This document shows positions 1 to 64,000 of a DNA stretch of 64,000 nt, piece after piece. Under the pieces are notes generated by a model that was not told the DNA's origin, did no database searches, and worked only from the letters and a program-made list of their open reading frames with translations. Numbering within the stretch: the first letter of the stretch is position 1; the number at the start of each line of letters is the position of its first letter. This DNA is from an uncultured Collinsella sp. (GTDB taxonomy: Bacteria > Actinomycetota > Coriobacteriia > Coriobacteriales > Coriobacteriaceae), in NCBI GenBank assembly GCA_900541145.1, contig UQIH01000012.1, positions 6,714 to 70,713 of the forward strand. The letters are read 5' to 3'. The translations under genes were made by a program, and so were the position numbers.

Positions 1-1633
1 TGCCGTGAGTGGCGTGCACCACGTAGTCGCCCGGCTTAAACGGGAAGGTGATCTGCGTAATGTCCACCTTGCGGCGGCTGCGCGCACGGTTGGCGTCCAT
101 GCGGGCGTTGAGGTCGGCGATCGAGAACACGGCCAGGTTGGCATCGGGCACCACGACGCCCTGCGGCAGGGCGGCGTCCACAAAGGTCACGCGTCCGCGC
201 GAGATAGTGGGCACGGCGGCACCGGCGGCAGCCTGGGCGGCACCCGCCTCGAGCGAGCGGGCGTTGAGCGCGTCGGCCTTACGCTCGCGAATGGAAGCAT
301 GGGCCTCCTGGCGTGCAGCACGGTCGGCGGAATCCGCCGCTGCCACGCGCACACGGTCGCCGATTGCGCCGGCATTTTCGGGCGCCGCGGTCAGCGATTC
401 CTCAAAGGTAATGCCCTCGTCGCCAAAGGTGAGCTCCATTGACTCGCGCGCACCGCGGTCGGGGATGGCAAACACGCAGGCATAGCGCTTGCCCACGACC
501 TCCTGGATGCGCGTCATAAAACGGTTGTCCGAGCCTGCGATGGCAGGCTGCTCAATCTTGAGCTCGGCCGTCACCGCACCGCCGGCACGGATGAGGCTCA
601 CGTAGTTCAGGCGCTGTTGAGCGCCAAAGTCGAGTTGCTGGGCACGCACGTACAGGCCGTCCAGACGGTCGACCCCCGCCTCGCCGGCACGCGCCTCGAT
701 ATCCTCGTAAGCGCGCAGGCAATCGTCGAACAGTGAGCGCGGCTCGGACAGCACCACGAGCGCCTTGCCGCTCACATGCGACAGCGGGCTCACGGTCTGG
801 CCGTACATCACCGGCAAAAAGCGGTCGAGCTCAGGCGTGACGATGCGCGCATCCACCATCTCGAGCAGCGCCGCCAACTTGCTGTCGTCCTGGCTGGCGC
901 GGTAGAGCGCCACATGCATGTTGTGGACGGCCTCGTCGGTAAGCGCCAGCTCGCGACAGGGGAAGATCTCGATGCTATCCTCGTTGCCGATGGTCTGCCC
1001 CGTGGAGCTCACCATGCGGCGGATGCGATCGATCTCGTCGCCAAAAAACTCGATGCGCACGGGCGCCTTTTCCTGCGCGGGGAACACCTCTACGGTGTCG
1101 CCGTGCACGCGGAACAGGCCGGGCGCGTCGGCGGCGCCGGCATTGGTGTAGCCCATGCCCACTAGGCGCTGCGGCACCTCATCAAAAGGAATCTCCTCGC
1201 CCACCGCAAAGGTCGTGGACTCCCAATAGCGGCTCTCGACCGGCGGCACGCAGCGCAGCAGCGCGCGGGCCGAGGCAACCATGATACAGTTGTCCCCGCG
1301 CACGATGCGCCCCAGAGCCTCGCAGCGCTGCGCCACCACGGCATCGTCGGGCGCCTGCTCGCGCCACGGATAGTCCTTGCGCTCGGGAAAACGGCACACG
1401 TGCGCCAGGCCCACGTAGGCGGCAAGGCTGCGCGCGGCGCGATCGGCCGCATCCTCGCCACTCACAATGTAGACCGTCGGGCGCGGACGGCGCGCAAACT
1501 GGGCGGCCGCCATAAGCGTGCGGCCCGACTGCGACACGGCCAGCGTCACGTCCTCGCCGGCATCGAGTCCGGCCTCGACGGTCTGCAGCGCCTCGGCAGT
1601 GTAGAGCTGCGCGGCTATACGGTGAATGAGCAT
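1..1633 (-). CDS. mfd: transcription-repair coupling factor Mfd, N-terminal part (gene continues past the left edge)
   Basis: Absent from the ORF track because it is edge-truncated. Hand translation of the minus strand from ATG at 1633 (GGAGGA just upstream) gives MLIHRIAAQLYTAEALQTVEAGLDAGEDVTLAVSQSGRTL... The frame stays open to position 2 and ends ...ITFPFKPGDYVVHATHG, which matches the UvrB-like N-terminal module of Mfd. Confidence 0.8.
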   Translation of the reverse strand, partial: MLIHRIAAQLYTAEALQTVEAGLDAGEDVTLAVSQSGRTLMAAAQFARRPRPTVYIVSGEDAADRAARSLAAYVGLAHVCRFPERKDYPWREQAPDDAVVAQRCEALGRIVRGDNCIMVASARALLRCVPPVESRYWESTTFAVGEEIPFDEVPQRLVGMGYTNAGAADAPGLFRVHGDTVEVFPAQEKAPVRIEFFGDEIDRIRRMVSSTGQTIGNEDSIEIFPCRELALTDEAVHNMHVALYRASQDDSKLAALLEMVDARIVTPELDRFLPVMYGQTVSPLSHVSGKALVVLSEPRSLFDDCLRAYEDIEARAGEAGVDRLDGLYVRAQQLDFGAQQRLNYVSLIRAGGAVTAELKIEQPAIAGSDNRFMTRIQEVVGKRYACVFAIPDRGARESMELTFGDEGITFEESLTAAPENAGAIGDRVRVAAADSADRAARQEAHASIRERKADALNARSLEAGAAQAAAGAAVPTISRGRVTFVDAALPQGVVVPDANLAVFSIADLNARMDANRARSRRKVDITQITFPFKPGDYVVHATHG

Positions 1634-1658
1634 GCTGTTCCTCCGGCATCGCAACGCC

Positions 1659-1686
1659 AAAAGCCCGCCGGGGCAAGCTCGGCGGG
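1659..1686 (-). terminator. putative rho-independent terminator downstream of nth
   Basis: The minus strand reads CCCGCCG-AGCTTGCCC-CGGCGGG followed by CTTTTGG. Confidence 0.45.
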
Positions 1687-1790
1687 TCGTACGTCAAATA
1701 CATTGTCTGTCATAGTAGCGCATGGAGAGGACTCCGGCTCAAGGGCAAACCCAGCCCCGCAAAAAACGCCAGACGAAGATGCGTTCCGCC

Positions 1791-2456
1791 CTACCCCGCT
1801 ACGCGCACGCTGGGGCACAAATCTGCCAGCGGACACTCGTCACATTTGGGTTTGCGGGCGTCGCAGATCTCGCGACCGAAGGTGATCCACTGATGGTTAA
1901 CCGACTCCCAATACTCGTGCGGCAAAATCTTGAGCAGATCCTGCTCGGTCTTGAGCGGCTCCTTGGCGTGCGTCTTGGGGCTCAGCATCAGGCGGTGCGC
2001 GATGCGGTTGACGTGCGTGTCGACCGCGATGCCCTCGACAATGCCAAACCCCACGTTGAGCACGATGTTCGCCGTCTTGCGACCCACACCCGGCAGTTTG
2101 ACGAGTTCCTTCATGTCGGCCGGCACCTCGCCGCCGTAATCGGCAACGATCATCTGCGCGGCCTCCACGGCGTGCTTGGCCTTACTCTTATAAAAGCCGA
2201 GTGACTTAATGGTGTCGGCCACATCGGCCACGCTCGCCCCCGCCATGGCCTCGGGCGTGGGCCACTGGGCAAACAGCTTCGGCGTCACCTTGTTGACCTG
2301 CGCGTCGGTCGTCTGCGCCGAGAGCAGCACCGCGATGAGCAGCCTAAAGGGATTCTCGTGATCCAAAAAACACTCGACCGGGCCATAGCGACGGTTGAGG
2401 CGCTCGCACACCTCAACGGCGCGCTCGCGTTTGGCGGCATTGGTCTCGCGTGGCAT
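1791..2456 (-). CDS. nth: endonuclease III (DNA-(apurinic/apyrimidinic site) lyase)
   Basis: Contains LLSAQTTDAQVNKV, the HhH motif LPGVGRKTANIVL, VDTHVNRI, and the 4Fe-4S loop CDARKPKCDECPLADLC. ATG at 2456 has GAGGAG 5 nt upstream, so it is preferred over the track start at 2480. Confidence 0.9.
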   Translation of the reverse strand: MPRETNAAKRERAVEVCERLNRRYGPVECFLDHENPFRLLIAVLLSAQTTDAQVNKVTPKLFAQWPTPEAMAGASVADVADTIKSLGFYKSKAKHAVEAAQMIVADYGGEVPADMKELVKLPGVGRKTANIVLNVGFGIVEGIAVDTHVNRIAHRLMLSPKTHAKEPLKTEQDLLKILPHEYWESVNHQWITFGREICDARKPKCDECPLADLCPSVRVAG

Positions 2457-2519
2457 ATCGACTCCTCGGCTCGGCGGCATAACAAACCTATGGGCACGAT
2501 TGTCCCACGTATGGGGTCT

Positions 2520-4322
2520 TTACGCCTCCAAAAATGCGCCGGTCTGGCGGCCCCACAGGCTCGCATACTCGCCGCCCGCCTCGACAAGCTGCGCATGCGT
2601 ACCGTCCTCGACAATCTCGCCGTCCGCCAGCACCACGATGCGGTCGAGCGCCGCCACGGTGGACAGGCGATGTGCCACCACAATGGAGGTGCGGCCGCGC
2701 ATCAGGTTCTCGAGCGCCTCCTGCACCAGCGCCTCGGACTCACTGTCCAGGGCAGACGTCGCCTCGTCGAGCACCAGAATCGGCGCGTCGGTCAGGATAG
2801 CGCGGGCAATGGCCACGCGCTGGCGTTGGCCGCCCGAAAGCTTAACGCCGCGCTCGCCCACCATGGTGTCAAAGCCACGGGGCAGGCGGTCGATAAACTC
2901 CAGGGCATTGGCCAGACGCGCGGCCTCGCGGATCTGCTCGTCGGTGGCGTCGGGGCGTCCGTAGGCGATATTCTCGCGAATGGAGCGATGGAACAGCAGC
3001 GCCTCCTGCGGCACGTAGGCAACCTGGCGGCGCAGGCTCTGCTGCGTGCAGCGCGAGACGTCCTGGCCGTCCACGAGCACGCGGCCGCCCTGTACATCGT
3101 CCAGGCGCAACAACAACTTGGTGAGCGTCGTCTTGCCCGAGCCCGATTTGCCTACCAGGCCCACGCGCTGGCCCGCCGCCACGTGGAGCGTCAGGTCGTC
3201 GAACACGCTCTCGCCCGCCGCGGCGTCACGGTATGCAAAGCTCAGGTGCTCAAAATCAATCGCGCCCTCGCTTACTTTAAGCTCGGGAGCGTTCTCGTCG
3301 TCTGCCACCAGACGCGGCTCGTCCAGCACGCGCGTCATCTCGGCCGCATCACCGAGCGCGCGGTTGATGCGCTGCATCATGGAGCTTACGTAGTTCAGAC
3401 GCATGGTGAGGTTGTACGTATAGGTAAAGATCATGACGAGCGCACCGGCAGAGATGCCAAACCACGCGTTGCCGCCCGCCACGAACACACTCACCACGGC
3501 CATGGTGATGACGATGAGGCCCGAGGTCGTAAAGTTGCGCTGCATCATGGCGTGCATCGAGACCGTCTCGGCGTCGCGTGCAGCACGGTCAGCGGTATCG
3601 AACAGGTCGCGCTCAAAGTCCTCGCGCCCACAGGTCTTAACGGCCAGGATGTTCGTGACCGCGTCGGACAGCACGCCCGACAGCTTGTTCTGCGCAGCGG
3701 ACGTCGCGGCCGAAAGCGGCATGATGCGCTTGTACATAAGCCAGACAAACGCGATGTAGACGACCATAATGCCCACCAGGATCACGGTAAACGTCGGCAC
3801 CACCGGAGCGAGCGCCGCTACCGTGCAGACAACCGAGGTGATGGTGGGAATGAGCGAATACACCGTCACGTCCACCAGCCCCGTATAGCCGCTCATAAAA
3901 CGGCTTGTCTGGCTCACGAGCGATCCGCCAAAACGGCTGGTATGGAACGTCATGGATTGATTGGAGAGCGTGTCGAAGCACAGACGCGCCAAGTGATAGT
4001 TGCCCGCAATCTCGAGCTTGTAGACGGTGTAGTCCTGCAGCTTGGAGAGGATTTGGCCCACTAGGTTAACGAGCACGAGCGCCAGAATGTAAGGACCAAA
4101 GACCTCAAACACCTGGTCGCCTGCCACGGGACCGGCCTGGACGCGGTCGACGATGAGGGCCATCACATAGGTGTTGGCAAACGTGAGCAAAAAGATGTAG
4201 CCCGCCGACGAGAACACCGAGAGAAAGACGATCAGCGGCTGCGTGCGCGTGACGTCCCAAAAACGCTGCAGCGTGCGACGCACGGTGGAGCGTTTGAGCG
4301 GACTGGTGTTTCTCTGAGACAT
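2520..4322 (-). CDS. ABC exporter, fused permease/ATPase (MsbA/MdlB-like)
   Basis: Six-TM N-terminal half, Walker A GKSGSGKTT, signature LSGGQRQRVAIARA and Walker B ILVLDEATSALD. ATG at 4322 is preceded by GAAAGGAAG. Confidence 0.9.
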   Translation of the reverse strand: MSQRNTSPLKRSTVRRTLQRFWDVTRTQPLIVFLSVFSSAGYIFLLTFANTYVMALIVDRVQAGPVAGDQVFEVFGPYILALVLVNLVGQILSKLQDYTVYKLEIAGNYHLARLCFDTLSNQSMTFHTSRFGGSLVSQTSRFMSGYTGLVDVTVYSLIPTITSVVCTVAALAPVVPTFTVILVGIMVVYIAFVWLMYKRIMPLSAATSAAQNKLSGVLSDAVTNILAVKTCGREDFERDLFDTADRAARDAETVSMHAMMQRNFTTSGLIVITMAVVSVFVAGGNAWFGISAGALVMIFTYTYNLTMRLNYVSSMMQRINRALGDAAEMTRVLDEPRLVADDENAPELKVSEGAIDFEHLSFAYRDAAAGESVFDDLTLHVAAGQRVGLVGKSGSGKTTLTKLLLRLDDVQGGRVLVDGQDVSRCTQQSLRRQVAYVPQEALLFHRSIRENIAYGRPDATDEQIREAARLANALEFIDRLPRGFDTMVGERGVKLSGGQRQRVAIARAILTDAPILVLDEATSALDSESEALVQEALENLMRGRTSIVVAHRLSTVAALDRIVVLADGEIVEDGTHAQLVEAGGEYASLWGRQTGAFLEA

Positions 4323-4445
4323 GGGCTTCCTTTCGCGTCTGATAGGGCGAAACGCCATTGTTGCACACTAAAGCGCACTTCAGACAAGCGCGATGCGAAA
4401 AGCGCCCGCGCCGTGCTCGTACAGGCGCACAGCCGTCAGATGCAG

Positions 4446-5801
4446 CTAGTCCTCGTCTTTTTGGCCTGCGAGCAGCTCCGCGGATGTGAGTCCCAAGATC
4501 TCATCGGCTTGGTTGGCGTCTTCCAGCGCGTCGATGTCCTTGAGCTTGCGCTCCATGACATTGGTACGCGTGGTGATGATGCCCTCAACCGTTTTGCCCG
4601 CGGTCTCGATCTGCTGCTGGGCGCGGCGCAGCGCCGCCTGATAGCGTGGCAACTCGGCCTTGACAGCAGAGAGCACGCGCAGTACGTCGTCGGTACGTTT
4701 TTGCAGCCTAAACGTCTGGTAGCTCATCTGCAGGCTGTTGAGAATGGCAGCCATGGTGCTGGGACCGGCTACGTTGACGTGATAGTCGCGGCCCAGGGTC
4801 TCGATAAGCCCGGGGCGGCTGACGACCTCGGCGTACAGTCCCTCAAACGGCACGAACAGAATGCCAAAGTTGGTCGTCGCGGGCACACTCAGGTACTTTT
4901 CGCAGATGTCCTTGGCCTCGCGCTTCACCATCATATCGAGCGTCTTGCGTGCCGCGGCAACGGCCTCCGCATCGCCCGACTCCTGGGCGTCGAGCAGATG
5001 CTCGTACGCGTCGCCCGGGAATTTGGAGTCGATCGGCAGCAGCACGGGATCGCCCTCGTCCACCGGCAGCTTGACGGCAAACTCAACGCGCTCCGAGGCG
5101 CCGGGCTTGGTGGCGACGTTTTCCAGATACTGGTCGGGCGTAAGGATGTCCGTCAGGATCGCACCCAGCTGCACCTCGCCCAAAATACCGCGCGCCTTCA
5201 CATTGCCCAGCACGCGCTTAAGATCGCCCACGCCGGTGGCGATGGATTGCATGTCGCCCAGGCCCTTGTACACGGCCTCGAGCTGGTCGCTCACCTGCTT
5301 AAACGATGCCGACAGGCGATCGTTGAGCGTGCGGGAGAGCTTCTCGTCCACCGTTGCGCGCATCTGATCGAGTTGCACGTTGTTGTCTTTGCGGATAGCA
5401 CCCAGCTGGGCATCGACCGTCTCGCGCACCTTGTCCAGGCGGTGCTCGATGCCCTCGCGGTTGGCACCGAGCTGTTGGGCCGTCTCGCGGCGCAGGTCAT
5501 CCATCCGGTCACCAGCTTGCGAAAACTCACGTGCGATGGTCAGGTAACGTTGCTGCTCCACGGCCGCATCTGTCGTCTGCTGCTGCGCGATGGCATTGGC
5601 CGTGCGGCGAGTTTCGGCCAGCGCGACGTTCAGGGCATCGAGCGCGTTGTTGGCCTGCTCGAGTGCTGCCAGCGTTTCCGCGCTACTGTCGCCACGCCCC
5701 CGCAACTCGGCACGCAGGCTCTTGAGCTGGAGGGCGCAAGCCACAGCAACCCCCACCGCCACCAAGGCGATCGCAACAAGCACAATATCAATAGCAGACA
5801 T
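4446..5801 (-). CDS. rmuC: DNA recombination protein RmuC
   Basis: N-terminal TM segment, long coiled coil, and a C-terminal block GDMQSIATGVGDLKRVLGNVKARGILGEVQLGAIL...FVPFEGLYAEV typical of RmuC. ATG at 5801 has GGAG upstream. Confidence 0.85.
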   Translation of the reverse strand: MSAIDIVLVAIALVAVGVAVACALQLKSLRAELRGRGDSSAETLAALEQANNALDALNVALAETRRTANAIAQQQTTDAAVEQQRYLTIAREFSQAGDRMDDLRRETAQQLGANREGIEHRLDKVRETVDAQLGAIRKDNNVQLDQMRATVDEKLSRTLNDRLSASFKQVSDQLEAVYKGLGDMQSIATGVGDLKRVLGNVKARGILGEVQLGAILTDILTPDQYLENVATKPGASERVEFAVKLPVDEGDPVLLPIDSKFPGDAYEHLLDAQESGDAEAVAAARKTLDMMVKREAKDICEKYLSVPATTNFGILFVPFEGLYAEVVSRPGLIETLGRDYHVNVAGPSTMAAILNSLQMSYQTFRLQKRTDDVLRVLSAVKAELPRYQAALRRAQQQIETAGKTVEGIITTRTNVMERKLKDIDALEDANQADEILGLTSAELLAGQKDED

Positions 5802-5925
5802 AAACTCCGCCCAACAAACCCAATCGAGCACCAATCAAAACCGCGATCAATCTTACCCCGCCACACGCACGGATCACCCACTGCCTTGCAGACAAATTTC
5901 TCTTAGAGCCGCGGACGCTAAAACG

Positions 5926-6348
5926 CTAGCTCTCCCAGCCGGTGCGAATGGTTGTCATGACGTCGCCTAGGCGCTGGCCCAGGGCTGACAGATGTTGGAG
6001 CACTTCGCCGGGCGAAGCACCGTTGAGGATGCAGGTGAGCGCATACGAGACCAAGAAAATCGCCGCGAGTCCTAACGGAATGAGCACGATCATCGCCAAT
6101 GTACGCAGGCGCTGGCCCACGCGGCGGCGACGCGTGCGGCGTTTGTCGAACGCAAGCTCCTGCGCATATGAATCTTGTTGTACGGAATAGTTCTCTGGCG
6201 CCGATTCACCCGCAGGCGAAACCGCGGGTGTAACGTTTTGCGCAGGGAGCTGGGCGGTTACCCCTTGCATTTGCATCTCCATGAGTCGTTGCTGCTGACG
6301 CAGCATGCGCTCAGCTTGCTGCTGCGGAGTCTCAAGAAACAGATCCAT
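5926..6348 (-). CDS. hypothetical membrane-anchored protein
   Basis: ORF with GGAGG 6 nt upstream of ATG 6348 and one C-terminal TM segment (LAMIVLIPLGLAAIFLVSYAL). No family recognised. Confidence 0.5.
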   Translation of the reverse strand: MDLFLETPQQQAERMLRQQQRLMEMQMQGVTAQLPAQNVTPAVSPAGESAPENYSVQQDSYAQELAFDKRRTRRRRVGQRLRTLAMIVLIPLGLAAIFLVSYALTCILNGASPGEVLQHLSALGQRLGDVMTTIRTGWES

Positions 6349-6601
6349 GCTGGCCTCCAAAATCGGAGCATTCGACGCTTACGACCAGCATCCCGCACCG
6401 CCATGACCGCGACAACGCAATCGCCGGCAATAGCCACAAAGTTTCTTCTGCTCAAAAGCTGTCGAAAAGCTCAACAACTCCCCTACCAGCACTTTCTCTG
6501 AGCTTTTTTCGCCAACAATCTTTTGGCCTTCCACCCTTACGCCAACTGACCAAAATCTAACCAATAGCTTGACGAAAATTGTGGAGACCGGGACCCCACA
6601 C

Positions 6602-6760
6602 AAAAAGTGCCGCCCCAAAGGGCGGCACACAAACTTATTATCAGCTTTTCTGTAACGAGCACGCGACGACTCAACGCCGGAGCGCAGGGCGGGAAACCTT
6701 TGCCTCGCGCGACCCTGCGAAGCCGTGAGCGAGAGGGAAAGGTTTCCCCGCCCTGCGCTC
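6602..6760 (-). repeat. 3'-UTR element copy 1: long hairpin, conserved 28-nt block and terminator hairpin
   Basis: Lies directly downstream of the stop of gene 6780..7412. Hairpin arms at 6683-6707 and 6733-6758 surround the loop CGCGACCCTGCGAAGCCGTGAGCGAG. This is followed by the block AGCTTTTCTGTAACGAGCACGCGACGAC and the hairpin GTGCCGCCCC-AAA-GGGCGGCAC with a T-run on the minus strand. Confidence 0.6.
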
Positions 6761-6779
6761 CGTGGTCGGTGAGGACAGA

Positions 6780-7412
6780 CTACATGCCTGCGAGACCTCG
6801 GGCGGCGGTGGCGCACATAAACGCCAAGGCTAGAATCACGAGCGAGCCCGCGATGTCTGCCAGCACGCCCATTGCACGGCGTTCAAACAACCAGCTCTCA
6901 AAGTGCGGGGCGACGTTGCGCCAAACACGCCACAGCAAGATGCCCATACCGATGACGCCCGGGATATTGAGCAGTAGGATCTCGGAGCACAAAAGACCGA
7001 TCAGGTTACCGGCGGCAAAGCCCGCATCACCCTCGCAGTATTTGCGGTAGACCATATACAGCATGTACGCCACAAACGGCTGCAAGCACGCAGAAATAAA
7101 CGAGACCACCATCGAGGGGTCCTGCGAAAAGACCTCGGTGAGTTTATCGACACTCGTGGCGTCCTTCGAAGCCAAGAATAAACCGATAACCACAAGGGGC
7201 ACCACGCCCAAAATTACCTCGACCAGAGTAAACAACTTGGCAGTCAAATCCTCACTAGCCGAATTCAAATGAGGCGCCCACTCAGGATGAGCATGCGCGC
7301 CGACTTTCTTGTCCTTCTCAGCACGATCGGCCTTTTTACCCTCGGCAACCCGATGACCAGGATCCTTGCGAGTTCCCGCCGCAGCAACCCGAGCTCGAGA
7401 CTTCTTGCCCAT
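6780..7412 (-). CDS. hypothetical polytopic membrane protein
   Basis: Lys-rich N-terminus followed by four or more hydrophobic segments. Strand and frame agree with the neighbouring genes. No family recognised. Confidence 0.55.
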   Translation of the reverse strand: MGKKSRARVAAAGTRKDPGHRVAEGKKADRAEKDKKVGAHAHPEWAPHLNSASEDLTAKLFTLVEVILGVVPLVVIGLFLASKDATSVDKLTEVFSQDPSMVVSFISACLQPFVAYMLYMVYRKYCEGDAGFAAGNLIGLLCSEILLLNIPGVIGMGILLWRVWRNVAPHFESWLFERRAMGVLADIAGSLVILALAFMCATAARGLAGM

Positions 7413-7503
7413 AAAAAACACCCCATCAGGTAGTAGATAAACTAAAAGTCGCTACCCAGTGTACCCCACCCATGAACGGCGCCGTCCCAACCAGTCCCCA
7501 TAC

Positions 7504-7668
7504 AAAAACGTGCCGCCCCAAAAGGGGCGGCACACAAACTTTTTTATTAGCTTTTCTGTAACGAGCACGCGACGACCCAAAGCGGGCCGGGAGGGCCGGA
7601 CTACCTTCCCTCAACGCGACCCTGCGAAGCCGTGAGCGAGGAGGGAAGGTAGTCCGGCCCTCCCGGCC
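7504..7668 (-). repeat. 3'-UTR element copy 2: long hairpin, conserved 28-nt block and terminator hairpin
   Basis: Lies directly downstream of the rubrerythrin stop codon. It has the same 26-nt loop and 28-nt block as copy 1. The distal stem sequence differs (GGCCGGGAGGGCCGGACTACCTTCCCTC and its perfect complement). The terminator is GTGCCGCCCC-AAAA-GGGGCGGCAC. Confidence 0.6.
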
Positions 7669-7690
7669 CAGCTCACGCTAGCGCCACACG

Positions 7691-8230
7691 CTAGTAGTTC
7701 ACCACCTGCTCTTCAAAGTACGCCTTCGGGTGGTTACACACCGGGCACACCTCAGGCGCCTCGGCACCAACGTGCAGGTGCCCGCAGTTCAGGCACTTCC
7801 ATACCTTCACGCCCTCACGCTCAAACACCTCGCCCGACTCGATGCGCTCGACGAGTTTGTTGTAGCGCTCCTCGTGGGCCTTCTCGACGGCGGCGACACC
7901 ACGGAACTTCTCGGCGATCTCGGCAAAGCCCTCCTCCTCGGCGGTCTTGGCGAACTCGTCGTACATCGTGGTCCACTCGTAGTTCTCGCCCGCGGCGGCG
8001 TCGCGCAGGTTGTCCAGAGTGCCCGGAACGGCGCCGTCGTGCAGATACTTAAACCACAGCTTGGCGTGCTCGGACTCGTTGCCCGCCGTCTCGGCAAAGA
8101 TATTCGAGATCTGAACGTAGCCATCCTTCTTGGCCTTAGATGCGTAGTAGCGATACTTGGTGTGTGCCTGGGACTCACCGGCAAAAGCAGTCTCGAGGTT
8201 CTTCTTGGTTTGGGAATTCTCAAAATCCAT
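7691..8230 (-). CDS. rbr: rubrerythrin
   Basis: Ferritin-like di-iron domain ([30 protein letters not shown]) and a C-terminal rubredoxin motif CLNCGH...[11 protein letters not shown] 8230 is preceded by GAAGGGAAG. Confidence 0.9.
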
Positions 8231-8344
8231 AGGTGTACTTCCCTTCAACACGTGCCGCCCATAGGCTTTGAGCGACCTTGTCTTTAGGATGCCCTCAAGC
8301 CGCGAATTTAAACCTTACAATCCCGTTCTTCAGATTTGAGCGGG

Positions 8345-9250
8345 CTACACACTCAACCAACGATCGTCCTCGGCTCGGCAAAAGCCCTCGCGCTCCAGGT
8401 CAGCTAGAATGCCCGCGATCAAGTCGCACTCGACCGGCCCGCGACCGGCTGCCGCTTCCATCTCGTTAACGCCCACCACGGCATCAGCAAGCGTAATCCC
8501 CGCCGGCTGCCCATCGCGCGCTGCCAACAACATACGCACGATATGCGCGCGCTTTTGGCGGCGCGAGCCCTCAAACTTGGACTGACGACTATAGCCCGCC
8601 GACCGCCTGGACGGATTGGGCAGCGTCTTTTTAAGATACGCGCCGTAATCCAGCAACGCGTAATACCACGCGCGCGGCGTGTCGGCATCGTCTTGAGGCG
8701 CGGCAAAGGGCGCGATCTCGTCCGCCGCCGCACCGGGAGCCGCCGGACAAGCAGCCTGGATCAACGGCACCAGCTCGCGATCGGGAACAGCCGGTACATC
8801 GGGAAAGAAGTGATGCAGAAAGACCGTGCGCACGTTGGTCTCCAGATACACGCCCGGAAGATCAAACGCAAACGACCGGATGCCCTGCGCCGTTGCCGGG
8901 CCAATACCAGGCAGAGCGACCAAGTCACGCGTCTCACGCGGAAACTCCCCGTCCCAGTCCTCTACAACGCGCTGAGCGGCCCTGTGGAGCGCCAAAGCGC
9001 GTCGGTTGTAGCCCATGCCCTGCCAAGCGTCCAAAACATCGGAAGGCGCGGCTTGTGCAAGTGCCTGCACGGTCGGAAAGCGATCGAGCCACACCGGCAT
9101 GCGCCCCTCCACGCGCGGCACCTGCGTTTGCTGCAGCATGACCTCAGAAAGCCAAATGATGTACGGATCGCGCGTGCGGCGCCACGGAAGGTCGCGATAA
9201 CGCAGGACCCCTTCCGAACGAATCATCGAACGAAAGGGGTCCTGAATCAT
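8345..9250 (-). CDS. MutY-like HhH-GPD DNA glycosylase lacking the Fe-S cluster loop
   Basis: Contains WLSEVMLQQTQVPRV, GMGYNRRA and the HhH motif LPGIGPATAQGI. No CX6CX2CX5C motif is present, and YLETNVRTV replaces the MutY LDGNVKRV block. Confidence 0.75.
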   Translation of the reverse strand: MIQDPFRSMIRSEGVLRYRDLPWRRTRDPYIIWLSEVMLQQTQVPRVEGRMPVWLDRFPTVQALAQAAPSDVLDAWQGMGYNRRALALHRAAQRVVEDWDGEFPRETRDLVALPGIGPATAQGIRSFAFDLPGVYLETNVRTVFLHHFFPDVPAVPDRELVPLIQAACPAAPGAAADEIAPFAAPQDDADTPRAWYYALLDYGAYLKKTLPNPSRRSAGYSRQSKFEGSRRQKRAHIVRMLLAARDGQPAGITLADAVVGVNEMEAAAGRGPVECDLIAGILADLEREGFCRAEDDRWLSV

Positions 9251-9271
9251 GGCTATGCTCCTTATGCGGCG

Positions 9272-9757
9272 CTATTCCTCCCGGTAAGCGTACGCGCAGG
9301 CAGCGTACTCGGGAAACGCATCGCGATCGGCGAACTTGGGATCGACGGCTGGGAACTGGCGATGGGCGACGATATCGCCGAGCGAAACGGAATCGAGGTA
9401 GTCGCGCATCAACGCCTGGGCTCCGGCCCACAGGGGATGATAGCAGCACACACCCATGCGCGCACAGTCACCATCGGGGGCGGTACAGTCGTTCATAACC
9501 ATAGGACCCTGAACGGCCTCGACGACCTGGCGGATAGTGACGTCGTCCGGACTGACCTTGAGACGCATGCCACCGTGGACGCCACGCAGGCTCTCCACAA
9601 TACCGGCCTGGACCAAACCGTGCTGAATCGAGCGGGCAAACGAATACGGAACATTGACCTCTTCGGCAGCGGTGCGAACAGAAAGCAAGCACTCCGGATC
9701 CTCGGCAAGCATCGCCAGCATACGAAGGGCGTAATCAGTCTTCCTCGATATGTCCAT
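9272..9757 (-). CDS. Rrf2 family transcriptional regulator
   Basis: MDISRKTDYALRMLAMLA... is an Rrf2 winged-helix N-terminus, and the C-terminal part is Cys-rich (CTAPDGDCARMGVCC). ATG 9757 is preceded by GAAAGGGGAAAA. The track start at 9865 adds 36 implausible residues. Confidence 0.85.
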   Translation of the reverse strand: MDISRKTDYALRMLAMLAEDPECLLSVRTAAEEVNVPYSFARSIQHGLVQAGIVESLRGVHGGMRLKVSPDDVTIRQVVEAVQGPMVMNDCTAPDGDCARMGVCCYHPLWAGAQALMRDYLDSVSLGDIVAHRQFPAVDPKFADRDAFPEYAACAYAYREE

Positions 9758-10081
9758 TTTTCCCCTTTCAAGGAATACGAACAGCTCGAACGAGCTCCGG
9801 GGCCGAGCTTGTGTCGAGACGCTAAATGACCGCCAGGACATCCAAATGGTAAATCGGATATCCACTGAGTGCCGCGCTTGGAGCGAAATGCATCAGATGC
9901 GGCGCACAGTGCAATTTAGTATAACCTAACCCCCTGTCTCGTAGAACAGGTGTTGCGCAACAAAGCTGTTGTTCAGACAGATATACTCATTAGATTTTAC
10001 TTGCGTTCCCGAAGGCGCGGGGGTTCTGGGCGAAGATGCACCAGGGCGATCGTTCTATCAAAACAAAGTGCATCAAACGCA

Positions 10082-10108
10082 AAAAGCCACGTCCGAAGAC
10101 GTGGCTTT
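10082..10108 (-). terminator. rho-independent terminator after tRNA-Asp
   Basis: The minus strand reads AAAGCCACGTC-TTCG-GACGTGGCTTTTT. Confidence 0.65.
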
Positions 10109-10116
10109 AATTGCGT

Positions 10117-10194
<78 letters not shown>

Positions 10195-10302
10195 AGGCAG
10201 TCGTTCGCGTTTGTTTCCGCTCGCGTGCGCTGCGGGGATTAGTATACACAGAAGTCTGTCCGGCGCGCAACAACTTTTTTGAAAAAATTTTTCGGTCCCT
10301 CC

Positions 10303-10447
10303 GGGAGGGCCTCCGGGGCCGGCGGGCGCGGGTTAAGTTTGCTGCTCTACAGTCCTGCGCAAGACGGAAAGCACATTAAGTGCTTTCCTTTGCGTGCGGA
10401 ACTCGCGACAAACTTAACCCGCGCCCGCCGGCCCCGGAGGCCCTCCC
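10303..10447. repeat. ~145-nt GC-rich extended hairpin
   Basis: GGGAGGGCCTCCGGGGCCGGCGGGCGCGGGTTAAGTTTG (10303-10341) is perfectly complementary to 10409-10447. There is also an inner hairpin GGAAAGCAC-ATTAA-GTGCTTTCC. Confidence 0.6.
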
Positions 10448-10603
10448 TGCCGTCACATTGTTCGAGCCGTTGTTGTTGCTCGCCGCTTCGCGGCTCGGCG
10501 GCCCCGTTCTCCGCGGCGGGGTTGTCTAAGGTTTTTGTTGAAGCCCGGCCATTGGCTCAAATGGAAACGGGGAACGCATCTGCATCCCCCGTTTTTGTTG
10601 CGG

Positions 10604-11071
10604 TTAGTCTAGGTCAATAAACTTGGTGCTTATGACATGGCCGTCTTTTACTAGCATTCTGGCCATGGTGGGGCCTCGGGTGCCTCTGGGGTAGCTGGCG
10701 CTGCCCGGGTTGAGGACTAAGCAACGGCCCACTTGGGCTTCTTTGGTTACGTGGGTGTGGCCGTTGATGGCTACGTCTACGGATCCCACCGGAAGGTCTT
10801 CGCGGTAGTGGGCTACGGCGAATTTAAGGCCTTCGTAGGTAAAGAGCGCAAGACGGTCTACATCGGGGCCGTAGTCGCGGTAGTAATCGTTGTTGCCCAG
10901 TACGGCCCGAACGGGGGCGATGGTGCATAGGTGCTCGTAGTCCATCTCTGACGTGAGGTCGCCGGCGTGGATAATCAGGTCTGCGCCCTCAAGCTCATCC
11001 AGGAGCGCAGGCGAAAGACAGCCGTGGGTGTCCGAGATGATGTCGATGCGCTTGGCGCTTGCACTGTTCAT
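10604..11071 (-). CDS. metallophosphoesterase, YfcE/MJ0936 family
   Basis: Contains the motifs ISDTHG, HAGD, GNND, NGHTH and NPGS. GGAAGGGA lies upstream of the ATG. Confidence 0.85.
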   Translation of the reverse strand: MNSASAKRIDIISDTHGCLSPALLDELEGADLIIHAGDLTSEMDYEHLCTIAPVRAVLGNNDYYRDYGPDVDRLALFTYEGLKFAVAHYREDLPVGSVDVAINGHTHVTKEAQVGRCLVLNPGSASYPRGTRGPTMARMLVKDGHVISTKFIDLD

Positions 11072-11167
11072 GGGATCCCTTCCGCAAAAAACGATTCGGC
11101 AGATACATACAAAAAAGGCCCCACGGCTCCGCAGACGATGGGTCTACAGGGCTGCGGGGCCAGTGTG

Positions 11168-11905
11168 CTAGAGACTCAGAGCCTTCTTGAGCGGCACGAC
11201 GCGGCGACGCGAAACCGGAACGCGTTCGTCGACGCCCGTAATGCCCAGCTGGATGGCACCCGAGGGCACCGTCTCCACATCCGTGACGCACGCCAAGTTG
11301 ACGATATAGCGGCGGTGAACACGGAAGAAGCCAAAGTCGCAGAGCTTGGCCTCAAACTGCGCCAGCGAGGTCGTCGACAAAAAGCGATCATCGACGGTAT
11401 AGATGCAGGAGTAATCGTCCTTGGCCATGATAAAGCGAATATCGTCCACGGGAATGAGCACCTTGCGGCCGCCCTTTTCCACCGGGATACGCTCGATGGT
11501 CACCTTGCTGTCCGTAACCGGCTTGGCGCGTTGCATGACCTTCTCGATCGCGCGATCCAAGCGAGCTTCCTCGACCGGCTTCATCAGATAATCGACGGCA
11601 TCCACGTCGAATGCCTCGACCGCATGGTCGCTATACGCAGTCACAAACACGATCGCCGGCGGATTTTTGAGCTTATGCAGCGCCTCGGCAAGTTGCAGGC
11701 CCGAGGCACCGGGCATCGAGATATCGAGAAACACGACATCCACGCGACTTTCCATAAGCATCTCGATGGCGGAGCGGACGCTCGACGCCTTCGTGATCGT
11801 GCCGATCTTGCCCGTTTGCTCGAGCAGGAAGCGAAGCTCCGAGCGAGCCGGCGCCTCATCATCCACAATCATCGCACGCAGCATAGGGATAAAACCTTTC
11901 GTCAA
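11168..11905 (-). CDS. LytR/AlgR (LytTR) family response regulator
   Basis: Receiver domain (IVDDE...DVVFLDISMPG) and a C-terminal LytTR domain (FFRVHRRYIVNL). The start may instead be the ATG at 11884 (MLRAMIVDDE). Confidence 0.9.
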   Translation of the reverse strand: MTKGFIPMLRAMIVDDEAPARSELRFLLEQTGKIGTITKASSVRSAIEMLMESRVDVVFLDISMPGASGLQLAEALHKLKNPPAIVFVTAYSDHAVEAFDVDAVDYLMKPVEEARLDRAIEKVMQRAKPVTDSKVTIERIPVEKGGRKVLIPVDDIRFIMAKDDYSCIYTVDDRFLSTTSLAQFEAKLCDFGFFRVHRRYIVNLACVTDVETVPSGAIQLGITGVDERVPVSRRRVVPLKKALSL

Positions 11906-11956
11906 CTAACTACGCCGGGCATCCGTCGCATGACGTTGAGCCCGTAGCCTTTTATT

Positions 11957-13300
11957 TTACTCTTGAATGTCAAAGATGCTCTCTGACAAATCAAGATGAA
12001 GGAGCACTTTGGTGCCCTTGCCCGGCGCCGATTCGACACGCGTATAGGAGTGCGGCCCATAAAAGCGATGGATGCGCTCCGAAATATTGTGCATGGCCAC
12101 ACCGGCGCCGCCACCCTGGGGAGAGCTGGCGTCGGGACGGGCAGAGCGCTCGTCAAACAGTCTGGCGGCGGTACCCTCATCCATGCCCACGCCATTATCG
12201 GCCACGGCAATCAAGATTGCATCCTCGCCGTCTTGGTGAACGGTCACGTCGATCCTCAGGGCGTCGTCATCGCCCATACCATGACGTACGGCGTTCTCGA
12301 CAATCGGCTGGATCACGAACGCCGGCACCAGCGTATCTTCCACGTCCTCGGACACATCGAACGTCGCAAGCACGCGGTCCTCGCCAAAGCGGGCCTTCTC
12401 AAAGGTAAGGTAGCGCTTGGTCTGTGCAACCTCACGCGAGACCGGAATAAGCGATCCCGAGTTGTCGAGCGTGGCACGATAGAACGATGAGAACTCACGA
12501 AGCAGTTCGCGGGCCCGCAGCGGGTCGGTGCGCGTAAACGATGCAATGGTGTTCAGCGTGTTGAACAGGAAGTGCGGGTTAATCTGCGCTTGCAGCGCAC
12601 GCACCTCGGCGCGCGCCGTGAGTTCCTTTTGCACCTCGAGCTCGTGGATGGCGAGCTGCGTGGACAAGATCTCGGCAAAGCCCGAGGCAAGCGCATACTG
12701 GGTACGGTCGACGGCGCGCGGGGTCTTGTAGTAGAACTTGAGCGTGCCGACGGTACGATCACCCACCTTGATGGGGGCGATAATGCCGGCGGGAACTTGG
12801 TTGTGCGAGCCGTCCGAGCCCACGACATCCACCATACGGTTGAACGACTGCACGATGCCATGTTCGATAACGTAGCGTGTGGCAAGCGTGTGGATGGGAG
12901 AATCTGGCAGTAGTTTTTCCTCAAACTCTCCCGCGCAGGCAAGCACGTTGCCCTCGTCGGTGATGGCCACCGTCATGGCGCGCGTCTCGGGCAAAATGCG
13001 CCGGCACACCAAACGCGCCGACTCCTGCGTCAGACCGCCCTTAATGTCCTCGAGCATGGCCGAGGCCACCGAGAGCGTCTCCTCGGTGTACTGGGAGCGC
13101 ACCGAATCGGGATTGAGCGTCAAAAAGATAAAGATGCACAGAAAGATGCACAGCAGCGCGCAGGCAATCACCGTGGCGATCGGCTCGATACCGGTCACCA
13201 AGGCAAAAATAAAGTACACCAGCACGCAAATGGCGCAGGCAACGGCAATGATGCGAAAGATTGATATTGAACTATCGCGCTGGGCGCGGCGGTCGATCAT
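11957..13300 (-). CDS. LytS/YehU-type sensor histidine kinase (TM, GAF-like and His_kinase domains)
   Basis: Contains INPHFLFNTLNTIASF (LytS-type H-box) and a HATPase_c domain (VENAVRHG...DNGVGM). The start ATGA overlaps the stop of the upstream glycosyltransferase gene. Confidence 0.9.
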   Translation of the reverse strand: MIDRRAQRDSSISIFRIIAVACAICVLVYFIFALVTGIEPIATVIACALLCIFLCIFIFLTLNPDSVRSQYTEETLSVASAMLEDIKGGLTQESARLVCRRILPETRAMTVAITDEGNVLACAGEFEEKLLPDSPIHTLATRYVIEHGIVQSFNRMVDVVGSDGSHNQVPAGIIAPIKVGDRTVGTLKFYYKTPRAVDRTQYALASGFAEILSTQLAIHELEVQKELTARAEVRALQAQINPHFLFNTLNTIASFTRTDPLRARELLREFSSFYRATLDNSGSLIPVSREVAQTKRYLTFEKARFGEDRVLATFDVSEDVEDTLVPAFVIQPIVENAVRHGMGDDDALRIDVTVHQDGEDAILIAVADNGVGMDEGTAARLFDERSARPDASSPQGGGAGVAMHNISERIHRFYGPHSYTRVESAPGKGTKVLLHLDLSESIFDIQE

Positions 13301-14484
13301 TCGGCCCCCTCCAGGATACTGATCAGTTGTGCGTCACGCCAAAGCCCGTCCATGATCTTGGGCCAAAAGCTCTGGAAACGCAGATAGCTTGCAGCGTTTT
13401 GGCGCGCATAGGCCTTTGCCTCGCCGATACCATGGCGCCAGATGCGCAGGTAGCCCTCATGCTCGCGGGTAAACACGCTGCGGACCATAGCGGTCTTGCG
13501 CACGCGGTCGTCGAGCTCGCGCGAAATCCACGGGCCCGGGTAGGGCATGAGCGATGCCGCCGTAACGGGAATGAGCTCCTTTTGATGCGCGGCGAATGTC
13601 AACTTGGCCCGTTCGTAGTACCAACGGTATACATCCTGCATAAAGCGCGGTGAGCGTTTTTCGGACTCCGGAGGCAGATGGCGCACGGTCCACTCGTTAT
13701 CGAACCACACGTCGTAGCCAAACATGCGCATGTTAAAGAGGTAGTCCAAGTCCTCGCCGCGGGTGATAAACGGGTCAAAGGCTACACGCGTAAAGGCGCG
13801 GGCGTGCAGGGCCATCAGACCGCCGCACACGTAGTTGGAGCGCGAGATGCGGGTGCCCGAGAGCGCCTTTTTCATCCAACGGTTGAACTCGATGCGCTTG
13901 GTCCACCAACGATGGCAGATGCCCGCCTTGTCCGTGGGAGCCAGCGGCGAGCCGTCGCGATCGTAGAAATAGCCGCTCTTGACCAAGATCGGCAAGCCCT
14001 GACGCGTCTGCTGCCCCAACGCATAGGTCGCGCGCTTCATAAAGTCGGCGTCGATGACAGTCTCATCGTCATCCAAAAAGATAACCGCGTCATGCCCCAG
14101 CACAGCGGCACAGGCTAGCCCCATGTTGCGGATGGCACCGTAGCCTCGCAGGCTCACGCATTCGCCCGAACCCTTGGGCGCGATCTGAGCAACCCGGTCT
14201 GCGATGCGCGAGGCCTGGGTGTTGGTGACAACGGTGACCTTGAGCGTGGGATGCGCGTCGACAATCTCGCGCACGCGCAGCGACACATCGGCTGTGGCAG
14301 AAACGGGACAGACCACCAAAAGGATGATGCGCGGGATGTCACGTACCTGCTCAAGCGAGGCCAGGCAGCGGTCGAGTTCGGGATTGTCGGCGTTGAGTCG
14401 CGTCGAATGATCATAGGTGCCAGGGGCGTTTGCGCAAGCGTCATCGCCCGCCCAATACGTTGGAATCACGACCGTGGCGTTCAT
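13297..14484 (-). CDS. GT-A fold glycosyltransferase (family 2-like)
   Basis: N-terminal VVIPTY and a DxD-type FLDDDE motif. GGGAGGG lies upstream of the ATG. The stop overlaps the kinase start (ATGA). Confidence 0.65.
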   Translation of the reverse strand: MNATVVIPTYWAGDDACANAPGTYDHSTRLNADNPELDRCLASLEQVRDIPRIILLVVCPVSATADVSLRVREIVDAHPTLKVTVVTNTQASRIADRVAQIAPKGSGECVSLRGYGAIRNMGLACAAVLGHDAVIFLDDDETVIDADFMKRATYALGQQTRQGLPILVKSGYFYDRDGSPLAPTDKAGICHRWWTKRIEFNRWMKKALSGTRISRSNYVCGGLMALHARAFTRVAFDPFITRGEDLDYLFNMRMFGYDVWFDNEWTVRHLPPESEKRSPRFMQDVYRWYYERAKLTFAAHQKELIPVTAASLMPYPGPWISRELDDRVRKTAMVRSVFTREHEGYLRIWRHGIGEAKAYARQNAASYLRFQSFWPKIMDGLWRDAQLISILEGAE

Positions 14485-14502
14485 GCCTTACCCTCCCTGC
14501 AA

Positions 14503-14540
14503 CACAAAAACGGGACGCCGCCAAACACAGGCGACGCCCC
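14503..14540 (-). terminator. rho-independent terminator after the MFS gene
   Basis: The minus strand reads GGGGCGTCGCC-TGTGTTT-GGCGGCGTCCC (two G-U pairs) followed by GTTTTTGTG. Confidence 0.6.
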
Positions 14541-14655
14541 GCGACCTAGCTGATTCCATCATACCCACTTGGGCAAATCATTGCTCGCAAGTCGCAATGT
14601 TTATTGCGGATAACCCCAAAAGAGTACCGTGGACAGGCACAATAGCCGCTCGCTC

Positions 14656-15915
14656 CTATGCGGCATGCTCTGCCGCCCGAGTCATGCGGGACAGGCGGAC
14701 CAGCAGCATAAAGCCAACGACCAGCAGCACGCCAATGGAAAGGACGCCCAGCGACGGGTTGCCGGTCAGCGAGGTAACGACCGACACTAGGAAGGTACCC
14801 ATGACGCTTGCATAACGACCAAAGATGTCAAAGAAGCCGTAGTACTCGTTGGACTTTTCCTTGGGGATAATGCGACCAAAGTAGCTACGGCTGAGCGCCT
14901 GCACGCCGCCCTGGAACAGGCCGACCATAATGGCAAGCACCCAGAACTCAAAGGCGGTCTTTAGGAAGAACGCGGCGAACAGCACAATGCCCATGTAGGC
15001 GGCGACTGCCACCAGGATCATGTTGAGCGTGCCCACGCGTCCGGCGAGCTTGCCGTAGATGATGGCGGACGGAAAGGCCACGAACTGCGTAACGAGCAGC
15101 GCCAGCACCAGCTGCGTCGAATCGATGCCCAAAGCCGAGCCGTAGCTGGTAGCCATGGAAATGACCGTGTGCACACCGTCGATATAGAAGAAGAACGCAA
15201 TCATGTAGACCAGCACGGTCTTGTTGTGGGCGATCTCGCGCATGGTGTGTCCGACCTCGGAGAACACACCGCCCACGATGTGGCCGATAGTGTCCTCGGG
15301 ACCGCGCTCGCGACCGTACTTTTGCTTATAGGTGCGAATGAGCGGCAGGGTAAAGATGAGCCACCAGGCACCAGTGATGATAAACGACAGACGCGTTGCC
15401 AGCATGGTAGGGACGCCAAGAGCGGGGCCATCCATGATGAGCGCCAGGCAGATGACGAACGGCACAGTGGAACCGATGTAGCCCCAGGCATAGCCCGAGC
15501 TGGACACGGCGTCCATGCGCTCGTCGGTGGTAATGTCGGGCAGCATGGCGTCGTAGAACGTCATAGAAGAGTTAAGGCCGATGGTGCACAGCACGTACAC
15601 GGTCAAAAATGCCATGGCGGACATTGGGATAGCCTGCGCCAAGCAAAGCACCAGGCCCGTGAGGAAGAAGCCCAAGAAGAACTTGATCTTGTTGCCGGCG
15701 TAGTCGGCAAGCGCGCCCAGAATGGGCATGAGCATGGCGATGACCAGCGAGGCGATCGTCTGCGCATTGCCCCAGGCGACCACCAGGTCGGCCGAAGAAG
15801 CGCCGGTATTGATGGCGTTAAAGTAAATGGGCACCACCGAGGTATTGAGCAGCACGAGGGCCGAATTGCCCACATCATACATAACCCAGTTACGCTCGAG
15901 CTTGGTGTATTTCAT
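14656..15915 (-). CDS. MFS transporter (UMF1/Atg22-like)
   Basis: About 12 TM segments with N-terminus MKYTKLERNWVMYDVGNSA typical of the UMF1 subfamily. GAAGGG lies upstream of the ATG. Confidence 0.8.
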   Translation of the reverse strand: MKYTKLERNWVMYDVGNSALVLLNTSVVPIYFNAINTGASSADLVVAWGNAQTIASLVIAMLMPILGALADYAGNKIKFFLGFFLTGLVLCLAQAIPMSAMAFLTVYVLCTIGLNSSMTFYDAMLPDITTDERMDAVSSSGYAWGYIGSTVPFVICLALIMDGPALGVPTMLATRLSFIITGAWWLIFTLPLIRTYKQKYGRERGPEDTIGHIVGGVFSEVGHTMREIAHNKTVLVYMIAFFFYIDGVHTVISMATSYGSALGIDSTQLVLALLVTQFVAFPSAIIYGKLAGRVGTLNMILVAVAAYMGIVLFAAFFLKTAFEFWVLAIMVGLFQGGVQALSRSYFGRIIPKEKSNEYYGFFDIFGRYASVMGTFLVSVVTSLTGNPSLGVLSIGVLLVVGFMLLVRLSRMTRAAEHAA

Positions 15916-16016
15916 GGACAGGGACCCTTCGTATTCGCCCGATATGCAGTTAGTTCATCGTACCCCAATTGTCCAGAACCGCCGGTAAGGATTCGGCAAA
16001 GGGGCACGCACGAGCC

Positions 16017-16961
16017 CTATTCCTCGCGGTCAAACTCCTCATCGGCTTCGAGCACGCGACCGCTGTAGTTGACGTGACTGGTCACGGCATCCATGTCACC
16101 GGTCTCGATAAAACGTGCGACCGTGCACTCGTAATCGACCAGCGCGCGATCAAAGACCTCGGGGAAACTCTCGTTCGAGACCTCGTCGGTAAAGGGATTC
16201 TTCCATGTCAGATGGCCCAGGTTACCGGTGCGCTCGGGCAGCTCCGTCGTCACGCGATGGGCAAGGCCGTCGAGCAGCGAGTAGTCGTGCACCAAGCCCT
16301 CAACCAGCGAGATCGCGCGCGTCTTTGCGGAGTCGGCCGGCTCAATCGCGCGGTAAAGTCGCTGCATATTGGCAACGGCGGCACCGTACTCCCCCGCCGG
16401 AATGTCAATGCCGTACACGCGTCCGGCAACATAGCTCATCAGCACGCCGGCAGCGCGATTGATACGGTCGGTGGTAACGATCTCGCCCGCCGGCGGGTAA
16501 TCGTCGACCGTAGCGCCATCGCGTTTAAGCTGCAGCATCAGTACATCCAGGTCGCTCTCGATCACGGCATGGACCTGACTGCTCGAATCCTCAAGCTCTG
16601 AGTCGGATTCCACGATGCCAAACTGCTGCTCATAGACAAAGGGGTGGGCGTTGCGGTCGAGCACGTAATGAGACAGCAGGCCCAGCGCAAAAGCGCGACC
16701 CAAGCTGGCGTCGCGCGGCAGCAGATGCGACACGCCGTCGCGCAGGCACGCGAACTGGCGAGACATGCGCGACCGATGCATGACCTGCGCTAGCAGCGTG
16801 CAGTCGGAAACACGCGGTGTCAGAATGTGAAAGAAAAACGGGTCGGGGCCTTGGTTGCCCAAGATAAAGGCAATGCGCTCTTCATCGGACGTGATGACGC
16901 CCTGCGGAAGACGGTCGATGCTTTCCTCGCCAAACAGATGATGGGTGATAAGCGCGGGCAT
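16017..16961 (-). CDS. zinc-dependent phospholipase C-like family protein
   Basis: MPALITHHLFGEE... N-terminal His motif with several conserved His/Asp blocks. The assignment is from memory of the family signature. ATG 16961 is preceded by GAAAGGA. Confidence 0.55.
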   Translation of the reverse strand: MPALITHHLFGEESIDRLPQGVITSDEERIAFILGNQGPDPFFFHILTPRVSDCTLLAQVMHRSRMSRQFACLRDGVSHLLPRDASLGRAFALGLLSHYVLDRNAHPFVYEQQFGIVESDSELEDSSSQVHAVIESDLDVLMLQLKRDGATVDDYPPAGEIVTTDRINRAAGVLMSYVAGRVYGIDIPAGEYGAAVANMQRLYRAIEPADSAKTRAISLVEGLVHDYSLLDGLAHRVTTELPERTGNLGHLTWKNPFTDEVSNESFPEVFDRALVDYECTVARFIETGDMDAVTSHVNYSGRVLEADEEFDREE

Positions 16962-17053
16962 AATGATCCTTTCGATTTCATTCGATGCCACCCATTATGC
17001 CCACCGCGCACCCATGCCAAACCTGCGATGGTAAACGACGGCATGCAGACCGT

Positions 17054-17788
17054 CTACGCAAGCCCCAGGTGCGACTTGACCTCGGCGGCACGACGACGGG
17101 ACACCGGTACCGTCGAGTTCACGCGGTCGAGCCTGAGCTCCATCAGCCCCGTGGAGCCAATCTCAACATTGTGCACGTCTTCCAAATTGACCAGGTAGCT
17201 GCGATGAACGCGAATAAAGCCCTCGGAGTCCAAGCGACGCTCGAGCGAAGAGATCGACTCATTGATCAGGTACGTTCCCTCGGCGCAGATGGCGTTGCAA
17301 AAATCGGCGCGCGCCTCAAAGTAGCAGACGTCTGCGGCGGGAATGAACACCTTTTTGCCCCCGCGGTCCACCGTCAAACGCAAAGGCTGGCGCGGAGCAT
17401 GGATAACACGACGGGCACCCAAGGCTGCCTCGATCTTGTCGAGTGCCTTTGACAGGCGTGCGTCCTCGACCGGCTTGACGACATAGTCGACCGCATCGAG
17501 GTTATACGCATCGGCGGCAAATTCGGCAAACGCCGTCACAAACACAACCACCGGCGGCGTCTTTAGGTTCTGCAGCGTCTCGGCAAGCTCAATTCCCGAG
17601 CGACCGGGCATGGTAATGTCTAAAAACAACACGTCGGGCTTGTTCGACAGAATCGACTCCACGGCTTCGGTGACATTGCCCGCCTCGGCAATCTGGCCCA
17701 CACGCGTATCCTTTTCCAACAGATAGCGTAACTCAGCCCTAATGGGAGGCTCGTCATCAACTACCAGGATGTTCCAACCCTCGGACAT
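17054..17788 (-). CDS. LytR/AlgR (LytTR) family response regulator (paralog 2)
   Basis: Receiver domain (ILVVDDEPP...DVLFLDITMPG) and LytTR domain (FIRVHRSYLVNL). GAGGAAG lies upstream. Confidence 0.9.
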   Translation of the reverse strand: MSEGWNILVVDDEPPIRAELRYLLEKDTRVGQIAEAGNVTEAVESILSNKPDVLFLDITMPGRSGIELAETLQNLKTPPVVVFVTAFAEFAADAYNLDAVDYVVKPVEDARLSKALDKIEAALGARRVIHAPRQPLRLTVDRGGKKVFIPAADVCYFEARADFCNAICAEGTYLINESISSLERRLDSEGFIRVHRSYLVNLEDVHNVEIGSTGLMELRLDRVNSTVPVSRRRAAEVKSHLGLA

Positions 17789-17823
17789 GTGCGCTTCCTC
17801 TCTCTCCTCAATACACTCGAGTG

Positions 17824-19278
17824 CTACGCCGTCAACGGCGCCGGCTCATGCGGCTCGCCGTTCAGCTCGACGATGACCTGCGTGCCAACGCCCTCCTGGG
17901 ACTTCACGCGCATGCCAGAATCTTCTCCGTAAAAGAAATGGATGCGCTGAAGCACGTTGAAGAGCGCCAAGCCGCAGCCTCGTTTGATGGAGCCGTCGGC
18001 GGTAATGCTCTCGGGCTCCTCCAAGCGATGCTGCTCAAACAGATGCGCGCAGACCTCTTCGCTCATACCGATGCCATCGTCCTCGACGATGATCTCCAAA
18101 CCGTCATCGGTCTCGAAAGCCCTAACACGAATAGAAAGCGGCTCGGTCTCGCGCTGCGCGTGCTTGATGCAGTTTTCGAGCAACGGCTGCAAGATAAACG
18201 GCGGCACCATGCAATCGCGCACCTCAAAGTCGATATCGACCGAGACGCGCAGACGGCCGTCGCCATAACGAGCCTGCATAAGATTGATATAGCGAGTGCC
18301 CTGTTCCACCTCGTGCTCGAGCGTGGTGAGCGTATCGGAATCAGAAAGCGTCTGACGATAGTAGTTGGAGAAGTCGATCAGCAGCGACCTGGCCTTGTCC
18401 GGCTCGGTACGTACGAGTGACACGATGGTGCTGATGGTGTTAAACAGAAAATGAGGATCGACCTGCGATTGCAAGGCGCGCAGCTCCACGCGGGCCGTAA
18501 GCTCGTCCTGGCGCTCAAGCTCAAAGCTCGCAAGCTGCGTGGAAATGAGGTCGGCAAAGCCCGAGGCAAGCGCCGTCTGGCGCATATCGATGCTGCTCAG
18601 ACGGGGATAATACAGCTCGAGCGTTCCCACGCAATGCCCGCGCACGGTAAGCGGTGCGACAATACCGGCGCGCAGGCGCGGAAAGTAGCCACCTGTCTCG
18701 GTCGAGGCATCGCGCGAGAACACGCTTTGCTCACCGCTGTTGATCACGTTGAGCGTAGTCCGCAGCACCACCGGGGTGCCCGCGGGGCATTTTGCCGAGT
18801 CCTCGCCCCAGCTTGCCAACACCTGCTTGCCGTCGGTAAAGCAGATGGCAGAGGCGATAGTTTCGGACAGGATGATCTTAGAGGCGCCCAGGGCAGCTTC
18901 GGGCGTAAGGCCGCGCGACGTGTAGGCGAATATTTTTGAAGCGATGGCGAGCGTGCGGTCGGTTGCGCTCGATGTGAGGTCGTCGGGAACGACAAAGACG
19001 TACGAGAAGAAGAAGCACAGCATGACCAAGCCGGCAATGACGACAACGGCCGGAACGGGATTGGGATTATCGGTTAGATCCCAGATGAGCAGCAGGATAA
19101 GCAGCGGAACGACAATACCGAGCAAGATGGCTTGAACCACATGCTGAGCGGTACGAAAGACCTTGGTAGAGTTGTAGCTCTTGCCCAGAATCAGCCTATT
19201 GAGATCCACCGTCATCTCCTTCTTATTGACGCACCCCATAGCAATAAAGAGGGCCGCAAGCGACCCTCTCCATTGCAT
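17824..19278 (-). CDS. LytS/YehU-type sensor histidine kinase (paralog 2)
   Basis: Contains VDPHFLFNTISTIVSL (H-box) and HATPase_c (LENCIKHA...DDGIGM). The start is uncertain, with candidate ATGs at 19278, 19239 and 19215. Confidence 0.85.
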   Translation of the reverse strand: MQWRGSLAALFIAMGCVNKKEMTVDLNRLILGKSYNSTKVFRTAQHVVQAILLGIVVPLLILLLIWDLTDNPNPVPAVVVIAGLVMLCFFFSYVFVVPDDLTSSATDRTLAIASKIFAYTSRGLTPEAALGASKIILSETIASAICFTDGKQVLASWGEDSAKCPAGTPVVLRTTLNVINSGEQSVFSRDASTETGGYFPRLRAGIVAPLTVRGHCVGTLELYYPRLSSIDMRQTALASGFADLISTQLASFELERQDELTARVELRALQSQVDPHFLFNTISTIVSLVRTEPDKARSLLIDFSNYYRQTLSDSDTLTTLEHEVEQGTRYINLMQARYGDGRLRVSVDIDFEVRDCMVPPFILQPLLENCIKHAQRETEPLSIRVRAFETDDGLEIIVEDDGIGMSEEVCAHLFEQHRLEEPESITADGSIKRGCGLALFNVLQRIHFFYGEDSGMRVKSQEGVGTQVIVELNGEPHEPAPLTA

Positions 19279-19327
19279 TATGCAATCAAATACTGTGTTT
19301 TACATCAAGCCATCGATGAACGGTAGC

Positions 19328-20605
19328 TTAGGCGCTGTACTTGTTTGCCTCGCCGAAGGTGCCGGCCTCGACAATCCAGCCGTCCTTCATGATGACGTCC
19401 ATGTTGTCGGTGTTGAGCACGTGGATGTCGGCGGCGACGTCACCGTTGACAACCAGCAGGTCGGCGCACTTGCCGGCCTCGATGGAACCGGTCTCGTCCT
19501 CGATGTGGCACATCTTGGCACCGTTGAGAGTGGCACAGGTGATGGTCTCGACCGGGGTGAAGCCGATCTTGTCGACGAACTCGTACATCTCCTCGATGGA
19601 GCAGGTGCCGTACGGGGTGACGAAGGAGAAGGAGTCGGAGCCGATCGTCATGATGACGCCGCGCTTCTTGGCCTCGCGCAGGCAGTCGTAATTGCGCTGC
19701 AGCTCCTTCTCGACCAGGGTGCCCTCGTACTTGTCGTGCAGCTCGGGGACGTAGACGGGCGGATAGGTGGCGTACCAGGTGGGCAGGAAGGCAATCGTCG
19801 GGGTGAAGAAGGTGCCCTGCTCGGCCATGAGGTCCATGGTGCGCTCATCGATATCGAAGCCGTGAATCAGCTGCTCGCAGCCAAAGCGGACGGAGTCGTA
19901 GGCAGCGGCGTGGTTGTTGTAGCAGTGGCTCCACACGGGGATGCCGACCATCTTGGCCTCTTCGACCACGGCCTGAATCTCCTCGGAGCAGTAGTGCTGG
20001 TCGCGACCGGAATCCCAGCGCCAGATGCCGCCACCGGTAGCCCAAATCTTGATGGCATCGGGGTTCTCGCGCAGGCGACGACGGACGGCCTTGCGCAGAT
20101 CCCAAGGACCATCGACCTGGTCGCCCCAGGGGTGGGATTCCTTGTTGAGCTCCTGGGTGCAGTGGTGGGAGTCACCGTGACCGGCAACGCGGCAGAAGCC
20201 GAGGCCGGTGGCCAGAACGCGCGGGCCCTTGAAGACGCCCTTGTCGATGCAGTCGCGAATCTGGATACCAAAGCGGCCGATCTCGCAGACGGTGGTGAGG
20301 CCGTGGGTGAGGCAGTCGTAGGCCTGCTTGACGGCGACGGCCTGCTTCTCGAGGAGCGGCTGCATGACCCAATCGGTATCATCGTCGGTCAGGTTGCCCG
20401 AGAAGTGCAGGTGGGTGTCGATCAGGCCGGGAAGGACGGTCTTGCCGGCGGCGTCGATGACCTCAACGTCCTCGGGAAGGTCCTGCATGGCGCCGGCGTA
20501 CTCGATCTTGCCGTTGTCGTCGACGAGAACGAGGGAGTTCTCGACCGGCTCGGCACCGGTACCGTCGATGAGCTTGCCGCCAACGATTGCATACTTAGTG
20601 GACAT
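19328..20605 (-). CDS. metal-dependent amidohydrolase family protein
   Basis: N-terminal beta-sandwich followed by LPGLIDTHLHF, the metal-binding HxH motif. AAGGAGG lies upstream of the ATG. Confidence 0.85.
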   Translation of the reverse strand: MSTKYAIVGGKLIDGTGAEPVENSLVLVDDNGKIEYAGAMQDLPEDVEVIDAAGKTVLPGLIDTHLHFSGNLTDDDTDWVMQPLLEKQAVAVKQAYDCLTHGLTTVCEIGRFGIQIRDCIDKGVFKGPRVLATGLGFCRVAGHGDSHHCTQELNKESHPWGDQVDGPWDLRKAVRRRLRENPDAIKIWATGGGIWRWDSGRDQHYCSEEIQAVVEEAKMVGIPVWSHCYNNHAAAYDSVRFGCEQLIHGFDIDERTMDLMAEQGTFFTPTIAFLPTWYATYPPVYVPELHDKYEGTLVEKELQRNYDCLREAKKRGVIMTIGSDSFSFVTPYGTCSIEEMYEFVDKIGFTPVETITCATLNGAKMCHIEDETGSIEAGKCADLLVVNGDVAADIHVLNTDNMDVIMKDGWIVEAGTFGEANKYSA

Positions 20606-20736
20606 GGTTCCTCCTTATGGATCCATATAGTGGGCGAGGCCGTGTTGGGTTAAGGCCTCACAAAGCTACCCAAGTGGCGCCGGGTTCGGTGCGCGGAAGA
20701 GAGGGTCCCGCGCACCTGATCCGCCCCGGCTCGGCG

Positions 20737-22188
20737 TTACTTTTTGCGGGAATTGGTGAAGGCCATGAGAGCCAGGCCGACGGCCAGCCAGCCGATCACG
20801 ATGCTCCACTCCACCATGTTGAGGGAGGCGGGAGAGAACGGAATCACGAGCAGGCCGATGATGATGGCGCAGGCAGCGATAGCGAGGCCGATGCCAAACT
20901 TGCCGCCGGGCACCTCGTAGGGACGAGGCAGGTCGGGCTCGGTGAAGCGCATGCGCAGGCAAGCGAGGGCGACCATACCGCAGGAGAAGATGAAGGCGAG
21001 AGCCGACACGTTGGTCAGAGGGATGAGCATGTTCTTGCCCAAAAACGGTCCGACGACGGTGATGACGCCCAAGACGACGCAGGCAAGCTTGGGAGCGCCG
21101 GACTTGGGGTCGACCTCGGCGAACTGCTCGGGCAGCTGGCCCTTGCGGCCCATGGCGAGCATGATGCGGCTCGTGGCGCCGTAGAAGGAGTTCATCGGGC
21201 CCATGGGTCCAAGCGTAGCGATGACGAGCATGGCCAGGTACAGAAGCATGTTGATGCCCTTGAGGCAGGCAAGCGCGGGAACCGGGCTCTTAACAAACTC
21301 ATGCCAGTCGAGGATGGTGCCGAACGAGTAGATGCAGACCATGTAGAAGCCGCCGGCGGCCAGCAGGGCCAGGGAGATGATCTTGCCGAACTTGTTCCAG
21401 TTGAGGCCCTCGGCTGCTTCCTCAGCCTGCTGAGGAATGGTGTCGAAGCCAGCGTAGAAGAACGGGGTCAGAACCAGGACCGACACGATGCCGGCAAACA
21501 GGCTGGAGCTCTCGGTAGCGGCCTTGCCGCCGCCAGCGCCGGTGACCTGGGAGAACACGGGCATGGCATTGTCCGGCGAGCCGGTGAACAGCGAGACGCC
21601 CATGGCGAGCAGCATGCCGCAGAGCAGGGCCTTGGTCAGGAAGGCCTGGAGCTTGGCAGCCGAGCTAGCGCCGCGGAAGTTGAGGAAGATGACGTAGACT
21701 GCAAAGCCGAGCGCGATCAGCGTCGGGAACAGGTAGACGTCGGCCCCCAGTATGGTGTAGAGCTTGACGGCGCGCAGCCACTCAAGGCCGGGCAGGCTGC
21801 CGAACATCTCGGACACGAGGGTCGAAATGGCGATGGCCTCCCACGGGCACAGGATGCCGTTGCCCAGGGCCAAAAGCCATCCGGTGATGTAGCTCAGCGT
21901 ACGGCCAAAGCTACGATCGACATACTCGACGATGCCGCCCGAGATGGGGATAGCAGCCGTGAGCTCACCGAAAACAGCTCCGACGGGCACGAGGAAGATT
22001 GCACCCAAGAGGAATGCGATCATAGCGGGAACGGGACCGCCGCCCACGACCATCCAGTCGCCGACCTGCAGAACCCAACCGGTACCGATGATGGCACCGA
22101 AACCGATGGTGAAGAAGTTCCAGAGCGAAAGCGTTTTCTTCATGCCGCCGTTATCCTCGACTGCAACTTCTGCGTTCTTGTCCGCCAT
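20737..22188 (-). CDS. APC superfamily amino acid/polyamine permease
   Basis: Twelve predicted TM segments with N-terminal block FFTIGFGAIIGTGWV. AAGGAGGGG lies upstream. Confidence 0.85.
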   Translation of the reverse strand: MADKNAEVAVEDNGGMKKTLSLWNFFTIGFGAIIGTGWVLQVGDWMVVGGGPVPAMIAFLLGAIFLVPVGAVFGELTAAIPISGGIVEYVDRSFGRTLSYITGWLLALGNGILCPWEAIAISTLVSEMFGSLPGLEWLRAVKLYTILGADVYLFPTLIALGFAVYVIFLNFRGASSAAKLQAFLTKALLCGMLLAMGVSLFTGSPDNAMPVFSQVTGAGGGKAATESSSLFAGIVSVLVLTPFFYAGFDTIPQQAEEAAEGLNWNKFGKIISLALLAAGGFYMVCIYSFGTILDWHEFVKSPVPALACLKGINMLLYLAMLVIATLGPMGPMNSFYGATSRIMLAMGRKGQLPEQFAEVDPKSGAPKLACVVLGVITVVGPFLGKNMLIPLTNVSALAFIFSCGMVALACLRMRFTEPDLPRPYEVPGGKFGIGLAIAACAIIIGLLVIPFSPASLNMVEWSIVIGWLAVGLALMAFTNSRKK

Positions 22189-22547
22189 TGTTCCCCTCCT
22201 TTCCTGTTTGACGCCCTTGGCGTCACCCCTTGCGCGGTCCGTTTTGCCGCGCGCTTTTATTTCGTGGCTTTAAGATACGGCCTTGGCGCAGCAGCTCCGC
22301 TTGTAGCTCGACCGAAGGCAGAACTGCAAAACGAGCGGCGCCGTTTTTGGGACGAACGGCACGGTTTGCCGCTCATTGTTGCCGCCCGTCCGACGGGCGT
22401 ACGCTCATCGGACGCATATAGAGATGTTTTTGAGGCCGTGTGTTTTGCGCCTTTCGTACCGTTTACCGAGCTTTTGACGCGCGGACCCATTTGTTGCACA
22501 TCTTTTTTGTAGGATGGACAGGTTATACATGAGACAAGGCGGTACGA

Positions 22548-23582
22548 ATGGCATACGGATACAACGACGGTGATCAACGGCGACAAAGCGTTCGCCTTGC
22601 TGGCCGTACCACGCCGACGCCCGGAAGTGCCACAAGCAGCAATCCGCAACGTCCTCAAGAGCAACCCAGGCCTTCGTCTCGGCAGCAGGCAAGCAAAACA
22701 CGGCAAAGTGGCCGTCCGCGCACGGGCACAAGCGCGCAGCAAGACAGCCGCTTAGGCGCGCGCACTCGACAGCATCAAGCCGAGGTTCCGCAACTGCGCC
22801 GCAACGGCGCACGTCAGCCCGGCATCCATATCAACCGCTTCTTTTCGCATCCCCAAGGCGGACGCGACGGCAAGCCCTACCGCTCGACATCGCACGTGAA
22901 TGCCCCCGCCCTGCCGGCTCGTCGACTTCGCCTCGCACTGTGCTCTATCCTCACCTGTCTGGTCTTTGTGCTTATGAGCTCCTGTATGTCCCACGGCTCG
23001 GCCGGTCTCGAGCCCACCGCCGAGGACAAGCTGCTCAAGGCCCCCGTCGCGCCCGGTTATTCTTTCGCCTTTTCGACCCCGCGCTCGCAATGGCAAGCCG
23101 GCACGATGCCCCATATCTATCAGATCGACCCCGCGTGGTCGGAGCTGCCTTACGCCGGCGGCACCATCCGCCAAAATGCCTGCGGGCCTACGTGCCTCAC
23201 CATGGTCTATATCTTTAAGACGGGACGCACCGATATGACCCCCGTCGATATGTGCGCGCTTTCCGAGGCGGGCAATTACGCCCCCACCGGTGCAACCGAA
23301 TGGTCGTTTATGACGAGCGGCGCGTGGCAGTTGGGACTTAACGGAACGGAGCTCCATAACGATCGCGACTCGATGACTCAGGCGCTGCGTTCGGGAGCGC
23401 CCGTCATCGCCGCCGTTCGGCCGGGCACCTTTACCAACGTGGGCCACTACATTGTGCTTTACGGTATTGACGACGCCGACCAGATTGGAGTCTTCGATCC
23501 CAACTCGGCCAGCCGCAGCGCCCGCCGCTGGGGCGCCGTAGAGGTCCTTAACGAAGTCGAAGCCATGTGGGCCTACTACTAG
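22548..23582 (+). CDS. membrane-anchored peptidase C39-like domain protein
   Basis: Long Arg/Gln/Pro-rich N-terminus and one TM segment (LALCSILTCLVFVLM). The C-terminal domain has QNACGPTCLTMVY and GHYIVLYG (Cys/His of the C39-like fold). Confidence 0.6.
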   Translation: MAYGYNDGDQRRQSVRLAGRTTPTPGSATSSNPQRPQEQPRPSSRQQASKTRQSGRPRTGTSAQQDSRLGARTRQHQAEVPQLRRNGARQPGIHINRFFSHPQGGRDGKPYRSTSHVNAPALPARRLRLALCSILTCLVFVLMSSCMSHGSAGLEPTAEDKLLKAPVAPGYSFAFSTPRSQWQAGTMPHIYQIDPAWSELPYAGGTIRQNACGPTCLTMVYIFKTGRTDMTPVDMCALSEAGNYAPTGATEWSFMTSGAWQLGLNGTELHNDRDSMTQALRSGAPVIAAVRPGTFTNVGHYIVLYGIDDADQIGVFDPNSASRSARRWGAVEVLNEVEAMWAYY

Positions 23583-23690
23583 TCGTTGGGGACAGACTTA
23601 AATGAGTGGTCGTTAGGGACAGCCTTTAAGAACTGTCCCAAGCTGCCGGCAGGAAAGGAACGTCCCCAAGTGCCGGGTTCCCAATGACTA
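23582..23690. repeat. array of five TTrGGGAC-type motifs (two forward, three reverse)
   Basis: GTCGTTGGGGACAG (23582) and GTCGTTAGGGACAG (23609) are 27 nt apart. They are followed by the inverted 43-nt unit TGTCCCAAGCTGCCGGCAGGAAAGGAACGTCCCCAAGTGCCGG (23634-23676) and GTTCCCAATGAC. The same unit recurs at 32229-32271 and 38965-39007. Confidence 0.6.
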
Positions 23691-23698
23691 GGTGGATA

Positions 23699-23735
23699 GC
23701 AAAAGTCCCGCAGTCGGAGCGGACCGCGGGACTCA
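23699..23735 (-). terminator. rho-independent terminator after arcC
   Basis: The minus strand reads AGTCCCGC-GGTCCGCTCCGACT-GCGGGACT followed by TTTGCT. Confidence 0.55.
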
Positions 23736-23798
23736 TGAAGAGAGGCTAGTTTGTGGGCGCCTTGCCTGGCGCCCACGAGAGAGGCAATGGAGTAGAGG

Positions 23799-24761
23799 CT
23801 ACTCGTGGATGCGGGTACCGGAGAGGCCGGCCATGGTCTCGGCGGCCTTGTCCAGGGCGCCGATGATGCAGGTGCGGCCCTTGCGGGAGCGGGCGAACTT
23901 GATGGCAGCGCGAACCTTGGGCTCCATGGAACCCTTGCCGAACTGGCCCTCGTCGGCCAGGCGCTCGGCCTCGTCGGCGGTGAGGTCCTCGAGCTCCTCC
24001 TGGTTGGGCTTGCCAAAGTTGATGGCGACATGCTCAACGGCGGTCAGCAGGAACAGAACGTCGGCGTCGCAGTCCTCAGCCAGCAGCTCGCCGCCCAGGT
24101 CCTTGTCGATGACGGCGGGAACGCCCTTGTAGCAGCCCTTGTTCTCGTAGTCGCGGACGACGGGGATGCCGCCGCCACCGCAGGCGATGACGATGAACTC
24201 GTTGTCGAGCAGATTGAGGATGGAGTCAGCCTCGACGATCTTCTTGGGATCGGGGGAAGCGACGACGCGACGCCAGCCGCGACCGGAATCCTCGACGAAG
24301 ACCTTGGAGGGATCCTCGGCCATGAACTCCTTGGCCTGCTCCTCAGTGTAGAAGGGGCCAATCGGCTTGGTCGGGTTCTTGAACGCGGGATCGTCCGGGT
24401 CGCACTCGATCTGGGTGACGACGGTTGCGGCGTGCCAACGCTTATAGCGCTTGTGCATCTCGCGGCCAATGCCCTGCTGCAGGTGATAGCCGATGTAGCC
24501 CTGGGACATGGCGCCGCACTCGGGCAGCGGCATCTCGGGGGTGCCGATGGCGTCGTGGGCGGCGGCGAAGGCGTTCTGGATCATGCCGACCTGCGGACCG
24601 TTGCCGTGGGTGATGATAATCTCGTTGCCCTGCTCGATCAGGCCGAGGAGAGCGTGAGCGGTGTTGCTCACGGCCTCGATCTGCTCAACGGGGTTGTTGC
24701 CGAGGGCATTGCCGCCAAGGGCGACGACGATACGATCGGGCTTGCCAAGAGGCTTAGACAT
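23799..24761 (-). CDS. arcC: carbamate kinase
   Basis: Contains RIVVALGGNAL, ITHGNGPQVG and IACGGGGIPV. ATG 24761 is preceded by GAAAGGA. The track start at 24818 adds 19 unlikely residues. Confidence 0.9.
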   Translation of the reverse strand: MSKPLGKPDRIVVALGGNALGNNPVEQIEAVSNTAHALLGLIEQGNEIIITHGNGPQVGMIQNAFAAAHDAIGTPEMPLPECGAMSQGYIGYHLQQGIGREMHKRYKRWHAATVVTQIECDPDDPAFKNPTKPIGPFYTEEQAKEFMAEDPSKVFVEDSGRGWRRVVASPDPKKIVEADSILNLLDNEFIVIACGGGGIPVVRDYENKGCYKGVPAVIDKDLGGELLAEDCDADVLFLLTAVEHVAINFGKPNQEELEDLTADEAERLADEGQFGKGSMEPKVRAAIKFARSRKGRTCIIGALDKAAETMAGLSGTRIHE

Positions 24762-25363
24762 TGCTGGAATCCTTTCTGTAAAAGGCCTACAACCCATTAA
24801 TAACCCGCGCCCGTGCAATACGCGAGTTTATTAAGGTTTATATTCTCTTTATCGCTCATTTTATTCATTTTGAAAATAGTTGAACGGTGAACGGTCGTTT
24901 TTATCCGCTCAGCGTACAGAACCCCAGCTCAAGCATATCTACGTCATTTACGTGCAACTTTATTTTAATAGAGCAGGGATTAGACCAGATTATGCAAACT
25001 ATATCTTTGCTAAACATAAAACAGACAGCGCAAAATCTTACTCGTACTATACGAGATTCTATGCACTTATTGGACGAGTATGCAGCCCTGCAATAACATG
25101 GCGTTTTTCATCCAACTTAAGGAATAGACGAGTGCCTTTGCCGCGCGTCGGCCGGCAGCCGGCGAGCCGTCTCGTCGATTGCCGCTTCCAGAAAATCAAA
25201 AACTGATATTGCGCGCGCAATTGCGGCATGGTACTTTAGCGAAGAACAGCGCGGGCTGGGGCGACAGAGATCTGTCGTGAAGTTTGGGTTCGGCGACCCC
25301 GCCGCTGTCTTCTCCTTATCCGCCAGCGAGCCCCTTGAGCGACGGATTGAGGAGGTCCTTACT

Positions 25364-25780
25364 ATGACAAAAATGCTCAAGATCACGCTAAATGGCGAGA
25401 CGTTTCTCGCCGACATGCTCTGGGACAAGGCTCCCGAGGCATGTAAACTCTTCGAATCGTCCTGTCCGGTCGAGTCACGTATCTTTTCGGCCAAGATCTG
25501 CGATGCCGAGGTAACCTATCCCGTATCGGGCCCCATCGCCAATTACGAGCACATCGAGAACCCCGTCTTTCACGAGCCGGCGGGCGCAGTGAGCTGGTAT
25601 GGCGGATGGTCGTCAATCTGCATCTTCTTTGACGTGTGCGAGCCCTTTGGCACCTGCAACATGTTCGCCCGCATCTGTGAAGCCGACCGCGAGCGTTTTG
25701 CCGCCGCCTGCCGCAATGTTTGGGACAACCAGGGCATGTACATTAAAAACGAAATCGTCGAGATCGAAACGGAGGCCTAA
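25364..25780 (+). CDS. cyclophilin-like fold protein (DUF3830-like)
   Basis: MTKMLKITLNGETFLADMLWDKAPEACKLF... resembles the DUF3830 N-terminus as I recall it. GAGGAGG lies 7 nt upstream of ATG 25364. Confidence 0.5.
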   Translation: MTKMLKITLNGETFLADMLWDKAPEACKLFESSCPVESRIFSAKICDAEVTYPVSGPIANYEHIENPVFHEPAGAVSWYGGWSSICIFFDVCEPFGTCNMFARICEADRERFAAACRNVWDNQGMYIKNEIVEIETEA

Positions 25781-25782
25781 AG

Positions 25783-26307
25783 ATGATGGATATCAACACC
25801 CTGCTCGCACTCGACCTTGCCGAGTACATCACTGCACTTGAGGCCCTCGCCGATCAAATGATGCTCGAGGAGCCCCGCGACATCGACCTGATGCGTCGCC
25901 GCAAGCTCGACACCGGCCGCGAATTCGCCGTCTGGAACTTCACCGTCGGCTACTGCATGAACGCAGCCGACGCCCTCTCCCTCCTGCGAGCCCAGGCCAA
26001 CGAAAACGCTAACGACGGCACCGCCGACCTCGCAACGATCAACAACAGCGCCGCGCGCCTGTGCGACTGGTTCTCGGGCGCCTTCGACGTCACCGGCAAA
26101 ATGGATGACACCACGGCAATCCTCGCCCACAGCCGCGACCTCTACGCCCAGGTAGAGACTCACGAACAGTTTGCAGCCCTCACCCGCGCCACCGAGCGCT
26201 ATCTGGTCCAGCTCCAATTTTGGGTTGACCGCCAGATTCCCTGGCCGGCTATTAGCGACTTCGTCCACGGCTACCGCCTACGCACAGAGAGCGGCGAGAC
26301 AAGGTAA
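25783..26307 (+). CDS. hypothetical protein
   Basis: ORF 3 nt after the previous stop with GGAGG upstream. Composition is host-like. No family recognised. Confidence 0.5.
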   Translation: MMDINTLLALDLAEYITALEALADQMMLEEPRDIDLMRRRKLDTGREFAVWNFTVGYCMNAADALSLLRAQANENANDGTADLATINNSAARLCDWFSGAFDVTGKMDDTTAILAHSRDLYAQVETHEQFAALTRATERYLVQLQFWVDRQIPWPAISDFVHGYRLRTESGETR

Positions 26308-26450
26308 CCAAGCAAGCAGCACCGACAACACCCCACCATCGGGATCCAAAGTAAGAATCAGAGGGCTGGAGACGCACCCAACAGCGTCCCCAGCCCCTTC
26401 GCAAAGTAGAGCACTGTTTCAGTGGCTTTGAGGCCTATTCGAACCTTTGC

Positions 26451-26537
26451 TATCTCCCAATTTTTGTATTTTTACGACAATATTATCTGCAAATTTTTGT
26501 ATGATTTTAGGCGATTCTATCTGTCAATTTTTGTCAT
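26451..26537 (+). promoter_or_regulatory. three direct repeats TATCTsnnAATTTTTGTmAT spaced 33-34 bp apart upstream of the ATPase gene
   Basis: Copies start at 26451, 26484 and 26518. The last one abuts the RBS and start codon at 26549. Confidence 0.45.
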
Positions 26538-26548
26538 TTGGGGGTTTA

Positions 26549-27910
26549 ATGCTACGCCGTAAGGTCACTGATAGGCTTTTGAGCTGGAAGAATAACTCCA
26601 ATAAGGCATTACTCGTTACTGGTGCGCGTCAGATTGGCAAGAGCTATGCGATTCGCGCGTTTGGACAAAGCAACTACGCTTCGTATTTTGAGGTCAATTT
26701 ACTACTCGATGTCGAAGCAAGGAATGCACTTGTTGGCGCAAAGAACTCCGTTGACTTTATCAACCGTGTAGCCCTTCTTGCGGATGCGCCGCTTGTTGAG
26801 GGCGATACGCTTGTCTTTGTCGATGAGATTCAGGAGTATCCGCAGATCGTTACACTCATGAAGGCGTTGGTCGAGGATGGGCGCTTTAGCTATGTCTTCT
26901 CGGGGTCTATGCTTGGGACTGAGTTTAAGGGGGTCTCTTCTTTTCCGGTGGGGTATGTAGAGCACATTGTTATGCGCCCGATGGATTTTGAAGAGTTTTG
27001 TTGGGCAAACAGCGTTAGCGAGAATGTGCTTGCAGGCATTCGCAGCTGCCTTGTCGAGAAACATCCTGTCGAAAACTATATTCATGAGGCGATGCTCAAG
27101 AACTATAGAGCTTATATCGTTTGCGGCGGCATGCCGGAGGTCGTTCAGAATTATATTGATTCGGGTTATTCGCTCGTGAGCACACGTGAGCTTCAAACTC
27201 AGCTGGTCGATCAGTACAAAAGCGATATCTCAAAATATGCATCGACTCGAGCGTTTAACGTTCGGTCGATTTTTGAGCAAATTCCCGTTCAGCTTGAGGC
27301 GGAGTCTCATCGCTTTGTCGTTTCGTCTCTGGGCGAGGGAGCTCGCCTTAAAAAATATGAGCAGGATTTCCTGTGGCTTGTTAACGCAGGTGTTGGATTG
27401 ATGGTCGCCAGGGTGACGGAGCCACGGAGTCCTCTCAAGAGGACGGAGAAAACGACGGCCTTCAAACTATATGAGTCTGATACAGGCATGCTCGCATCGC
27501 GGTACCCCGGCAGCACTGCACGCGCCGTCTATCTTGATATGAAAACTCCCAACCTTGGTGGTCTCTATGAGAACGTGGTCGCGCAGGAACTCGTTGCCCT
27601 CGGGGCGGATGCATGGTACTACCAAACGCGTGAGGTCGGTGAAGTTGACTTTGTGATCGAAGGCATCCACGGTCATGTTGTCCCAATCGAGGTCAAATCG
27701 GGCAAGAAAGTTCGAGCGCACGCGGCCCTCGATCGTCTGATGAGTGTGGGCGAGTACAAAATTCCCGATGCCGTTGTACTAAGCCACGAGAATCTCAGCA
27801 AAGAGGGCAAGGTTCTGTACGTTCCAATCTACATGACGTTTTGTCTCGATGAGTTTATGGAAAAGGATGACCCCAATAACGATTTCTCGTTCGCGCCCAT
27901 ATCTCTCTAG
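26549..27910 (+). CDS. AAA-family ATPase with C-terminal DUF4143-like domain
   Basis: Contains Walker A LLVTGARQIGKSY and Walker B LVFVDEIQ, with C-terminal EVDFVIE...PIEVKSG (restriction-endonuclease-like DUF4143). It is visibly AT-richer than its neighbours. Confidence 0.8.
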   Translation: MLRRKVTDRLLSWKNNSNKALLVTGARQIGKSYAIRAFGQSNYASYFEVNLLLDVEARNALVGAKNSVDFINRVALLADAPLVEGDTLVFVDEIQEYPQIVTLMKALVEDGRFSYVFSGSMLGTEFKGVSSFPVGYVEHIVMRPMDFEEFCWANSVSENVLAGIRSCLVEKHPVENYIHEAMLKNYRAYIVCGGMPEVVQNYIDSGYSLVSTRELQTQLVDQYKSDISKYASTRAFNVRSIFEQIPVQLEAESHRFVVSSLGEGARLKKYEQDFLWLVNAGVGLMVARVTEPRSPLKRTEKTTAFKLYESDTGMLASRYPGSTARAVYLDMKTPNLGGLYENVVAQELVALGADAWYYQTREVGEVDFVIEGIHGHVVPIEVKSGKKVRAHAALDRLMSVGEYKIPDAVVLSHENLSKEGKVLYVPIYMTFCLDEFMEKDDPNNDFSFAPISL

Positions 27911-27971
27911 CCATTTGAATCTGCAATCCAGCCCCGTCCACGCATCAATGCATTTCCCAAGGTGCTGCGCG

Positions 27972-28074
27972 TTTCGCGGCAAAGCCGCGAAAAAGCAAAG
28001 GGATAAGAAGCCGCAACAACCCCGCCCCCCATCCATCCCCAAAGCAACGCGCCTTTCGCGGCAAAGCCGCGAAA
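27972..28074. repeat. two copies of the hairpin TTTCGCGGCAAAGCCGCGAAA
   Basis: Identical 21-nt palindromic units lie at 27972-27992 and 28054-28074 within similar flanks (CGC-TTTCGCGGCAAAGCCGCGAAA-mAGC). Confidence 0.6.
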
Positions 28075-28145
28075 CAGCGACCGGGACAAAAGGCCCCCAC
28101 AACCACGTCCTTCATTCAGCCACACAATCCGAGGACGTAGTCGTA

Positions 28146-28270
28146 GCAGGATCTGAGGACTGACCTTCGCGGACATTCCGCAGGACGAAGGAACCCCCGC
28201 CGCACGTAGTGCGCAGCGGGGGTTCCTTCATGTCCGAGGACGTCCGCGAAGGTCAGCCCTCAGATCCTGC
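28146..28270 (-). repeat. ~125-nt extended hairpin immediately 3' of nifJ
   Basis: GCAGGATCTGAGGACTGACCTTCGCGGAC...GAAGGAACCCCCGC pairs with GCGGGGGTTCCTTC...GTCCGCGAAGGTCAGCCCTCAGATCCTGC. There is one internal loop. The structure begins 10 nt after the nifJ stop. Confidence 0.6.
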
Positions 28271-28280
28271 GGTGAGAGAC

Positions 28281-31820
<3,540 letters not shown>

Positions 31821-32165
31821 ATACCCCTCTCCTCTCATATAGGTATACAGGCCCCGGCGATCGCCGGGATGTTGGCGTGATGGGATTTACGCTGTTGCTT
31901 CCAATCATCTGGCAGGCAGGCTCAGCAGCAGGTACGTGGCGTGGAGAGAAGACATGCCGAGGCGAGGGACAGCTGATGCGCCCCACAGACCCGACCGCCC
32001 GTCTTGCACATGACCGAGCGCCGCAAAGGCCGCATGCCGGATGCTCCCGGGCACGCCCCGGCGATGGGAAGCGCCCGCAACGGAAATCCGCATGCGGGTT
32101 TATTGTACCCCGCCGTTAAGTGTAATTTCGACAAATATAGGCGGGCGGTAAAGGTTTACCTCGGG

Positions 32166-32700
32166 TGACCGCCAAAGGCCAGAATGGTCCCTCCATCCCC
32201 GGACGACTGGCTCTGACGCGCCAAGGAGTGTCCCCAAGTACCGGCAGGAAAGGAACGTCCCTAACTGCCGGCTAGAGGGCGCCGAGCAGGATGGCGTAGG
32301 TGGTGGATTCGCCGAGTTTGAGCTCGTCGCCGGGGTTGAGCTGGGCGGAGCGGCCGGGCTCTACTTGAATACACACACTCGTGGCCCCGTTTACCACCAC
32401 GGTGCCGTTAGTGGACGACAGGTCCTCGACAAACCATGCGCCAGACTCGTCGCACCAGATATGGGCATGGCGGGCCGAGACGTCGTCGGTGATGCCGCCC
32501 TCCCCCGTTGCCAGCGCGCCGATCTCAACGCCTTCCTCACTCGGCTGAATCCAGCGCGGGACGCTCACCACGTAGCCGTTTTGCACGCACAGCAGTCCCA
32601 GCGGATGCGCCGGCGCGACCTCGTGCTCGCCCGCGACCGAAGATGTGCTCAGCGAGCGCGGCGTCGACGTGTCGCCGCCACGGGTCGCATGAGCGCGGCG
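32166..32700. repeat. left copy of a ~535-bp diverged direct repeat (3' end of the FHA gene plus ~105 nt downstream)
   Basis: Aligns with 38902-39445 at a constant offset of 6736 nt up to a 9-nt indel. Identity is roughly 80-90% by eye. Confidence 0.8.
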
Positions 32701-32745
32701 GCTCGCCCGACTTGGAACTAAGGCGGGCGTGAGAGCAAACGGCAT
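32272..32745 (-). pseudogene. truncated FHA-domain gene fragment (C-terminal ~140 codons only)
   Basis: ...AHATRGGDTSTPRSL...HIWCDESGAWFVEDLSSTNGTVVVNGATSVCIQVEPGRSAQLNPGDELKLGESTTYAILLGAL parallels the C-terminus of 39008..39946. It has no N-terminal domain and no RBS. Confidence 0.7.
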
Positions 32746-33261
32746 AGGGAACGAATCTTGCGGATGTACTCCTCGACGTCAGGCAGGTAAGCCCCACGAA
32801 GTCACCGGGGAGGCCCAAGCGGCCCGGCACCACTTCCAGATTCTGACCAGGGCGAGTCGTTCGCCGGTGGCTGAAGGCTCGCTCCCACCCAAAAGGGGAG
32901 ATTCGCGTTGTTCCCCAATCGCTCTCGCATCTTTCATTTTGCTCGAGGTGGGCTATGAAAACTTTCCTGGTGAAAGGCGGCGATTGGTTTCCTTTCTTTC
33001 TAGAGGAGCGCGCCTGTAATCTGTTTTCATCCTAAATCAAGTTAAGATCGGACCTTCCAGAGGCAAGTCGACTCAAACTGCGAGGCTCCATGTTGGAATA
33101 AAGAGCGCTGTCGAAGTGCCAACAACACAAAGCTTGCCAGTCTCAAATAGAACCTTTTGGGAGTCCGATTGGGCCGCACACCGAATCCCCGCTGGTGGTT
33201 TTTTATAGCTGCGCGACAATAAACAAGGTTAGTGCCAGTCCAGCATGAAATTGAGGAACGT

Positions 33262-34620
33262 ATGCATTTTTTCTCAGTAAGTGATCGTCGTTACTGCTTC
33301 GATGAGGTCACTCGCAATTGCTTTCAGGTTGACCAAGCATCAGAAGATGCGCTTCGCATATTTGAAGCATCGGGAAGAACGGTCAACTCGAAGTTGCTAA
33401 CAAAGTCACTTGCTGCGAAAGGCTACGACCAAACGACCATAGCAGAACTTGAAGACGACATTGATGAGTATCAACGATTGTCTGAGCGGACTTTCTTAAC
33501 AAAAGACACGCCTCGAAAACTTAGATCCATCGAACTCCACGTTTCACATGCATGCAACCTTGGTTGTAGTTACTGTTTTGCCGGTAAAGGAGATTATGGA
33601 ACGTCTCCTCTGCTGATGACAGACGAGATAGCCTTCAAGGCGGTCGACTACCTCGTCGCAAGTTCATCGGAAAACGAAACGCTTGCGATCGTCTTTTTTG
33701 GTGGGGAACCCATGATTAACGAGCCGCTGATATGAAAAACGGTCGACTATTCAAAAAGAATATACCCCAATAGAAACTTTACCTATTCTATTACGACCAA
33801 CGGAACGCTTTTGAATGACACTGCTGTGAATTCTTTCAAGGAGCACGGGTTTTCTGTTCTGATTAGTCTCGATGGTACAGGATGCAAGCACGATGCATCG
33901 CGCCCGTACAAGACGGGAGGCGGCTCTTTCTCCGATATCGACAAAAACGTTCGTCGTTTTTCCGAGTCGTTCCCCTTCGGCGCAAGAGCGACCTTAACAA
34001 ATATTAACTGTAACCTTGTTGAAGACTATCTTCAGTTTAAAGAGATGGGCTTCAGAAGGATTTACTTCTCGCCCGTGAGCTCATTCGATGAGAATATCAA
34101 ACTCGACGAACACTCATTAAACAAAATCAGGGCGGGCCTAATAGATTTGGCGGATCAATATCTCAAACAGATTGATCAAGGGGAAAAGCCCTTGTTTAGA
34201 ACATTGAAAACTGCAGTTGATTTGATTATGAGCAACAGGATCGCCTTTGTCGGATGCGGGGCTGGCAGGCGTTTTATTTCCGTGACTCCCGAAGGGGACG
34301 TATACCCCTGTCACAGGTTTGTCGGGATGATGCGATTCAAAATGGGCAACATCGTCACCGGAATTGACGAAACTAGGTATATTGAAAACTGGAGTCAGGG
34401 TGTCGAAAAAAGAATTGACTGTACGGACTGTTGGGCTCGGTCTTTCTGTGGTGGGGGCTGTAGCTGGGAGGCTGCAGACGAGCACGGCTACTTGCCCAAG
34501 AGTCTACACCCTGCATCATGTGAATATAGAAAAATGTGCTACGAGATGGCTTTTGACCTTATTTCCCGCCACTCATCTTCGCAGGAGAAAAATCAACGAG
34601 AAGCTACTGTATCGGAATAA
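33262..34620 (+). pseudogene. radical SAM/SPASM peptide maturase with N-terminal RRE-like region, interrupted by one in-frame TGA (33733-33735)
   Basis: Contains CNLGCSYCF (CxxxCxxC), FFGGEPMINEPLI-TGA-KTVDYSKRIYPNRNFTYSITTNGTLL in the same frame, and the SPASM motifs CGAGRRFISVTPEGDVYPC and CTDCWARSFCGGGC. The track splits it into 33232..33735 and 33811..34620. GAGGAA lies upstream of ATG 33262. Confidence 0.85.
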
Positions 34621-34789
34621 GCGGTTCAGCGCATTGCTGTCACCATTGTGGAGGTGTTCGTTCTTCTGATTACCGTCTGCGAAGCTTATTGCTACATTCG
34701 CCGAAACCATTCTAGAAATATGGTGAACTAGACATCTTGGTTTGTTATACACAATATTGAGGTTTTTCTGCACTCAAAGGGAGGTAGTC

Positions 34790-34993
34790 GTGAAGCATAT
34801 TCATCCGATTAATCCAGGAAGTGGCGACGAGGCAGGCGTGAAGCCGATGTCTTTTGACTGCCTCTTGGGCATTACTGACATCTGTACTGTTTATGATAAA
34901 GCAGATGGCTGTGGTGCATACGATTACTGCGACTATGACATGGATGGCGGCAGCATCTGCGTTGTAGATCACTGTGGCATTGATCAAACGTAG
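34790..34993 (+). CDS. Cys/Asp-rich RiPP precursor-like peptide A1 (67 aa)
   Basis: GTG at 34790 lies 6 nt after AGGGAGG. Sequence: MKHIHPINPGSGDEAGVKPMSFDCLLGITDICTVYDKADGCGAYDYCDYDMDGGSICVVDHCGIDQT. It has 6 Cys and 11 Asp and lies directly downstream of the rSAM gene. Confidence 0.7.
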   Translation: MKHIHPINPGSGDEAGVKPMSFDCLLGITDICTVYDKADGCGAYDYCDYDMDGGSICVVDHCGIDQT

Positions 34994-35023
34994 TCTCTAA
35001 TTGGATTAAGGTGAGGAGCTGTT

Positions 35024-35203
35024 ATGAAGCATATCCATCCTGTTGGTTCAAATGAACATCCTCCCGTTGAGCCTTGTTGTCTTGGAGTTGATATATGCAA
35101 TTTTTACGACATCGCCGAGTGCCCTGTTGCGGATTGGTGCTATGTCGATAAAGAATCAAGCTGTGTTTTGCCAGCAGATTGGTGCGATCCAGTTGACGAG
35201 TAG
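35024..35203 (+). CDS. Cys/Asp-rich RiPP precursor-like peptide A2 (59 aa; below the ORF-track cutoff)
   Basis: ATG at 35024 lies 6 nt after GGTGAGGAG. Sequence: MKHIHPVGSNEHPPVEPCCLGVDICNFYDIAECPVADWCYVDKESSCVLPADWCDPVDE. It shares MKHIHP and the block C-LG-x-DIC-x-x-YD with A1. Confidence 0.7.
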   Translation: MKHIHPVGSNEHPPVEPCCLGVDICNFYDIAECPVADWCYVDKESSCVLPADWCDPVDE

Positions 35204-35281
35204 TTTTGTGGCTAGGAACTATTTGGTCCAATTCAGAATAAGATGGGAACAAATACCAAAATCTCGTGTCTGGGAGGAGTT

Positions 35282-35389
35282 ATGCCATTATTGCAAGGTC
35301 TCGTTGGATTAGCCTTTATACTTGCGTTATATCTGGCACCTTTTTTAATTCTATTCTTCATTATCCGACTCTTTCTTCGGAGAAAATAG
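35282..35389 (+). CDS. 35-aa hydrophobic peptide (single TM, basic C-terminus)
   Basis: ATG at 35282 lies 2 nt after GGGAGGAG. Sequence: MPLLQGLVGLAFILALYLAPFLILFFIIRLFLRRK. It is not in the ORF track. Confidence 0.4.
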   Translation: MPLLQGLVGLAFILALYLAPFLILFFIIRLFLRRK

Positions 35390-35454
35390 GAGTGTCACGC
35401 AAACATTAGCGTAGCTTTCTTCCAATATGAGCCGAGCATTGGCAAGTGGAATAA

Positions 35455-35504
35455 GAAGCCCGACCGTTCGCCACATGAAAGTGATCGGACGGGCTTCTCT
35501 ATTT
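35455..35504 (+). terminator. possible terminator of the peptide operon
   Basis: GAAGCCCGACCG ... CGGACGGGCTTC (12-bp stem with one mismatch) followed by TCTATTT. The T-tract is weak. Confidence 0.35.
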
Positions 35505-36089
35505 AACCCGGGCCGCCACCCATAGCGGCTTTCCAAGCGTATTCTCAGTGCAAAGCAATCGTCAGTTTAATCCTATGCGCTGATACCGCATTTCATTTGT
35601 TCGGCTCGAATTCTACGGCCTGGCAACCCTCGCACTCTCCGGCAAATGGATTGAACGCGAAGGCAGAGATGATGTGTGCGTGGACATCGAGGCTGCTGTA
35701 GGCAACATACTGGGACATGGACCCCCGCTGCGCGTGGTATGCGGCCCGGCATATTCATTGCCGTCCAACCCCGTGTAGTTGCAGCAAAGGGTGGAACCTC
35801 AATGCTCAGCTCATGTTGTCCGTGGGACACGAGAATCGTAAGTACACTTTGGTGCGATTCTCACGCTGATACTGAGCCACCTGGAATAAGATACGTCGCG
35901 ACAACACTTCGCTTCACCTCTGTCTCGACAAGATGACGTAGACTAAAGTTTCCTTTAGTAAGAGAACGAGAACTATATCTGAAAGCGTTGCGATGGCGTG
36001 AAGGCACCGAGTCCGAACCGCCTGAATGCTACGTGCATCTGCATCGCCTTTTTGTTATCTCTGCCAGTTGGGTAGCACTACACTTGTCA

Positions 36090-37742
36090 TCATTTACCCT
36101 GGTACATGCTGCCTAAATCCACTACCCCTTCTACCGCGCCGACCATCTCGTCATCGTGAGAGACAACGATGATCAGCTGGCTTTGCTTGTTGCGCTTAAC
36201 ATAGGCCGCAAGCTCGGCGCGGCTTACAGCGTCTAACCCAGTCGTGGGCTCGTCGAGTACCAAAACTGACGACTTGCGTGAAATCGCCGACCATAAGTAC
36301 ACTCGGCGCAGCTCACCGCCCGAAAGCGCGGAGCAACGTTTCCCGAGCAACTCCTTCACGCTGTTTTCCAGCGAAAGTAGGCCATCTACACCCCGGTGAT
36401 AGGAAGAAAAGGGCGTGTCGAAATACTCTAACAGCTCTTTCACCGTTTCGTCCGGCGCGAAGCACGACTGTGGGCAGCACGATATCTCTCTCGCACGTAT
36501 GTAATCCAAGTCGCATTCTTCGATTGGCACGCCGTTGTATTTTACTTTGCCTTTCGATGAGTATAGCCCGAGCATCAAGTAAAGAAGTGACGTCTTGCCT
36601 CTTCCGTTTTCCCCAACTATGCAATATGTACCAGGACCGGAAAACTTGAAAGAAAACCCGCCGAGGACCTCTCGGACAGATCCGTCTGGAAGGGCAACCG
36701 AGAATTCCAAATCAGATACCGAAATGTCATTTATTTCATCGAGTTTAGCTAAATCGGTCCGATTCCACCCCGATCTCTCCTTTTCTCTCGTCGCGATAGC
36801 CGTCCTATCCCATGATGCTTTGGCATCTTGATAGGATTTGAACAATGACATCATACTTTTCAAAGTCTTAAAGAGAACCGCGAAGTATGTACCGATGATA
36901 GTGTACTCGCCTATTGACATAGTTCCGTTAATGATTCGTACTCCGGAAACAACAAGTATCACCGCTTGAAACAACGCTGCGAAAAGACCATCGAGCGATG
37001 TCAGAGAATATGATAGCTTTCCGGAGCGCAAAACTTTGGGAAAATAGCTCTTAAACCCAGCGTCGAGCGCTTGTTCGCTCTTGCCGTACGAAGATGCCAG
37101 TTGAATGTTGAGAATCTGATTAAGCTGCGATGCAATTGCGGCGTAAAAGGCGCTGTCCGCCTCTTTCTTCTCATACGTGACCCTATACAAAAGTTTCCTC
37201 AACCCAGTAATTACACAGAAATACACGATGAGGAGAATGATGGAAAACACCGCGAGAGTTGAATCAATTGACCATATGATAAGCAATACGATGGGAATAG
37301 CTACAATGGACAGCGGCGCACTGATGAAATTCGCCAAAACGAAGGATGAGACCACGCTGGAGTCGGAAATAATCCGTTGCGTTGTATAGGCTGGATCGAT
37401 GGTCCGACTCACCAAGTAATCGTCTCTTTCAAAACGCAAGACGGCCTCCCTGAGAAGATCAAAGGAAAGTCTCGTGCTTATGCGAATGGAAAGTGTTCCT
37501 GCAAAATAAGTAAAGAGGGTGGAGAAAACTCCTATTGACGCAACCAGGAGTGCGAAGAGTGCGGCGTCTCTTTCGCTGCGGTTACCGAGAAGAAAATCTA
37601 AAAATTTTCCGTTCACGTATGGCATGGCATAGGAGAGAGCGGTTCCAATCACCGTGATAGCAATGAAGACGAAAGCCCCTTTTGCTCTGATGAACCTCGA
37701 GAGAACGCATCGAATCAAGGAAGGCCCCAATCTACCCGCCAC
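36090..37742 (-). CDS. ABC exporter, fused permease/ATPase, with no N-terminal peptidase domain
   Basis: Six-TM N-terminal half, Walker A GENGRGKTSL, signature LSGGELRRVYLW and Walker B VLVLDEPTTGLD. It is low-GC and ends in TGA TGA. Confidence 0.85.
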   Translation of the reverse strand: MAGRLGPSLIRCVLSRFIRAKGAFVFIAITVIGTALSYAMPYVNGKFLDFLLGNRSERDAALFALLVASIGVFSTLFTYFAGTLSIRISTRLSFDLLREAVLRFERDDYLVSRTIDPAYTTQRIISDSSVVSSFVLANFISAPLSIVAIPIVLLIIWSIDSTLAVFSIILLIVYFCVITGLRKLLYRVTYEKKEADSAFYAAIASQLNQILNIQLASSYGKSEQALDAGFKSYFPKVLRSGKLSYSLTSLDGLFAALFQAVILVVSGVRIINGTMSIGEYTIIGTYFAVLFKTLKSMMSLFKSYQDAKASWDRTAIATREKERSGWNRTDLAKLDEINDISVSDLEFSVALPDGSVREVLGGFSFKFSGPGTYCIVGENGRGKTSLLYLMLGLYSSKGKVKYNGVPIEECDLDYIRAREISCCPQSCFAPDETVKELLEYFDTPFSSYHRGVDGLLSLENSVKELLGKRCSALSGGELRRVYLWSAISRKSSVLVLDEPTTGLDAVSRAELAAYVKRNKQSQLIIVVSHDDEMVGAVEGVVDLGSMYQGK

Positions 37743-38057
37743 AAAACATCAATCACTGATACCTTACACCTCAACACAACAGGAGCGAAGATTTGCCAAT
37801 GAGACTGCTTTAAGATTGCCTTGGGCCAATACGGTCTCAAGCTCTTCCTACAAGAGAGTCGGAATCGGACATCTCCTCCGACGAATCTGGCAATCGGGCG
37901 ATTGAAATATCTTTTTCAACCGCCCGATTGCCACAATAGATTGGAGCGTCCGCCCGCAAACGACCTCGTTTTACACCCACCAAATCCTTTGCCTTTTGTC
38001 GCCTAGGCTAGAAAAATCGCTCGAAATAACGCAACCGGCCTGCTCGCTTGAAGAAAC

Positions 38058-38773
38058 CTAAGCCCGTAACGTAGATGTGCAAACTTCCGAAACGCCTTGC
38101 GCGGCATAGTGCGTATAAACTTCGTCAACCGCCTCAGAAATATCTGAGTATCGCGCCGGGTCAAAAGCATACGATGTCGCAGCTATACCCTGCACCCATT
38201 CGGAACGCGGATTAATTGAATAGCCACACAGCATCATCATACATGCATCTAGACCTGATTTCCCAAGTATCCGACGTATTGATGAGAGCATCGCGGGTCG
38301 CCCCTGCACCATCGTCGTCACCCCTATTAGCAGTATTTACCGTTTTTCTCTAAATGCGTATCGCCACCCTTAAGAATACGAAGTGTTTTATCCAGACCCG
38401 ATTGTCCTCCATCTCAAACGAAGGGATAAGGAATCTCATCCGGAATCGGCAGTAACGGAGGATTCACAACGACAAGCGAAAAACATGAGTCATCTCTCAG
38501 AGGGGAGTAAAGGCTCCCCTCAAGCACCCTAGTTTCGTCATCCAAAGAGTTGATGGCAGTGTTTTTCTTACAAAGGTCGACAACAAAAGGGTTGATTTCT
38601 ACAGATGTTACATCCATGCCACAGTTGGTAAGTATCAGGCCCTGTATTCTGGGGCCAGAACACAAATCGAGAGCCTTCCGTGCGCTCTGCGGTGTAAGGC
38701 GCCAATCTCAGCAAATCTGTCCCACAATACTGCGCTGAAGAACAAGACGGAACCCCTGAGCCAAACTCCCCTA
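38058..38773 (-). pseudogene. decayed class I SAM-dependent methyltransferase (HemK/MTS-like)
   Basis: Contains LDLCSGPRIQG (motif I) and VVVNPPLLP (NPPY-like), then PFV-TGA-DGGQSGLDKTLRIL in frame, a second in-frame TGA at 38708-38710, and a 1-nt frameshift near 38330 (EKNGKY / LLIGVTT). The track shows fragments 38414..38665 and 38058..38321. Confidence 0.7.
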
Positions 38774-38901
38774 TACCTTATTAAGGCTAAGACAGGCAAG
38801 TTCACGCACCCGGCATATTCCAGAATAACATCCTATTGTTTTAGATGCTCTACAAGCATGAACAGCCGCGAATCGGAAAGATCTTCTAGTTTCGCCCCGA
38901 C

Positions 38902-39445
38902 TGACCGCCAAGGGCCAAAATGGCCCCTCCATCCCCGGGCGACTGGCTCTGGCGCGCCGAGGAGTGTCCCCAAGTGCCGGCAGAAAAGGAACGTCCCTAA
39001 CTGCCGGCTAGAGGGCACCGAAGAGAATGGCGTAGGTAGTGGATTCGCCGAGCTTGAGCTCGTCGCCGGGATTGAGTTGGGCGGAACGGCCGGGCTCGAC
39101 CTGAATGCAGACGCGCGTGGCCCCGTTTACCACCACGGTTCCGTTGGTGGACGACAAGTCCTCGACGTGCCAGATATTTTGAGCATCGCACCAGATATGG
39201 GCATGGCGGGCCGAGACATCGTCGCCGACGTCGGTAATATCGCCCTCACCAGTGGCCAGCGCGCCAATCTCAACACCCTGCTCACTCGGCTGAATCCAGC
39301 GCGGGGCGCTCACGACAAAACTGTTATGCACGCGCAGCAAGCCCAAGGGGTGCGCCGGGGCGGGTTCGCGTTCGCCCGCAGTCAGCGACATGCCAAGCGA
39401 ACGCGGCGTGGATGCGCCTCCGCCACAGGTCGCGTGTGCGTAGTC
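38902..39445. repeat. right copy of the diverged direct repeat
   Basis: See 32166..32700. This copy forms the 3' end of the intact FHA-domain gene plus its downstream region. Confidence 0.8.
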
Positions 39446-39946
39446 GATGGCATAGTTCACCGAGGACCGCACATCCGCCGAACAACCGACGGCGACAAAC
39501 AGCACCAGCACGGCCTCGGCGCGCTCGGCGGGCATGAGTTCCGCCGCCTGGGACAGGCGATCGAGCGCGTTGCGATAGAGATTCGTGTCCTGGTGGCACT
39601 CTTCGAGCGCGCGTACCATCGGTTCACCTGCAGGACCGCACACCATATTGATCACAGCCGTGGAGTCCATGGGATTGCGCTGGCGCAGGGCCAGTTGCAA
39701 CATAATACGCGCAGCCGAGGTACCGTATTCGGCAAAGTAGCGCTGCTGAAGCGTGCCGACCGGCGCGCGAACGATAAAGCGGGAAACCCAAGAGCGATCG
39801 GCGGCTCGGCTCTGCGGGCTGCGGCCGTCGGCGAGCGGACGGGACGAAAGCACCAAACCGCACAGCTCGATATGGCTCAGATGCGCTGCGCGCTTAAAGA
39901 TGTCAAACATGGCCCCGCATGGGGTGAGCTCAACTTGAGATGCCAT
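39008..39946 (-). CDS. FHA domain-containing protein with an uncharacterised N-terminal domain
   Basis: C-terminal FHA motif (ARHAHIWCD...WHVEDLSSTNGTVVNG...L.PGDELKLG). It lies 3 nt downstream of the kinase gene stop. Confidence 0.85.
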   Translation of the reverse strand: MASQVELTPCGAMFDIFKRAAHLSHIELCGLVLSSRPLADGRSPQSRAADRSWVSRFIVRAPVGTLQQRYFAEYGTSAARIMLQLALRQRNPMDSTAVINMVCGPAGEPMVRALEECHQDTNLYRNALDRLSQAAELMPAERAEAVLVLFVAVGCSADVRSSVNYAIDYAHATCGGGASTPRSLGMSLTAGEREPAPAHPLGLLRVHNSFVVSAPRWIQPSEQGVEIGALATGEGDITDVGDDVSARHAHIWCDAQNIWHVEDLSSTNGTVVVNGATRVCIQVEPGRSAQLNPGDELKLGESTTYAILFGAL

Positions 39947-39949
39947 GAC

Positions 39950-41794
39950 CTAGGCCTCCTTGGTCGTAGAAATAGAATCGGACGATACTTCGACAGGTCC
40001 GCCAAAAGTACGGGCAGCTGCGGCTCCACCGGCAAGCGGAGTCGCCATCTGGGCTTTTGTGCGTCGCGGTGCCGAAACGGGAAGTTCAAAGGCAAAGCCC
40101 ATCGCAAGCAAAAACCACGTAAGCGTATAGGTTGCAACCAGAGCGGCAACAAGGCCGCCCATCACGGCGCGTTGGGAAAATACGCTACATGCAGCCACAA
40201 CCAGCACCGGAACCTCGCAGGCAGAAAGCGCAAGCACACCCTGCAGGAAGCCCGAGCGCCGATCGCGCGCAAGTGCCCCCGCGGCAACGCCGGCTATGCC
40301 TGGCAGCGCCAACGCCAGTGCGGCAATAATACCCGGTAGCGACCCAGACCACACGAGCGATCCCAAAGTCGCCGTCACGCGAGCGCCCGACGCCAGCAGC
40401 GCGGCCGAAACCACGACCACAGCCCAAACCACGCCACAGACGACCGTCGCGCCGACCATCAGCGCGCGACGAACCACACGGCCAGACGCATCCATGGGGC
40501 ACGGCGTGAGCGGCTCGCCGCGGAGCGAACGACCGACATTTTGCGCATAGTGGTCACAAAACGCCGAGAGCGCCGCCTTGACCGCCGCCGGCTCGGGACG
40601 ATCTTTTTGATGGCTGGACAGACAGGCCATCACCACGTCGAACAGCTGGGCATCGACAAACGCCAGCGCATCGCGTAGCTCTTCGGAATCCGGCTCAAGC
40701 CCTAGCTGCTGGGCCTGCTCGGCCGCGGCGAGCGCCACATCGGGCTCACGACGAAGCAGCTGAGTCAAATCACAACCGGGCGCATGGGCACCAATAGGAT
40801 AGTCGGGCCGCGTGTCCATCTTGAGACGGTAGGGGCTCGCGATGTCGCGCGTCTTTTTGCGCGAACCCGAGGCACCCGAAGTACTCGGCGCGGCTTCGTA
40901 TGGCGCGACGCCGGCAATGAGCTCGTAAACCGTGCTTGCCGCGGCGTATACGTCAATCGCCGGCGACATACGCAAAGCGCGCAGGTCGGGAATATCGTCG
41001 GTGAGCATCTCGGGCGGGGCATAGGCAACCGTCGCGCGACGCAGCGTGGCATAGCGCTCCGTAAACGACGCCTTGCCGCCGGTACCGGCCACGGCCGACG
41101 CAGGCTCGAGCGCCAGCGACGAGCCAAAGTCGATCAGGCACAGGTCAAAGGTGCCCTCGGCAAGCTGCCGGTCAAGCGGTAGACGCGCCGTACGCACCAT
41201 AATATTAGCGGGCGAGATATCGCGATGGACAAAGCCCTCACCCACCAGGCTCATACGGCAGAGCAGATCGAACAGGTCGCGACCCAGACGCGCCGCCACA
41301 AGCGGCGACAGGCGTCCGGCATCGTCCACGGCGAGTCGCGAGCGCAAGCGGGCGAGCGTCTCGCCCTCGACCCATTCCATGACAATTGCAGGCACACCGT
41401 CAACCTCGCCCCAGCCATAGAGGCGGGGAAAGCCCTTAAGGCCCGAAAGGGCGCGATGGCATTCGTATTCCTCGCGAAATGCCGCTTTGAACTTGGCGAC
41501 CAGCGACTCATGGGCGGCATCGTCGTCAAACTCATCGCGCGTCGGCAAGATGAGCTGTTTGAGTGCTACGTCCTCGCCTTGGGCGTTGACAGCACGCGTC
41601 ACGCGGCCGATACCGCCACGGCGCATGGTGGCATCGTCGGCAAACAGTATCGTAAAACGACGCAGATAGGCAGGCAGTTCGTCCTGACCGAGCGCAATGG
41701 CCGGCTCAAACCCGTCGACACGCGCCAGGCGCAGGCCGACCATGGGATCGCGACCGAGCGATTGTGGTGTGGTGGATGCAAGATCGGTCATCAT
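39950..41794 (-). CDS. Ser/Thr protein kinase with a polytopic C-terminal membrane region
   Basis: Contains VALKQL (catalytic Lys), HRDISPANIMV, DFGSS and APE. The C-terminal ~200 aa contain four to five hydrophobic segments. Confidence 0.9.
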   Translation of the reverse strand: MMTDLASTTPQSLGRDPMVGLRLARVDGFEPAIALGQDELPAYLRRFTILFADDATMRRGGIGRVTRAVNAQGEDVALKQLILPTRDEFDDDAAHESLVAKFKAAFREEYECHRALSGLKGFPRLYGWGEVDGVPAIVMEWVEGETLARLRSRLAVDDAGRLSPLVAARLGRDLFDLLCRMSLVGEGFVHRDISPANIMVRTARLPLDRQLAEGTFDLCLIDFGSSLALEPASAVAGTGGKASFTERYATLRRATVAYAPPEMLTDDIPDLRALRMSPAIDVYAAASTVYELIAGVAPYEAAPSTSGASGSRKKTRDIASPYRLKMDTRPDYPIGAHAPGCDLTQLLRREPDVALAAAEQAQQLGLEPDSEELRDALAFVDAQLFDVVMACLSSHQKDRPEPAAVKAALSAFCDHYAQNVGRSLRGEPLTPCPMDASGRVVRRALMVGATVVCGVVWAVVVVSAALLASGARVTATLGSLVWSGSLPGIIAALALALPGIAGVAAGALARDRRSGFLQGVLALSACEVPVLVVAACSVFSQRAVMGGLVAALVATYTLTWFLLAMGFAFELPVSAPRRTKAQMATPLAGGAAAARTFGGPVEVSSDSISTTKEA

Positions 41795-42696
41795 AGGGCA
41801 AGCGCCGCCACGTTATTGTTGAAGTTACCGAGCGCGACGTCATCATCGCCGTAATGGCCGACCCATTGACATAGGTTGGTGTAACAGCCCCACAGATTGG
41901 CATACTGCTGATACCACCTTGACCGGGGCGAGAATGTCTGACGACCGAACTCGGCTCGAATGACAAACATCTCCCCGACCAGGCTGTCGCACGGCCTGGG
42001 ATCTCCCGTAGAGTTATAGGTCGAGACCACGTCATTGGCACGAGAAACATAGCCGTCGAGCATGTTGTACTTGGTCACAAGCCAACTGTGAATGCTCTCT
42101 TCCTCAGCAGCGGAAAGGCCGCCGGAGTTTGCATCGTTGTCAGTGTTGCCGCCCGTCGAGCCGCCGTTTCCAGGCCCTCCGGTAGAGGAACCCGACCCAG
42201 AGCCGCCGCCCGAACTCGATGAATCCGAGCCGGAGCCAGAAGTATCCGAGCTACCGGGCTTTCCGGACTGCTGGGCGTCCTGCTCCTTTTGCTGCTCGAC
42301 CTTATTCACCGTTGCCGCCACGCTATTGTTGGACAATCGATCGATGATCTTGGTGTTGGTGAGCACGATGGTTTTGCCATTGGCAAGCGTGACTTCGTTG
42401 TCCGGGGCCTCGGCGCCGTCCGCATCGTCGGTGCCAAACACAATATGCCCGACCACACTTGCCCAAGCATATCCAGTCGTGGTGCCCAGATCGCTTTTGA
42501 CCTCATGCCCCATGCGCGGTTCGCGTGCGGCATGCGCCTGCATCATGGACGGCACGGTCATGCCATAGGCAGAAACGCCAGCTATGACCAGCACCAGCGA
42601 GCACGATAGCAGTGCGTACGCCCGCGGCGCCAAGCCCAGTCGGCGTCGTATGCGCACCGCGGCGCCGCGCTTTGTCTGAGTGCCACCGGGCCGCAT
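41791..42696 (-). CDS. hypothetical membrane-anchored protein with a Ser/Gly-rich linker
   Basis: ATG 42696 is preceded by GGAGGAG. It has a signal-anchor (ALLSCSLVLVIAGVSAYG) and a GSSDTSGSGSDSSSSGGGSGSGSS tract. The stop overlaps the kinase start (ATGA). Confidence 0.55.
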   Translation of the reverse strand: MRPGGTQTKRGAAVRIRRRLGLAPRAYALLSCSLVLVIAGVSAYGMTVPSMMQAHAAREPRMGHEVKSDLGTTTGYAWASVVGHIVFGTDDADGAEAPDNEVTLANGKTIVLTNTKIIDRLSNNSVAATVNKVEQQKEQDAQQSGKPGSSDTSGSGSDSSSSGGGSGSGSSTGGPGNGGSTGGNTDNDANSGGLSAAEEESIHSWLVTKYNMLDGYVSRANDVVSTYNSTGDPRPCDSLVGEMFVIRAEFGRQTFSPRSRWYQQYANLWGCYTNLCQWVGHYGDDDVALGNFNNNVAALAL

Positions 42697-42941
42697 GCGT
42701 TCTCCTCCAACAAAAACACGCCGCTCGGGAGCGGCGCATTCATTCGAATCCATATTTGAGTGTATCAGCGAACCAAAAAGGTTGCGCAACGAATGGACAA
42801 ATTAAGGATGCGAGCGGAAGCATCCATGCGATAAGCGGATACGAAGCATCTTTGTTGCACAACAAACTCACAGTCGCACGGGGAAATTATGACTACCCCG
42901 TGCGTCGCGAGGAAAACATACGGCAGGAGCAGGCTCGCCAC

Positions 42942-43538
42942 CTAAATCGCGCGGCGGGCCTCGATGGCGCGGCCAAGCGTAAGCTCGTCGGCATACTCCA
43001 AGTCGCCGCCCACGGGAAGGCCGCTTGCCAGACGCGACACCTCGACGCCCAACGGCTTGATGGTACGGGCCAGATAGCTCGCCGTGGTCTCGCCCTCAAT
43101 ATTGGGGTTGGTGGCGATGATGACCTCGTGGATGTCCTCGTGGCCCAAGCGTGCCAGCAGCTCTCGAATGTGCAGCTGCTCGGGGCCAATCTTGTCCATG
43201 GGACTGATCACGCCGCCCAATACGTGGTAGAGGCCGTGGTAGCTGCCCGTGCGCTCGATCGCCTGGACATCGCGCGGCTCGCCCACCACGCAAATGCGAG
43301 TGGTATCGCGCATCGGGTCCTGGCAGATGGAGCACTCGTCGGCCGTGGCGTAGTTAAAGCAGCGGCTGCAAAAGTGGACCTCCTGCTTGACCTCCAGGAT
43401 GGCCTCGGCCAGGCGGCGCGCCTCCTCGGCGTCGGCCTCCAACAGGTAATAGGCGATGCGCTGGGCCGACTTGGGACCAATGCCCGGCAGACGGCCCAGC
43501 TCATCGAGCAGTTTTTGCAGACTGTGGTTGGCACTCAT
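42942..43538 (-). CDS. recR: recombination protein RecR
   Basis: Contains [17 protein letters not shown] (HhH), the zinc finger [18 protein letters not shown] and a Toprim domain. Confidence 0.95.
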
Positions 43539-43551
43539 ATATATGCGTGTC

Positions 43552-43872
43552 TTAGAACGGCATGCCCGGGATGTTGAGGCCGCCGGTGATGGCGCCCATC
43601 TGCTTGTTGGCGAGCTCGTTGACGCCGCGGACGGCCTCGTTGACGGCAGCCATGATCATATCCTGCAGCATATCGACGTCCTCGGGATCGAGCGCATCGG
43701 GATCGATGGTGAGGTTGACGAGCTCCATCTCGCCGTTAACGGTCACCTTGACCATGCCGCCGCCGGCAGAGGCGTCGACGGTCTGGGACTTGAGGTTCTC
43801 CTGCGCGGCGGCAAGCTGCTCCTGCATCTTGCGAGCCTGCTTCATCATCTGCTGCATGTTCATACCGGCCAT
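43552..43872 (-). CDS. ybaB: YbaB/EbfC family nucleoid-associated protein
   Basis: Starts [20 protein letters not shown] and contains [28 protein letters not shown] lies upstream. It sits in the conserved dnaX-ybaB-recR context. Confidence 0.9.
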
Positions 43873-44049
43873 GATGGCTCCTTTACGTGCGGCCGCACGC
43901 CGAGCTGCAAGGGCAGCCGGAGCACGGCGGGACTTTCAAACTCAAAAATCGTACCACGGCGCGCGGCGAGAGAGCGGGGCGGACGTGTTACCTCAGTCGA
44001 TATACATGTCCTCCAATACAAACCGCACTCAAAGATTATGCAAGGTCGA

Positions 44050-44069
44050 ATTATGCAAGGTTGCATAAT
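44050..44069. promoter_or_regulatory. perfect palindrome ATTATGCAA-GG-TTGCATAAT (candidate operator)
   Basis: Preceded by a direct copy of the half-site ATTATGCAAGGT at 44035-44046. It lies in the divergent region between ybaB and 44212..44685. Confidence 0.35.
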
Positions 44070-44211
44070 ATCGCACACTCAATCTAGTAGAGCCGAATCC
44101 GGCATTTCATGTGCGCCACTAAATAGCTAAATGCCGAACCGCTGCTCGAGGCGGCGCACATGGCGGCAGGGTATAATTTGATTGCCATAGATAGTAATTT
44201 GGAGGTGCCCC

Positions 44212-44685
44212 ATGAATGCCCCCAACGCGCTCCAAAACATCCGCTCAAAACACCCCGTTGCATATGTGGTTCTCTATCTCTTTGTCGGCTGGGCATTGCT
44301 GGTTGTCATCACCCATGCCATAGCTTTTGGAGCAGAACTGCTGATAGCCAGCTCGGACCAGCCCGTCGTCAAATGGGAGACGACCGATGAGTGCACCGAC
44401 GGAACCCGAACCGTTTACTACAACAGCCCGTCCCTCTACCAAGAGTTCAAGGTCAAGATAAAGGACTTCAAGATTGTCGATGCCGAGCCAGGCGTTTATT
44501 CGGCAATCGGAGCAACCGTCAACGCCGAGCAAGTCGAGTACACGGACAGCCATGCGACGTATCGTATCGACCTCAGCATCCTAGGCCGACCGTCGCGTAC
44601 CTGCCTGCTCGAATGCGAGATACGCGGCACCACGTTGCGCATGTCCGAAATACAGATGCGCCCGGACAAAGAGATCTCTTCTTGA
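44212..44685 (+). CDS. hypothetical membrane-anchored protein
   Basis: GGAGG lies upstream of the ATG. It has one N-terminal TM segment and lower GC than its neighbours. It interrupts the dnaX-ybaB-recR arrangement on the opposite strand. Confidence 0.5.
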   Translation: MNAPNALQNIRSKHPVAYVVLYLFVGWALLVVITHAIAFGAELLIASSDQPVVKWETTDECTDGTRTVYYNSPSLYQEFKVKIKDFKIVDAEPGVYSAIGATVNAEQVEYTDSHATYRIDLSILGRPSRTCLLECEIRGTTLRMSEIQMRPDKEISS

Positions 44686-44706
44686 GCAGTATACCCGCCC
44701 GTACAG

Positions 44707-47172
44707 CTACTCCACCGGCTTGAAGATGGTGGCCTGACCGAAGACGCTGCGGATGAGGGCTTTGGCCTCGTCCTCGGTCTGCGGGATGCTCGGGGCTGCG
44801 CCCTGGTGGCCGAAGGGGCTGCCCGCGCCGGGGTTGGACTCCCAGGGAGCTGCAGGAGCGTCCTCCTCTTTGGCGACAGCCGCAGCGGGCCTGGGCGCGG
44901 GCGTCGCACCCGCCACGTCGAACGGGGGCAGATCGTCCCCGCCGGCATCGGCAGCAAAACCGCCAACCATGGCGTCGTCGTAGGGAACCTGCTCGGATTC
45001 CCACGGGGCAGGCTGCGCGACAGGTTGAGCCGTGGGAGCGGACGCGCGCTCGGGCGCACGGGGCGCGGGCTCGGTCGGGAGCTTGCCCGTAGCGGGAGCG
45101 CCGGCAGGGTTGTCGGAGCGCAGCCAGGGAGCCTTGGCCAGGCCGGATGACTTGGACGCAGGCGCGACAGGCTTGGGCGCGGGCGCCGGAGCAGCCGGTT
45201 TGGGTGCCGCGGGCTTAGGCGCCGACGGGGTCGGTACCGCCACCGGCGCTGTTATTGGCTGCGGCGCGCTGGCGCTCGAGGATACAGGGGCCGCCGAGGA
45301 CACGGGTTGCGGGTCCGCAGATACCGCAGCCCGTGCAGATGGAGAATGCTCCTCATGTTGAGGAGCCGGCGTGCCACCTCCATCCAGGACGTAGTCGACG
45401 GTGCGACGCCCGAAGACCGCGCAGACCGTCGGCAGGACCACCGACTGCGTGTCGGCGCGACCGAGCATCTTGATGGCAAAGGTCGAGCCCGCAGGGAACG
45501 AGACGGTGAGCTTGGAGCCGTCGTCGGCCGTGGCGCGGGCATTGAGCAAAAGCCCCGCGTAGGAGGCCTGACGAGCCTTGACGCGCTCGACGACCTCGGC
45601 CCATTTGCGCTGGAGCTCGCCGGCGTCCTCGACCGCGGGGGTCTCGGCAGTACCGGCGGCGGCAACCTGGGCGGCGTTGTTGGGCTTGGACACCGGCACG
45701 GTCGATGCAGCAGGCGCGGGAGCCGGAGCCGCAACGGGCTGAGGTGCAGGCGTTACAGGTTTAGGCGCCGGCGCAGGAGCCGCAGACTTGGGCGCAGGCT
45801 GGGCAGCCGGAACAGCAGCGCCGCGGTCCCAAGGCATGCCACCCTGATGCGCGGACGTAGCAGCGGGGGCAGCGGATGCCACCGAAGTGGCAGCACGGGC
45901 GCCCGAAATGAGCGTCGGCTGTTGGGCAGCAGCGGGTACGGATGCTGCAGGCGCGGCGGCCTGAGCGGCAGCCACGCTCGCCGGCACGGCGGCGTTGGCA
46001 ACCATGGCCTCCAGGCGTGCCACGCGCTCGGCCAATGCCTCAATCGTTAAATCGGCCTCGGGACGCGCCAGACGCGTGCAGGCAATCTCGAGCACCAGGC
46101 GCACGTCGCTCGCGCCCCTCATCTCCAGTGCGGCATCGTCGAGCACTGTCAGCACACGAGCCAGGCGGTCGGCAGGATGCTCGCCAAAGGCAGCGGCCTC
46201 GGCAGCAAGCGCCTCGGCCTGCTCGGAGCCGCCCTCAAACAACTCGGCACGGGCACCGGCAACGCAGGCAACATACACGTCGCGCACGTGCGCCACCAGG
46301 TCGCGCGTCAGCTCCAGCAGATCGTTACCTTCCTCGACCTGCGCGCGAATAAGCCCATACAGCTCGGCAACATCGCGATCGGCAATGGCGCGGGAAAACT
46401 CGCCCAGAATCTGGTCCGAAACCTCGCCTAAAAGCGAGCGGGCGTCGTCCGCATGCACAGAACCGTTGCCAAAGACGCTCAGCTGCTCCAGCGTGGACAA
46501 CGCGTCGCGCATGCCGCCCTTTGCATGGCGCGCCACGATAGCCAGCGCCTCGTCGTCGTAATCGAAGCCCTCCTGCTCGCACACGTATGCCAGGCGATGC
46601 TCGATATCCTCGTTGCCGATGCGGTGGAAATCGAAGCGCTGGCAGCGCGAGAGGATGGTCTCCAGAATCTTTTGCGGGTCGGTAGTGCACAGCACAAAGA
46701 TCACGTGCGCCGGCGGCTCCTCGAGCGTCTTGAGCAGCGCGTTGAACGCCGCCGTCGTGAGCATGTGGACCTCGTCGATGATATAGATCTTGTACTTGCC
46801 GCGCACCGGGGCAAAGTTGACGGAGTTGATGATCTCCTCGCGCACGTTGTCCACGCCGGTACGGCTTGCAGCATCGAGCTCGTAGACATCCGAGTGGTTG
46901 CCCTCGGCGATGAGCTCGCACTCCTCGCAAGTGCCGTCGGGCATGCAGCCGCTTGCACCCTCGGCGCGCGCCGCCTCGGCATTGCGGCACAGCAGTGCCT
47001 TGGCCAGAATGCGCGCCATGGTGGTCTTGCCCGTGCCGCGTGGTCCGCAGAACAGGTAGGCGTGGGACAGGCGTCCCTCGGTGATGGCGTGCTCGAGCGT
47101 CGAGACGATATGCTGCTGGCCCACCACGGAGTCGAAGGTGAGCGGGCGATACTTTCGGTACAACGATTCCAT
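44707..47172 (-). CDS. dnaX: DNA polymerase III subunits gamma/tau
   Basis: Starts MESLYRKYRPLTFDSVVGQQHIV and contains GPRGTGKTT, a Cys4 zinc module and YIIDEVHMLT. The C-terminal half is a long Ala/Pro-rich region. GGGGGAG lies upstream of ATG 47172. Confidence 0.9.
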   Translation of the reverse strand: MESLYRKYRPLTFDSVVGQQHIVSTLEHAITEGRLSHAYLFCGPRGTGKTTMARILAKALLCRNAEAARAEGASGCMPDGTCEECELIAEGNHSDVYELDAASRTGVDNVREEIINSVNFAPVRGKYKIYIIDEVHMLTTAAFNALLKTLEEPPAHVIFVLCTTDPQKILETILSRCQRFDFHRIGNEDIEHRLAYVCEQEGFDYDDEALAIVARHAKGGMRDALSTLEQLSVFGNGSVHADDARSLLGEVSDQILGEFSRAIADRDVAELYGLIRAQVEEGNDLLELTRDLVAHVRDVYVACVAGARAELFEGGSEQAEALAAEAAAFGEHPADRLARVLTVLDDAALEMRGASDVRLVLEIACTRLARPEADLTIEALAERVARLEAMVANAAVPASVAAAQAAAPAASVPAAAQQPTLISGARAATSVASAAPAATSAHQGGMPWDRGAAVPAAQPAPKSAAPAPAPKPVTPAPQPVAAPAPAPAASTVPVSKPNNAAQVAAAGTAETPAVEDAGELQRKWAEVVERVKARQASYAGLLLNARATADDGSKLTVSFPAGSTFAIKMLGRADTQSVVLPTVCAVFGRRTVDYVLDGGGTPAPQHEEHSPSARAAVSADPQPVSSAAPVSSSASAPQPITAPVAVPTPSAPKPAAPKPAAPAPAPKPVAPASKSSGLAKAPWLRSDNPAGAPATGKLPTEPAPRAPERASAPTAQPVAQPAPWESEQVPYDDAMVGGFAADAGGDDLPPFDVAGATPAPRPAAAVAKEEDAPAAPWESNPGAGSPFGHQGAAPSIPQTEDEAKALIRSVFGQATIFKPVE

Positions 47173-47288
47173 GGGTGCTCCCCCGGGTATACTGAGTCTT
47201 GTTGCCGCGGCGGCCATGCGGTCGCACGGCATACTGCATTCCATAATAACCCGTACGGCGAGCCCGCCGCGATAGGAGTCTAAAGAGC

Positions 47289-48005
47289 ATGGCAGACGCA
47301 GAGAGCAACCTCGTTCCCTCCGAAGCAGCCGACCAGGTCGAGGTCGCGCTCGAGGAGCAGGCCGCGGCCGATGACGGCATCCTGTACCTCAACGAGTACC
47401 AATACGAAAACGACCTGGTCACCGACTTTGCGCGCCTGGTCGCCTCGCCCAGGCGCCGTGGCTCCCTGTACGTCGCCGCCGCGATTGCCGCGCTCATCGG
47501 CATCGGCATGTTGGTGGCCGGCGGCAGCTGGATCAAGTTCGGCGTCGTGCTGATCGTGTTCGGCGCTTTTTTGGCCTGGTGGAGCAAAAACCTGCACCAC
47601 ACCCTCGCCCGCGACTTTATCGACGCCGTCGAGGCCGACGAGTCCATGGGTGGCCGCTATCGCCGCGTCGCCGCCAACGAGGACGGCCTGATGGTTTGGG
47701 GCAAGAGCGGCAAGTCGCAGTTCTTCCCGTTTGACAAGCTCGACCACGTGCTCGACGGCGAGCGCATCTTTGTGGCCATGTTCGCCGACCAGGGCGTGAC
47801 GATCCCCAAGGACACCTTCGTCCGTGGCGATGCCGAACAGTTCGGCCCCTTCCTTAAGGCGCGCATCAACAAAAAACTCCGCATCGAGACCAAGAAGAAG
47901 AAAATGAAGGTCGAGAAGGCCGCCGCCGAGGCCAAGCAGGGCGACAAGCCCCAAGAGACCAAGGGCAAGCAGCGCAAGCAGAAGAAGAACAAGAAGAAGC
48001 GCTAG
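47289..48005 (+). CDS. YcxB-like membrane protein with a Lys-rich tail
   Basis: Two adjacent TM segments followed by a small C-terminal domain, then KKKKMKVEKAAAEAKQGDK...KKNKKKR. The family call is from memory of the architecture. Confidence 0.5.
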   Translation: MADAESNLVPSEAADQVEVALEEQAAADDGILYLNEYQYENDLVTDFARLVASPRRRGSLYVAAAIAALIGIGMLVAGGSWIKFGVVLIVFGAFLAWWSKNLHHTLARDFIDAVEADESMGGRYRRVAANEDGLMVWGKSGKSQFFPFDKLDHVLDGERIFVAMFADQGVTIPKDTFVRGDAEQFGPFLKARINKKLRIETKKKKMKVEKAAAEAKQGDKPQETKGKQRKQKKNKKKR

Positions 48006-48153
48006 GCCGGACGCAGGGTCCAGACCCCAGACGGAGCTTAAATTGAATGTCGCCCACCTGCGCGTGCTACACTAGCAGCATCTATGCCACCGCGAATGGC
48101 TCGGCCCCGCGCCCGCCGCTCGCAAACGAACTTTAAACGCACGAGGGTTGGCC

Positions 48154-50007
48154 ATGCCGCTTTTCTCGCAACATACCGCCCGGTTCTCGCCGGACGTTCC
48201 TTTGGAGGGCACCAGCTCTCGCGAGCTGCTCAAGCGGTACCAGCCGCTCGAGACACTTGCGACCGGCGGTTTTGGCTCCATCGAGATCTGCCGCGACACG
48301 CACCTGCGCCGCCGCGTCGCCATTAAACGCATCCCCCTTATCAACGGTGCCGGCATGCCCGCCAGCGACATCATGGATGTCCTGCGCGAGGCGCACACTG
48401 CCGCTATGCTTCAACATCCCAACATCGTGCAGGTCATCGACTTTACGCACGACACAGCCTATGCCTACCTGGTTATGGAATATGTCGATGGCATGTCGCT
48501 GGCCGAGTTTTTGCACCGCGTGGACGGCCACTCACTTACCTTTGACGAGGCCGCAGCCATTGCCGATGCCCTGGGCCAGGCGCTCACCTTCGCCCATAGT
48601 AATGGCGTACTCCACCTGGACATTAAGCCCGCCAACGTGCTCATCGACCACTCGGGCAATGTAAAGCTCACCGACTTTGGCATGGCGCGACTGTCGTCCG
48701 CCGGTGGCTTTGGCGGCTCGCGCGGCGGCACCATCGGCTACATGCCGCCCGAGCAGCTCGATATCGAGACCGGCACGGTCAATGAGCGCGCCGATGTCTT
48801 TGCCCTCGCCTGTGTGATCTACGAGGGCTTGTGCGGCAGCGCTCCCTTTATGGCGGCCACGCCCGCCGACTCGCTCGACCGCATCATCGGCGGCGCCACC
48901 TATCCCAGCGAGCTGATACCACACTTTCCCCCGGGAGCCGAGAGCGCGCTCATGAGCGCGCTCTCCCCCATGCCGCAGGACCGCCCCAACAGCATCGAGG
49001 CATTTTGCGACCAGCTCCTTGCCGGTCTGGGCAGCGTGCGCGAGGGCCGTCGCAGCCTGGAGCAAATGGTTGGCGAGCTTTCGGATGACGAGCAGGAGCT
49101 CGACGGTATCGAGCCGTCGCACTACGAGGACGACGCCATCGAGGTCGACCCCGCACTCGGCTGGGCAGGCACGCGCTGGAGCCATGCGCGCGACTACACC
49201 ATGCGCATTATCTCGGCGCTAACGTGCGGCACCTTTAGCTTTTTGCTGATGCAAACGGCCGGGGTCGCGGCGCTTCCCGGCCTGGTCATTGCGGCCATCG
49301 CGATCGGCGCGGCGGCTGGCCTGGCCCCCCAGATTGGCTCGGCCATCTCGGCTGTGGGCTTTTTGGTGCTCATGGCCAACGCCACCATGCAGGCACAGGG
49401 CATCCTGTCGATGCTGCCGGTCGCGGTGATCTTTGCCGCCGCCATGTCCGGTTGGTGGATCGCCTGGGGTCGTACCGAGGCTGCCGCGAGCGCCGCGCTC
49501 ACCTGTGCACTCGCGCTTGGCTGTCTGACCGGCAATACCTTCCTGGCAGCTGGGGTCGCCGCCGGCGTCGCGTCATTTTGGCTCGGCCCGACAAGCGCCG
49601 CCGCGGCAACGGGCATGGGCGCGCTTTTTGCCCGTCTGGCCACGGTCACGCTTTCAGCCGGAGGCGTGCTGGGGCTCGGTAACGTTGCCGCAGCGCTGGG
49701 AGACCCACTCCTTTGGGCTGCCTTTGGGCTGGCCGCGGCAACTGCCGCGGCGTCATCTGCGCTGCTCAATGCCCATGCCAAGCGTGCCGATCAGGGCTCA
49801 AACCTTGCCGCAATCGCCGCCATCGCTGTCACCGGCATCGGCTGCGCAGCGGCGTCCTGTCTTGCACACCATATGGAAATTGCCAGCCTTGCAGCCGCGG
49901 TCATCGCCAAGGCGGCGGTTGCGGGAACCCTATCCTCTATAATCGTTGGGATATGCCTATATTTGCTCGGATACCAAAGAACCTATACGGAGAGTGATCT
50001 TTCGTGA
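48154..50007 (+). CDS. Ser/Thr protein kinase with a polytopic C-terminal membrane region
   Basis: Contains GGFGSIEIC, VAIKRI, HLDIKPANVLI, DFGMA and GYMPPE. The C-terminal ~270 aa are Ala/Gly-rich multi-TM. ATG 48154 has GAGGG upstream. Confidence 0.9.
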   Translation: MPLFSQHTARFSPDVPLEGTSSRELLKRYQPLETLATGGFGSIEICRDTHLRRRVAIKRIPLINGAGMPASDIMDVLREAHTAAMLQHPNIVQVIDFTHDTAYAYLVMEYVDGMSLAEFLHRVDGHSLTFDEAAAIADALGQALTFAHSNGVLHLDIKPANVLIDHSGNVKLTDFGMARLSSAGGFGGSRGGTIGYMPPEQLDIETGTVNERADVFALACVIYEGLCGSAPFMAATPADSLDRIIGGATYPSELIPHFPPGAESALMSALSPMPQDRPNSIEAFCDQLLAGLGSVREGRRSLEQMVGELSDDEQELDGIEPSHYEDDAIEVDPALGWAGTRWSHARDYTMRIISALTCGTFSFLLMQTAGVAALPGLVIAAIAIGAAAGLAPQIGSAISAVGFLVLMANATMQAQGILSMLPVAVIFAAAMSGWWIAWGRTEAAASAALTCALALGCLTGNTFLAAGVAAGVASFWLGPTSAAAATGMGALFARLATVTLSAGGVLGLGNVAAALGDPLLWAAFGLAAATAAASSALLNAHAKRADQGSNLAAIAAIAVTGIGCAAASCLAHHMEIASLAAAVIAKAAVAGTLSSIIVGICLYLLGYQRTYTESDLS

Positions 50008-51017
50008 ACTTCCTGAACATCTTCGAGGACCACGTGGCCGGCATCTTCGGTGCCACCCGTGCCCCGTTCTCCTTTAAGAAGCTTGCCAAGCAGGCCGCTC
50101 GCGACATGGAGGATCAGACTCTGGTGATCAACGGCGTCAACACGGCGCCGGCACTCTATACCATCCTTATCGCCGCCGACGACGATCCCATGCTCGCCCC
50201 GTTCTACCCCGAGCTTTCGCGCGAGGTCCGCGAGTTCGTGAAGGCGCAGGCCGAAAAGCGCCGCTATGTCTTTGTCGGCGAGCCCCTCGTGCGCTTTATG
50301 ATCGATCCGCAGCTGCGCGCCGGCAAGTTCTCGGTCTTTGCCGAGAACGTCGATGCCCCCACGCTCGGCCGCCTGTACGAAGAAGAGCGCGCCTATCAAA
50401 ACGGCCTGGGCCAGAACAACTCCGCGGCAAGCCGTGCCGCCAGCGCCCCGCGCGCCGGCCAGCAGCAGTTTGCTGCCCCGCAGCAGCAGCGCCCCGCCGC
50501 CATGCCCCAGCAGCAGCCGACGCCTCGCGCCGCCGCTCCCGACCCGCTTGCCGTGGCAGACCCCTTCGCGCCTAGCGTCCCCGACCCCGCCGCCGCACCC
50601 ATCCCGGTGCCTCAGACCGTCTCGCGCGACGCGCTTGCCGGCATGGGCGGAGCCGCCGCGACCGGTGCCGCCGTGGGCCTAGGCGCTGCAGCCGGCATCG
50701 CCTCCAACATGGCGAGCACTCGCGCCCCGCAGCGCCCGCTCGCCCAGCTCGTCGACGTCGTGAGCGGCGAGAGCCATAGCATCACCTCCGCACAGGTGAC
50801 CATCGGTCGCGAGCGCTCAGTTTCCGACATTGCCCTGCGTGACCCCAACGTGTCGCGCCGCCACGCCCAGCTCACCTTTACGGGCTCGGATTGGTCGATC
50901 GAGGACCTCAATTCCACCAACGGCACGCTCGTCAACAACCGCCGCATTACGCGCTGCCCGCTGCGCAACGGCGATCTGCTGACGTTTGGCCTGAGCACCT
51001 TTGAATTTAGGGGATAG
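50004..51017 (+). CDS. fhaA: FhaA-like protein (DUF3662 N-terminal domain and C-terminal FHA)
   Basis: Starts MNFLNIFEDHVAGIFG...FSFKKLAKQAARDME. It has a Pro/Ala/Gln linker and an FHA domain (VTIGRE...RRHAQL...IEDLNSTNGTLVN). The GTGA start overlaps the kinase stop. Confidence 0.85.
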   Translation: MNFLNIFEDHVAGIFGATRAPFSFKKLAKQAARDMEDQTLVINGVNTAPALYTILIAADDDPMLAPFYPELSREVREFVKAQAEKRRYVFVGEPLVRFMIDPQLRAGKFSVFAENVDAPTLGRLYEEERAYQNGLGQNNSAASRAASAPRAGQQQFAAPQQQRPAAMPQQQPTPRAAAPDPLAVADPFAPSVPDPAAAPIPVPQTVSRDALAGMGGAAATGAAVGLGAAAGIASNMASTRAPQRPLAQLVDVVSGESHSITSAQVTIGRERSVSDIALRDPNVSRRHAQLTFTGSDWSIEDLNSTNGTLVNNRRITRCPLRNGDLLTFGLSTFEFRG

Positions 51018-51023
51018 TCGCTT

Positions 51024-51440
51024 ATGAACATCGATATCGTCCTTTTTGCAGGCCGCATCGTCCTGGTCGCCCTGCTCTATATCTTCCTGTTCGCCGTCAT
51101 GAAGACCGGCGTGGGACTTGTGCGCGGGCAGCGCCGCGACTCGGCTATCTGGACGATTGATGTGGACAAGGGTCCGCGCGGTATCCGCGGCATCCACGTA
51201 GACATGCTCGGCCCCGTCTTCGTCGGTCGCTCGCCATCTTCGGACATCTGCATCAATGAACCGTTCGTCTCGGCCTCGCATGCGCGCTTTTCGCTGCAGG
51301 GCCCGGCGCTCATCATCGAGGACCTCAACTCGCTTAACGGCACGCTCGTCAACGGCCGCCAGCTCGTGGAGCCCGCGACGCTGCGTGAGGGCGACGAAGT
51401 CCAGATTGGCGACGTGGTCATGAAGGTGAACCGTCGATGA
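51024..51440 (+). CDS. fhaB: FhaB-like membrane-anchored FHA domain protein
   Basis: N-terminal TM segment and an FHA domain (FVGRSPSSDICINEPFVSASHARF...IEDLNSLNGTLVNG). Confidence 0.8.
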   Translation: MNIDIVLFAGRIVLVALLYIFLFAVMKTGVGLVRGQRRDSAIWTIDVDKGPRGIRGIHVDMLGPVFVGRSPSSDICINEPFVSASHARFSLQGPALIIEDLNSLNGTLVNGRQLVEPATLREGDEVQIGDVVMKVNRR

Positions 51441-53335
51441 TCGACGAGGAGAACAAGTCCGCAACCATGCCCGAGACGCCGACTGCACCCGCAGTTGCGC
51501 CGGCTCATGCCGCTCCGACGCGCCCTGCGACCGTGGAGCCCGAGGACACCGTGTTCTCCCTGCCTCTTTCGCATGTAACTCAAGAATATCCGGCACTCGT
51601 CGATGACGAGGACGCCGACACCGAGCAGCTCGACGCCCCCATCGGGGCGCACGCTGCCGAGCCGTCCGCGGAACCGGAGGCAACGCCCGCACCGGCTCAC
51701 TTTGCCGAGCCCGTCGCCGAGGCGATTAACGAGAGCGCCGCCGTGCTTGCAGCCCCCGAGCCTGCCGCGCCGGTATTCCCCGTCGCCCCGGCAAGCGAGG
51801 CGGCATCCGCGCCCGCAACGCCTGCCGAAGTCGAGCAGCCCGTTGCCGCGCCCGCCGCAGCTCCCGAGCCCTCCGCTCAACCTCAGAGCGCGCCCGTGCC
51901 GTCGCACTTTGCGACGCCCGAGCCGACGGCTGTCGAGCCGCAGCAGGACGGCGATCCCGCCGACCGCGTAACCGAAGATCTCAACCTTCCGGACGTCTCC
52001 GACGCCGAGTCGGGAGACGATGCCGACACCGTCTCCCCCGGCGACACCGCCGAGATCGATGTCGCGGCCGTGGAGGCAAAGCTCAAAGATCCCGGCTCGA
52101 CCATGAGCTTTGAGCCGCTGACCGACGAGCGCATCGAGACCGACTCGACCTACGACGCCGGCACCACCACGCAGCTTATGTGGGGCGCCCGCTCCGACGT
52201 CGGATGCGTACGCCCGCACAATGAGGACTCCTATCTGGTGCAGTCGCCGCTCTTTTGCGTGTGCGACGGCATGGGAGGACACGCCGCCGGCGAGGTGGCA
52301 TCCTCCATCGCCGTCGAGACCATCGCCAAGACGGCGCCGCAGTCCGCCGACGCCGCGCGCCTGGCCGCAGCCGTCGAGGCCGCCAACGCAGCCGTGATCG
52401 AGGCCGCCCTCAACGGCCTGGGCAAACCCGGCATGGGATGCACGGCCACCTGCGCCTACATCGAAAACGACACGCTCGCCATCGCCCACGTGGGTGACTC
52501 TCGCGCCTACCTGCTCCACGAGGGCACGCTCATCCGCGTGACCCGCGACCACTCCTACGTGGAGGAGCTCGTGGACGCCGGCGAGATCACGGCAGATGAG
52601 GCTCGCGTCCACCCCAACCGTTCGGTCATCACCCGCGCGCTGGGCTCGGACCCCGCTATGTATGCCGACCACTTCACTCTGCATATCGAGGAAGGCGACC
52701 GCCTGATCCTGTGCTCCGACGGCCTTTCGAGCATGATTCCCGATAGCGATATCGAGAACATCGCCACGCAGTCCTCAGCCGCGCAAATCTGCGTCGACAA
52801 CCTAGTGGACGCGGCGCTTGCCGCCGGCGGCCACGACAACGTGACCGTAGTAGTCGTTGACCTGGTTGACGATGGCGTTATGCGCGAGGCGCAGCGCGTG
52901 CGTCGCCGCAACATTACTATCGCCGCCATCCTGGCCCTCGTCTTTGTGCTGGCAGCTGGCATCTGGGCCTACACGGGTGTCACCGGCTCGTACTACCTGG
53001 GTACCTACCAGGGCAATGTCGCCGTCTGGCGCGGCCTGCCCGGCAAGCCGCTCGGACTCAAGCTCCACTGGCTCGAAAGCGAAACCAGCATCAAGCTATC
53101 CGACCTGCCCGAAGACACGCAAAACCGCCTCAAGGCGGGTATTCCGCAAACAAGTGTCGACGATGCGCAGGACACGATATCCAAGTACCGCCACCAGATC
53201 GACGAGGAGCAGACCCGCCAGGTGATCGACGCGCAAACGATTCGCGACAACACCAATCAGGGATCGACCTCCGAATCAGATTCCGAGAAAACCGCCGAAC
53301 AGTCCGCCGAGGCCGAAGCCTCCGATAAGAATTAG
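51437..53335 (+). CDS. pstP: PP2C-family Ser/Thr phosphatase (PstP-like) with a ~240-aa acidic Pro/Ala-rich N-terminal extension
   Basis: Contains RPHNEDSY, VCDGMGGHAAGEVAS, HVGDSRAY, SDGL and DNVTVVVVD, followed by a TM segment. The ATGA overlap with fhaB supports the long form. An internal start near 52170 cannot be excluded. Confidence 0.8.
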   Translation: MIDEENKSATMPETPTAPAVAPAHAAPTRPATVEPEDTVFSLPLSHVTQEYPALVDDEDADTEQLDAPIGAHAAEPSAEPEATPAPAHFAEPVAEAINESAAVLAAPEPAAPVFPVAPASEAASAPATPAEVEQPVAAPAAAPEPSAQPQSAPVPSHFATPEPTAVEPQQDGDPADRVTEDLNLPDVSDAESGDDADTVSPGDTAEIDVAAVEAKLKDPGSTMSFEPLTDERIETDSTYDAGTTTQLMWGARSDVGCVRPHNEDSYLVQSPLFCVCDGMGGHAAGEVASSIAVETIAKTAPQSADAARLAAAVEAANAAVIEAALNGLGKPGMGCTATCAYIENDTLAIAHVGDSRAYLLHEGTLIRVTRDHSYVEELVDAGEITADEARVHPNRSVITRALGSDPAMYADHFTLHIEEGDRLILCSDGLSSMIPDSDIENIATQSSAAQICVDNLVDAALAAGGHDNVTVVVVDLVDDGVMREAQRVRRRNITIAAILALVFVLAAGIWAYTGVTGSYYLGTYQGNVAVWRGLPGKPLGLKLHWLESETSIKLSDLPEDTQNRLKAGIPQTSVDDAQDTISKYRHQIDEEQTRQVIDAQTIRDNTNQGSTSESDSEKTAEQSAEAEASDKN

Positions 53336-53351
53336 AAAGGGAGTGCCGCTT

Positions 53352-56222
53352 ATGAGTCGCCGCAACACCGAGCTGCTCTTGCTCATCGCCTCGGCGTTCC
53401 CCGTCATCCTGCTGTATGCGATGTACGTCCTCACCGCGGGCGCTGCCATCTCCTTTGAGACGCTCGCCGTACCGATCGGCCTCTTTGCCGCCTTTGCCGC
53501 GGCCCACATTGCCGTGCGCATCTTGGCGCCCGGTGCCGACCCCGCCATCCTGCCCATTGTCTTTGTGCTTTCGGGCATCGGCATCACGTTCGTGACGCGT
53601 CTCGCCCCCGCTCTCGCCATCTCACAGCTCATCATCCTGTTTGTCTCGGTGGCCCTGATGGTGGGAACGCTCGCACTGGTCAAAAACCTCGACGTGGTCA
53701 TGCGCTACAAGTACACCTTTGGCATCATCGGCATCATCCTGCTGATGCTGCCCATCTTTATCGGCACCACGATCTCGGGCTCCAAGCTGTGGATTCGCAT
53801 CGCGGGCTTTACCATCCAGCCCGGCGAGTTCGCCAAGGTCTTTATCGTCCTGTTCCTGGCCGGCTACCTGGCCGAGAACCGCGAGCTGCTCTCCATCTCC
53901 AACCGCAAGATTCTGGGCTTTAAGATCCCTCGCCTGCGACTGCTGCTGCCGCTGTTTGCCGTGTGGGGTGTGTGCCTGCTCGTCGTCGTCTTCGAACGCG
54001 ACCTGGGTTCGGCCGTGCTGTTCTACACCATCTTCTTGCTGATGCTCTACGTTGCCACGGGGCGCTTTTCGTATGTCGTTATCGGCCTTGCGCTCTTAGC
54101 TGTTGGAGCCGTGGGCGCCTACAAGTTCCTGTCTCACGTTCAGGTGCGTTTCCAGGTTTGGCTCGATCCGTTTAAGGACGCCCAGGGCCAGGGCTACCAG
54201 ATCGTCCAGTCGCTCTTCTCGCTTGCCGATGGCGGTCTGGTCGGTGTTGGCATCGGCAACGGCATGGCCAACAACATCCCTGTCGTCGAGTCCGACTTTA
54301 TCTTCTCGGCTATCGGCGAGGAGATGGGCCTTTTGGGCGGCGGCGCCGTGCTCATCCTGTTTATGCTCTTTGCCGTGCGTGGCCTGACCACAGCTGCCCG
54401 CGCAAAGTCCGACCTTGCCGCCTTTAGCGCCACCGGTCTTACGGCAGCCATCAGCTTCCAGGCCTTCTTGATCGTTGGCGGCGTTACCCGCCTGATCCCG
54501 TTGACCGGCGTCACCCTGCCCTTTATGAGCCAGGGCGGCTCCTCGCTGCTGGCGAGTTTTATCATCGTCGCGCTCCTGCTGCGCGCCGGTGACGAGGCGA
54601 CCGGACGCGAGGCCGAGCTCACCGGCACCGGCACCATGGCCGCCATCACCGATGATCAGGTCGCATCTGCCGCCGCCCCGACGGGCACGCGCTTTGCCAC
54701 CTCGTCTTCCTACGGCAGCGGCAGCCATTCCGTCGGCTCGCGCATGCGCCGTCGCCTGCTCGACACGCCTGAATCCGGTGTGCTCGGTCGCGTGGCGCTC
54801 GCCAACCGTCTAACCCGTGCGGTGCTCGCCTTTACGGCGCTGTTCGCCATCCTTATCGGCAACCTCACCTATGTCCAGGTCATTAAGGCCAAGGACTATC
54901 AGGACATGCCGACCAACAACCACACCATCGCCCGCTCCAAGTACATCCAGCGCGGCTCCATCATCACGTCCGACGGCGTGACGCTGGCCGAGTCGCTGCA
55001 GCAGGAGGACGGCACCTACGTACGCTCCTACCCCAACGGTAACCTGGCAGCGCACGTGGTTGGCTACGTGAGCCAGCAGTATGGCACCACCGCCATCGAG
55101 AGCGTCATGAACGACACGCTCACCGGTTCTAAGGACTACTCTAGCTGGAACAACGCCATCGCGTCGCTCGCGGGCCAGACCCAGCCGGGCAACACCGCCA
55201 AGCTCACCATCGACTCGCGTATCCAGACGGCGGCCGAGCAGGCACTCAAGGGCTTTAAGGGCGCTGTAGTGGTCATCGACCCGCGTACCGGCGCGGTGCT
55301 CGCATGTGCCAGCTCGCCCACCTACGACAACACCAACATCGATGCCCTGCTGCAGACGGGCGGCGGCGAGGACGGCTCCATGTACAATCGCGCCATGGAC
55401 GCGCTGTACACGCCGGGCTCCACGTTTAAGGTCGTTACGCTTTCCGCGGCACTCGAGACCGGTACCGCCAGCCTTACCAGCACCTACCAGGCGCCCGGCT
55501 CCATGGACATCGGCAACGCACCGGTCACCAACTATGCCAACGAGAGCTACGGCACCATCAGCCTACAGCAGGCCTTTGCCGTGTCCTCCAACGTCGTCTT
55601 TGGCCAGGTGGCAAACGAAGTTGGCGCAAACACGCTCGTGCAGTTTGCCAACGCCTTTGGCTACGGCCAAAAGCTCGGCCAGGACCTGACCTCCGCGGCC
55701 TCCATCATGGCCGACCCCTCGCTCATGACCGAGTGGGAGACCGCCTGGGCCGGCGCCGGCCAGCCTGTCGGCATGGACCACACGCCCGGCCCGCAGACCA
55801 CCGTCATGCAAAACGCCGTGATTGCCGCCGCCATCGCTAACAGCGGCGTGGTCATGGACCCGTACTTTGTAGCCCAGGTACTCGCCCCGGACGGAACCGT
55901 GGTCAAGACCACGCAGTCCCGCTCGCTGGGTCAGGCCGTCAGCTCCGCCACGGCCGACCAGGTCAAGCAGGCCATGCTTGCCGTCGTCCAGTCCGGCACC
56001 GGCACCGATGCCCAAATCCCCGGCGTCAAAGTCGCCGGCAAGACCGGCTCGGCCGAGACCGGCGGCACCAACGTCAACTCGATGTTCGTTGGCTTTGCAC
56101 CTTACGATTCACCCACGGTCGCCATCTCGGTGGCCTTGGAGGATTTCGACAAGCATGACGTCAAGGCCGCTAAGATCGCCGGTATCGTCCTGACCGCGGC
56201 GCTTGCCGCACAGGGAGCGTGA
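53352..56222 (+). CDS. single-polypeptide fusion of a SEDS protein (RodA/FtsW) and a class B penicillin-binding protein
   Basis: The N-terminal ~420 aa are polytopic SEDS (IQPGEFAKVFIVLFLAGYL, TLPFMSQGGSSL). A Ser/Ala linker follows, then a TM segment and the transpeptidase motifs STFK, SSN and KTGSAE. The frame is continuous. AAAGGGAG lies upstream of ATG 53352. Confidence 0.85.
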   Translation: MSRRNTELLLLIASAFPVILLYAMYVLTAGAAISFETLAVPIGLFAAFAAAHIAVRILAPGADPAILPIVFVLSGIGITFVTRLAPALAISQLIILFVSVALMVGTLALVKNLDVVMRYKYTFGIIGIILLMLPIFIGTTISGSKLWIRIAGFTIQPGEFAKVFIVLFLAGYLAENRELLSISNRKILGFKIPRLRLLLPLFAVWGVCLLVVVFERDLGSAVLFYTIFLLMLYVATGRFSYVVIGLALLAVGAVGAYKFLSHVQVRFQVWLDPFKDAQGQGYQIVQSLFSLADGGLVGVGIGNGMANNIPVVESDFIFSAIGEEMGLLGGGAVLILFMLFAVRGLTTAARAKSDLAAFSATGLTAAISFQAFLIVGGVTRLIPLTGVTLPFMSQGGSSLLASFIIVALLLRAGDEATGREAELTGTGTMAAITDDQVASAAAPTGTRFATSSSYGSGSHSVGSRMRRRLLDTPESGVLGRVALANRLTRAVLAFTALFAILIGNLTYVQVIKAKDYQDMPTNNHTIARSKYIQRGSIITSDGVTLAESLQQEDGTYVRSYPNGNLAAHVVGYVSQQYGTTAIESVMNDTLTGSKDYSSWNNAIASLAGQTQPGNTAKLTIDSRIQTAAEQALKGFKGAVVVIDPRTGAVLACASSPTYDNTNIDALLQTGGGEDGSMYNRAMDALYTPGSTFKVVTLSAALETGTASLTSTYQAPGSMDIGNAPVTNYANESYGTISLQQAFAVSSNVVFGQVANEVGANTLVQFANAFGYGQKLGQDLTSAASIMADPSLMTEWETAWAGAGQPVGMDHTPGPQTTVMQNAVIAAAIANSGVVMDPYFVAQVLAPDGTVVKTTQSRSLGQAVSSATADQVKQAMLAVVQSGTGTDAQIPGVKVAGKTGSAETGGTNVNSMFVGFAPYDSPTVAISVALEDFDKHDVKAAKIAGIVLTAALAAQGA

Positions 56223-56354
56223 TGCCCATGATCGAATCGGACACCCGAGGCGCGCCGCGGCCGAAGAGTTAGCGGCAACGCGCCACACGGCCCCAGCGGC
56301 CACATCATAGGTACTACACACATCGTTGAGCGAATAGTTATGTTAGGAGCAGGA

Positions 56355-58316
56355 ATGGAACAGAGGGTCCTCGGGGGAAGATACCTCCTCAAGGATAAGG
56401 TGGGGACAGGCGGCATGGCGACCGTCTACCGTGCACAGGACCAGGTCCTCGACCGCACGGTTGCCGTCAAGATCATGCTGCCGCAGTATGCTGGCGACGC
56501 AACCTTCGCCGCACGCTTTAAGCAGGAGGCCCAGGCAGCAGCCGGTCTCTCCTCCCCCTATATCGTGGGCGTCTACGATTGGGGCAAGGACGGCGACACC
56601 TATTACATCGTCATGGAGTACCTGCGCGGTACCGACCTTAAGAGCGGCATCAAGAGCCACGGCGCCCTCGACCCCAAGAAGGTCGCCCAGATCGGCTCGC
56701 AGATCAGCTCCGCACTTTCGGTCGCCCACAAGCACGAGATCATCCACCGCGACATTAAGCCGCAGAACATCATGGTGCTGCCCGACGGCAACATCAAGGT
56801 GATGGACTTTGGCATCGCGCGCGCCAAGAACAGCCACCTCACGCAAGACAACAACGTGCTGGGAACCGCCCACTACGTCAGCCCCGAGCAGACCCGTGGT
56901 CAGGACCTCGGCCCCACCTCGGATATCTACTCGCTGGGCGTCGTGATGTATGAATGCGCCACCGGCCGCGTGCCCTTTGACGGTGACGACGCTATCTCGG
57001 TCGCACTCAAGCAGGTCAACGAGCTGCCTATTCCGCCGAGCCAGATCAACTCCGGTGTCGACGCCGACCTTGAGCGCATCATCCTCAAGTGCATGGAGAA
57101 GGATCCGGCAAACCGCTTCCAGACCGCCGACGAGCTGCGTCAGGTGCTCAACAGCTACCTGTCGGGCCGTGCCGTCAACGTCTCGGAGCCCACGCGCATC
57201 ATCGGTGCCCCCGGTGAGCTGGGCGCCACCAAGACTCGCGAGCTTTCCGATCAGACGCGCGCCATGGTGCGTCCCGTCTCGGGCGTGAGCGGCCAGAATA
57301 CCGCCCGTAGCTCGGTTTCGGGCTCCACCGGCTCCTACGAGGTCGAAGAGCCCAAATCCAACAAGAACAAGATCATCGCCGCCGTGGTGGCAGCGGTTGC
57401 CGTCATCGGCATCGTGGTGGCCTTTGCCACAGGACTCTTTGGCGGCGAGCAGGTCACCGTGCCCGACGTGCTGGGCAAGGACCAGCAGACTGCCGTCGAG
57501 CTGATCAAGGAAGCCGGCCTCGAGGTCGGCACCATCGACCAAAGCTACAACGACGATGTCGACGAGGGCAAGGTCGCCGAGCAGACGCCCAACGGCAACA
57601 CCAAGAAGGCCAAGGGCACCAAGGTGAACCTGGTAATCTCCAAGGGCCCCAAGCCCTCCGAAAAGGTTGAGGTTCCCAAACTTGTCGGCCTGACCAAGGA
57701 TCAAGCAGAAGCCGCACTGGCAAGCGTTGGCCTGAAGAGCAACGCCTCCGAGGAGGCCAACGAGGCCGATGAGGGCCAGGTCTTTGAGCAGAGCACCGAA
57801 GCCGGTAAGGAAGTCGCGAAGGGCACGACCATCTCGTACAAGGTCTCGAGCGGCCCGGATACCACGTCCGTCCCCGACCTGACCGACATGACCGAGGCCC
57901 AGGCGCGCAACGCCCTCGATATGGCAGGCTTTGGCGTCGACGTGAGCTACCAGGAGAACGACTCGGTTACCGAGGGCACCGTGATCAGCTGGAACCCCAG
58001 CGGCAAGCAGAAGCCCGGCGCCACGATTACCGTCGTCATTGCCAAGAAGTCCGGCAAGGCCACCGTCCCGGGCAACCTGTACGGTAAGAGCATTTCCGCC
58101 GCCGTCACCGCGCTCAACAACGCCGGTTTCTATAACATCGGCTTCTGTGACCAGAACGGCAATCCCGTAAGCGGTAACGAGGATGCCACCGTTACGGGCG
58201 TCTCCCCCACCGGCAAGCAGTCCACCGACAGCACGATCACGCTAACAGTCGCACTTTCTGGCTCGGGCTCTGGCTCTGGCTCGGGCACGGGTGACGATTC
58301 CGGTACGACCAACTAG
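56355..58316 (+). CDS. pknB: PknB-like Ser/Thr protein kinase with PASTA repeats
   Basis: Contains GTGGMATVYRA, VAVKIM, HRDIKPQNIMV, DFGIA and SPEQ, then a TM segment and four PASTA-like repeats (VPDVLGK, VPKLVGL, VPDLTDM, VPGNLYG). Confidence 0.9.
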   Translation: MEQRVLGGRYLLKDKVGTGGMATVYRAQDQVLDRTVAVKIMLPQYAGDATFAARFKQEAQAAAGLSSPYIVGVYDWGKDGDTYYIVMEYLRGTDLKSGIKSHGALDPKKVAQIGSQISSALSVAHKHEIIHRDIKPQNIMVLPDGNIKVMDFGIARAKNSHLTQDNNVLGTAHYVSPEQTRGQDLGPTSDIYSLGVVMYECATGRVPFDGDDAISVALKQVNELPIPPSQINSGVDADLERIILKCMEKDPANRFQTADELRQVLNSYLSGRAVNVSEPTRIIGAPGELGATKTRELSDQTRAMVRPVSGVSGQNTARSSVSGSTGSYEVEEPKSNKNKIIAAVVAAVAVIGIVVAFATGLFGGEQVTVPDVLGKDQQTAVELIKEAGLEVGTIDQSYNDDVDEGKVAEQTPNGNTKKAKGTKVNLVISKGPKPSEKVEVPKLVGLTKDQAEAALASVGLKSNASEEANEADEGQVFEQSTEAGKEVAKGTTISYKVSSGPDTTSVPDLTDMTEAQARNALDMAGFGVDVSYQENDSVTEGTVISWNPSGKQKPGATITVVIAKKSGKATVPGNLYGKSISAAVTALNNAGFYNIGFCDQNGNPVSGNEDATVTGVSPTGKQSTDSTITLTVALSGSGSGSGSGTGDDSGTTN

Positions 58317-58365
58317 TCGCCACCCCACCGCTCATCACGGCTCTCGCCGCAAACATATTCGCTCA

Positions 58366-58408
58366 CAGGCGCCCGCTTGCTCCCCCAGCAAGCGGGCGCT
58401 TCGTTTTT
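58366..58408 (+). terminator. rho-independent terminator after pknB
   Basis: GCGCCCGCTTGC-TCCCCC-AGCAAGCGGGCGC followed by TTCGTTTTT. Confidence 0.7.
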
Positions 58409-58467
58409 GACATGGCATTGAACCAGAAGAGCCCGGCACCATAGCGGTACCGGGCTCGATATTCCTC

Positions 58468-58490
58468 TGGTGCCCCCGGGCGGATTCGAA
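58468..58490 (-). repeat. 23-nt copy of the tRNA 3' end (att-like remnant)
   Basis: TGGTGCCCCCGGGCGGATTCGAA is identical to 58600-58622. The flanking sequence does not fold into a tRNA. Confidence 0.6.
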
Positions 58491-58599
58491 AACTCCCCCC
58501 CCGCGGGGAAATTGGTGACGCGGGTGTCGACGGCCCGAATCCGCCGGCGGCCCCCGCAAACCAGAAACGGCGCCGCTCCCGCGACGCCGTCATATTCCC

Positions 58600-58644
58600 T
58601 GGTGCCCCCGGGCGGATTCGAACCGTCGACACCCGCTTTAGGAG
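58600..58644 (-). other. 3' fragment of tRNA-Arg(CCT), from anticodon loop to CCA: putative att site of the adjacent integrative element
   Basis: The minus strand reads CTCCTAA-AGCGG-GTGTC-GACGGTTCGAATCCGCC-CGGGGGC-A-CCA. No complementary 5' acceptor or D-arm lies upstream, and similarity stops at the 5' edge of the anticodon loop. Confidence 0.65.
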
Positions 58645-58836
58645 ATATGATTTAATGCTACCCCCTACCATTCATCAAGCATCATTTAACATCATATAAC
58701 CGCAGATAAACATAGCAGTTTGTGTCTTTTGCCTCCGGTAGCTGCGCCTACGCTTTTACAAACATATTACTAACAGCTTTAGCTAAACTGCACTCAATGA
58801 ATTGTTGAAAACTATTCAAAGAAACGGAGCGCAAAG

Positions 58837-60084
58837 ATGTCAGAACAGCCACTAATTAGCGGAAGAGGCACGTGTTGGAAAGACAAGAGATCACCTAACA
58901 CTTATCGCTATTATTTTTCCCTTGGAGTCAAGGACCCTAAGACGGGGCGCTACAAACGATCCCCAACTTATACAATTCGTTGCAAGACTAAAACAGAAGC
59001 TAAGGCTGCAATGCAGGCCAAGCTGGCTGAAATCAACTCCTCTGGCACGATCACTAAAACTAAAAAGCCCACTTTGCTTGCGTCCTACTGCTGGGCCTTT
59101 CATGAAAATAGGGACACCGAGCTTGCGCCAACGAGCTATGAAAGAGAAGCGTACGATTGCAGGCATATCGAAGACCTATTCGGTGCGTTTCAGACAATTG
59201 AGGGGCTAACTCCCGATCTAATCGAAGAAACATATGCCGAAGCTCGTCGTACGGGAAAATACAAACCATCAGAGCTTGTACGAATCAATGCGAAACTGCG
59301 TCAGATTTTGTCGAATGCGGTCGCAAAGAGAATAATTGACCGAAACCCCTGCGCTACCGTTCATGTTCGCAGACCACGCAACAAAAGAGAATCACTGGCA
59401 ATCGACCAAGTAGCTACCCTATGCACACGTCTTCAACACATTGAGCTCACCGCCGAAGCTGTTGGTACACTAGTACTAGTGTATACGGGTATGCGGAAAG
59501 GCGAGATGCTGGGCCTCGAATGGCGCGATTGGGACCCTGCCAATAAAACCTTGAAAATTGACAGGCAGTACACCAACGACCATGAACTGAGGGCACCCAA
59601 GTCACAAGAAAGCCAACGCAAAATCCCCGTTGGAGAAACCTTGGCCGAACGTCTTCAATCATGGTCAGCCATACAAAAAGAGCTCCTGGCCTCTCTGGGG
59701 CTGTCCCAGACTGGCAGCACTCCCATCATTAGCGATATTGCTGTCGAGCAAGGGATCCCTACTGTCTGTCACATGAAAAACTACATCTTCAACCATTGGT
59801 TTCGCGATTTCGCAGTTAGCTGCAATCTTGGAATCTATGAGCCGAACAATTCGACTGGCGGAAAACTATATAAGGGCATCTGCCCGCATCAGCTCAGGCA
59901 TTGTGTAAGCACTTTTATGCTGGCGAACGGATCGGACGTTAGAAGCGTGCAAGGTATTCTTGGCCACGCGGACCCCAATATCACGCTCAAAACGTATACA
60001 AGCCTCGTTCAACAATCAGAAATAAAAGCAGTTAAAGGCTACGAAGCCTTCATCAACGCCTATATACAGAGAAGCGAGAAATAG
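58837..60084 (+). CDS. int: tyrosine-type site-specific integrase
   Basis: C-terminal catalytic motifs GMRKGE (Arg), HQLRHCVSTFM (H-x-x-R) and GHADPNITLKTY (His...Tyr). Confidence 0.9.
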   Translation: MSEQPLISGRGTCWKDKRSPNTYRYYFSLGVKDPKTGRYKRSPTYTIRCKTKTEAKAAMQAKLAEINSSGTITKTKKPTLLASYCWAFHENRDTELAPTSYEREAYDCRHIEDLFGAFQTIEGLTPDLIEETYAEARRTGKYKPSELVRINAKLRQILSNAVAKRIIDRNPCATVHVRRPRNKRESLAIDQVATLCTRLQHIELTAEAVGTLVLVYTGMRKGEMLGLEWRDWDPANKTLKIDRQYTNDHELRAPKSQESQRKIPVGETLAERLQSWSAIQKELLASLGLSQTGSTPIISDIAVEQGIPTVCHMKNYIFNHWFRDFAVSCNLGIYEPNNSTGGKLYKGICPHQLRHCVSTFMLANGSDVRSVQGILGHADPNITLKTYTSLVQQSEIKAVKGYEAFINAYIQRSEK

Positions 60085-60302
60085 CATGTTTTTCATTCAT
60101 CGTTTATTTCATAATATTACGGTACTATAATACCGTTTCCGCAGGTAGATGCTTTATTTGATTGACATCTAATGAGTTTTAATACATGCTAAAGCTGTCA
60201 GATGGCTACGCATGTAGTCATAGAAACCGGCCCCCCAAGTGCTTATGAACCTGGTACGTCTTACAAGCACAGGGAGGGCCCTCATTGAAAGGATAGCTCA
60301 TC

Positions 60303-60548
60303 ATGGCTACTCCAAAGATTAGCACTCAGGCGTCCACACCGACTTTCCCCACTGGTGCCGCTCAGTGCGATCGGTTGCTCCGCGTTAACGATATCCGCGA
60401 ACTCACTGGCTGGAGCGAAAACACCGCACGCAAGTTTATGCGAGAGTCCGGCAAGCTCATCCAGATCCATCGCTCTAATTACATGTTTGAAAGCTCGTTC
60501 TACGAGCTTTTCAAGCAGCTTGAAGGTCGTACCGCCCACCTTGATTAG
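60303..60548 (+). CDS. excisionase-like helix-turn-helix DNA-binding protein
   Basis: An 81-aa protein with LLRVNDIRELTGWSENTARKFMRE (HTH), directly downstream of int. Confidence 0.55.
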   Translation: MATPKISTQASTPTFPTGAAQCDRLLRVNDIRELTGWSENTARKFMRESGKLIQIHRSNYMFESSFYELFKQLEGRTAHLD

Positions 60549-60557
60549 GTGGTAAAC

Positions 60558-60944
60558 ATGAGCGAGCTTCCGTCGATTTCCGACATATTTAGCGATGATG
60601 CTACTGAGCAACGAGAGATTACGGGAAAAATGGATAAGGCTATTTTTATTTCAGTGCCCGAGTGGGCGTGCTGCGTCACCACCGTTGCCGCCGAGCGTCT
60701 CATCCTCGGCCTTGTATGGAAGTTTGGAAAACCTTCCAAAAACAAACGGCCCATGGGCTTCTGCGCTAAAAGCAAATGGATTGAGGATCACTACCGCCTG
60801 AGTAAGAACACTATATCCCGGGCCTATACCTCTCTGAAGGATAAGGGGTATATTCAAAAAGTTGGTGATGGCAGCTGGATGCTTAATTACGCCGCAATCT
60901 ACCGCGCCGCGATTGAAAACGCTTGGGAGCCTCCGAAACTTTAA
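60558..60944 (+). CDS. hypothetical winged-helix-like protein
   Basis: AGGTGG lies 6 nt upstream of ATG 60558. The C-terminal LSKNTISRAYTSLKDKGYIQKV resembles a wHTH recognition helix. Confidence 0.4.
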   Translation: MSELPSISDIFSDDATEQREITGKMDKAIFISVPEWACCVTTVAAERLILGLVWKFGKPSKNKRPMGFCAKSKWIEDHYRLSKNTISRAYTSLKDKGYIQKVGDGSWMLNYAAIYRAAIENAWEPPKL

Positions 60945-61395
60945 GCCCACAAACCGACTATCGAGGTCGTGAGAGTCGGTCACCGTCAGGATGCCCACAA
61001 GAACATGCCGCGGATGTAAAATGAAGCAGGGTCGAACCGAAACAGTTCCCGGACAATTGGCGTCCGGCAAGACACTTCGATTCGACCCTTTCTCATGCCT
61101 GTATCTAAAATACTCCCACAATCATTCTCGACATCTTTAACGCCCTCACCTCCTGCCACCAACACGCCGTAGACGCTATTTACAACGAATCGATATGGCC
61201 GCCCGTTCTTTAAGGCACGTGTTACCATGAAAACGTGCGGTATTTCTCCAACCGAAAACCTGCGTGAACGCATGACTTGAGACGCCTTTTAGAACTCACC
61301 GATCGCAGGGCGAACACAAATCAACAGCGGCCGTGCATTGTTCCCAGCCGTTTGGCATGGCGGAGCCATGCCGTTGTTGATTGGAGTGCCACACC

Positions 61396-61962
61396 ATGGC
61401 AGACGAGAGAAAAATCAGGGAGATCTACGGCGTGAAGAGCGTCCTAGATGAGGCCGCCGAGCGGATCGAGGCGACGTGGCGGGAGAAGCTGCTGCGCGAG
61501 ACTGCCGACCTCAGGAGCGAGAACGCGCTGCTCAGGGTCCAGCTCGACGAATTCAACCGCAAGCTCGGCGAGGCGAGAGACCGGAACGAAAGACTTGAGG
61601 CCGACTGCAATGAGAGGGTCGCTTTCATCGAGGAGAAGTTCGAGCTCGATACCGCGAGCCTCGAGCTCGAGAACAACGAGCTCCACGCCGCGAGCGTCAG
61701 ATATCTCACCGATGCCAGGGAGCTCGACAGGCAGGTCGTCCAGCTCCACGCTGAGGCTGAGGCCATGGTCGATGAGATCGAGCGGCTGCGCGGCGAGCGT
61801 GACGCCGCACTGAAAGCCCAGGCCGAGCTGAGCGATGCGCTCCTGGCCCAGCGCGACCTGATGGCCGAGCTCGCCGCCCTCAAGGACCGACTTGCCGCCT
61901 CCGAGCAGCGGGCGGCCGTGGCCGAGGCCAAGGTCGAGGTCATGACCCAGAGGGGCGAGTAG
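61396..61962 (+). CDS. coiled-coil protein
   Basis: Heptad-rich Glu/Arg/Leu/Ala sequence throughout. No family recognised. Confidence 0.5.
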   Translation: MADERKIREIYGVKSVLDEAAERIEATWREKLLRETADLRSENALLRVQLDEFNRKLGEARDRNERLEADCNERVAFIEEKFELDTASLELENNELHAASVRYLTDARELDRQVVQLHAEAEAMVDEIERLRGERDAALKAQAELSDALLAQRDLMAELAALKDRLAASEQRAAVAEAKVEVMTQRGE

Positions 61963-61980
61963 GCCGCAGAGCATCTAATT

Positions 61981-62021
61981 TTCTAGAAACCCTCTAGAGC
62001 ATTTCTAGAGGGTTTCTAGAA
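61981..62021. terminator. bidirectional terminator-like perfect palindrome
   Basis: TTCTAGAAACCCTCTAGA-GCATT-TCTAGAGGGTTTCTAGAA lies between convergent genes and overlaps the stop of 62016..62738. Confidence 0.55.
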
Positions 62022-62738
62022 CTGAAGACCGGGCGCAGTACTTTCGATCGAAACGATATCTTTGTAGATGAGGCGATGCTTGGCGTCGCACCATTTGTCG
62101 CCGTGGTAATGCCCGAAGAGCCAGACGCGATAGCCGAGCCGCCCGTCGAGCTCGCCAAGGAATCGTTGCAGCCGGTCGCCTCGATACTCGCGTCCACGCT
62201 CGCGGCACAGCTTCTCTGCCAGGGCAGCAGGAGCCTCGTGAGTCACAACGCAATCGACTCTCCAGCTCACGCGGTCGAGCGAGGCGCGGCAGTGCTCCAT
62301 CTCCTCCTCGCTCGGCATCTCCTCGGGCCACCAGCTCCTCCCCTCCCTGCGATACTGTCTGTCGTTGCTCGCGGCACCGCCCATGGCAAGGACTGTGAGC
62401 CCGTCGATGTCGAACACCTCTCCGCGCATCAGGTGCAGCACGTGCGGTCGCGCCTCATGGACGAGCCCGCCGTTCCACTCCAGCACCGGCAGCCCAGCCA
62501 GGGCGTGGTGGTTCTCATGGTTGCCGTCTACGAAACACGTGGTCCAGGGCTTCGACTCGAACCAGTCGAGCCAATACCTCTCAGTATTCGAGCCGTCCCA
62601 GACAAAGCCGAAGTCGCCGGCCACAATCACCGCGTCATCGCGCGTCAGCGTGCGGCCCAGTGGCCAAGACTTGAAGGCGAACCTGCTGGACCCGTACTCG
62701 GCCCTGCCGTGCACGTCGCCCGTCACATAGACCGTCAT
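62016..62738 (-). CDS. calcineurin-like metallophosphoesterase (tandem copy 1)
   Basis: Contains MTVYVTGDVHG, VAGDFGF and FVDGNHENH. The start overlaps the stop of the upstream paralog (TGATG). Confidence 0.8.
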   Translation of the reverse strand: MTVYVTGDVHGRAEYGSSRFAFKSWPLGRTLTRDDAVIVAGDFGFVWDGSNTERYWLDWFESKPWTTCFVDGNHENHHALAGLPVLEWNGGLVHEARPHVLHLMRGEVFDIDGLTVLAMGGAASNDRQYRREGRSWWPEEMPSEEEMEHCRASLDRVSWRVDCVVTHEAPAALAEKLCRERGREYRGDRLQRFLGELDGRLGYRVWLFGHYHGDKWCDAKHRLIYKDIVSIESTAPGLQF

Positions 62739-63463
62739 CAGTACGCACCCCACGGCAGGAGTTTGTCCCCGAGCCCCACGATCCGGTCATACAGCACCGT
62801 GTGCCGTTCGTCCGGATTGCCGTCTCGGTGAAAATGGCCGTAATACCAGTGTTTATAGTCCAGGCAGTCCTCGAGCTCGTCGAGGAATCCGGTCAGCCGG
62901 TCCACATCAGGGCATTCCCAGCCTGGGTCCGGGTAGAGCGTCGGCGAGAGCATGCGCGTCGAGCAGGTATGGGTGATGACGCAGTCGACCTTCCAGCCGA
63001 CCTCGTCGAGCTTGGCCCGCGCGGTATCGAAATCGCGCTCGTCCGGGAGCTCCTGAGGCCACCAGCTGGAATACGGCACGCGGTATTCCCTGTCCACGCT
63101 CGTGGCACCGCCCATGGTGAAGACCGTCGAGCCGTCGAGCTCGAAGACCTCGCCGCGCGTCAGGCGCCGAATGGGCGAGGTGTCCGACAGGCGCTGCGTC
63201 AGCCCGCCGTGCCATAACTCCATGGGGCGCTCCGCCCAGTGGTCGAAGCGCTCGTGGTTACCGTCGACGAACAGCACGGTATAGGGGCGCGACTCCAGCC
63301 AGGCGATGTCGGCGCATTCCTCCGCAGAGAAGTCCCACGGAAAGCCAAAGTCACCGGCAACGATGAGATAGTCGTCGCTAGTAAGACTGCCGCCAAGTTT
63401 CCAGTCGCGGAGCTTTTGCATGTCGAGCCCACCGTGGATGTCGCCCGTCACATAGACCGTCAT
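62738..63463 (-). CDS. calcineurin-like metallophosphoesterase (tandem copy 2)
   Basis: Contains MTVYVTGDIHG, VAGDFGF and FVDGNHERF, and is collinear with copy 1. ATG 63463 overlaps the upstream stop (ATGA). The track start at 63718 adds an Arg-rich artefact. Confidence 0.8.
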   Translation of the reverse strand: MTVYVTGDIHGGLDMQKLRDWKLGGSLTSDDYLIVAGDFGFPWDFSAEECADIAWLESRPYTVLFVDGNHERFDHWAERPMELWHGGLTQRLSDTSPIRRLTRGEVFELDGSTVFTMGGATSVDREYRVPYSSWWPQELPDERDFDTARAKLDEVGWKVDCVITHTCSTRMLSPTLYPDPGWECPDVDRLTGFLDELEDCLDYKHWYYGHFHRDGNPDERHTVLYDRIVGLGDKLLPWGAY

Positions 63464-64000
63464 CGGATTACCTCTTCCCTCTTGTACGCCGCCAGCTCGC
63501 GCTCGACCTGCCTGTCGCCGGTCTCGTTGACCCACCAGGGCCATTTCACCCGGCCGCACGGCTCGTCGACTCCGGCGAACCATTCCCTCAGCTCGTCGAG
63601 GCTCACCGGGGAGTGCCCGTTGGCATCGCAACCGACGTCGTAGCGCAGAAGGCCCTGCTTGCGGTTGAACTCGTTGTACGCGCCGCCGCTGCTGTGGATG
63701 TGCCCGTGGAGGTGCCACGATCCATGGTTCATGCCCTGCCAGTCGGCCATGGGGTAATGGCTCAGGACGATCTTCTGCCCGTCGATCTTGAGCACGCAGA
63801 TCGGCGGCTCCACGGTGAACGCGCCCGCGACCGCCGGCTGGGTCCAGTCCTTGTCGTGGTTTCCCGGGACGAGGTGGATGCGCCTGCAGGCGATCCGCTT
63901 GCGCAGGGCATAGGCGTCCTGGGCGGTCATCTTGAATGAGAAATCCCCCAGGATGTAGAGCTCGTCGTCCACGGCAACCCTGCCGTTGATGTTGTCGACG
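63460..64000 (-). CDS. metallophosphoesterase of a different subfamily (5' end beyond the right edge)
   Basis: Contains LYILGDF, VPGNHD and HLHGHIHS. The frame stays open upstream of the track start to position 64000 (VDNINGRVAVDDELY). Confidence 0.75.
   Translation of the reverse strand, partial: VDNINGRVAVDDELYILGDFSFKMTAQDAYALRKRIACRRIHLVPGNHDKDWTQPAVAGAFTVEPPICVLKIDGQKIVLSHYPMADWQGMNHGSWHLHGHIHSSGGAYNEFNRKQGLLRYDVGCDANGHSPVSLDELREWFAGVDEPCGRVKWPWWVNETGDRQVERELAAYKREEVIR

Follow-up and report, generated by a model that had tools for sequence, protein, structure and literature searches.

The rSAM/SPASM maturase PapB of the PapA/PapB (freyrasin) system of Paenibacillus polymyxa cross-links Cys to the beta-carbon of Asp in six Cys-X3-Asp motifs, with n=0-6 being accepted (PMC9413430). 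In the SCIFF/CteB system of Clostridia, the maturase comprises an N-terminal domain, a radical SAM core and a SPASM domain bearing a CX2CX5CX3C motif. Islands found at the 3' ends of tRNA, tmRNA or protein-coding genes, inserted by tyrosine or serine recombinases, present foreign composition, 3'-end direct repeats and empty sites. Homology-facilitated illegitimate recombination, in which one side is a homologous anchor and the other a fixed illegitimate junction, and the spread of islands by homologous recombination in their flanks, which leaves crossover points that vary in the anchor among descendants and an insert less diverse than its flanks, are likewise known processes.

Features of each of these systems are shared by a locus of the Collinsella aerofaciens complex, contained within the 64,000-nucleotide stretch of DNA analyzed here (hereafter, the window; Table 1). 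The 6.2-kb low-GC block found there between an FHA-domain gene and a PFOR gene is a horizontally acquired island, given that ~38 of 80 related genomes carry it while ~32 of the 80 contain clean empty sites. As such, the island is real but of a known kind. It probably represents an acquired ranthipeptide cassette that does not correspond to a self-integrating element and that instead spread through homologous recombination, one junction being illegitimate. The fragment of the FHA gene duplicated next to the cassette is best read as the scar of recombination between two Collinsella lineages. In comparison with systems known to spread by recombination, the process is here deduced from sequences.

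Table 1. Features of the island and its surroundings, in window coordinates
Feature	Coordinates	Strand	Basis
PFOR gene, host flank adjoining the FHA tail in empty sites	28281-31838	-	POR_N, POR, PFOR_II, EKR and TPP_enzyme_C domains
Distal repeat: orphan FHA 3' fragment, assigned to the foreign 'D-type' (ORF 32272-32745, 157 aa), and 105-nt tail (32166-32271)	32152-32745	-	PF00498; allele comparison
Island end adjoining the orphan: GC-rich 275 nt (32746-33020), then low-GC region upstream of the maturase	32746-33261		Sequence comparison
rSAM/SPASM thioether maturase (predicted), 452 codons, inactivated by TGA at 33733-33735 (codon 158)	33262-34620	+	NCBIfam, structure match
Precursor peptide A (predicted), 67 aa, GTG start after GGGAGG	34790-34993	+	Read from sequence; six Cys, each then Asp
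Precursor peptide B (predicted), 59 aa	35024-35203	+	Six Cys, each with Asp at spacing 2-4
35-aa hydrophobic peptide MPLLQGLVGLAFILALYLAPFLILFFIIRLFLRRK, with GGGAGGAG directly before	35282-35389	+	Read from sequence
Spacer between the tiny ORF and the ABC gene end, GC ~0.53	35391-36089		No Pfam match at E<=1 for its ORFs
ABC exporter, 550 aa, membrane domain and ATPase, convergent with the maturase operon	36090-37742	-	PF00664, PF00005
FHA-nearest island segment with degenerate methyltransferase fragment (ORF 38414-38665)	38004-38901	-	Weak matches to PF05175 and NF011529
Proximal repeat: resident FHA 3' end, 105-nt 'E1' tail (38902-39007) and ~11 nt of PFOR-side flank	38888-39445		Repeat alignment, E1 empty sites
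Intact FHA-domain gene, 312 aa, resident 'A-type' allele	39008-39946	-	PF00498, residues 236-300
Ser/Thr protein kinase, 614 aa, resident, upstream of the FHA gene	39950-41794	-	PF00069, E=4.7e-17

GC content falls from 62-66% to 44-50% over positions ~33,020-38,900. When considered in 1-kb windows, values of 0.62-0.65 were obtained outside the island and 0.46-0.50 inside; in 400-nt windows, the corresponding values were 0.60-0.67 and 0.42-0.55, with transitions at ~32,900-33,100 and ~38,700-39,000. GC3 is 0.68-0.88 in host genes and 0.38-0.55 in the cassette genes. The drop described in the first-pass annotation from hand counts (~65-70% to ~38-45%) is hence real but less extreme, the windowed contrast being milder.

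The 80 loci were picked by similarity to the A-type FHA protein, with other lineages being under-sampled. Approximately 38 of these sites are occupied, 15 are empty sites of a form termed 'E1' and at least 15 are empty sites of a second form, 'E2'. The empty sites are scar-free, the FHA tail being contiguous with the PFOR flank in the island-free loci (n=30), and in the 15 E1 genomes, the sequence of the proximal repeat runs directly into the DNA left of window position 32166. Measured in the flanks, distance from the window is the same for occupied as for empty genomes. The comparison with relatives called for in the first-pass annotation thus revealed island-free sites in close relatives, and acquisition was borne out.

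The island is bracketed by direct repeats of ~545 nt, each spanning the terminal ~140 FHA codons and ~105 nt of downstream sequence, or, more precisely, running from FHA codon ~172 to the stop codon (39008-39010 in the right copy, 32272-32274 in the left), through the ~105-nt tail and for ~11 nt more. Identity is 89% between 32152-32430 and 38888-39166 (offset 6736), 90% between 32450-32497 and 39186-39233, and 77% between 32481-32695 and 39226-39440, where the offset of 6745 reveals one 9-nt indel. Alignment therefore agrees with the earlier description of ~535-bp direct repeats at an offset of 6736 with a single 9-nt indel, at 77-90% identity. That description also proved correct in having the right copy complete a 312-aa FHA gene (PF00498) that follows a Ser/Thr kinase gene, and in calling the left copy an orphan C-terminal fragment with no ribosome-binding site: no purine-rich, Shine-Dalgarno-like stretch precedes the ATG of the 157-aa orphan ORF, the first 20 codons of which correspond to island sequence.

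The intact FHA gene resembles those of both island-free and island-bearing relatives along its entire length (98.0-99.6% in the 5' part; 96.3-98.9% in the 3' part), and the expressed, full-length gene is A-type in all 80 loci. The neighboring kinase is 94.6-99.6% identical across the 80 Collinsella loci, a figure that drops to 83.5-83.8% in lineages L081 and L102. The orphan, by contrast, is ~80-81% identical to the resident alleles and those of the empty-site genomes, yet it matches the FHA 3' end native to Collinsella lineage L081 at 93.5%. In L081, where no island is present, this D-type allele is native and leads via a 136-nt tail to PFOR. Between the orphan and the resident copy, dN/dS is 0.15 and dS is 0.71, indicating that the two diverged as functional genes rather than by decay in place. 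Allele comparison thus identifies the orphan as the foreign copy, with the intact gene retaining the resident 3' end.

These identities bear on the model proposed in the first-pass annotation, in which the FHA gene was targeted at its 3' end by a site-specific element that supplied its own replacement for that end, leaving the orphan as the displaced host original, and in which the integrase was later lost. Such an element would account for gene-3'-end direct repeats bracketing a compositionally foreign segment and for the existence of empty sites, and the PFOR-side part of mosaic orphans (see below) is probably indeed the recipient's former 3' end, albeit obtained via homologous exchange. Still, the proximal copy is resident-type, equals the flanks in diversity and shows 96-99% identity to empty sites, and it is the orphan, matching L081, that is foreign. 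Moreover, the duplication reaches ~545 nt upstream of any possible crossover, and as such a crossover would itself lie past the gene end, a duplication of this length would not be needed to restore the FHA gene. No identical core is apparent at the repeat ends when both window copies are compared, the longest identical blocks (32 nt) being internal. No integrase or remnant of one was found; indeed, no ORF of the island presents a recombinase domain in Pfam or NCBIfam searches, leftover ORFs scanned at E<=1 included, just as had been noted earlier. Unlike islands at gene 3' ends, then, this island includes no recombinase, is flanked by repeats that are long (~545 nt) and diverged (77-90%), contains a resident proximal copy and a mosaic orphan, and has relatives elsewhere that are not bordered by such repeats. 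This origin is accordingly considered very improbable. The specific combination of an element-derived proximal copy and a displaced-host orphan is contradicted by the proximal copy being 96.3-98.9% and the orphan ~80% identical to the 30 empty sites.

Ancient tandem duplication of the FHA gene, followed by insertion of low-GC DNA between the copies and later deletion to yield the empty sites, could likewise generate direct repeats of a gene end. Among the 80 loci, no orphan was found apart from the island, an observation that also speaks against the ancient tandem paralog raised in the first-pass annotation as an alternative to acquisition. In addition, the orphan clusters with the orthologous allele of another lineage, and deletion across 80%-identical repeats would have left chimeric single copies, whereas the empty sites are resident-type throughout and join the flank precisely. 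Being contradicted by the empty-site sequences, a tandem-duplication origin was rejected as exceedingly improbable.

Across strains, the orphans are mosaic, and 23 distinct alleles were distinguished. The island side is D-type, with the remainder being either D-type or A-type from switch points that differ between alleles, apart from scattered single-site exceptions. The orphans of L089, L007, L082, L085 and L086 are D-type throughout; the switch from D- to A-type occurs near the stop codon in the window orphan and mid-domain in L065 and L024. Among 30 occupied haplotypes, nucleotide diversity (pi) is 0.003-0.007 in the cassette genes and 0.015 in the FHA-nearest segment, against 0.018-0.023 in the flanking genes (kinase and PFOR) and 0.095-0.23 in the 3' part of the orphan and its tail. 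Diversity in the cassette core is thus ~3-10-fold below that of the flanks. The island end adjoining the orphan shows no match in island-free loci, in other cassettes or in the rest of the window, nor any Pfam match, yet with a pi of 0.004, it travels with the cassette. Variable D-to-A switch points and an insert less diverse than its flanks are what homologous spread leaves behind.

According to the favored explanation, the cassette would have entered Collinsella from a lower-GC source and been joined on one side to the FHA 3' half of a D-type Collinsella lineage and on the other to the point where the FHA-PFOR spacer ends in an A-type chromosome, steps that would need one homologous exchange and one illegitimate junction. 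The composite would then have passed between A-type lineages through homologous exchange of flanking DNA. Where the right-hand crossover fell inside the orphan, pairing with the recipient's own FHA 3' end would have created a new mosaic orphan. Neither a D-type genome with the cassette nor an A-type genome with the cassette but without the orphan was found in those surveyed, such that the order of events is one that we infer.

The diversity of the orphan alleles could also suggest a function, either as a stand-alone FHA protein modulating kinase signaling or as a silent cassette that recombines into the expressed gene and so changes its phosphothreonine-reading domain. The ORF is open over 157-160 aa in most carriers and is listed as an FHA protein in public annotation, and some full-length FHA alleles contain a few orphan-type residues (P0026). 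An open frame is, however, expected in any event, since the parts of the orphan derive from functional alleles. Furthermore, no Shine-Dalgarno-like sequence precedes the ATG, several variants are frameshifted or have their stop codon read through (P0001, P0004, P0005 and P0010), four alleles contain a 5' deletion (L001, L019, L025 and L046) and the full-length gene is uniformly A-type in 80 of 80 loci. A functional orphan is accordingly deemed improbable.

At both junctions, ~11 nt of the PFOR-side flank are imperfectly duplicated (~8 of 11 identical). This duplication can be read as a weak att core and counts against the recombination model. It also figures in a further explanation, whereby a cassette inserted site-specifically at a short core, where the PFOR-side flank of a D-type host begins, took up the FHA 3' half upon aberrant excision and reintegrated at this same core in an A-type host, with the integrase acting in trans or having been lost. 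Such a course of events, which can be likened to specialized transduction, reproduces exactly a haplotype termed 'pure', and is in line with the precision of the empty sites, with a tyrosine recombinase gene located 20 kb away in another low-GC patch and with the FHA-PFOR spacer having been repeatedly struck by an IS. The order in the 'pure' haplotype is resident gene, tail, ~11-nt core, island, D-type fragment, D-type tail, core and PFOR flank. Aberrant excision is nonetheless unlikely, with the putative core being only ~8/11 identical between junctions, no recombinase being linked to the island, three cassette lineages lacking conserved ends and the proximal junction of L065 and L017 being different. 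It is similarly doubtful that the cassette is, or was until recently, a small, integrase-less site-specific element for a core in the FHA-PFOR spacer that captured the FHA 3' half by aberrant excision and relies on a recombinase in trans. Were this so, the FHA fragment would have been carried along as a 'transduced' passenger, with the spacer acting as a dedicated landing pad.

In L065 and L017, which present a second proximal junction, ~60 nt of a different tail lead into the island at window position 38004, and the FHA-nearest segment (island nt 1-897) is missing. An extra event is therefore needed in the recombination model. Related cassettes comprising the same gene set, with maturases 73% and 67% identical to that considered here, occupy other sites in other high-GC hosts. 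No direct repeats of >=25 nt flank the L092 and L093-L096 cassettes, and no conserved end sequences are common to the three cassette lineages.

Turning to the cargo, family matches and the conserved Cys and Asp residues of the precursors point to a two-precursor ranthipeptide-type RiPP cassette with a CteB/PapB-like maturase, in agreement with the coherent rSAM RiPP cassette proposed earlier. The best NCBIfam matches of the maturase are PapB (NF047865; 271.4 bits, E=1e-80, the top match), the SCIFF maturase (TIGR03974; 265.5 bits) and the nif11 rSAM family (259 bits). These scores fall under the curated cut-offs of every named family, including 340 for PapB and 425 for SCIFF. The nearest relatives are 73, 67, 56 and 52% identical, after which identity drops to 30-37%. 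As such, the maturase is assigned on the basis of these scores to a separate subfamily outside the PapB and SCIFF equivalogs. The radical SAM core includes CX3CX2C as CNLGCSYC (residues 98-105; PF04055, 57.7 bits, cut-off 29.5), while the SPASM domain (PF13186, 24.1 bits, cut-off 21.5; TIGR04085, 61.6 bits, cut-off 27) contains the CX2CX5CX3C motif as CTDCWARSFCGGGC (residues 387-400). Among solved structures, CteB (5WGG) is the nearest match (E=6.9e-64), aligning over residues 80-430, and the island enzyme shares its domain architecture. As to a putative N-terminal precursor-recognition (RRE) domain, the SCIFF maturase model aligns from residue 13 (covering 13-431) and CteB only from residue 80, with no PqqD/RRE match in Pfam.

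Codon 158, TGA in the window, is TGG in the 32 other maturase copies of the same length, and all but one of these 32 (31) are fully intact. The maturase described earlier as split is interrupted here, but the island as such does not have this feature, given that 31 of the 36 copies found elsewhere are intact; sequence comparison identifies the split as a private TGG-to-TGA nonsense mutation of the window strain. Because of this codon, the RiPP pathway is probably dead in the window strain, while it is intact in most relatives.

Precursors A and B are paralogous, each with six Cys-Xn-Asp motifs of mixed spacing (2-5). Gene calls in 10 of 10 other genomes give precursor A a length of 67 aa. All six of its Cys residues and their partner Asp residues are invariant in four lineages, at identities down to 37%, as are five such pairs in precursor B, at identities down to 46%. 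No NCBIfam family, the SCIFF precursor model included, matched either precursor. Compared with PapA/PapB, which shares the rSAM/SPASM maturase and six Cys-Xn-Asp motifs, the island encodes two paralogous precursors instead of one, with mixed rather than X3 spacing, adds a membrane peptide of 35 aa and an ABC exporter lacking a peptidase domain, and resides in an actinobacterial gut anaerobe. Unlike in SCIFF/CteB, the conserved partner of each Cys is Asp, and the cassette is strain-variable.

By homology, the rSAM/SPASM enzyme would bind precursors A and B by their short MKHI-type leaders, and a 5'-deoxyadenosyl radical would link approximately six Cys thiols per precursor to a carbon atom in an Asp close by, as PapB does with Cys-X3-Asp motifs; both the product and the thioether chemistry are predicted entirely from the genes. 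The ABC exporter, which is ~71% identical at the nucleotide level to the ABC gene of the L092 cassette, would then secrete the products. It contains no N-terminal peptidase domain, with peptidase-containing bacteriocin ABC models aligning from position ~140-160, and no leader protease was identified for the cassette. The 35-aa membrane peptide may have an accessory or immunity role; its position is taken in the L092 and L093 cassettes by hydrophobic ORFs of 39-40 aa.

The gene set listed in the first-pass annotation was confirmed, while the coordinates of precursor A and of the tiny ORF were corrected. The methyltransferase remnant, an ORF of 83 aa, gave weak matches (PF05175, 22.7 bits, cut-off 23; NF011529, E=2e-9). 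The exact sequence of precursor B is listed in 31,834 assembly-collection blocks. Finally, an IS21 lies within the spacer between the tiny ORF and the ABC gene in L082.

Examination of base composition in 400-nt windows revealed a GC content of 0.60-0.67 on either side of the island, compared with 0.42-0.55 between positions ~33,000 and 38,900, while 1-kb windows gave 0.46-0.50 for the island and 0.62-0.65 outside. GC3 was likewise lower in the cassette genes (0.38-0.55) than in the adjacent host genes (0.68-0.88). The low-GC segment described in the first-pass annotation was thus borne out at both window sizes and by GC3. A repeat finder and pairwise alignment also recovered the two direct repeats that had been said to flank this segment (77-90% identity), with the difference between their offsets reflecting a single 9-nt indel, again as described. 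Read on the minus strand, both copies start at about FHA codon 172, reach the stop codon and continue into a downstream tail of ~105 nt. As had been proposed, the right copy is the end of an intact FHA-domain gene and the left copy is an orphan fragment.

Coordinates (window positions) of features in and around the island
Feature	Position	Strand	Details
Direct repeat block	32152-32430 and 38888-39166		89% identity; offset 6736
Direct repeat block	32450-32497 and 39186-39233		90% identity
Direct repeat block	32481-32695 and 39226-39440		77% identity; offset 6745
Orphan FHA ORF	32272-32745	-	157 aa; left copy; first 20 codons are island sequence
GC-rich stretch	32746-33020		275 nt
rSAM/SPASM maturase	33262-34620		CX3CX2C at residues 98-105; SPASM motif CX2CX5CX3C at 387-400
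Precursor A	34790-34993		GTG start
Precursor B	35024-35203
Spacer	35391-36089		700 nt
ABC exporter	36090-37742		lacks the peptidase domain found at the N terminus of bacteriocin exporters
Inverted repeat	37888-37933		20 nt, 95% complementary, 6-nt spacer; ~150 nt upstream of the ABC start
Intact FHA-domain gene	39008-39946	-	312 aa; behind 614-aa Ser/Thr kinase gene; ends in right copy
Peptidase_C39_2 gene	22548-23582	+	344 aa; ~10 kb from island
AAA_14/DUF4143 ATPase gene	26447-27910	+	GC 0.49; in low-GC patch 26000-28000, just past PFOR
Tyrosine recombinase gene	58837-60084	+	415 aa; PF00589, E=2.5e-19; ~20 kb from island

The FHA protein was scanned against one genome per GTDB species, yielding 80 loci (designated by L-numbers), each 98-99% identical in this protein and nearly all titled Collinsella, the remainder being untitled gut bacteria or Coriobacteriaceae. 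As this sample was picked by likeness to the FHA protein of the resident allele (A-type, of the Collinsella aerofaciens complex), other lineages, including that of the second allele considered below (D-type), are barely covered. When parts of the window were compared with these loci by BLAST, the island was found in ~38 of the 80, at 98.3-99.6% identity. The other loci included 15 in which the FHA gene and the same 105-nt tail are followed without a scar by the PFOR flank found left of 32166 (E1), at least 15 in which the FHA gene carries a different 55-nt tail (E2) and two with a 136-nt hairpin tail (E3). The E1 and E2 sites are the empty sites in relatives that the first-pass annotation had said should be sought, and confirm that the island was acquired. 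Deletion between the repeats was rejected as the origin of empty sites, since all but the last ~12 nt of their tails match the proximal type. Nor did any of the 80 loci contain the orphan without the island, the arrangement expected of an ancient tandem paralog.

The first-pass annotation had further proposed an element that integrates into the 3' end of the FHA gene and supplies a replacement 3' end. Comparison of the two copies revealed the opposite. Whether or not a locus contains the island, the 3' end of its intact FHA gene is 96.3-98.9% identical to the right copy of the window, whereas the window orphan shares just 79-82% identity with those gene-attached ends. A protein search with the orphan matched almost exclusively short orphan ORFs, along with one frameshifted full-length FHA gene bearing an orphan-type C-terminus (P0052) on contig L081, an island-free site from a different Collinsella lineage. 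There, the kinase gene and the 5' part of the FHA gene are 83.5 and 86.8% identical to the window, respectively, and the FHA 3' part shares 93.5% identity with the orphan, as opposed to 81% with the resident copy; the gene is followed by a 136-nt tail and then PFOR (97.8% identical to the window). A third lineage, L102, carries yet another FHA allele. Between the window copies, dS is 0.71 and dN/dS is 0.15, from which it follows that both were functional genes of separate lineages while they diverged. Given this dN/dS value and the finding that a dozen genomes representing GTDB species share window-type orphan alleles with little or no difference (99-100% identity), decay in place was rejected as the source of orphan divergence. 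As such, the orphan is part of the FHA gene of another lineage, and the intact gene has retained its own 3' end, the reverse of what a replacement-3'-end element predicts. When the N-terminal half of the D-type protein was used to search for D-type genomes with the island, only the island-free L081 and L102 were returned, together with frameshifted assemblies (L101).

The junctions were next considered. The proximal junction lies ~11 nt inside the conserved PFOR-side flank, reading GTCAGTCGGGG and then island, while in the distal copy the allelic GTCACCCGAGG is followed by normal flank. The duplicated unit starts at FHA codon ~172 and ends at position +11 of the flank; of these final 11 nt, only ~8 are identical. 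No identical block was found at the repeat ends, the longest such blocks (32 nt) being internal. In L065 and L017, a different proximal junction joins ~60 nt of E3-like tail to island position 38004, removing the part of the island that holds the methyltransferase remnant. In agreement with the earlier description, no recombinase domain was detected in any island ORF; Pfam searches at E<=1 of ten leftover ORFs from unassigned parts of the island likewise returned nothing meaningful. A site-specific scenario involving aberrant excision, although able to reproduce the 'pure' haplotype, is considered to be of low probability. A minimal history would bring an A-type and a D-type chromosome together around the cassette through one homologous exchange and one illegitimate junction, with either lineage as the possible recipient. 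The island had no match among 72,556 plasmids (blastn, distant mode), no structured RNAs were found in 31800-39600 by Rfam at E<=0.1, and promoter and terminator scans gave counts no higher than chance. The tyrosine recombinase encoded elsewhere in the window lies in a second low-GC patch (59000-61000; GC 0.48-0.49) and is probably part of a separate mobile element; nothing connects it with the RiPP island.

Painting of the orphan at the 143 sites separating A-type from L081 D-type revealed 23 distinct alleles among 33 haplotypes (32 loci and the window). Barring scattered single-site exceptions, all are D-type toward the island. Away from the island, they either remain D-type or change to A-type or a third type at points that differ by allele. 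The orphans of L089, L007, L082, L085 and L086 are D-type throughout, tail included, the window orphan is D-type until a switch near the stop codon, and those of L065, L024, L090 and L048 switch in mid-domain. Such mosaics are expected if homologous recombination carries the island into island-free genomes, with the right-hand crossover sometimes falling where the donor orphan would pair with the native FHA 3' end of the recipient. On the most likely reading, the 'att-like' flanking duplication, taken by the first-pass annotation as a mark of integration, is a recombination scar, the mosaic variants of which track island spread.

Across 30 complete occupied haplotypes, pi was 0.0027 in the maturase gene, 0.004 in the junction segment (33261-32746), 0.0065-0.007 in the ABC gene and precursors, 0.018-0.023 in the kinase and PFOR genes, 0.095 in the 3' part of the orphan and 0.23 in the distal tail. 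Distance from the window in the flanks is the same for genomes with and without the island. Low cassette diversity and equal flank distances together indicate that the lineages carrying the island are older than the island itself, which was not inherited strictly vertically. Apparent hypervariability at 37,500-38,000 was dismissed as an artefact produced by N-masking in two loci and by two haplotype groups: N runs in L084 and L085 over the equivalent of window ~37650-37960, upstream of the ABC gene, inflated the diversity peak, and unmasked loci form two groups with ~10 differing sites near 37,950-38,010. As a genomic island, the segment is ordinary in kind. The locus nonetheless offers a clear natural case of a biosynthetic island transferred among close lineages via homologous recombination, with each crossover preserved in a mosaic gene fragment, and cautions in genome scans that duplication of a gene 3' end beside foreign DNA is on its own no evidence for a site-specific integrating element.

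Several variable spots were seen nearby. The FHA-PFOR spacer (window 38902-39007 and 32166-32271; L006, L012, L081) has three alleles of 105, 55 and 136 nt that have only the last ~55 nt in common, the 136-nt allele containing a long perfect hairpin; the additional sequence resembles small hairpin insertions of MITE or terminator type. In seven loci (L010, L014, L043, L045, L062, L063 and L080), an IS of ~1.6 kb with 15-nt terminal inverted repeats (ATATGAGCAGGACAT in L063) lies 22 nt past the FHA stop codon, in the first hairpin of the 105-nt tail (locus position ~10963). With many independent genomes containing this IS, the tail hairpin looks like a preferred insertion target. L018 and L087 have a similar-sized insertion after the orphan tail, that in L087 encoding a 433-aa HTH_23/28/38 product. 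The PFOR segment (28010-32169) is 97.5-97.9% identical to L081 and L102, even though their kinase-FHA operon is only 83-88% identical; identity further downstream in L102 is 91%. Either PFOR is under very strong constraint or it has undergone a recombinational sweep across Collinsella species. The AAA_14/DUF4143 gene is present in L081, L085, L088, L090, L091 and L103 and replaced by other genes in other loci, making this another variable spot.

The maturase, described at first as split, does contain an in-frame TGA in the window (33733-33735), yet this is not a trait of the island: the 32 other copies of equal length have TGG (Trp) at this position (codon 158), and 31 of 36 copies have an uninterrupted 452-codon ORF, with L083 among the intact alleles and the other five having different frameshifts or stops. 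Many of the loci come from metagenome-assembled genomes, where an apparent frameshift may have arisen during assembly. On the TGG and intact-copy counts, selenocysteine or other recoding at the TGA was rejected. Variants of 468 aa (P0062) were rejected as a second location, their context being the same. The best NCBIfam matches, namely, PapB (271 bits; cut-off 340), SCIFF maturase (265; cut-off 425), nif11 rSAM and QhpD, all score under the family cut-off, and the closest solved structure is that of CteB (5WGG; E=6.9e-64). Relatives share 73, 67, 56, 52, 48 and 44% identity, followed by the bulk of SCIFF-type enzymes at 30-37%.

Precursors A and B share the leader MKHIHP and contain six Cys apiece, each followed by Asp at a spacing of 2-5. 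Leader cleavage is predicted immediately ahead of the conserved SFDC in A and P(C/Y)C in B. Across four lineages (window type, L092, L093-L096 and L099), all six Cys and the following Asp are invariant in A, as are five Cys-Asp pairs in B. The exact precursor B sequence occurs in 31,834 blocks of a public assembly collection. In six Cys-X3-Asp motifs, PapB joins Cys to the beta-carbon of Asp, and it accepts Cys-Asp spacings of 0-6 (PMC9413430); it is on this crosslinking that the predicted Cys-Asp chemistry is based. The Collinsella cassette has the architecture of a PapB/CteB-type ranthipeptide cluster and is predicted to work like one, its presumed product, leader cleavage and activity included. 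However, failure of the maturase to reach the curated cut-offs of both the PapB and SCIFF families marks it as a separate subfamily with a two-precursor layout. In our literature search, no publication connected Collinsella with a characterised ranthipeptide or rSAM RiPP. Collinsella aerofaciens is among the commonest human gut actinobacteria, and a product of two peptides, variable among strains and with up to twelve predicted thioether rings, could influence gut competition or signalling.

No protease gene was found within the island. The Peptidase_C39_2 protein encoded elsewhere in the window could be a candidate leader protease; its gene is host-resident, as a fragment is also present in the island-free L102. 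The inverted repeat upstream of the ABC gene is conserved among carriers and could be an operator or hairpin. Related cassettes in L092 (73% maturase identity) and L093-L096 (67%) comprise the maturase, A, B, a 39-40-aa hydrophobic ORF and the ABC exporter, at 45-50% GC in hosts of 62-69% GC. They occupy unrelated sites, next to IS21 and ClpX or between an ECF transporter gene and murB, and no flanking repeats were found in L092 and L093. A-like and B-like peptides also accompany the 41% maturase relative in L099. In L082 (10999-13280), an IS21-family element (rve transposase and IstB) separates the precursor genes from the ABC exporter, and in L092, IS21 and IS110 flank the related cassette.

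Follow-up and report, generated by a model that had tools for sequence, protein, structure and literature searches.

To our knowledge, few ranthipeptides have been studied in detail, most of them without an assigned function. In the freyrasin system of Paenibacillus polymyxa, the maturase PapB joins Cys to the beta-carbon of Asp in six CX3D motifs, accepts CXnD motifs with n = 0-6 and requires that the Cys precede the Asp (PMC9413430). QhpD makes Cys-Asp and Cys-Glu links and is resembled by the maturases of the SCIFF peptides, and NxxcB, from a streptococcal ranthipeptide system, joins Cys to an upstream Asn (PMC8326336). One survey, in which ranthipeptides were called by the model TIGR03973, reported none in Actinomycetota (PMC13289728). 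Here, we analysed a 64,000-nt stretch of DNA from an uncultured Collinsella sp. (hereafter, the window), in which two short paralogous genes, A1 and A2, follow a gene for a radical SAM (rSAM)/SPASM enzyme. We read A1 and A2 as the two precursors of a thioether RiPP cluster located on a low-GC island of a Collinsella (C. aerofaciens complex) chromosome, an explanation to which we assign a probability of about 0.68.

A1 (34790-34993, plus strand) starts with GTG and encodes a peptide of 67 aa, of which 6 are Cys and 11 Asp (MKHIHPINPGSGDEAGVKPMSFDCLLGITDICTVYDKADGCGAYDYCDYDMDGGSICVVDHCGIDQT); its Shine-Dalgarno sequence, GGGAGG, lies 6 nt before the start. In A2 (35024-35203, plus strand), a paralogue of A1, the start codon is ATG, the Shine-Dalgarno sequence is GAGGAG and the product has 59 aa, including 7 Cys (MKHIHPVGSNEHPPVEPCCLGVDICNFYDIAECPVADWCYVDKESSCVLPADWCDPVDE). 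A gap of 30 nt separates A1 from A2, and 169 nt lie between the stop codon of the rSAM/SPASM gene and the start of A1. Both peptides begin with MKHIHP(I/V) and share the block C-LG-x-DIC-x-x-YD; each of their Cys residues has an Asp 2-5 residues downstream, and exact C-x3-D motifs occur twice in A1 (CTVYD, CGAYD) and four times in A2 (CLGVD, CNFYD, CPVAD, CDPVD). The coordinates, start codons, Shine-Dalgarno sites, residue counts and motifs given for the two genes in a preliminary description of this DNA all proved correct when we rechecked the sequence. In A1, the leader comprises approximately residues 1-20, and the core is built of three C-x(n)-D-x-C-x(2-3)-D modules, which account for its six Cys and for six conserved Asp; the core of A2 has three modules as in A1 and an extra Cys, Cys18, which is not conserved. 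The cores are strongly acidic, with 10-11 Asp plus Glu, one Lys or Arg and an Asp content of ~20%. A consensus scan placed a weak promoter-like site (TAGACA-18-AATATT; 34729-34758, plus strand) before A1. The number of sites found by promoter and terminator scans of the region did not exceed the shuffled expectation, and the hairpin 3' of A2 is no better than that of shuffled sequence (z = -0.68).

The upstream gene (33262-34620, plus strand) encodes an RRE-radical SAM-SPASM maturase and starts, as in all orthologues, at ATG 33262 (MHFFSV...). It is interrupted by the in-frame TGA that had been pointed out in the preliminary description and that we located at 33733-33735 (plus strand), truncating the protein at residue 158 of 452. 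At position 33735, the window alone has A, with G in 69/69 other aligned Collinsella genomes; the change turns a conserved Trp codon (TGG) into a nonsense codon at a site where the orthologues read EPLIWK. Recoding of the TGA as selenocysteine or another residue is excluded, given that the codon is TGG (Trp) in all 69 genomes and does not correspond to a Cys position. Judging from this alignment, the TGA is either a strain-specific nonsense mutation or a base-call error. The maturase of the window strain is probably inactive and, because it is truncated, the mature product is probably not made, barring UGA read-through.

Disruption of the maturase frame is not confined to the window. The frame is broken in 7 of 70 Collinsella genomes, including the window, with the peptides intact; the other six cases are frameshifts. 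This distribution hints that the system is dispensable. We consider the odds slightly in favour of the locus in the window being a decaying relic, with A1 and A2 unmodified or unmade and functionless in this strain: the TGA is unique among the 70 genomes, the frameshifts affect six more, and a methyltransferase gene on the same island is already degraded. However, the maturase is intact in 63 of the 70 genomes, and A1, A2, the small membrane ORF and the ABC gene described below are all intact in the window itself, where a sequencing error in a single base or tRNA-Trp reading through UGA at a low level might also account for, or mitigate, the stop. Decay would in any case concern the strain and not the family, and it is compatible with the thioether RiPP explanation, so that the probabilities of the two need not sum to one. 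The natural nonsense and frameshift variants of the maturase would also provide ready negative controls among isolates.

The cluster lies on a low-GC island with approximate boundaries at 32750 and 38888, which has a GC content of 0.44-0.55 compared to 0.60-0.66 in the flanks; the cluster block itself has 0.475 and is surrounded by DNA of 0.60-0.64. The island is bracketed by direct repeats of ~550 nt: the left copy (32152-32695) corresponds to a truncated FHA-domain ORF (32272-32745, minus strand), and the right copy (38888-39440) to the 3' part of a full FHA-domain gene (39008-39946, minus strand). No tRNA was found at the island, nor any structured RNA of Rfam. At least 78 GTDB species representatives, nearly all labelled Collinsella or Coriobacteriaceae, encode the maturase with 97-100% identity. 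In at least 56 of these genomes, the island occupies the same site; its median identity of 99.5-99.7% little exceeds the 98.5% of PFOR, a gene in the flank. A recent spread of the island among Collinsella species is unsupported, given the shared site and an identity barely above that of PFOR. Carriage by phages or plasmids was likewise rejected, as the island has no relative in IMG/VR and no megablast match in PLSDB. Three further loci (L001, L002 and L010) carry an orthologous low-GC cluster within high-GC flanks, each time at a different genomic site, which indicates repeated horizontal acquisition from a lower-GC donor.

To place the maturase, we turned to P0011, an intact orthologue of 452 aa that is 99% identical to the protein of the window and belongs to a cluster of 4315 member sequences. 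Its relatives descend through 73, 67, 56, 52, 48, 44, 43 and 41% identity to a plateau at ~33% made up mostly of proteins annotated as SCIFF maturases. The CX3CX2C motif and all seven SPASM Cys residues are invariant across the maturase clade. Among all NCBIfam models, P0011 is matched best by that of PapB (NF047865; 272 bits, cutoff 340), on which the relatives P0030 and P0036 score 270 and 277 bits, respectively. This match is followed by those to the SCIFF maturase ScfB (TIGR03974; 266.5 bits, with 255 for P0030 and 305 for P0036; cutoff 425), the nif11 maturase (260 bits; cutoff 519) and QhpD (TIGR03906; 241 bits, the lower end of the range of 241-313 among the maturases scored; cutoff 453). 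In this comparison with the SCIFF maturase and related SPASM models, which the preliminary description had suggested, the score lies below the curated cutoff of every named family and, hence, no reaction can be confidently assigned by transfer. By sequence, the nearest relative with a solved structure is the SCIFF maturase CteB (E = 1.8e-64). An AlphaFold2 model of the maturase (pLDDT 85, pTM 0.86) superposes on CteB over ~443 columns with a TM score of 0.80-0.87 and displays an N-terminal RRE-like domain of three strands and three helices. These matches establish the fold and the enzyme class. Together with the gene context, they show the combination expected of the ranthipeptide class, in which a maturase of the ScfB/PapB/QhpD clade, with RRE-rSAM-SPASM architecture, is encoded beside a precursor that contains Cys.

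Word-indexed searches with the peptides recovered near-identical copies and a single A2 relative at 67% identity. A profile search of 1.84 billion representative proteins (E <= 1e-3) yielded 16 hits only, one of which was a zinc-finger false positive. Together with the inspection of distant loci, this search brought the family to 21 peptides from ~11 lineages, with maturase identities of 33-100%. Homologous peptide-rSAM pairs, a search for which had been proposed in the preliminary description, occur in these lineages. In the alignment of the 21 peptides, M1, H3, Cys1-Cys4, Cys6, the Asp after Cys3, the Asp before Cys6 and the last Asp are invariant, three more Asp columns are at least 90% conserved, and Cys5 is present in all 21 peptides, though split between alignment columns. 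The family signature consists of M-K-H-I..., a Pro, which in most members stands 2-4 residues ahead of Cys1, and three C-x(2-6)-D-x-C-x(2-3)-D modules with six Cys and six Asp. The seventh Cys of A2 (Cys18) is replaced by Tyr in close orthologues, and the number of Cys characteristic of the family is accordingly six. The Cys-Asp spacing varies from x2 to x6, and x3 is near-constant only at Cys2, where 18 of the 21 peptides have it, and at Cys3, where 20 do. Aromatic residues adjoin most Cys (D-[WYF]-C, x-Y-D). The A1-type peptides end in C-G-(I/T)-D-x-(T/N/R) and the A2-type peptides in D-[WY]-C-D-P-x-D. The farthest members (L093 and L096; maturase identity 33%) are less acidic and start with MKHIKLLN, which is almost the SCIFF start.

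Conservation across homologues is, on the strength of this alignment, the decisive evidence that the Cys/Asp pattern exceeds chance. Within one peptide, the abundance of Asp in the cores makes the pattern of Cys followed by Asp only moderately unlikely: among 100,000 shuffles of each core, all Cys had an Asp at x2-5 with p = 0.04 for A1 and 0.004 for A2, and p dropped to ~3e-4 for either peptide when the count of D-x-C was added.

Freyrasin is among the closest described systems. As in PapA, there are six Cys, each with an Asp downstream as its partner, and the tolerance of PapB for CXnD with n = 0-6 covers every spacing seen in the A1/A2 family. At the level of sequence, the Cys-to-Asp logic of freyrasin, to which the preliminary description had appealed, is supported by these conserved pairs and by PapB as the best curated match of the maturase. 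By contrast, composite C-x(2-6)-D-x-C-x(2-3)-D modules take the place of the plain CX3D repeat of PapA (compared here by its description), the leader starts with a SCIFF-like MKHI, each cluster encodes two paralogous precursors with strongly acidic cores, and the host belongs to Coriobacteriia rather than to Bacillota.

The SCIFF peptides (CteA/CteB, Tte1186a) resemble the family in the start of the leader (M-K-H-I-x-x-(I/L/V) here, MKHIKTL in SCIFF), the architecture of the RRE-rSAM-SPASM maturase and six conserved Cys in a core of ~45 residues (40-46 here), although the spacing and context of the Cys differ. Nevertheless, SCIFF membership is ruled out: TIGR03973 matches neither A1 and A2 (E <= 1) nor three distant family members (E <= 10), whereas a genuine SCIFF peptide from locus L092 (MKHIKTLTGK...), included as a control, scores 85.1 bits against a cutoff of 50. 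PF13165 likewise gave no match for A1 or A2 at E <= 1, and an hhalign comparison of the family with the SCIFF profile aligned residues 1-10 only, with a probability of 21%. The family thus appears, from these profile comparisons, to have the beginning of its leader in common with SCIFF without being SCIFF. The resemblance to the SCIFF leader noted in the preliminary description extends over the first 10 residues, to which the profile similarity is confined. The cores diverge as well, being Asp-rich in the family and rich in Gly, Ser, Thr and Lys in SCIFF, where Thr is the known acceptor. Furthermore, SCIFF peptides are encoded by single housekeeping-like genes of Clostridia, whereas the genes described here are paired, reside on an island and are accompanied by export genes.

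QhpD, from the QhpD/QhpC system of quinohemoprotein amine dehydrogenase maturation, belongs to the same clade of radical SAM/SPASM enzymes and forms Cys-to-Asp/Glu thioethers, but its substrate is an enzyme subunit and not an exported peptide; no qhp genes were found near the cluster, where the neighbours are precursors and ABC transporters only. NxxcA, the substrate of NxxcB, is also a RiPP with a non-alpha thioether, and its upstream acceptor motif, N-x-x-C, resembles the D-x-C of the family. Yet, NxxcA has a single cross-link, to Asn, and the NxxcB family is absent among the best 25 models for the maturase. Finally, two divergent co-encoded precursors that are kept as a pair recall the two-peptide bacteriocins, such as thuricin CD and the two-component lanthipeptides. 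Two rSAM enzymes take part in making thuricin CD, a sactipeptide, whereas here a single maturase appears to serve both peptides.

On the thioether RiPP explanation, the N-terminal RRE domain of the maturase would bind the conserved M-K-H-I leader. At every one of the six Cys in the core, the enzyme would then take a hydrogen from a nearby conserved Asp and join the Cys sulfur to that carbon, which, by analogy with PapB and QhpD, would be the beta-carbon. The predicted product would contain up to six thioether rings per peptide, in three tandem two-ring modules of the form C-x(2-6)-D-x-C-x(2-3)-D. By analogy, chemistry of the PapB type appears to fit the design of six Cys and six Asp best. Given that D-x-C is equally conserved, an upstream acceptor, as in NxxcA, would also fit.

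Alternatively, the same RiPP system could perform other radical chemistry, namely, formation of sactionine links from the Cys sulfur to an alpha-carbon, aromatic links of the cyclophane type or another modification of Asp; in that event, the six Cys would be engaged in disulfides or in metal binding. The position of the maturase below all curated cutoffs, in a group of enzymes as chemically diverse as the rSAM/SPASM proteins, leaves room for such chemistry, and there are weaker matches to the maturases of sactipeptides (RumMC, 118 bits) and to cyclophane-forming maturases (YhhB, 78 bits). Most Cys are flanked by aromatic residues (D-[WYF]-C, Y-D), and these conserved aromatics could be the real targets of modification, a point that we counted against the thioether RiPP explanation. 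However, the sactisynthases and cyclophane synthases all remain below 120 bits, whereas the top four curated matches, at 241-272 bits, score two to three times higher than any of them, and three of these four (PapB, the SCIFF maturase and QhpD) form non-alpha thioethers. In addition, the closest fold is that of CteB, and it is the Cys and Asp, not the aromatic residues, that are invariant. Taken together, these observations make a different radical chemistry unlikely.

Precursor pairing is a recurrent feature of the family. A1-type orthologues are present in L001, L002, L095, L097, L010 and P0144, and A2-type orthologues in the first five of these, so that the pair is found, with the window, in at least six lineages (window, L001, L002, L095, L097 and L010); L009 also has two precursors, and at least one distant lineage (L093) shows a single one. 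This recurrence implies that the A1/A2-type pair predates divergence to ~42% maturase identity. Conservation of the pair suggests that the A1-type and A2-type products act together, conceivably as a two-peptide bacteriocin or signal. Such an activity, which we put forward as a prediction, sits less easily with the composition of the cores, as strongly anionic peptides are atypical among membrane-active bacteriocins, and we counted this against the thioether RiPP explanation.

The gene neighbourhood is conserved along with the peptides. In L001 (maturase identity 73%) and L002 (67%), the maturase, A1 and A2 follow in the same order; next come a short ORF with a hydrophobic product and an ABC exporter in convergent orientation. 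In the window, the small ORF (35282-35389, plus strand; Shine-Dalgarno GGGAGGAG) encodes a single-pass membrane protein of 35 aa from ATG 35282, and hydrophobic ORFs occupy the equivalent position in L001 (10408-10581) and L002 (7988-8107). From this ATG on, the ORF is intact in all 70 Collinsella genomes; one of them has a stop upstream of the ATG. We regard its product as a candidate immunity or accessory protein. The ABC exporter (36090-37742, minus strand), a fused permease and ATPase of 550 aa, converges on the precursor operon, and its orthologues adjoin the cluster in L001, L002, L009, L010 and L097. The exporter has no N-terminal C39 peptidase domain, its NCBIfam alignment beginning at about position 150 of the profiles of peptidase-containing bacteriocin ABC exporters, and no leader protease was found in the Collinsella cluster. 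We propose that this C39-less transporter would export the modified, very acidic peptides and that a protease would cut off the leader near the conserved Pro, 2-4 residues ahead of the first Cys. The distant clusters also hold an ABC ATPase and permease, a Rce1-like CPBP protease, an ABC exporter and an HTH regulator, a set typical of bacteriocin production and immunity. L007/L008 carry a second rSAM which, at 27% identity, is unrelated and does not belong to the core system.

This context bears on a further possibility, that A1 and A2 are Cys/Asp-rich metal-binding or redox peptides and not substrates of the adjoining rSAM enzyme. Six Cys and many carboxylates would suit metal binding, and the peptides have a weak sub-threshold match to Pfam SapA (E = 0.006). 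Nevertheless, their architecture is that of a leader and a core with a SCIFF-like MKHI start. Furthermore, the rSAM gene adjoins the peptides at every locus with enough flanking DNA, so that an RRE-bearing rSAM is strictly adjacent in ~11 lineages despite changes of gene order and genomic site, and the clusters contain exporter and immunity-type genes, not genes of metal homeostasis. A metal-binding or redox role thus appears very improbable.

No model of Pfam or NCBIfam covers the A1/A2 peptides, and the literature that we searched contained neither a sequence of these peptides nor a link of Collinsella or Coriobacteriia to such a cluster; the supplementary ranthipeptide lists of RODEO, which lay outside the scope of this search, may hold unnamed copies. 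Within this scope, the characterisation of the peptides as undescribed in the preliminary description holds. On sequence grounds, the peptides are best read as a new ranthipeptide-like subfamily, set apart by its precursor pairs, its composite Cys/Asp modules and the high acidity of its cores. Because it is unmatched by TIGR03973, microbiome surveys that apply the TIGR03973 rule would miss it. More tentatively, the family might represent a distinct ranthipeptide subclass, an anionic two-component pair processed by one maturase, each peptide folded into three bicyclic modules through six Cys-S-Asp-C-beta thioethers, which is overlooked by standard mining rules, was acquired horizontally on an island and acts as a joint bacteriocin or signal; as a whole, this elaborate proposal is possible but rather doubtful. 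In any event, the repeated module, which across the core sets six invariant Cys against six invariant Asp, makes the family a clean, testable case from a very common genus of the human gut. A maturase that makes two adjacent rings per module could serve peptide stapling, as PapB does (PMC9413430).

The coding status of the two genes is supported by a codon comparison of the window with L001 and L002, in which synonymous sites are saturated (pS 0.83-1.0) and nonsynonymous divergence is limited to a pN of 0.11-0.24 in the cores and 0.35-0.51 in the leaders. By this measure, the peptide cores are clearly under strong purifying selection, and A1 and A2 are real coding genes. That they are chance ORFs of an intergenic region, as their shortness and the lack of a name in any source might suggest, is ruled out by this synonymous/non-synonymous (dN/dS) comparison and further contradicted by the strong Shine-Dalgarno sequences before both ORFs and by orthologues found down to 33% maturase identity, leaving this possibility a negligible probability. 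The cores hardly vary among the 70 Collinsella genomes; nearly all amino acid variation falls into the leaders, where the few substitutions are located at positions 8-14. Conserved coding genes with a variable leader and a nearly invariant core, adjoined in all lineages inspected by an RRE-rSAM-SPASM gene and an ABC exporter, justify the term 'precursor-like' under which the peptides were initially presented. In one of the Collinsella genomes, the GTG start codon of A1 at 34790 is replaced by ATG.

The low-GC island that carries the maturase, A1, A2 and the ABC exporter is flanked by two direct repeats of ~550 nt, which are 77-90% identical and spaced by 6736 nt. The left repeat (32152-32695) corresponds to a minus-strand ORF at 32272-32745 that encodes a truncated FHA-domain protein, and the right one (38888-39440) to the 3' part of a full-length FHA-domain gene of 312 aa (39008-39946, minus strand). 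Neither an integrase nor a tRNA was found at the repeat-bracketed island, and the FHA repeats around it look as though insertion had duplicated or replaced the target site. Beyond the repeats, the island is bordered on one side by a pyruvate:ferredoxin oxidoreductase-like gene encoding 1185 aa (28281-31838, minus strand) and on the other side, past the FHA gene, by a Ser/Thr protein kinase-like gene (39950-41794, minus strand), both identified by reading the translation rather than by family search. The FHA and kinase-like genes may form a signalling pair interrupted by the island.

At its right end, the island contains a split remnant of a small-domain methyltransferase (38058-38665, minus strand; PF05175, E = 8e-5); an ORF of at least 90 aa is likewise lacking across this stretch in L041, the single other Collinsella genome compared. 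Downstream of A2, a small hydrophobic ORF (35282-35389, plus strand) encodes 35 aa from an ATG preceded by a Shine-Dalgarno sequence (GGGAGGAG). Its product matches no family, and its position is conserved in the orthologous loci L001 (10408-10581) and L002 (7988-8107); it is a candidate immunity or accessory protein.

In the L007/L008 lineage, the main maturase is 48% identical to that of the window, and a second, unrelated rSAM/SPASM gene is present (L007, 4441-6301; L008, 4357-5691; 27% identity to P0011, the intact maturase orthologue). Downstream of this second gene, L007 has an A1-type precursor that is truncated by a transposase. The low-GC (0.41) contig L096 (3423-4462 and 9429-11437) encodes two precursors starting MKHIKLLN..., which have the same six-Cys/Asp modules as the A1/A2 family but contain basic residues; it additionally carries a Y1 transposase and two more rSAM genes flanking a 63-aa ORF. 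L096 may represent the donor-type lineage connecting the A1/A2 family with SCIFF, the six-Cys peptides with an MKHIKTL-type leader. The Collinsella cluster itself recurs at 99.8% identity on a 5.4-kb contig from an Oscillospiraceae bin (L047, CAVEDI010000271.1), where an error in binning probably placed it; gene transfer is the less likely explanation.

The maturase frame is frameshifted or truncated in six further Collinsella genomes (L057, L059, L074, L077, L080 and L083), in all of which A1 and A2 are intact, consistent with either recurrent maturase loss or assembly errors. These six include one genome from an isolate, L080.
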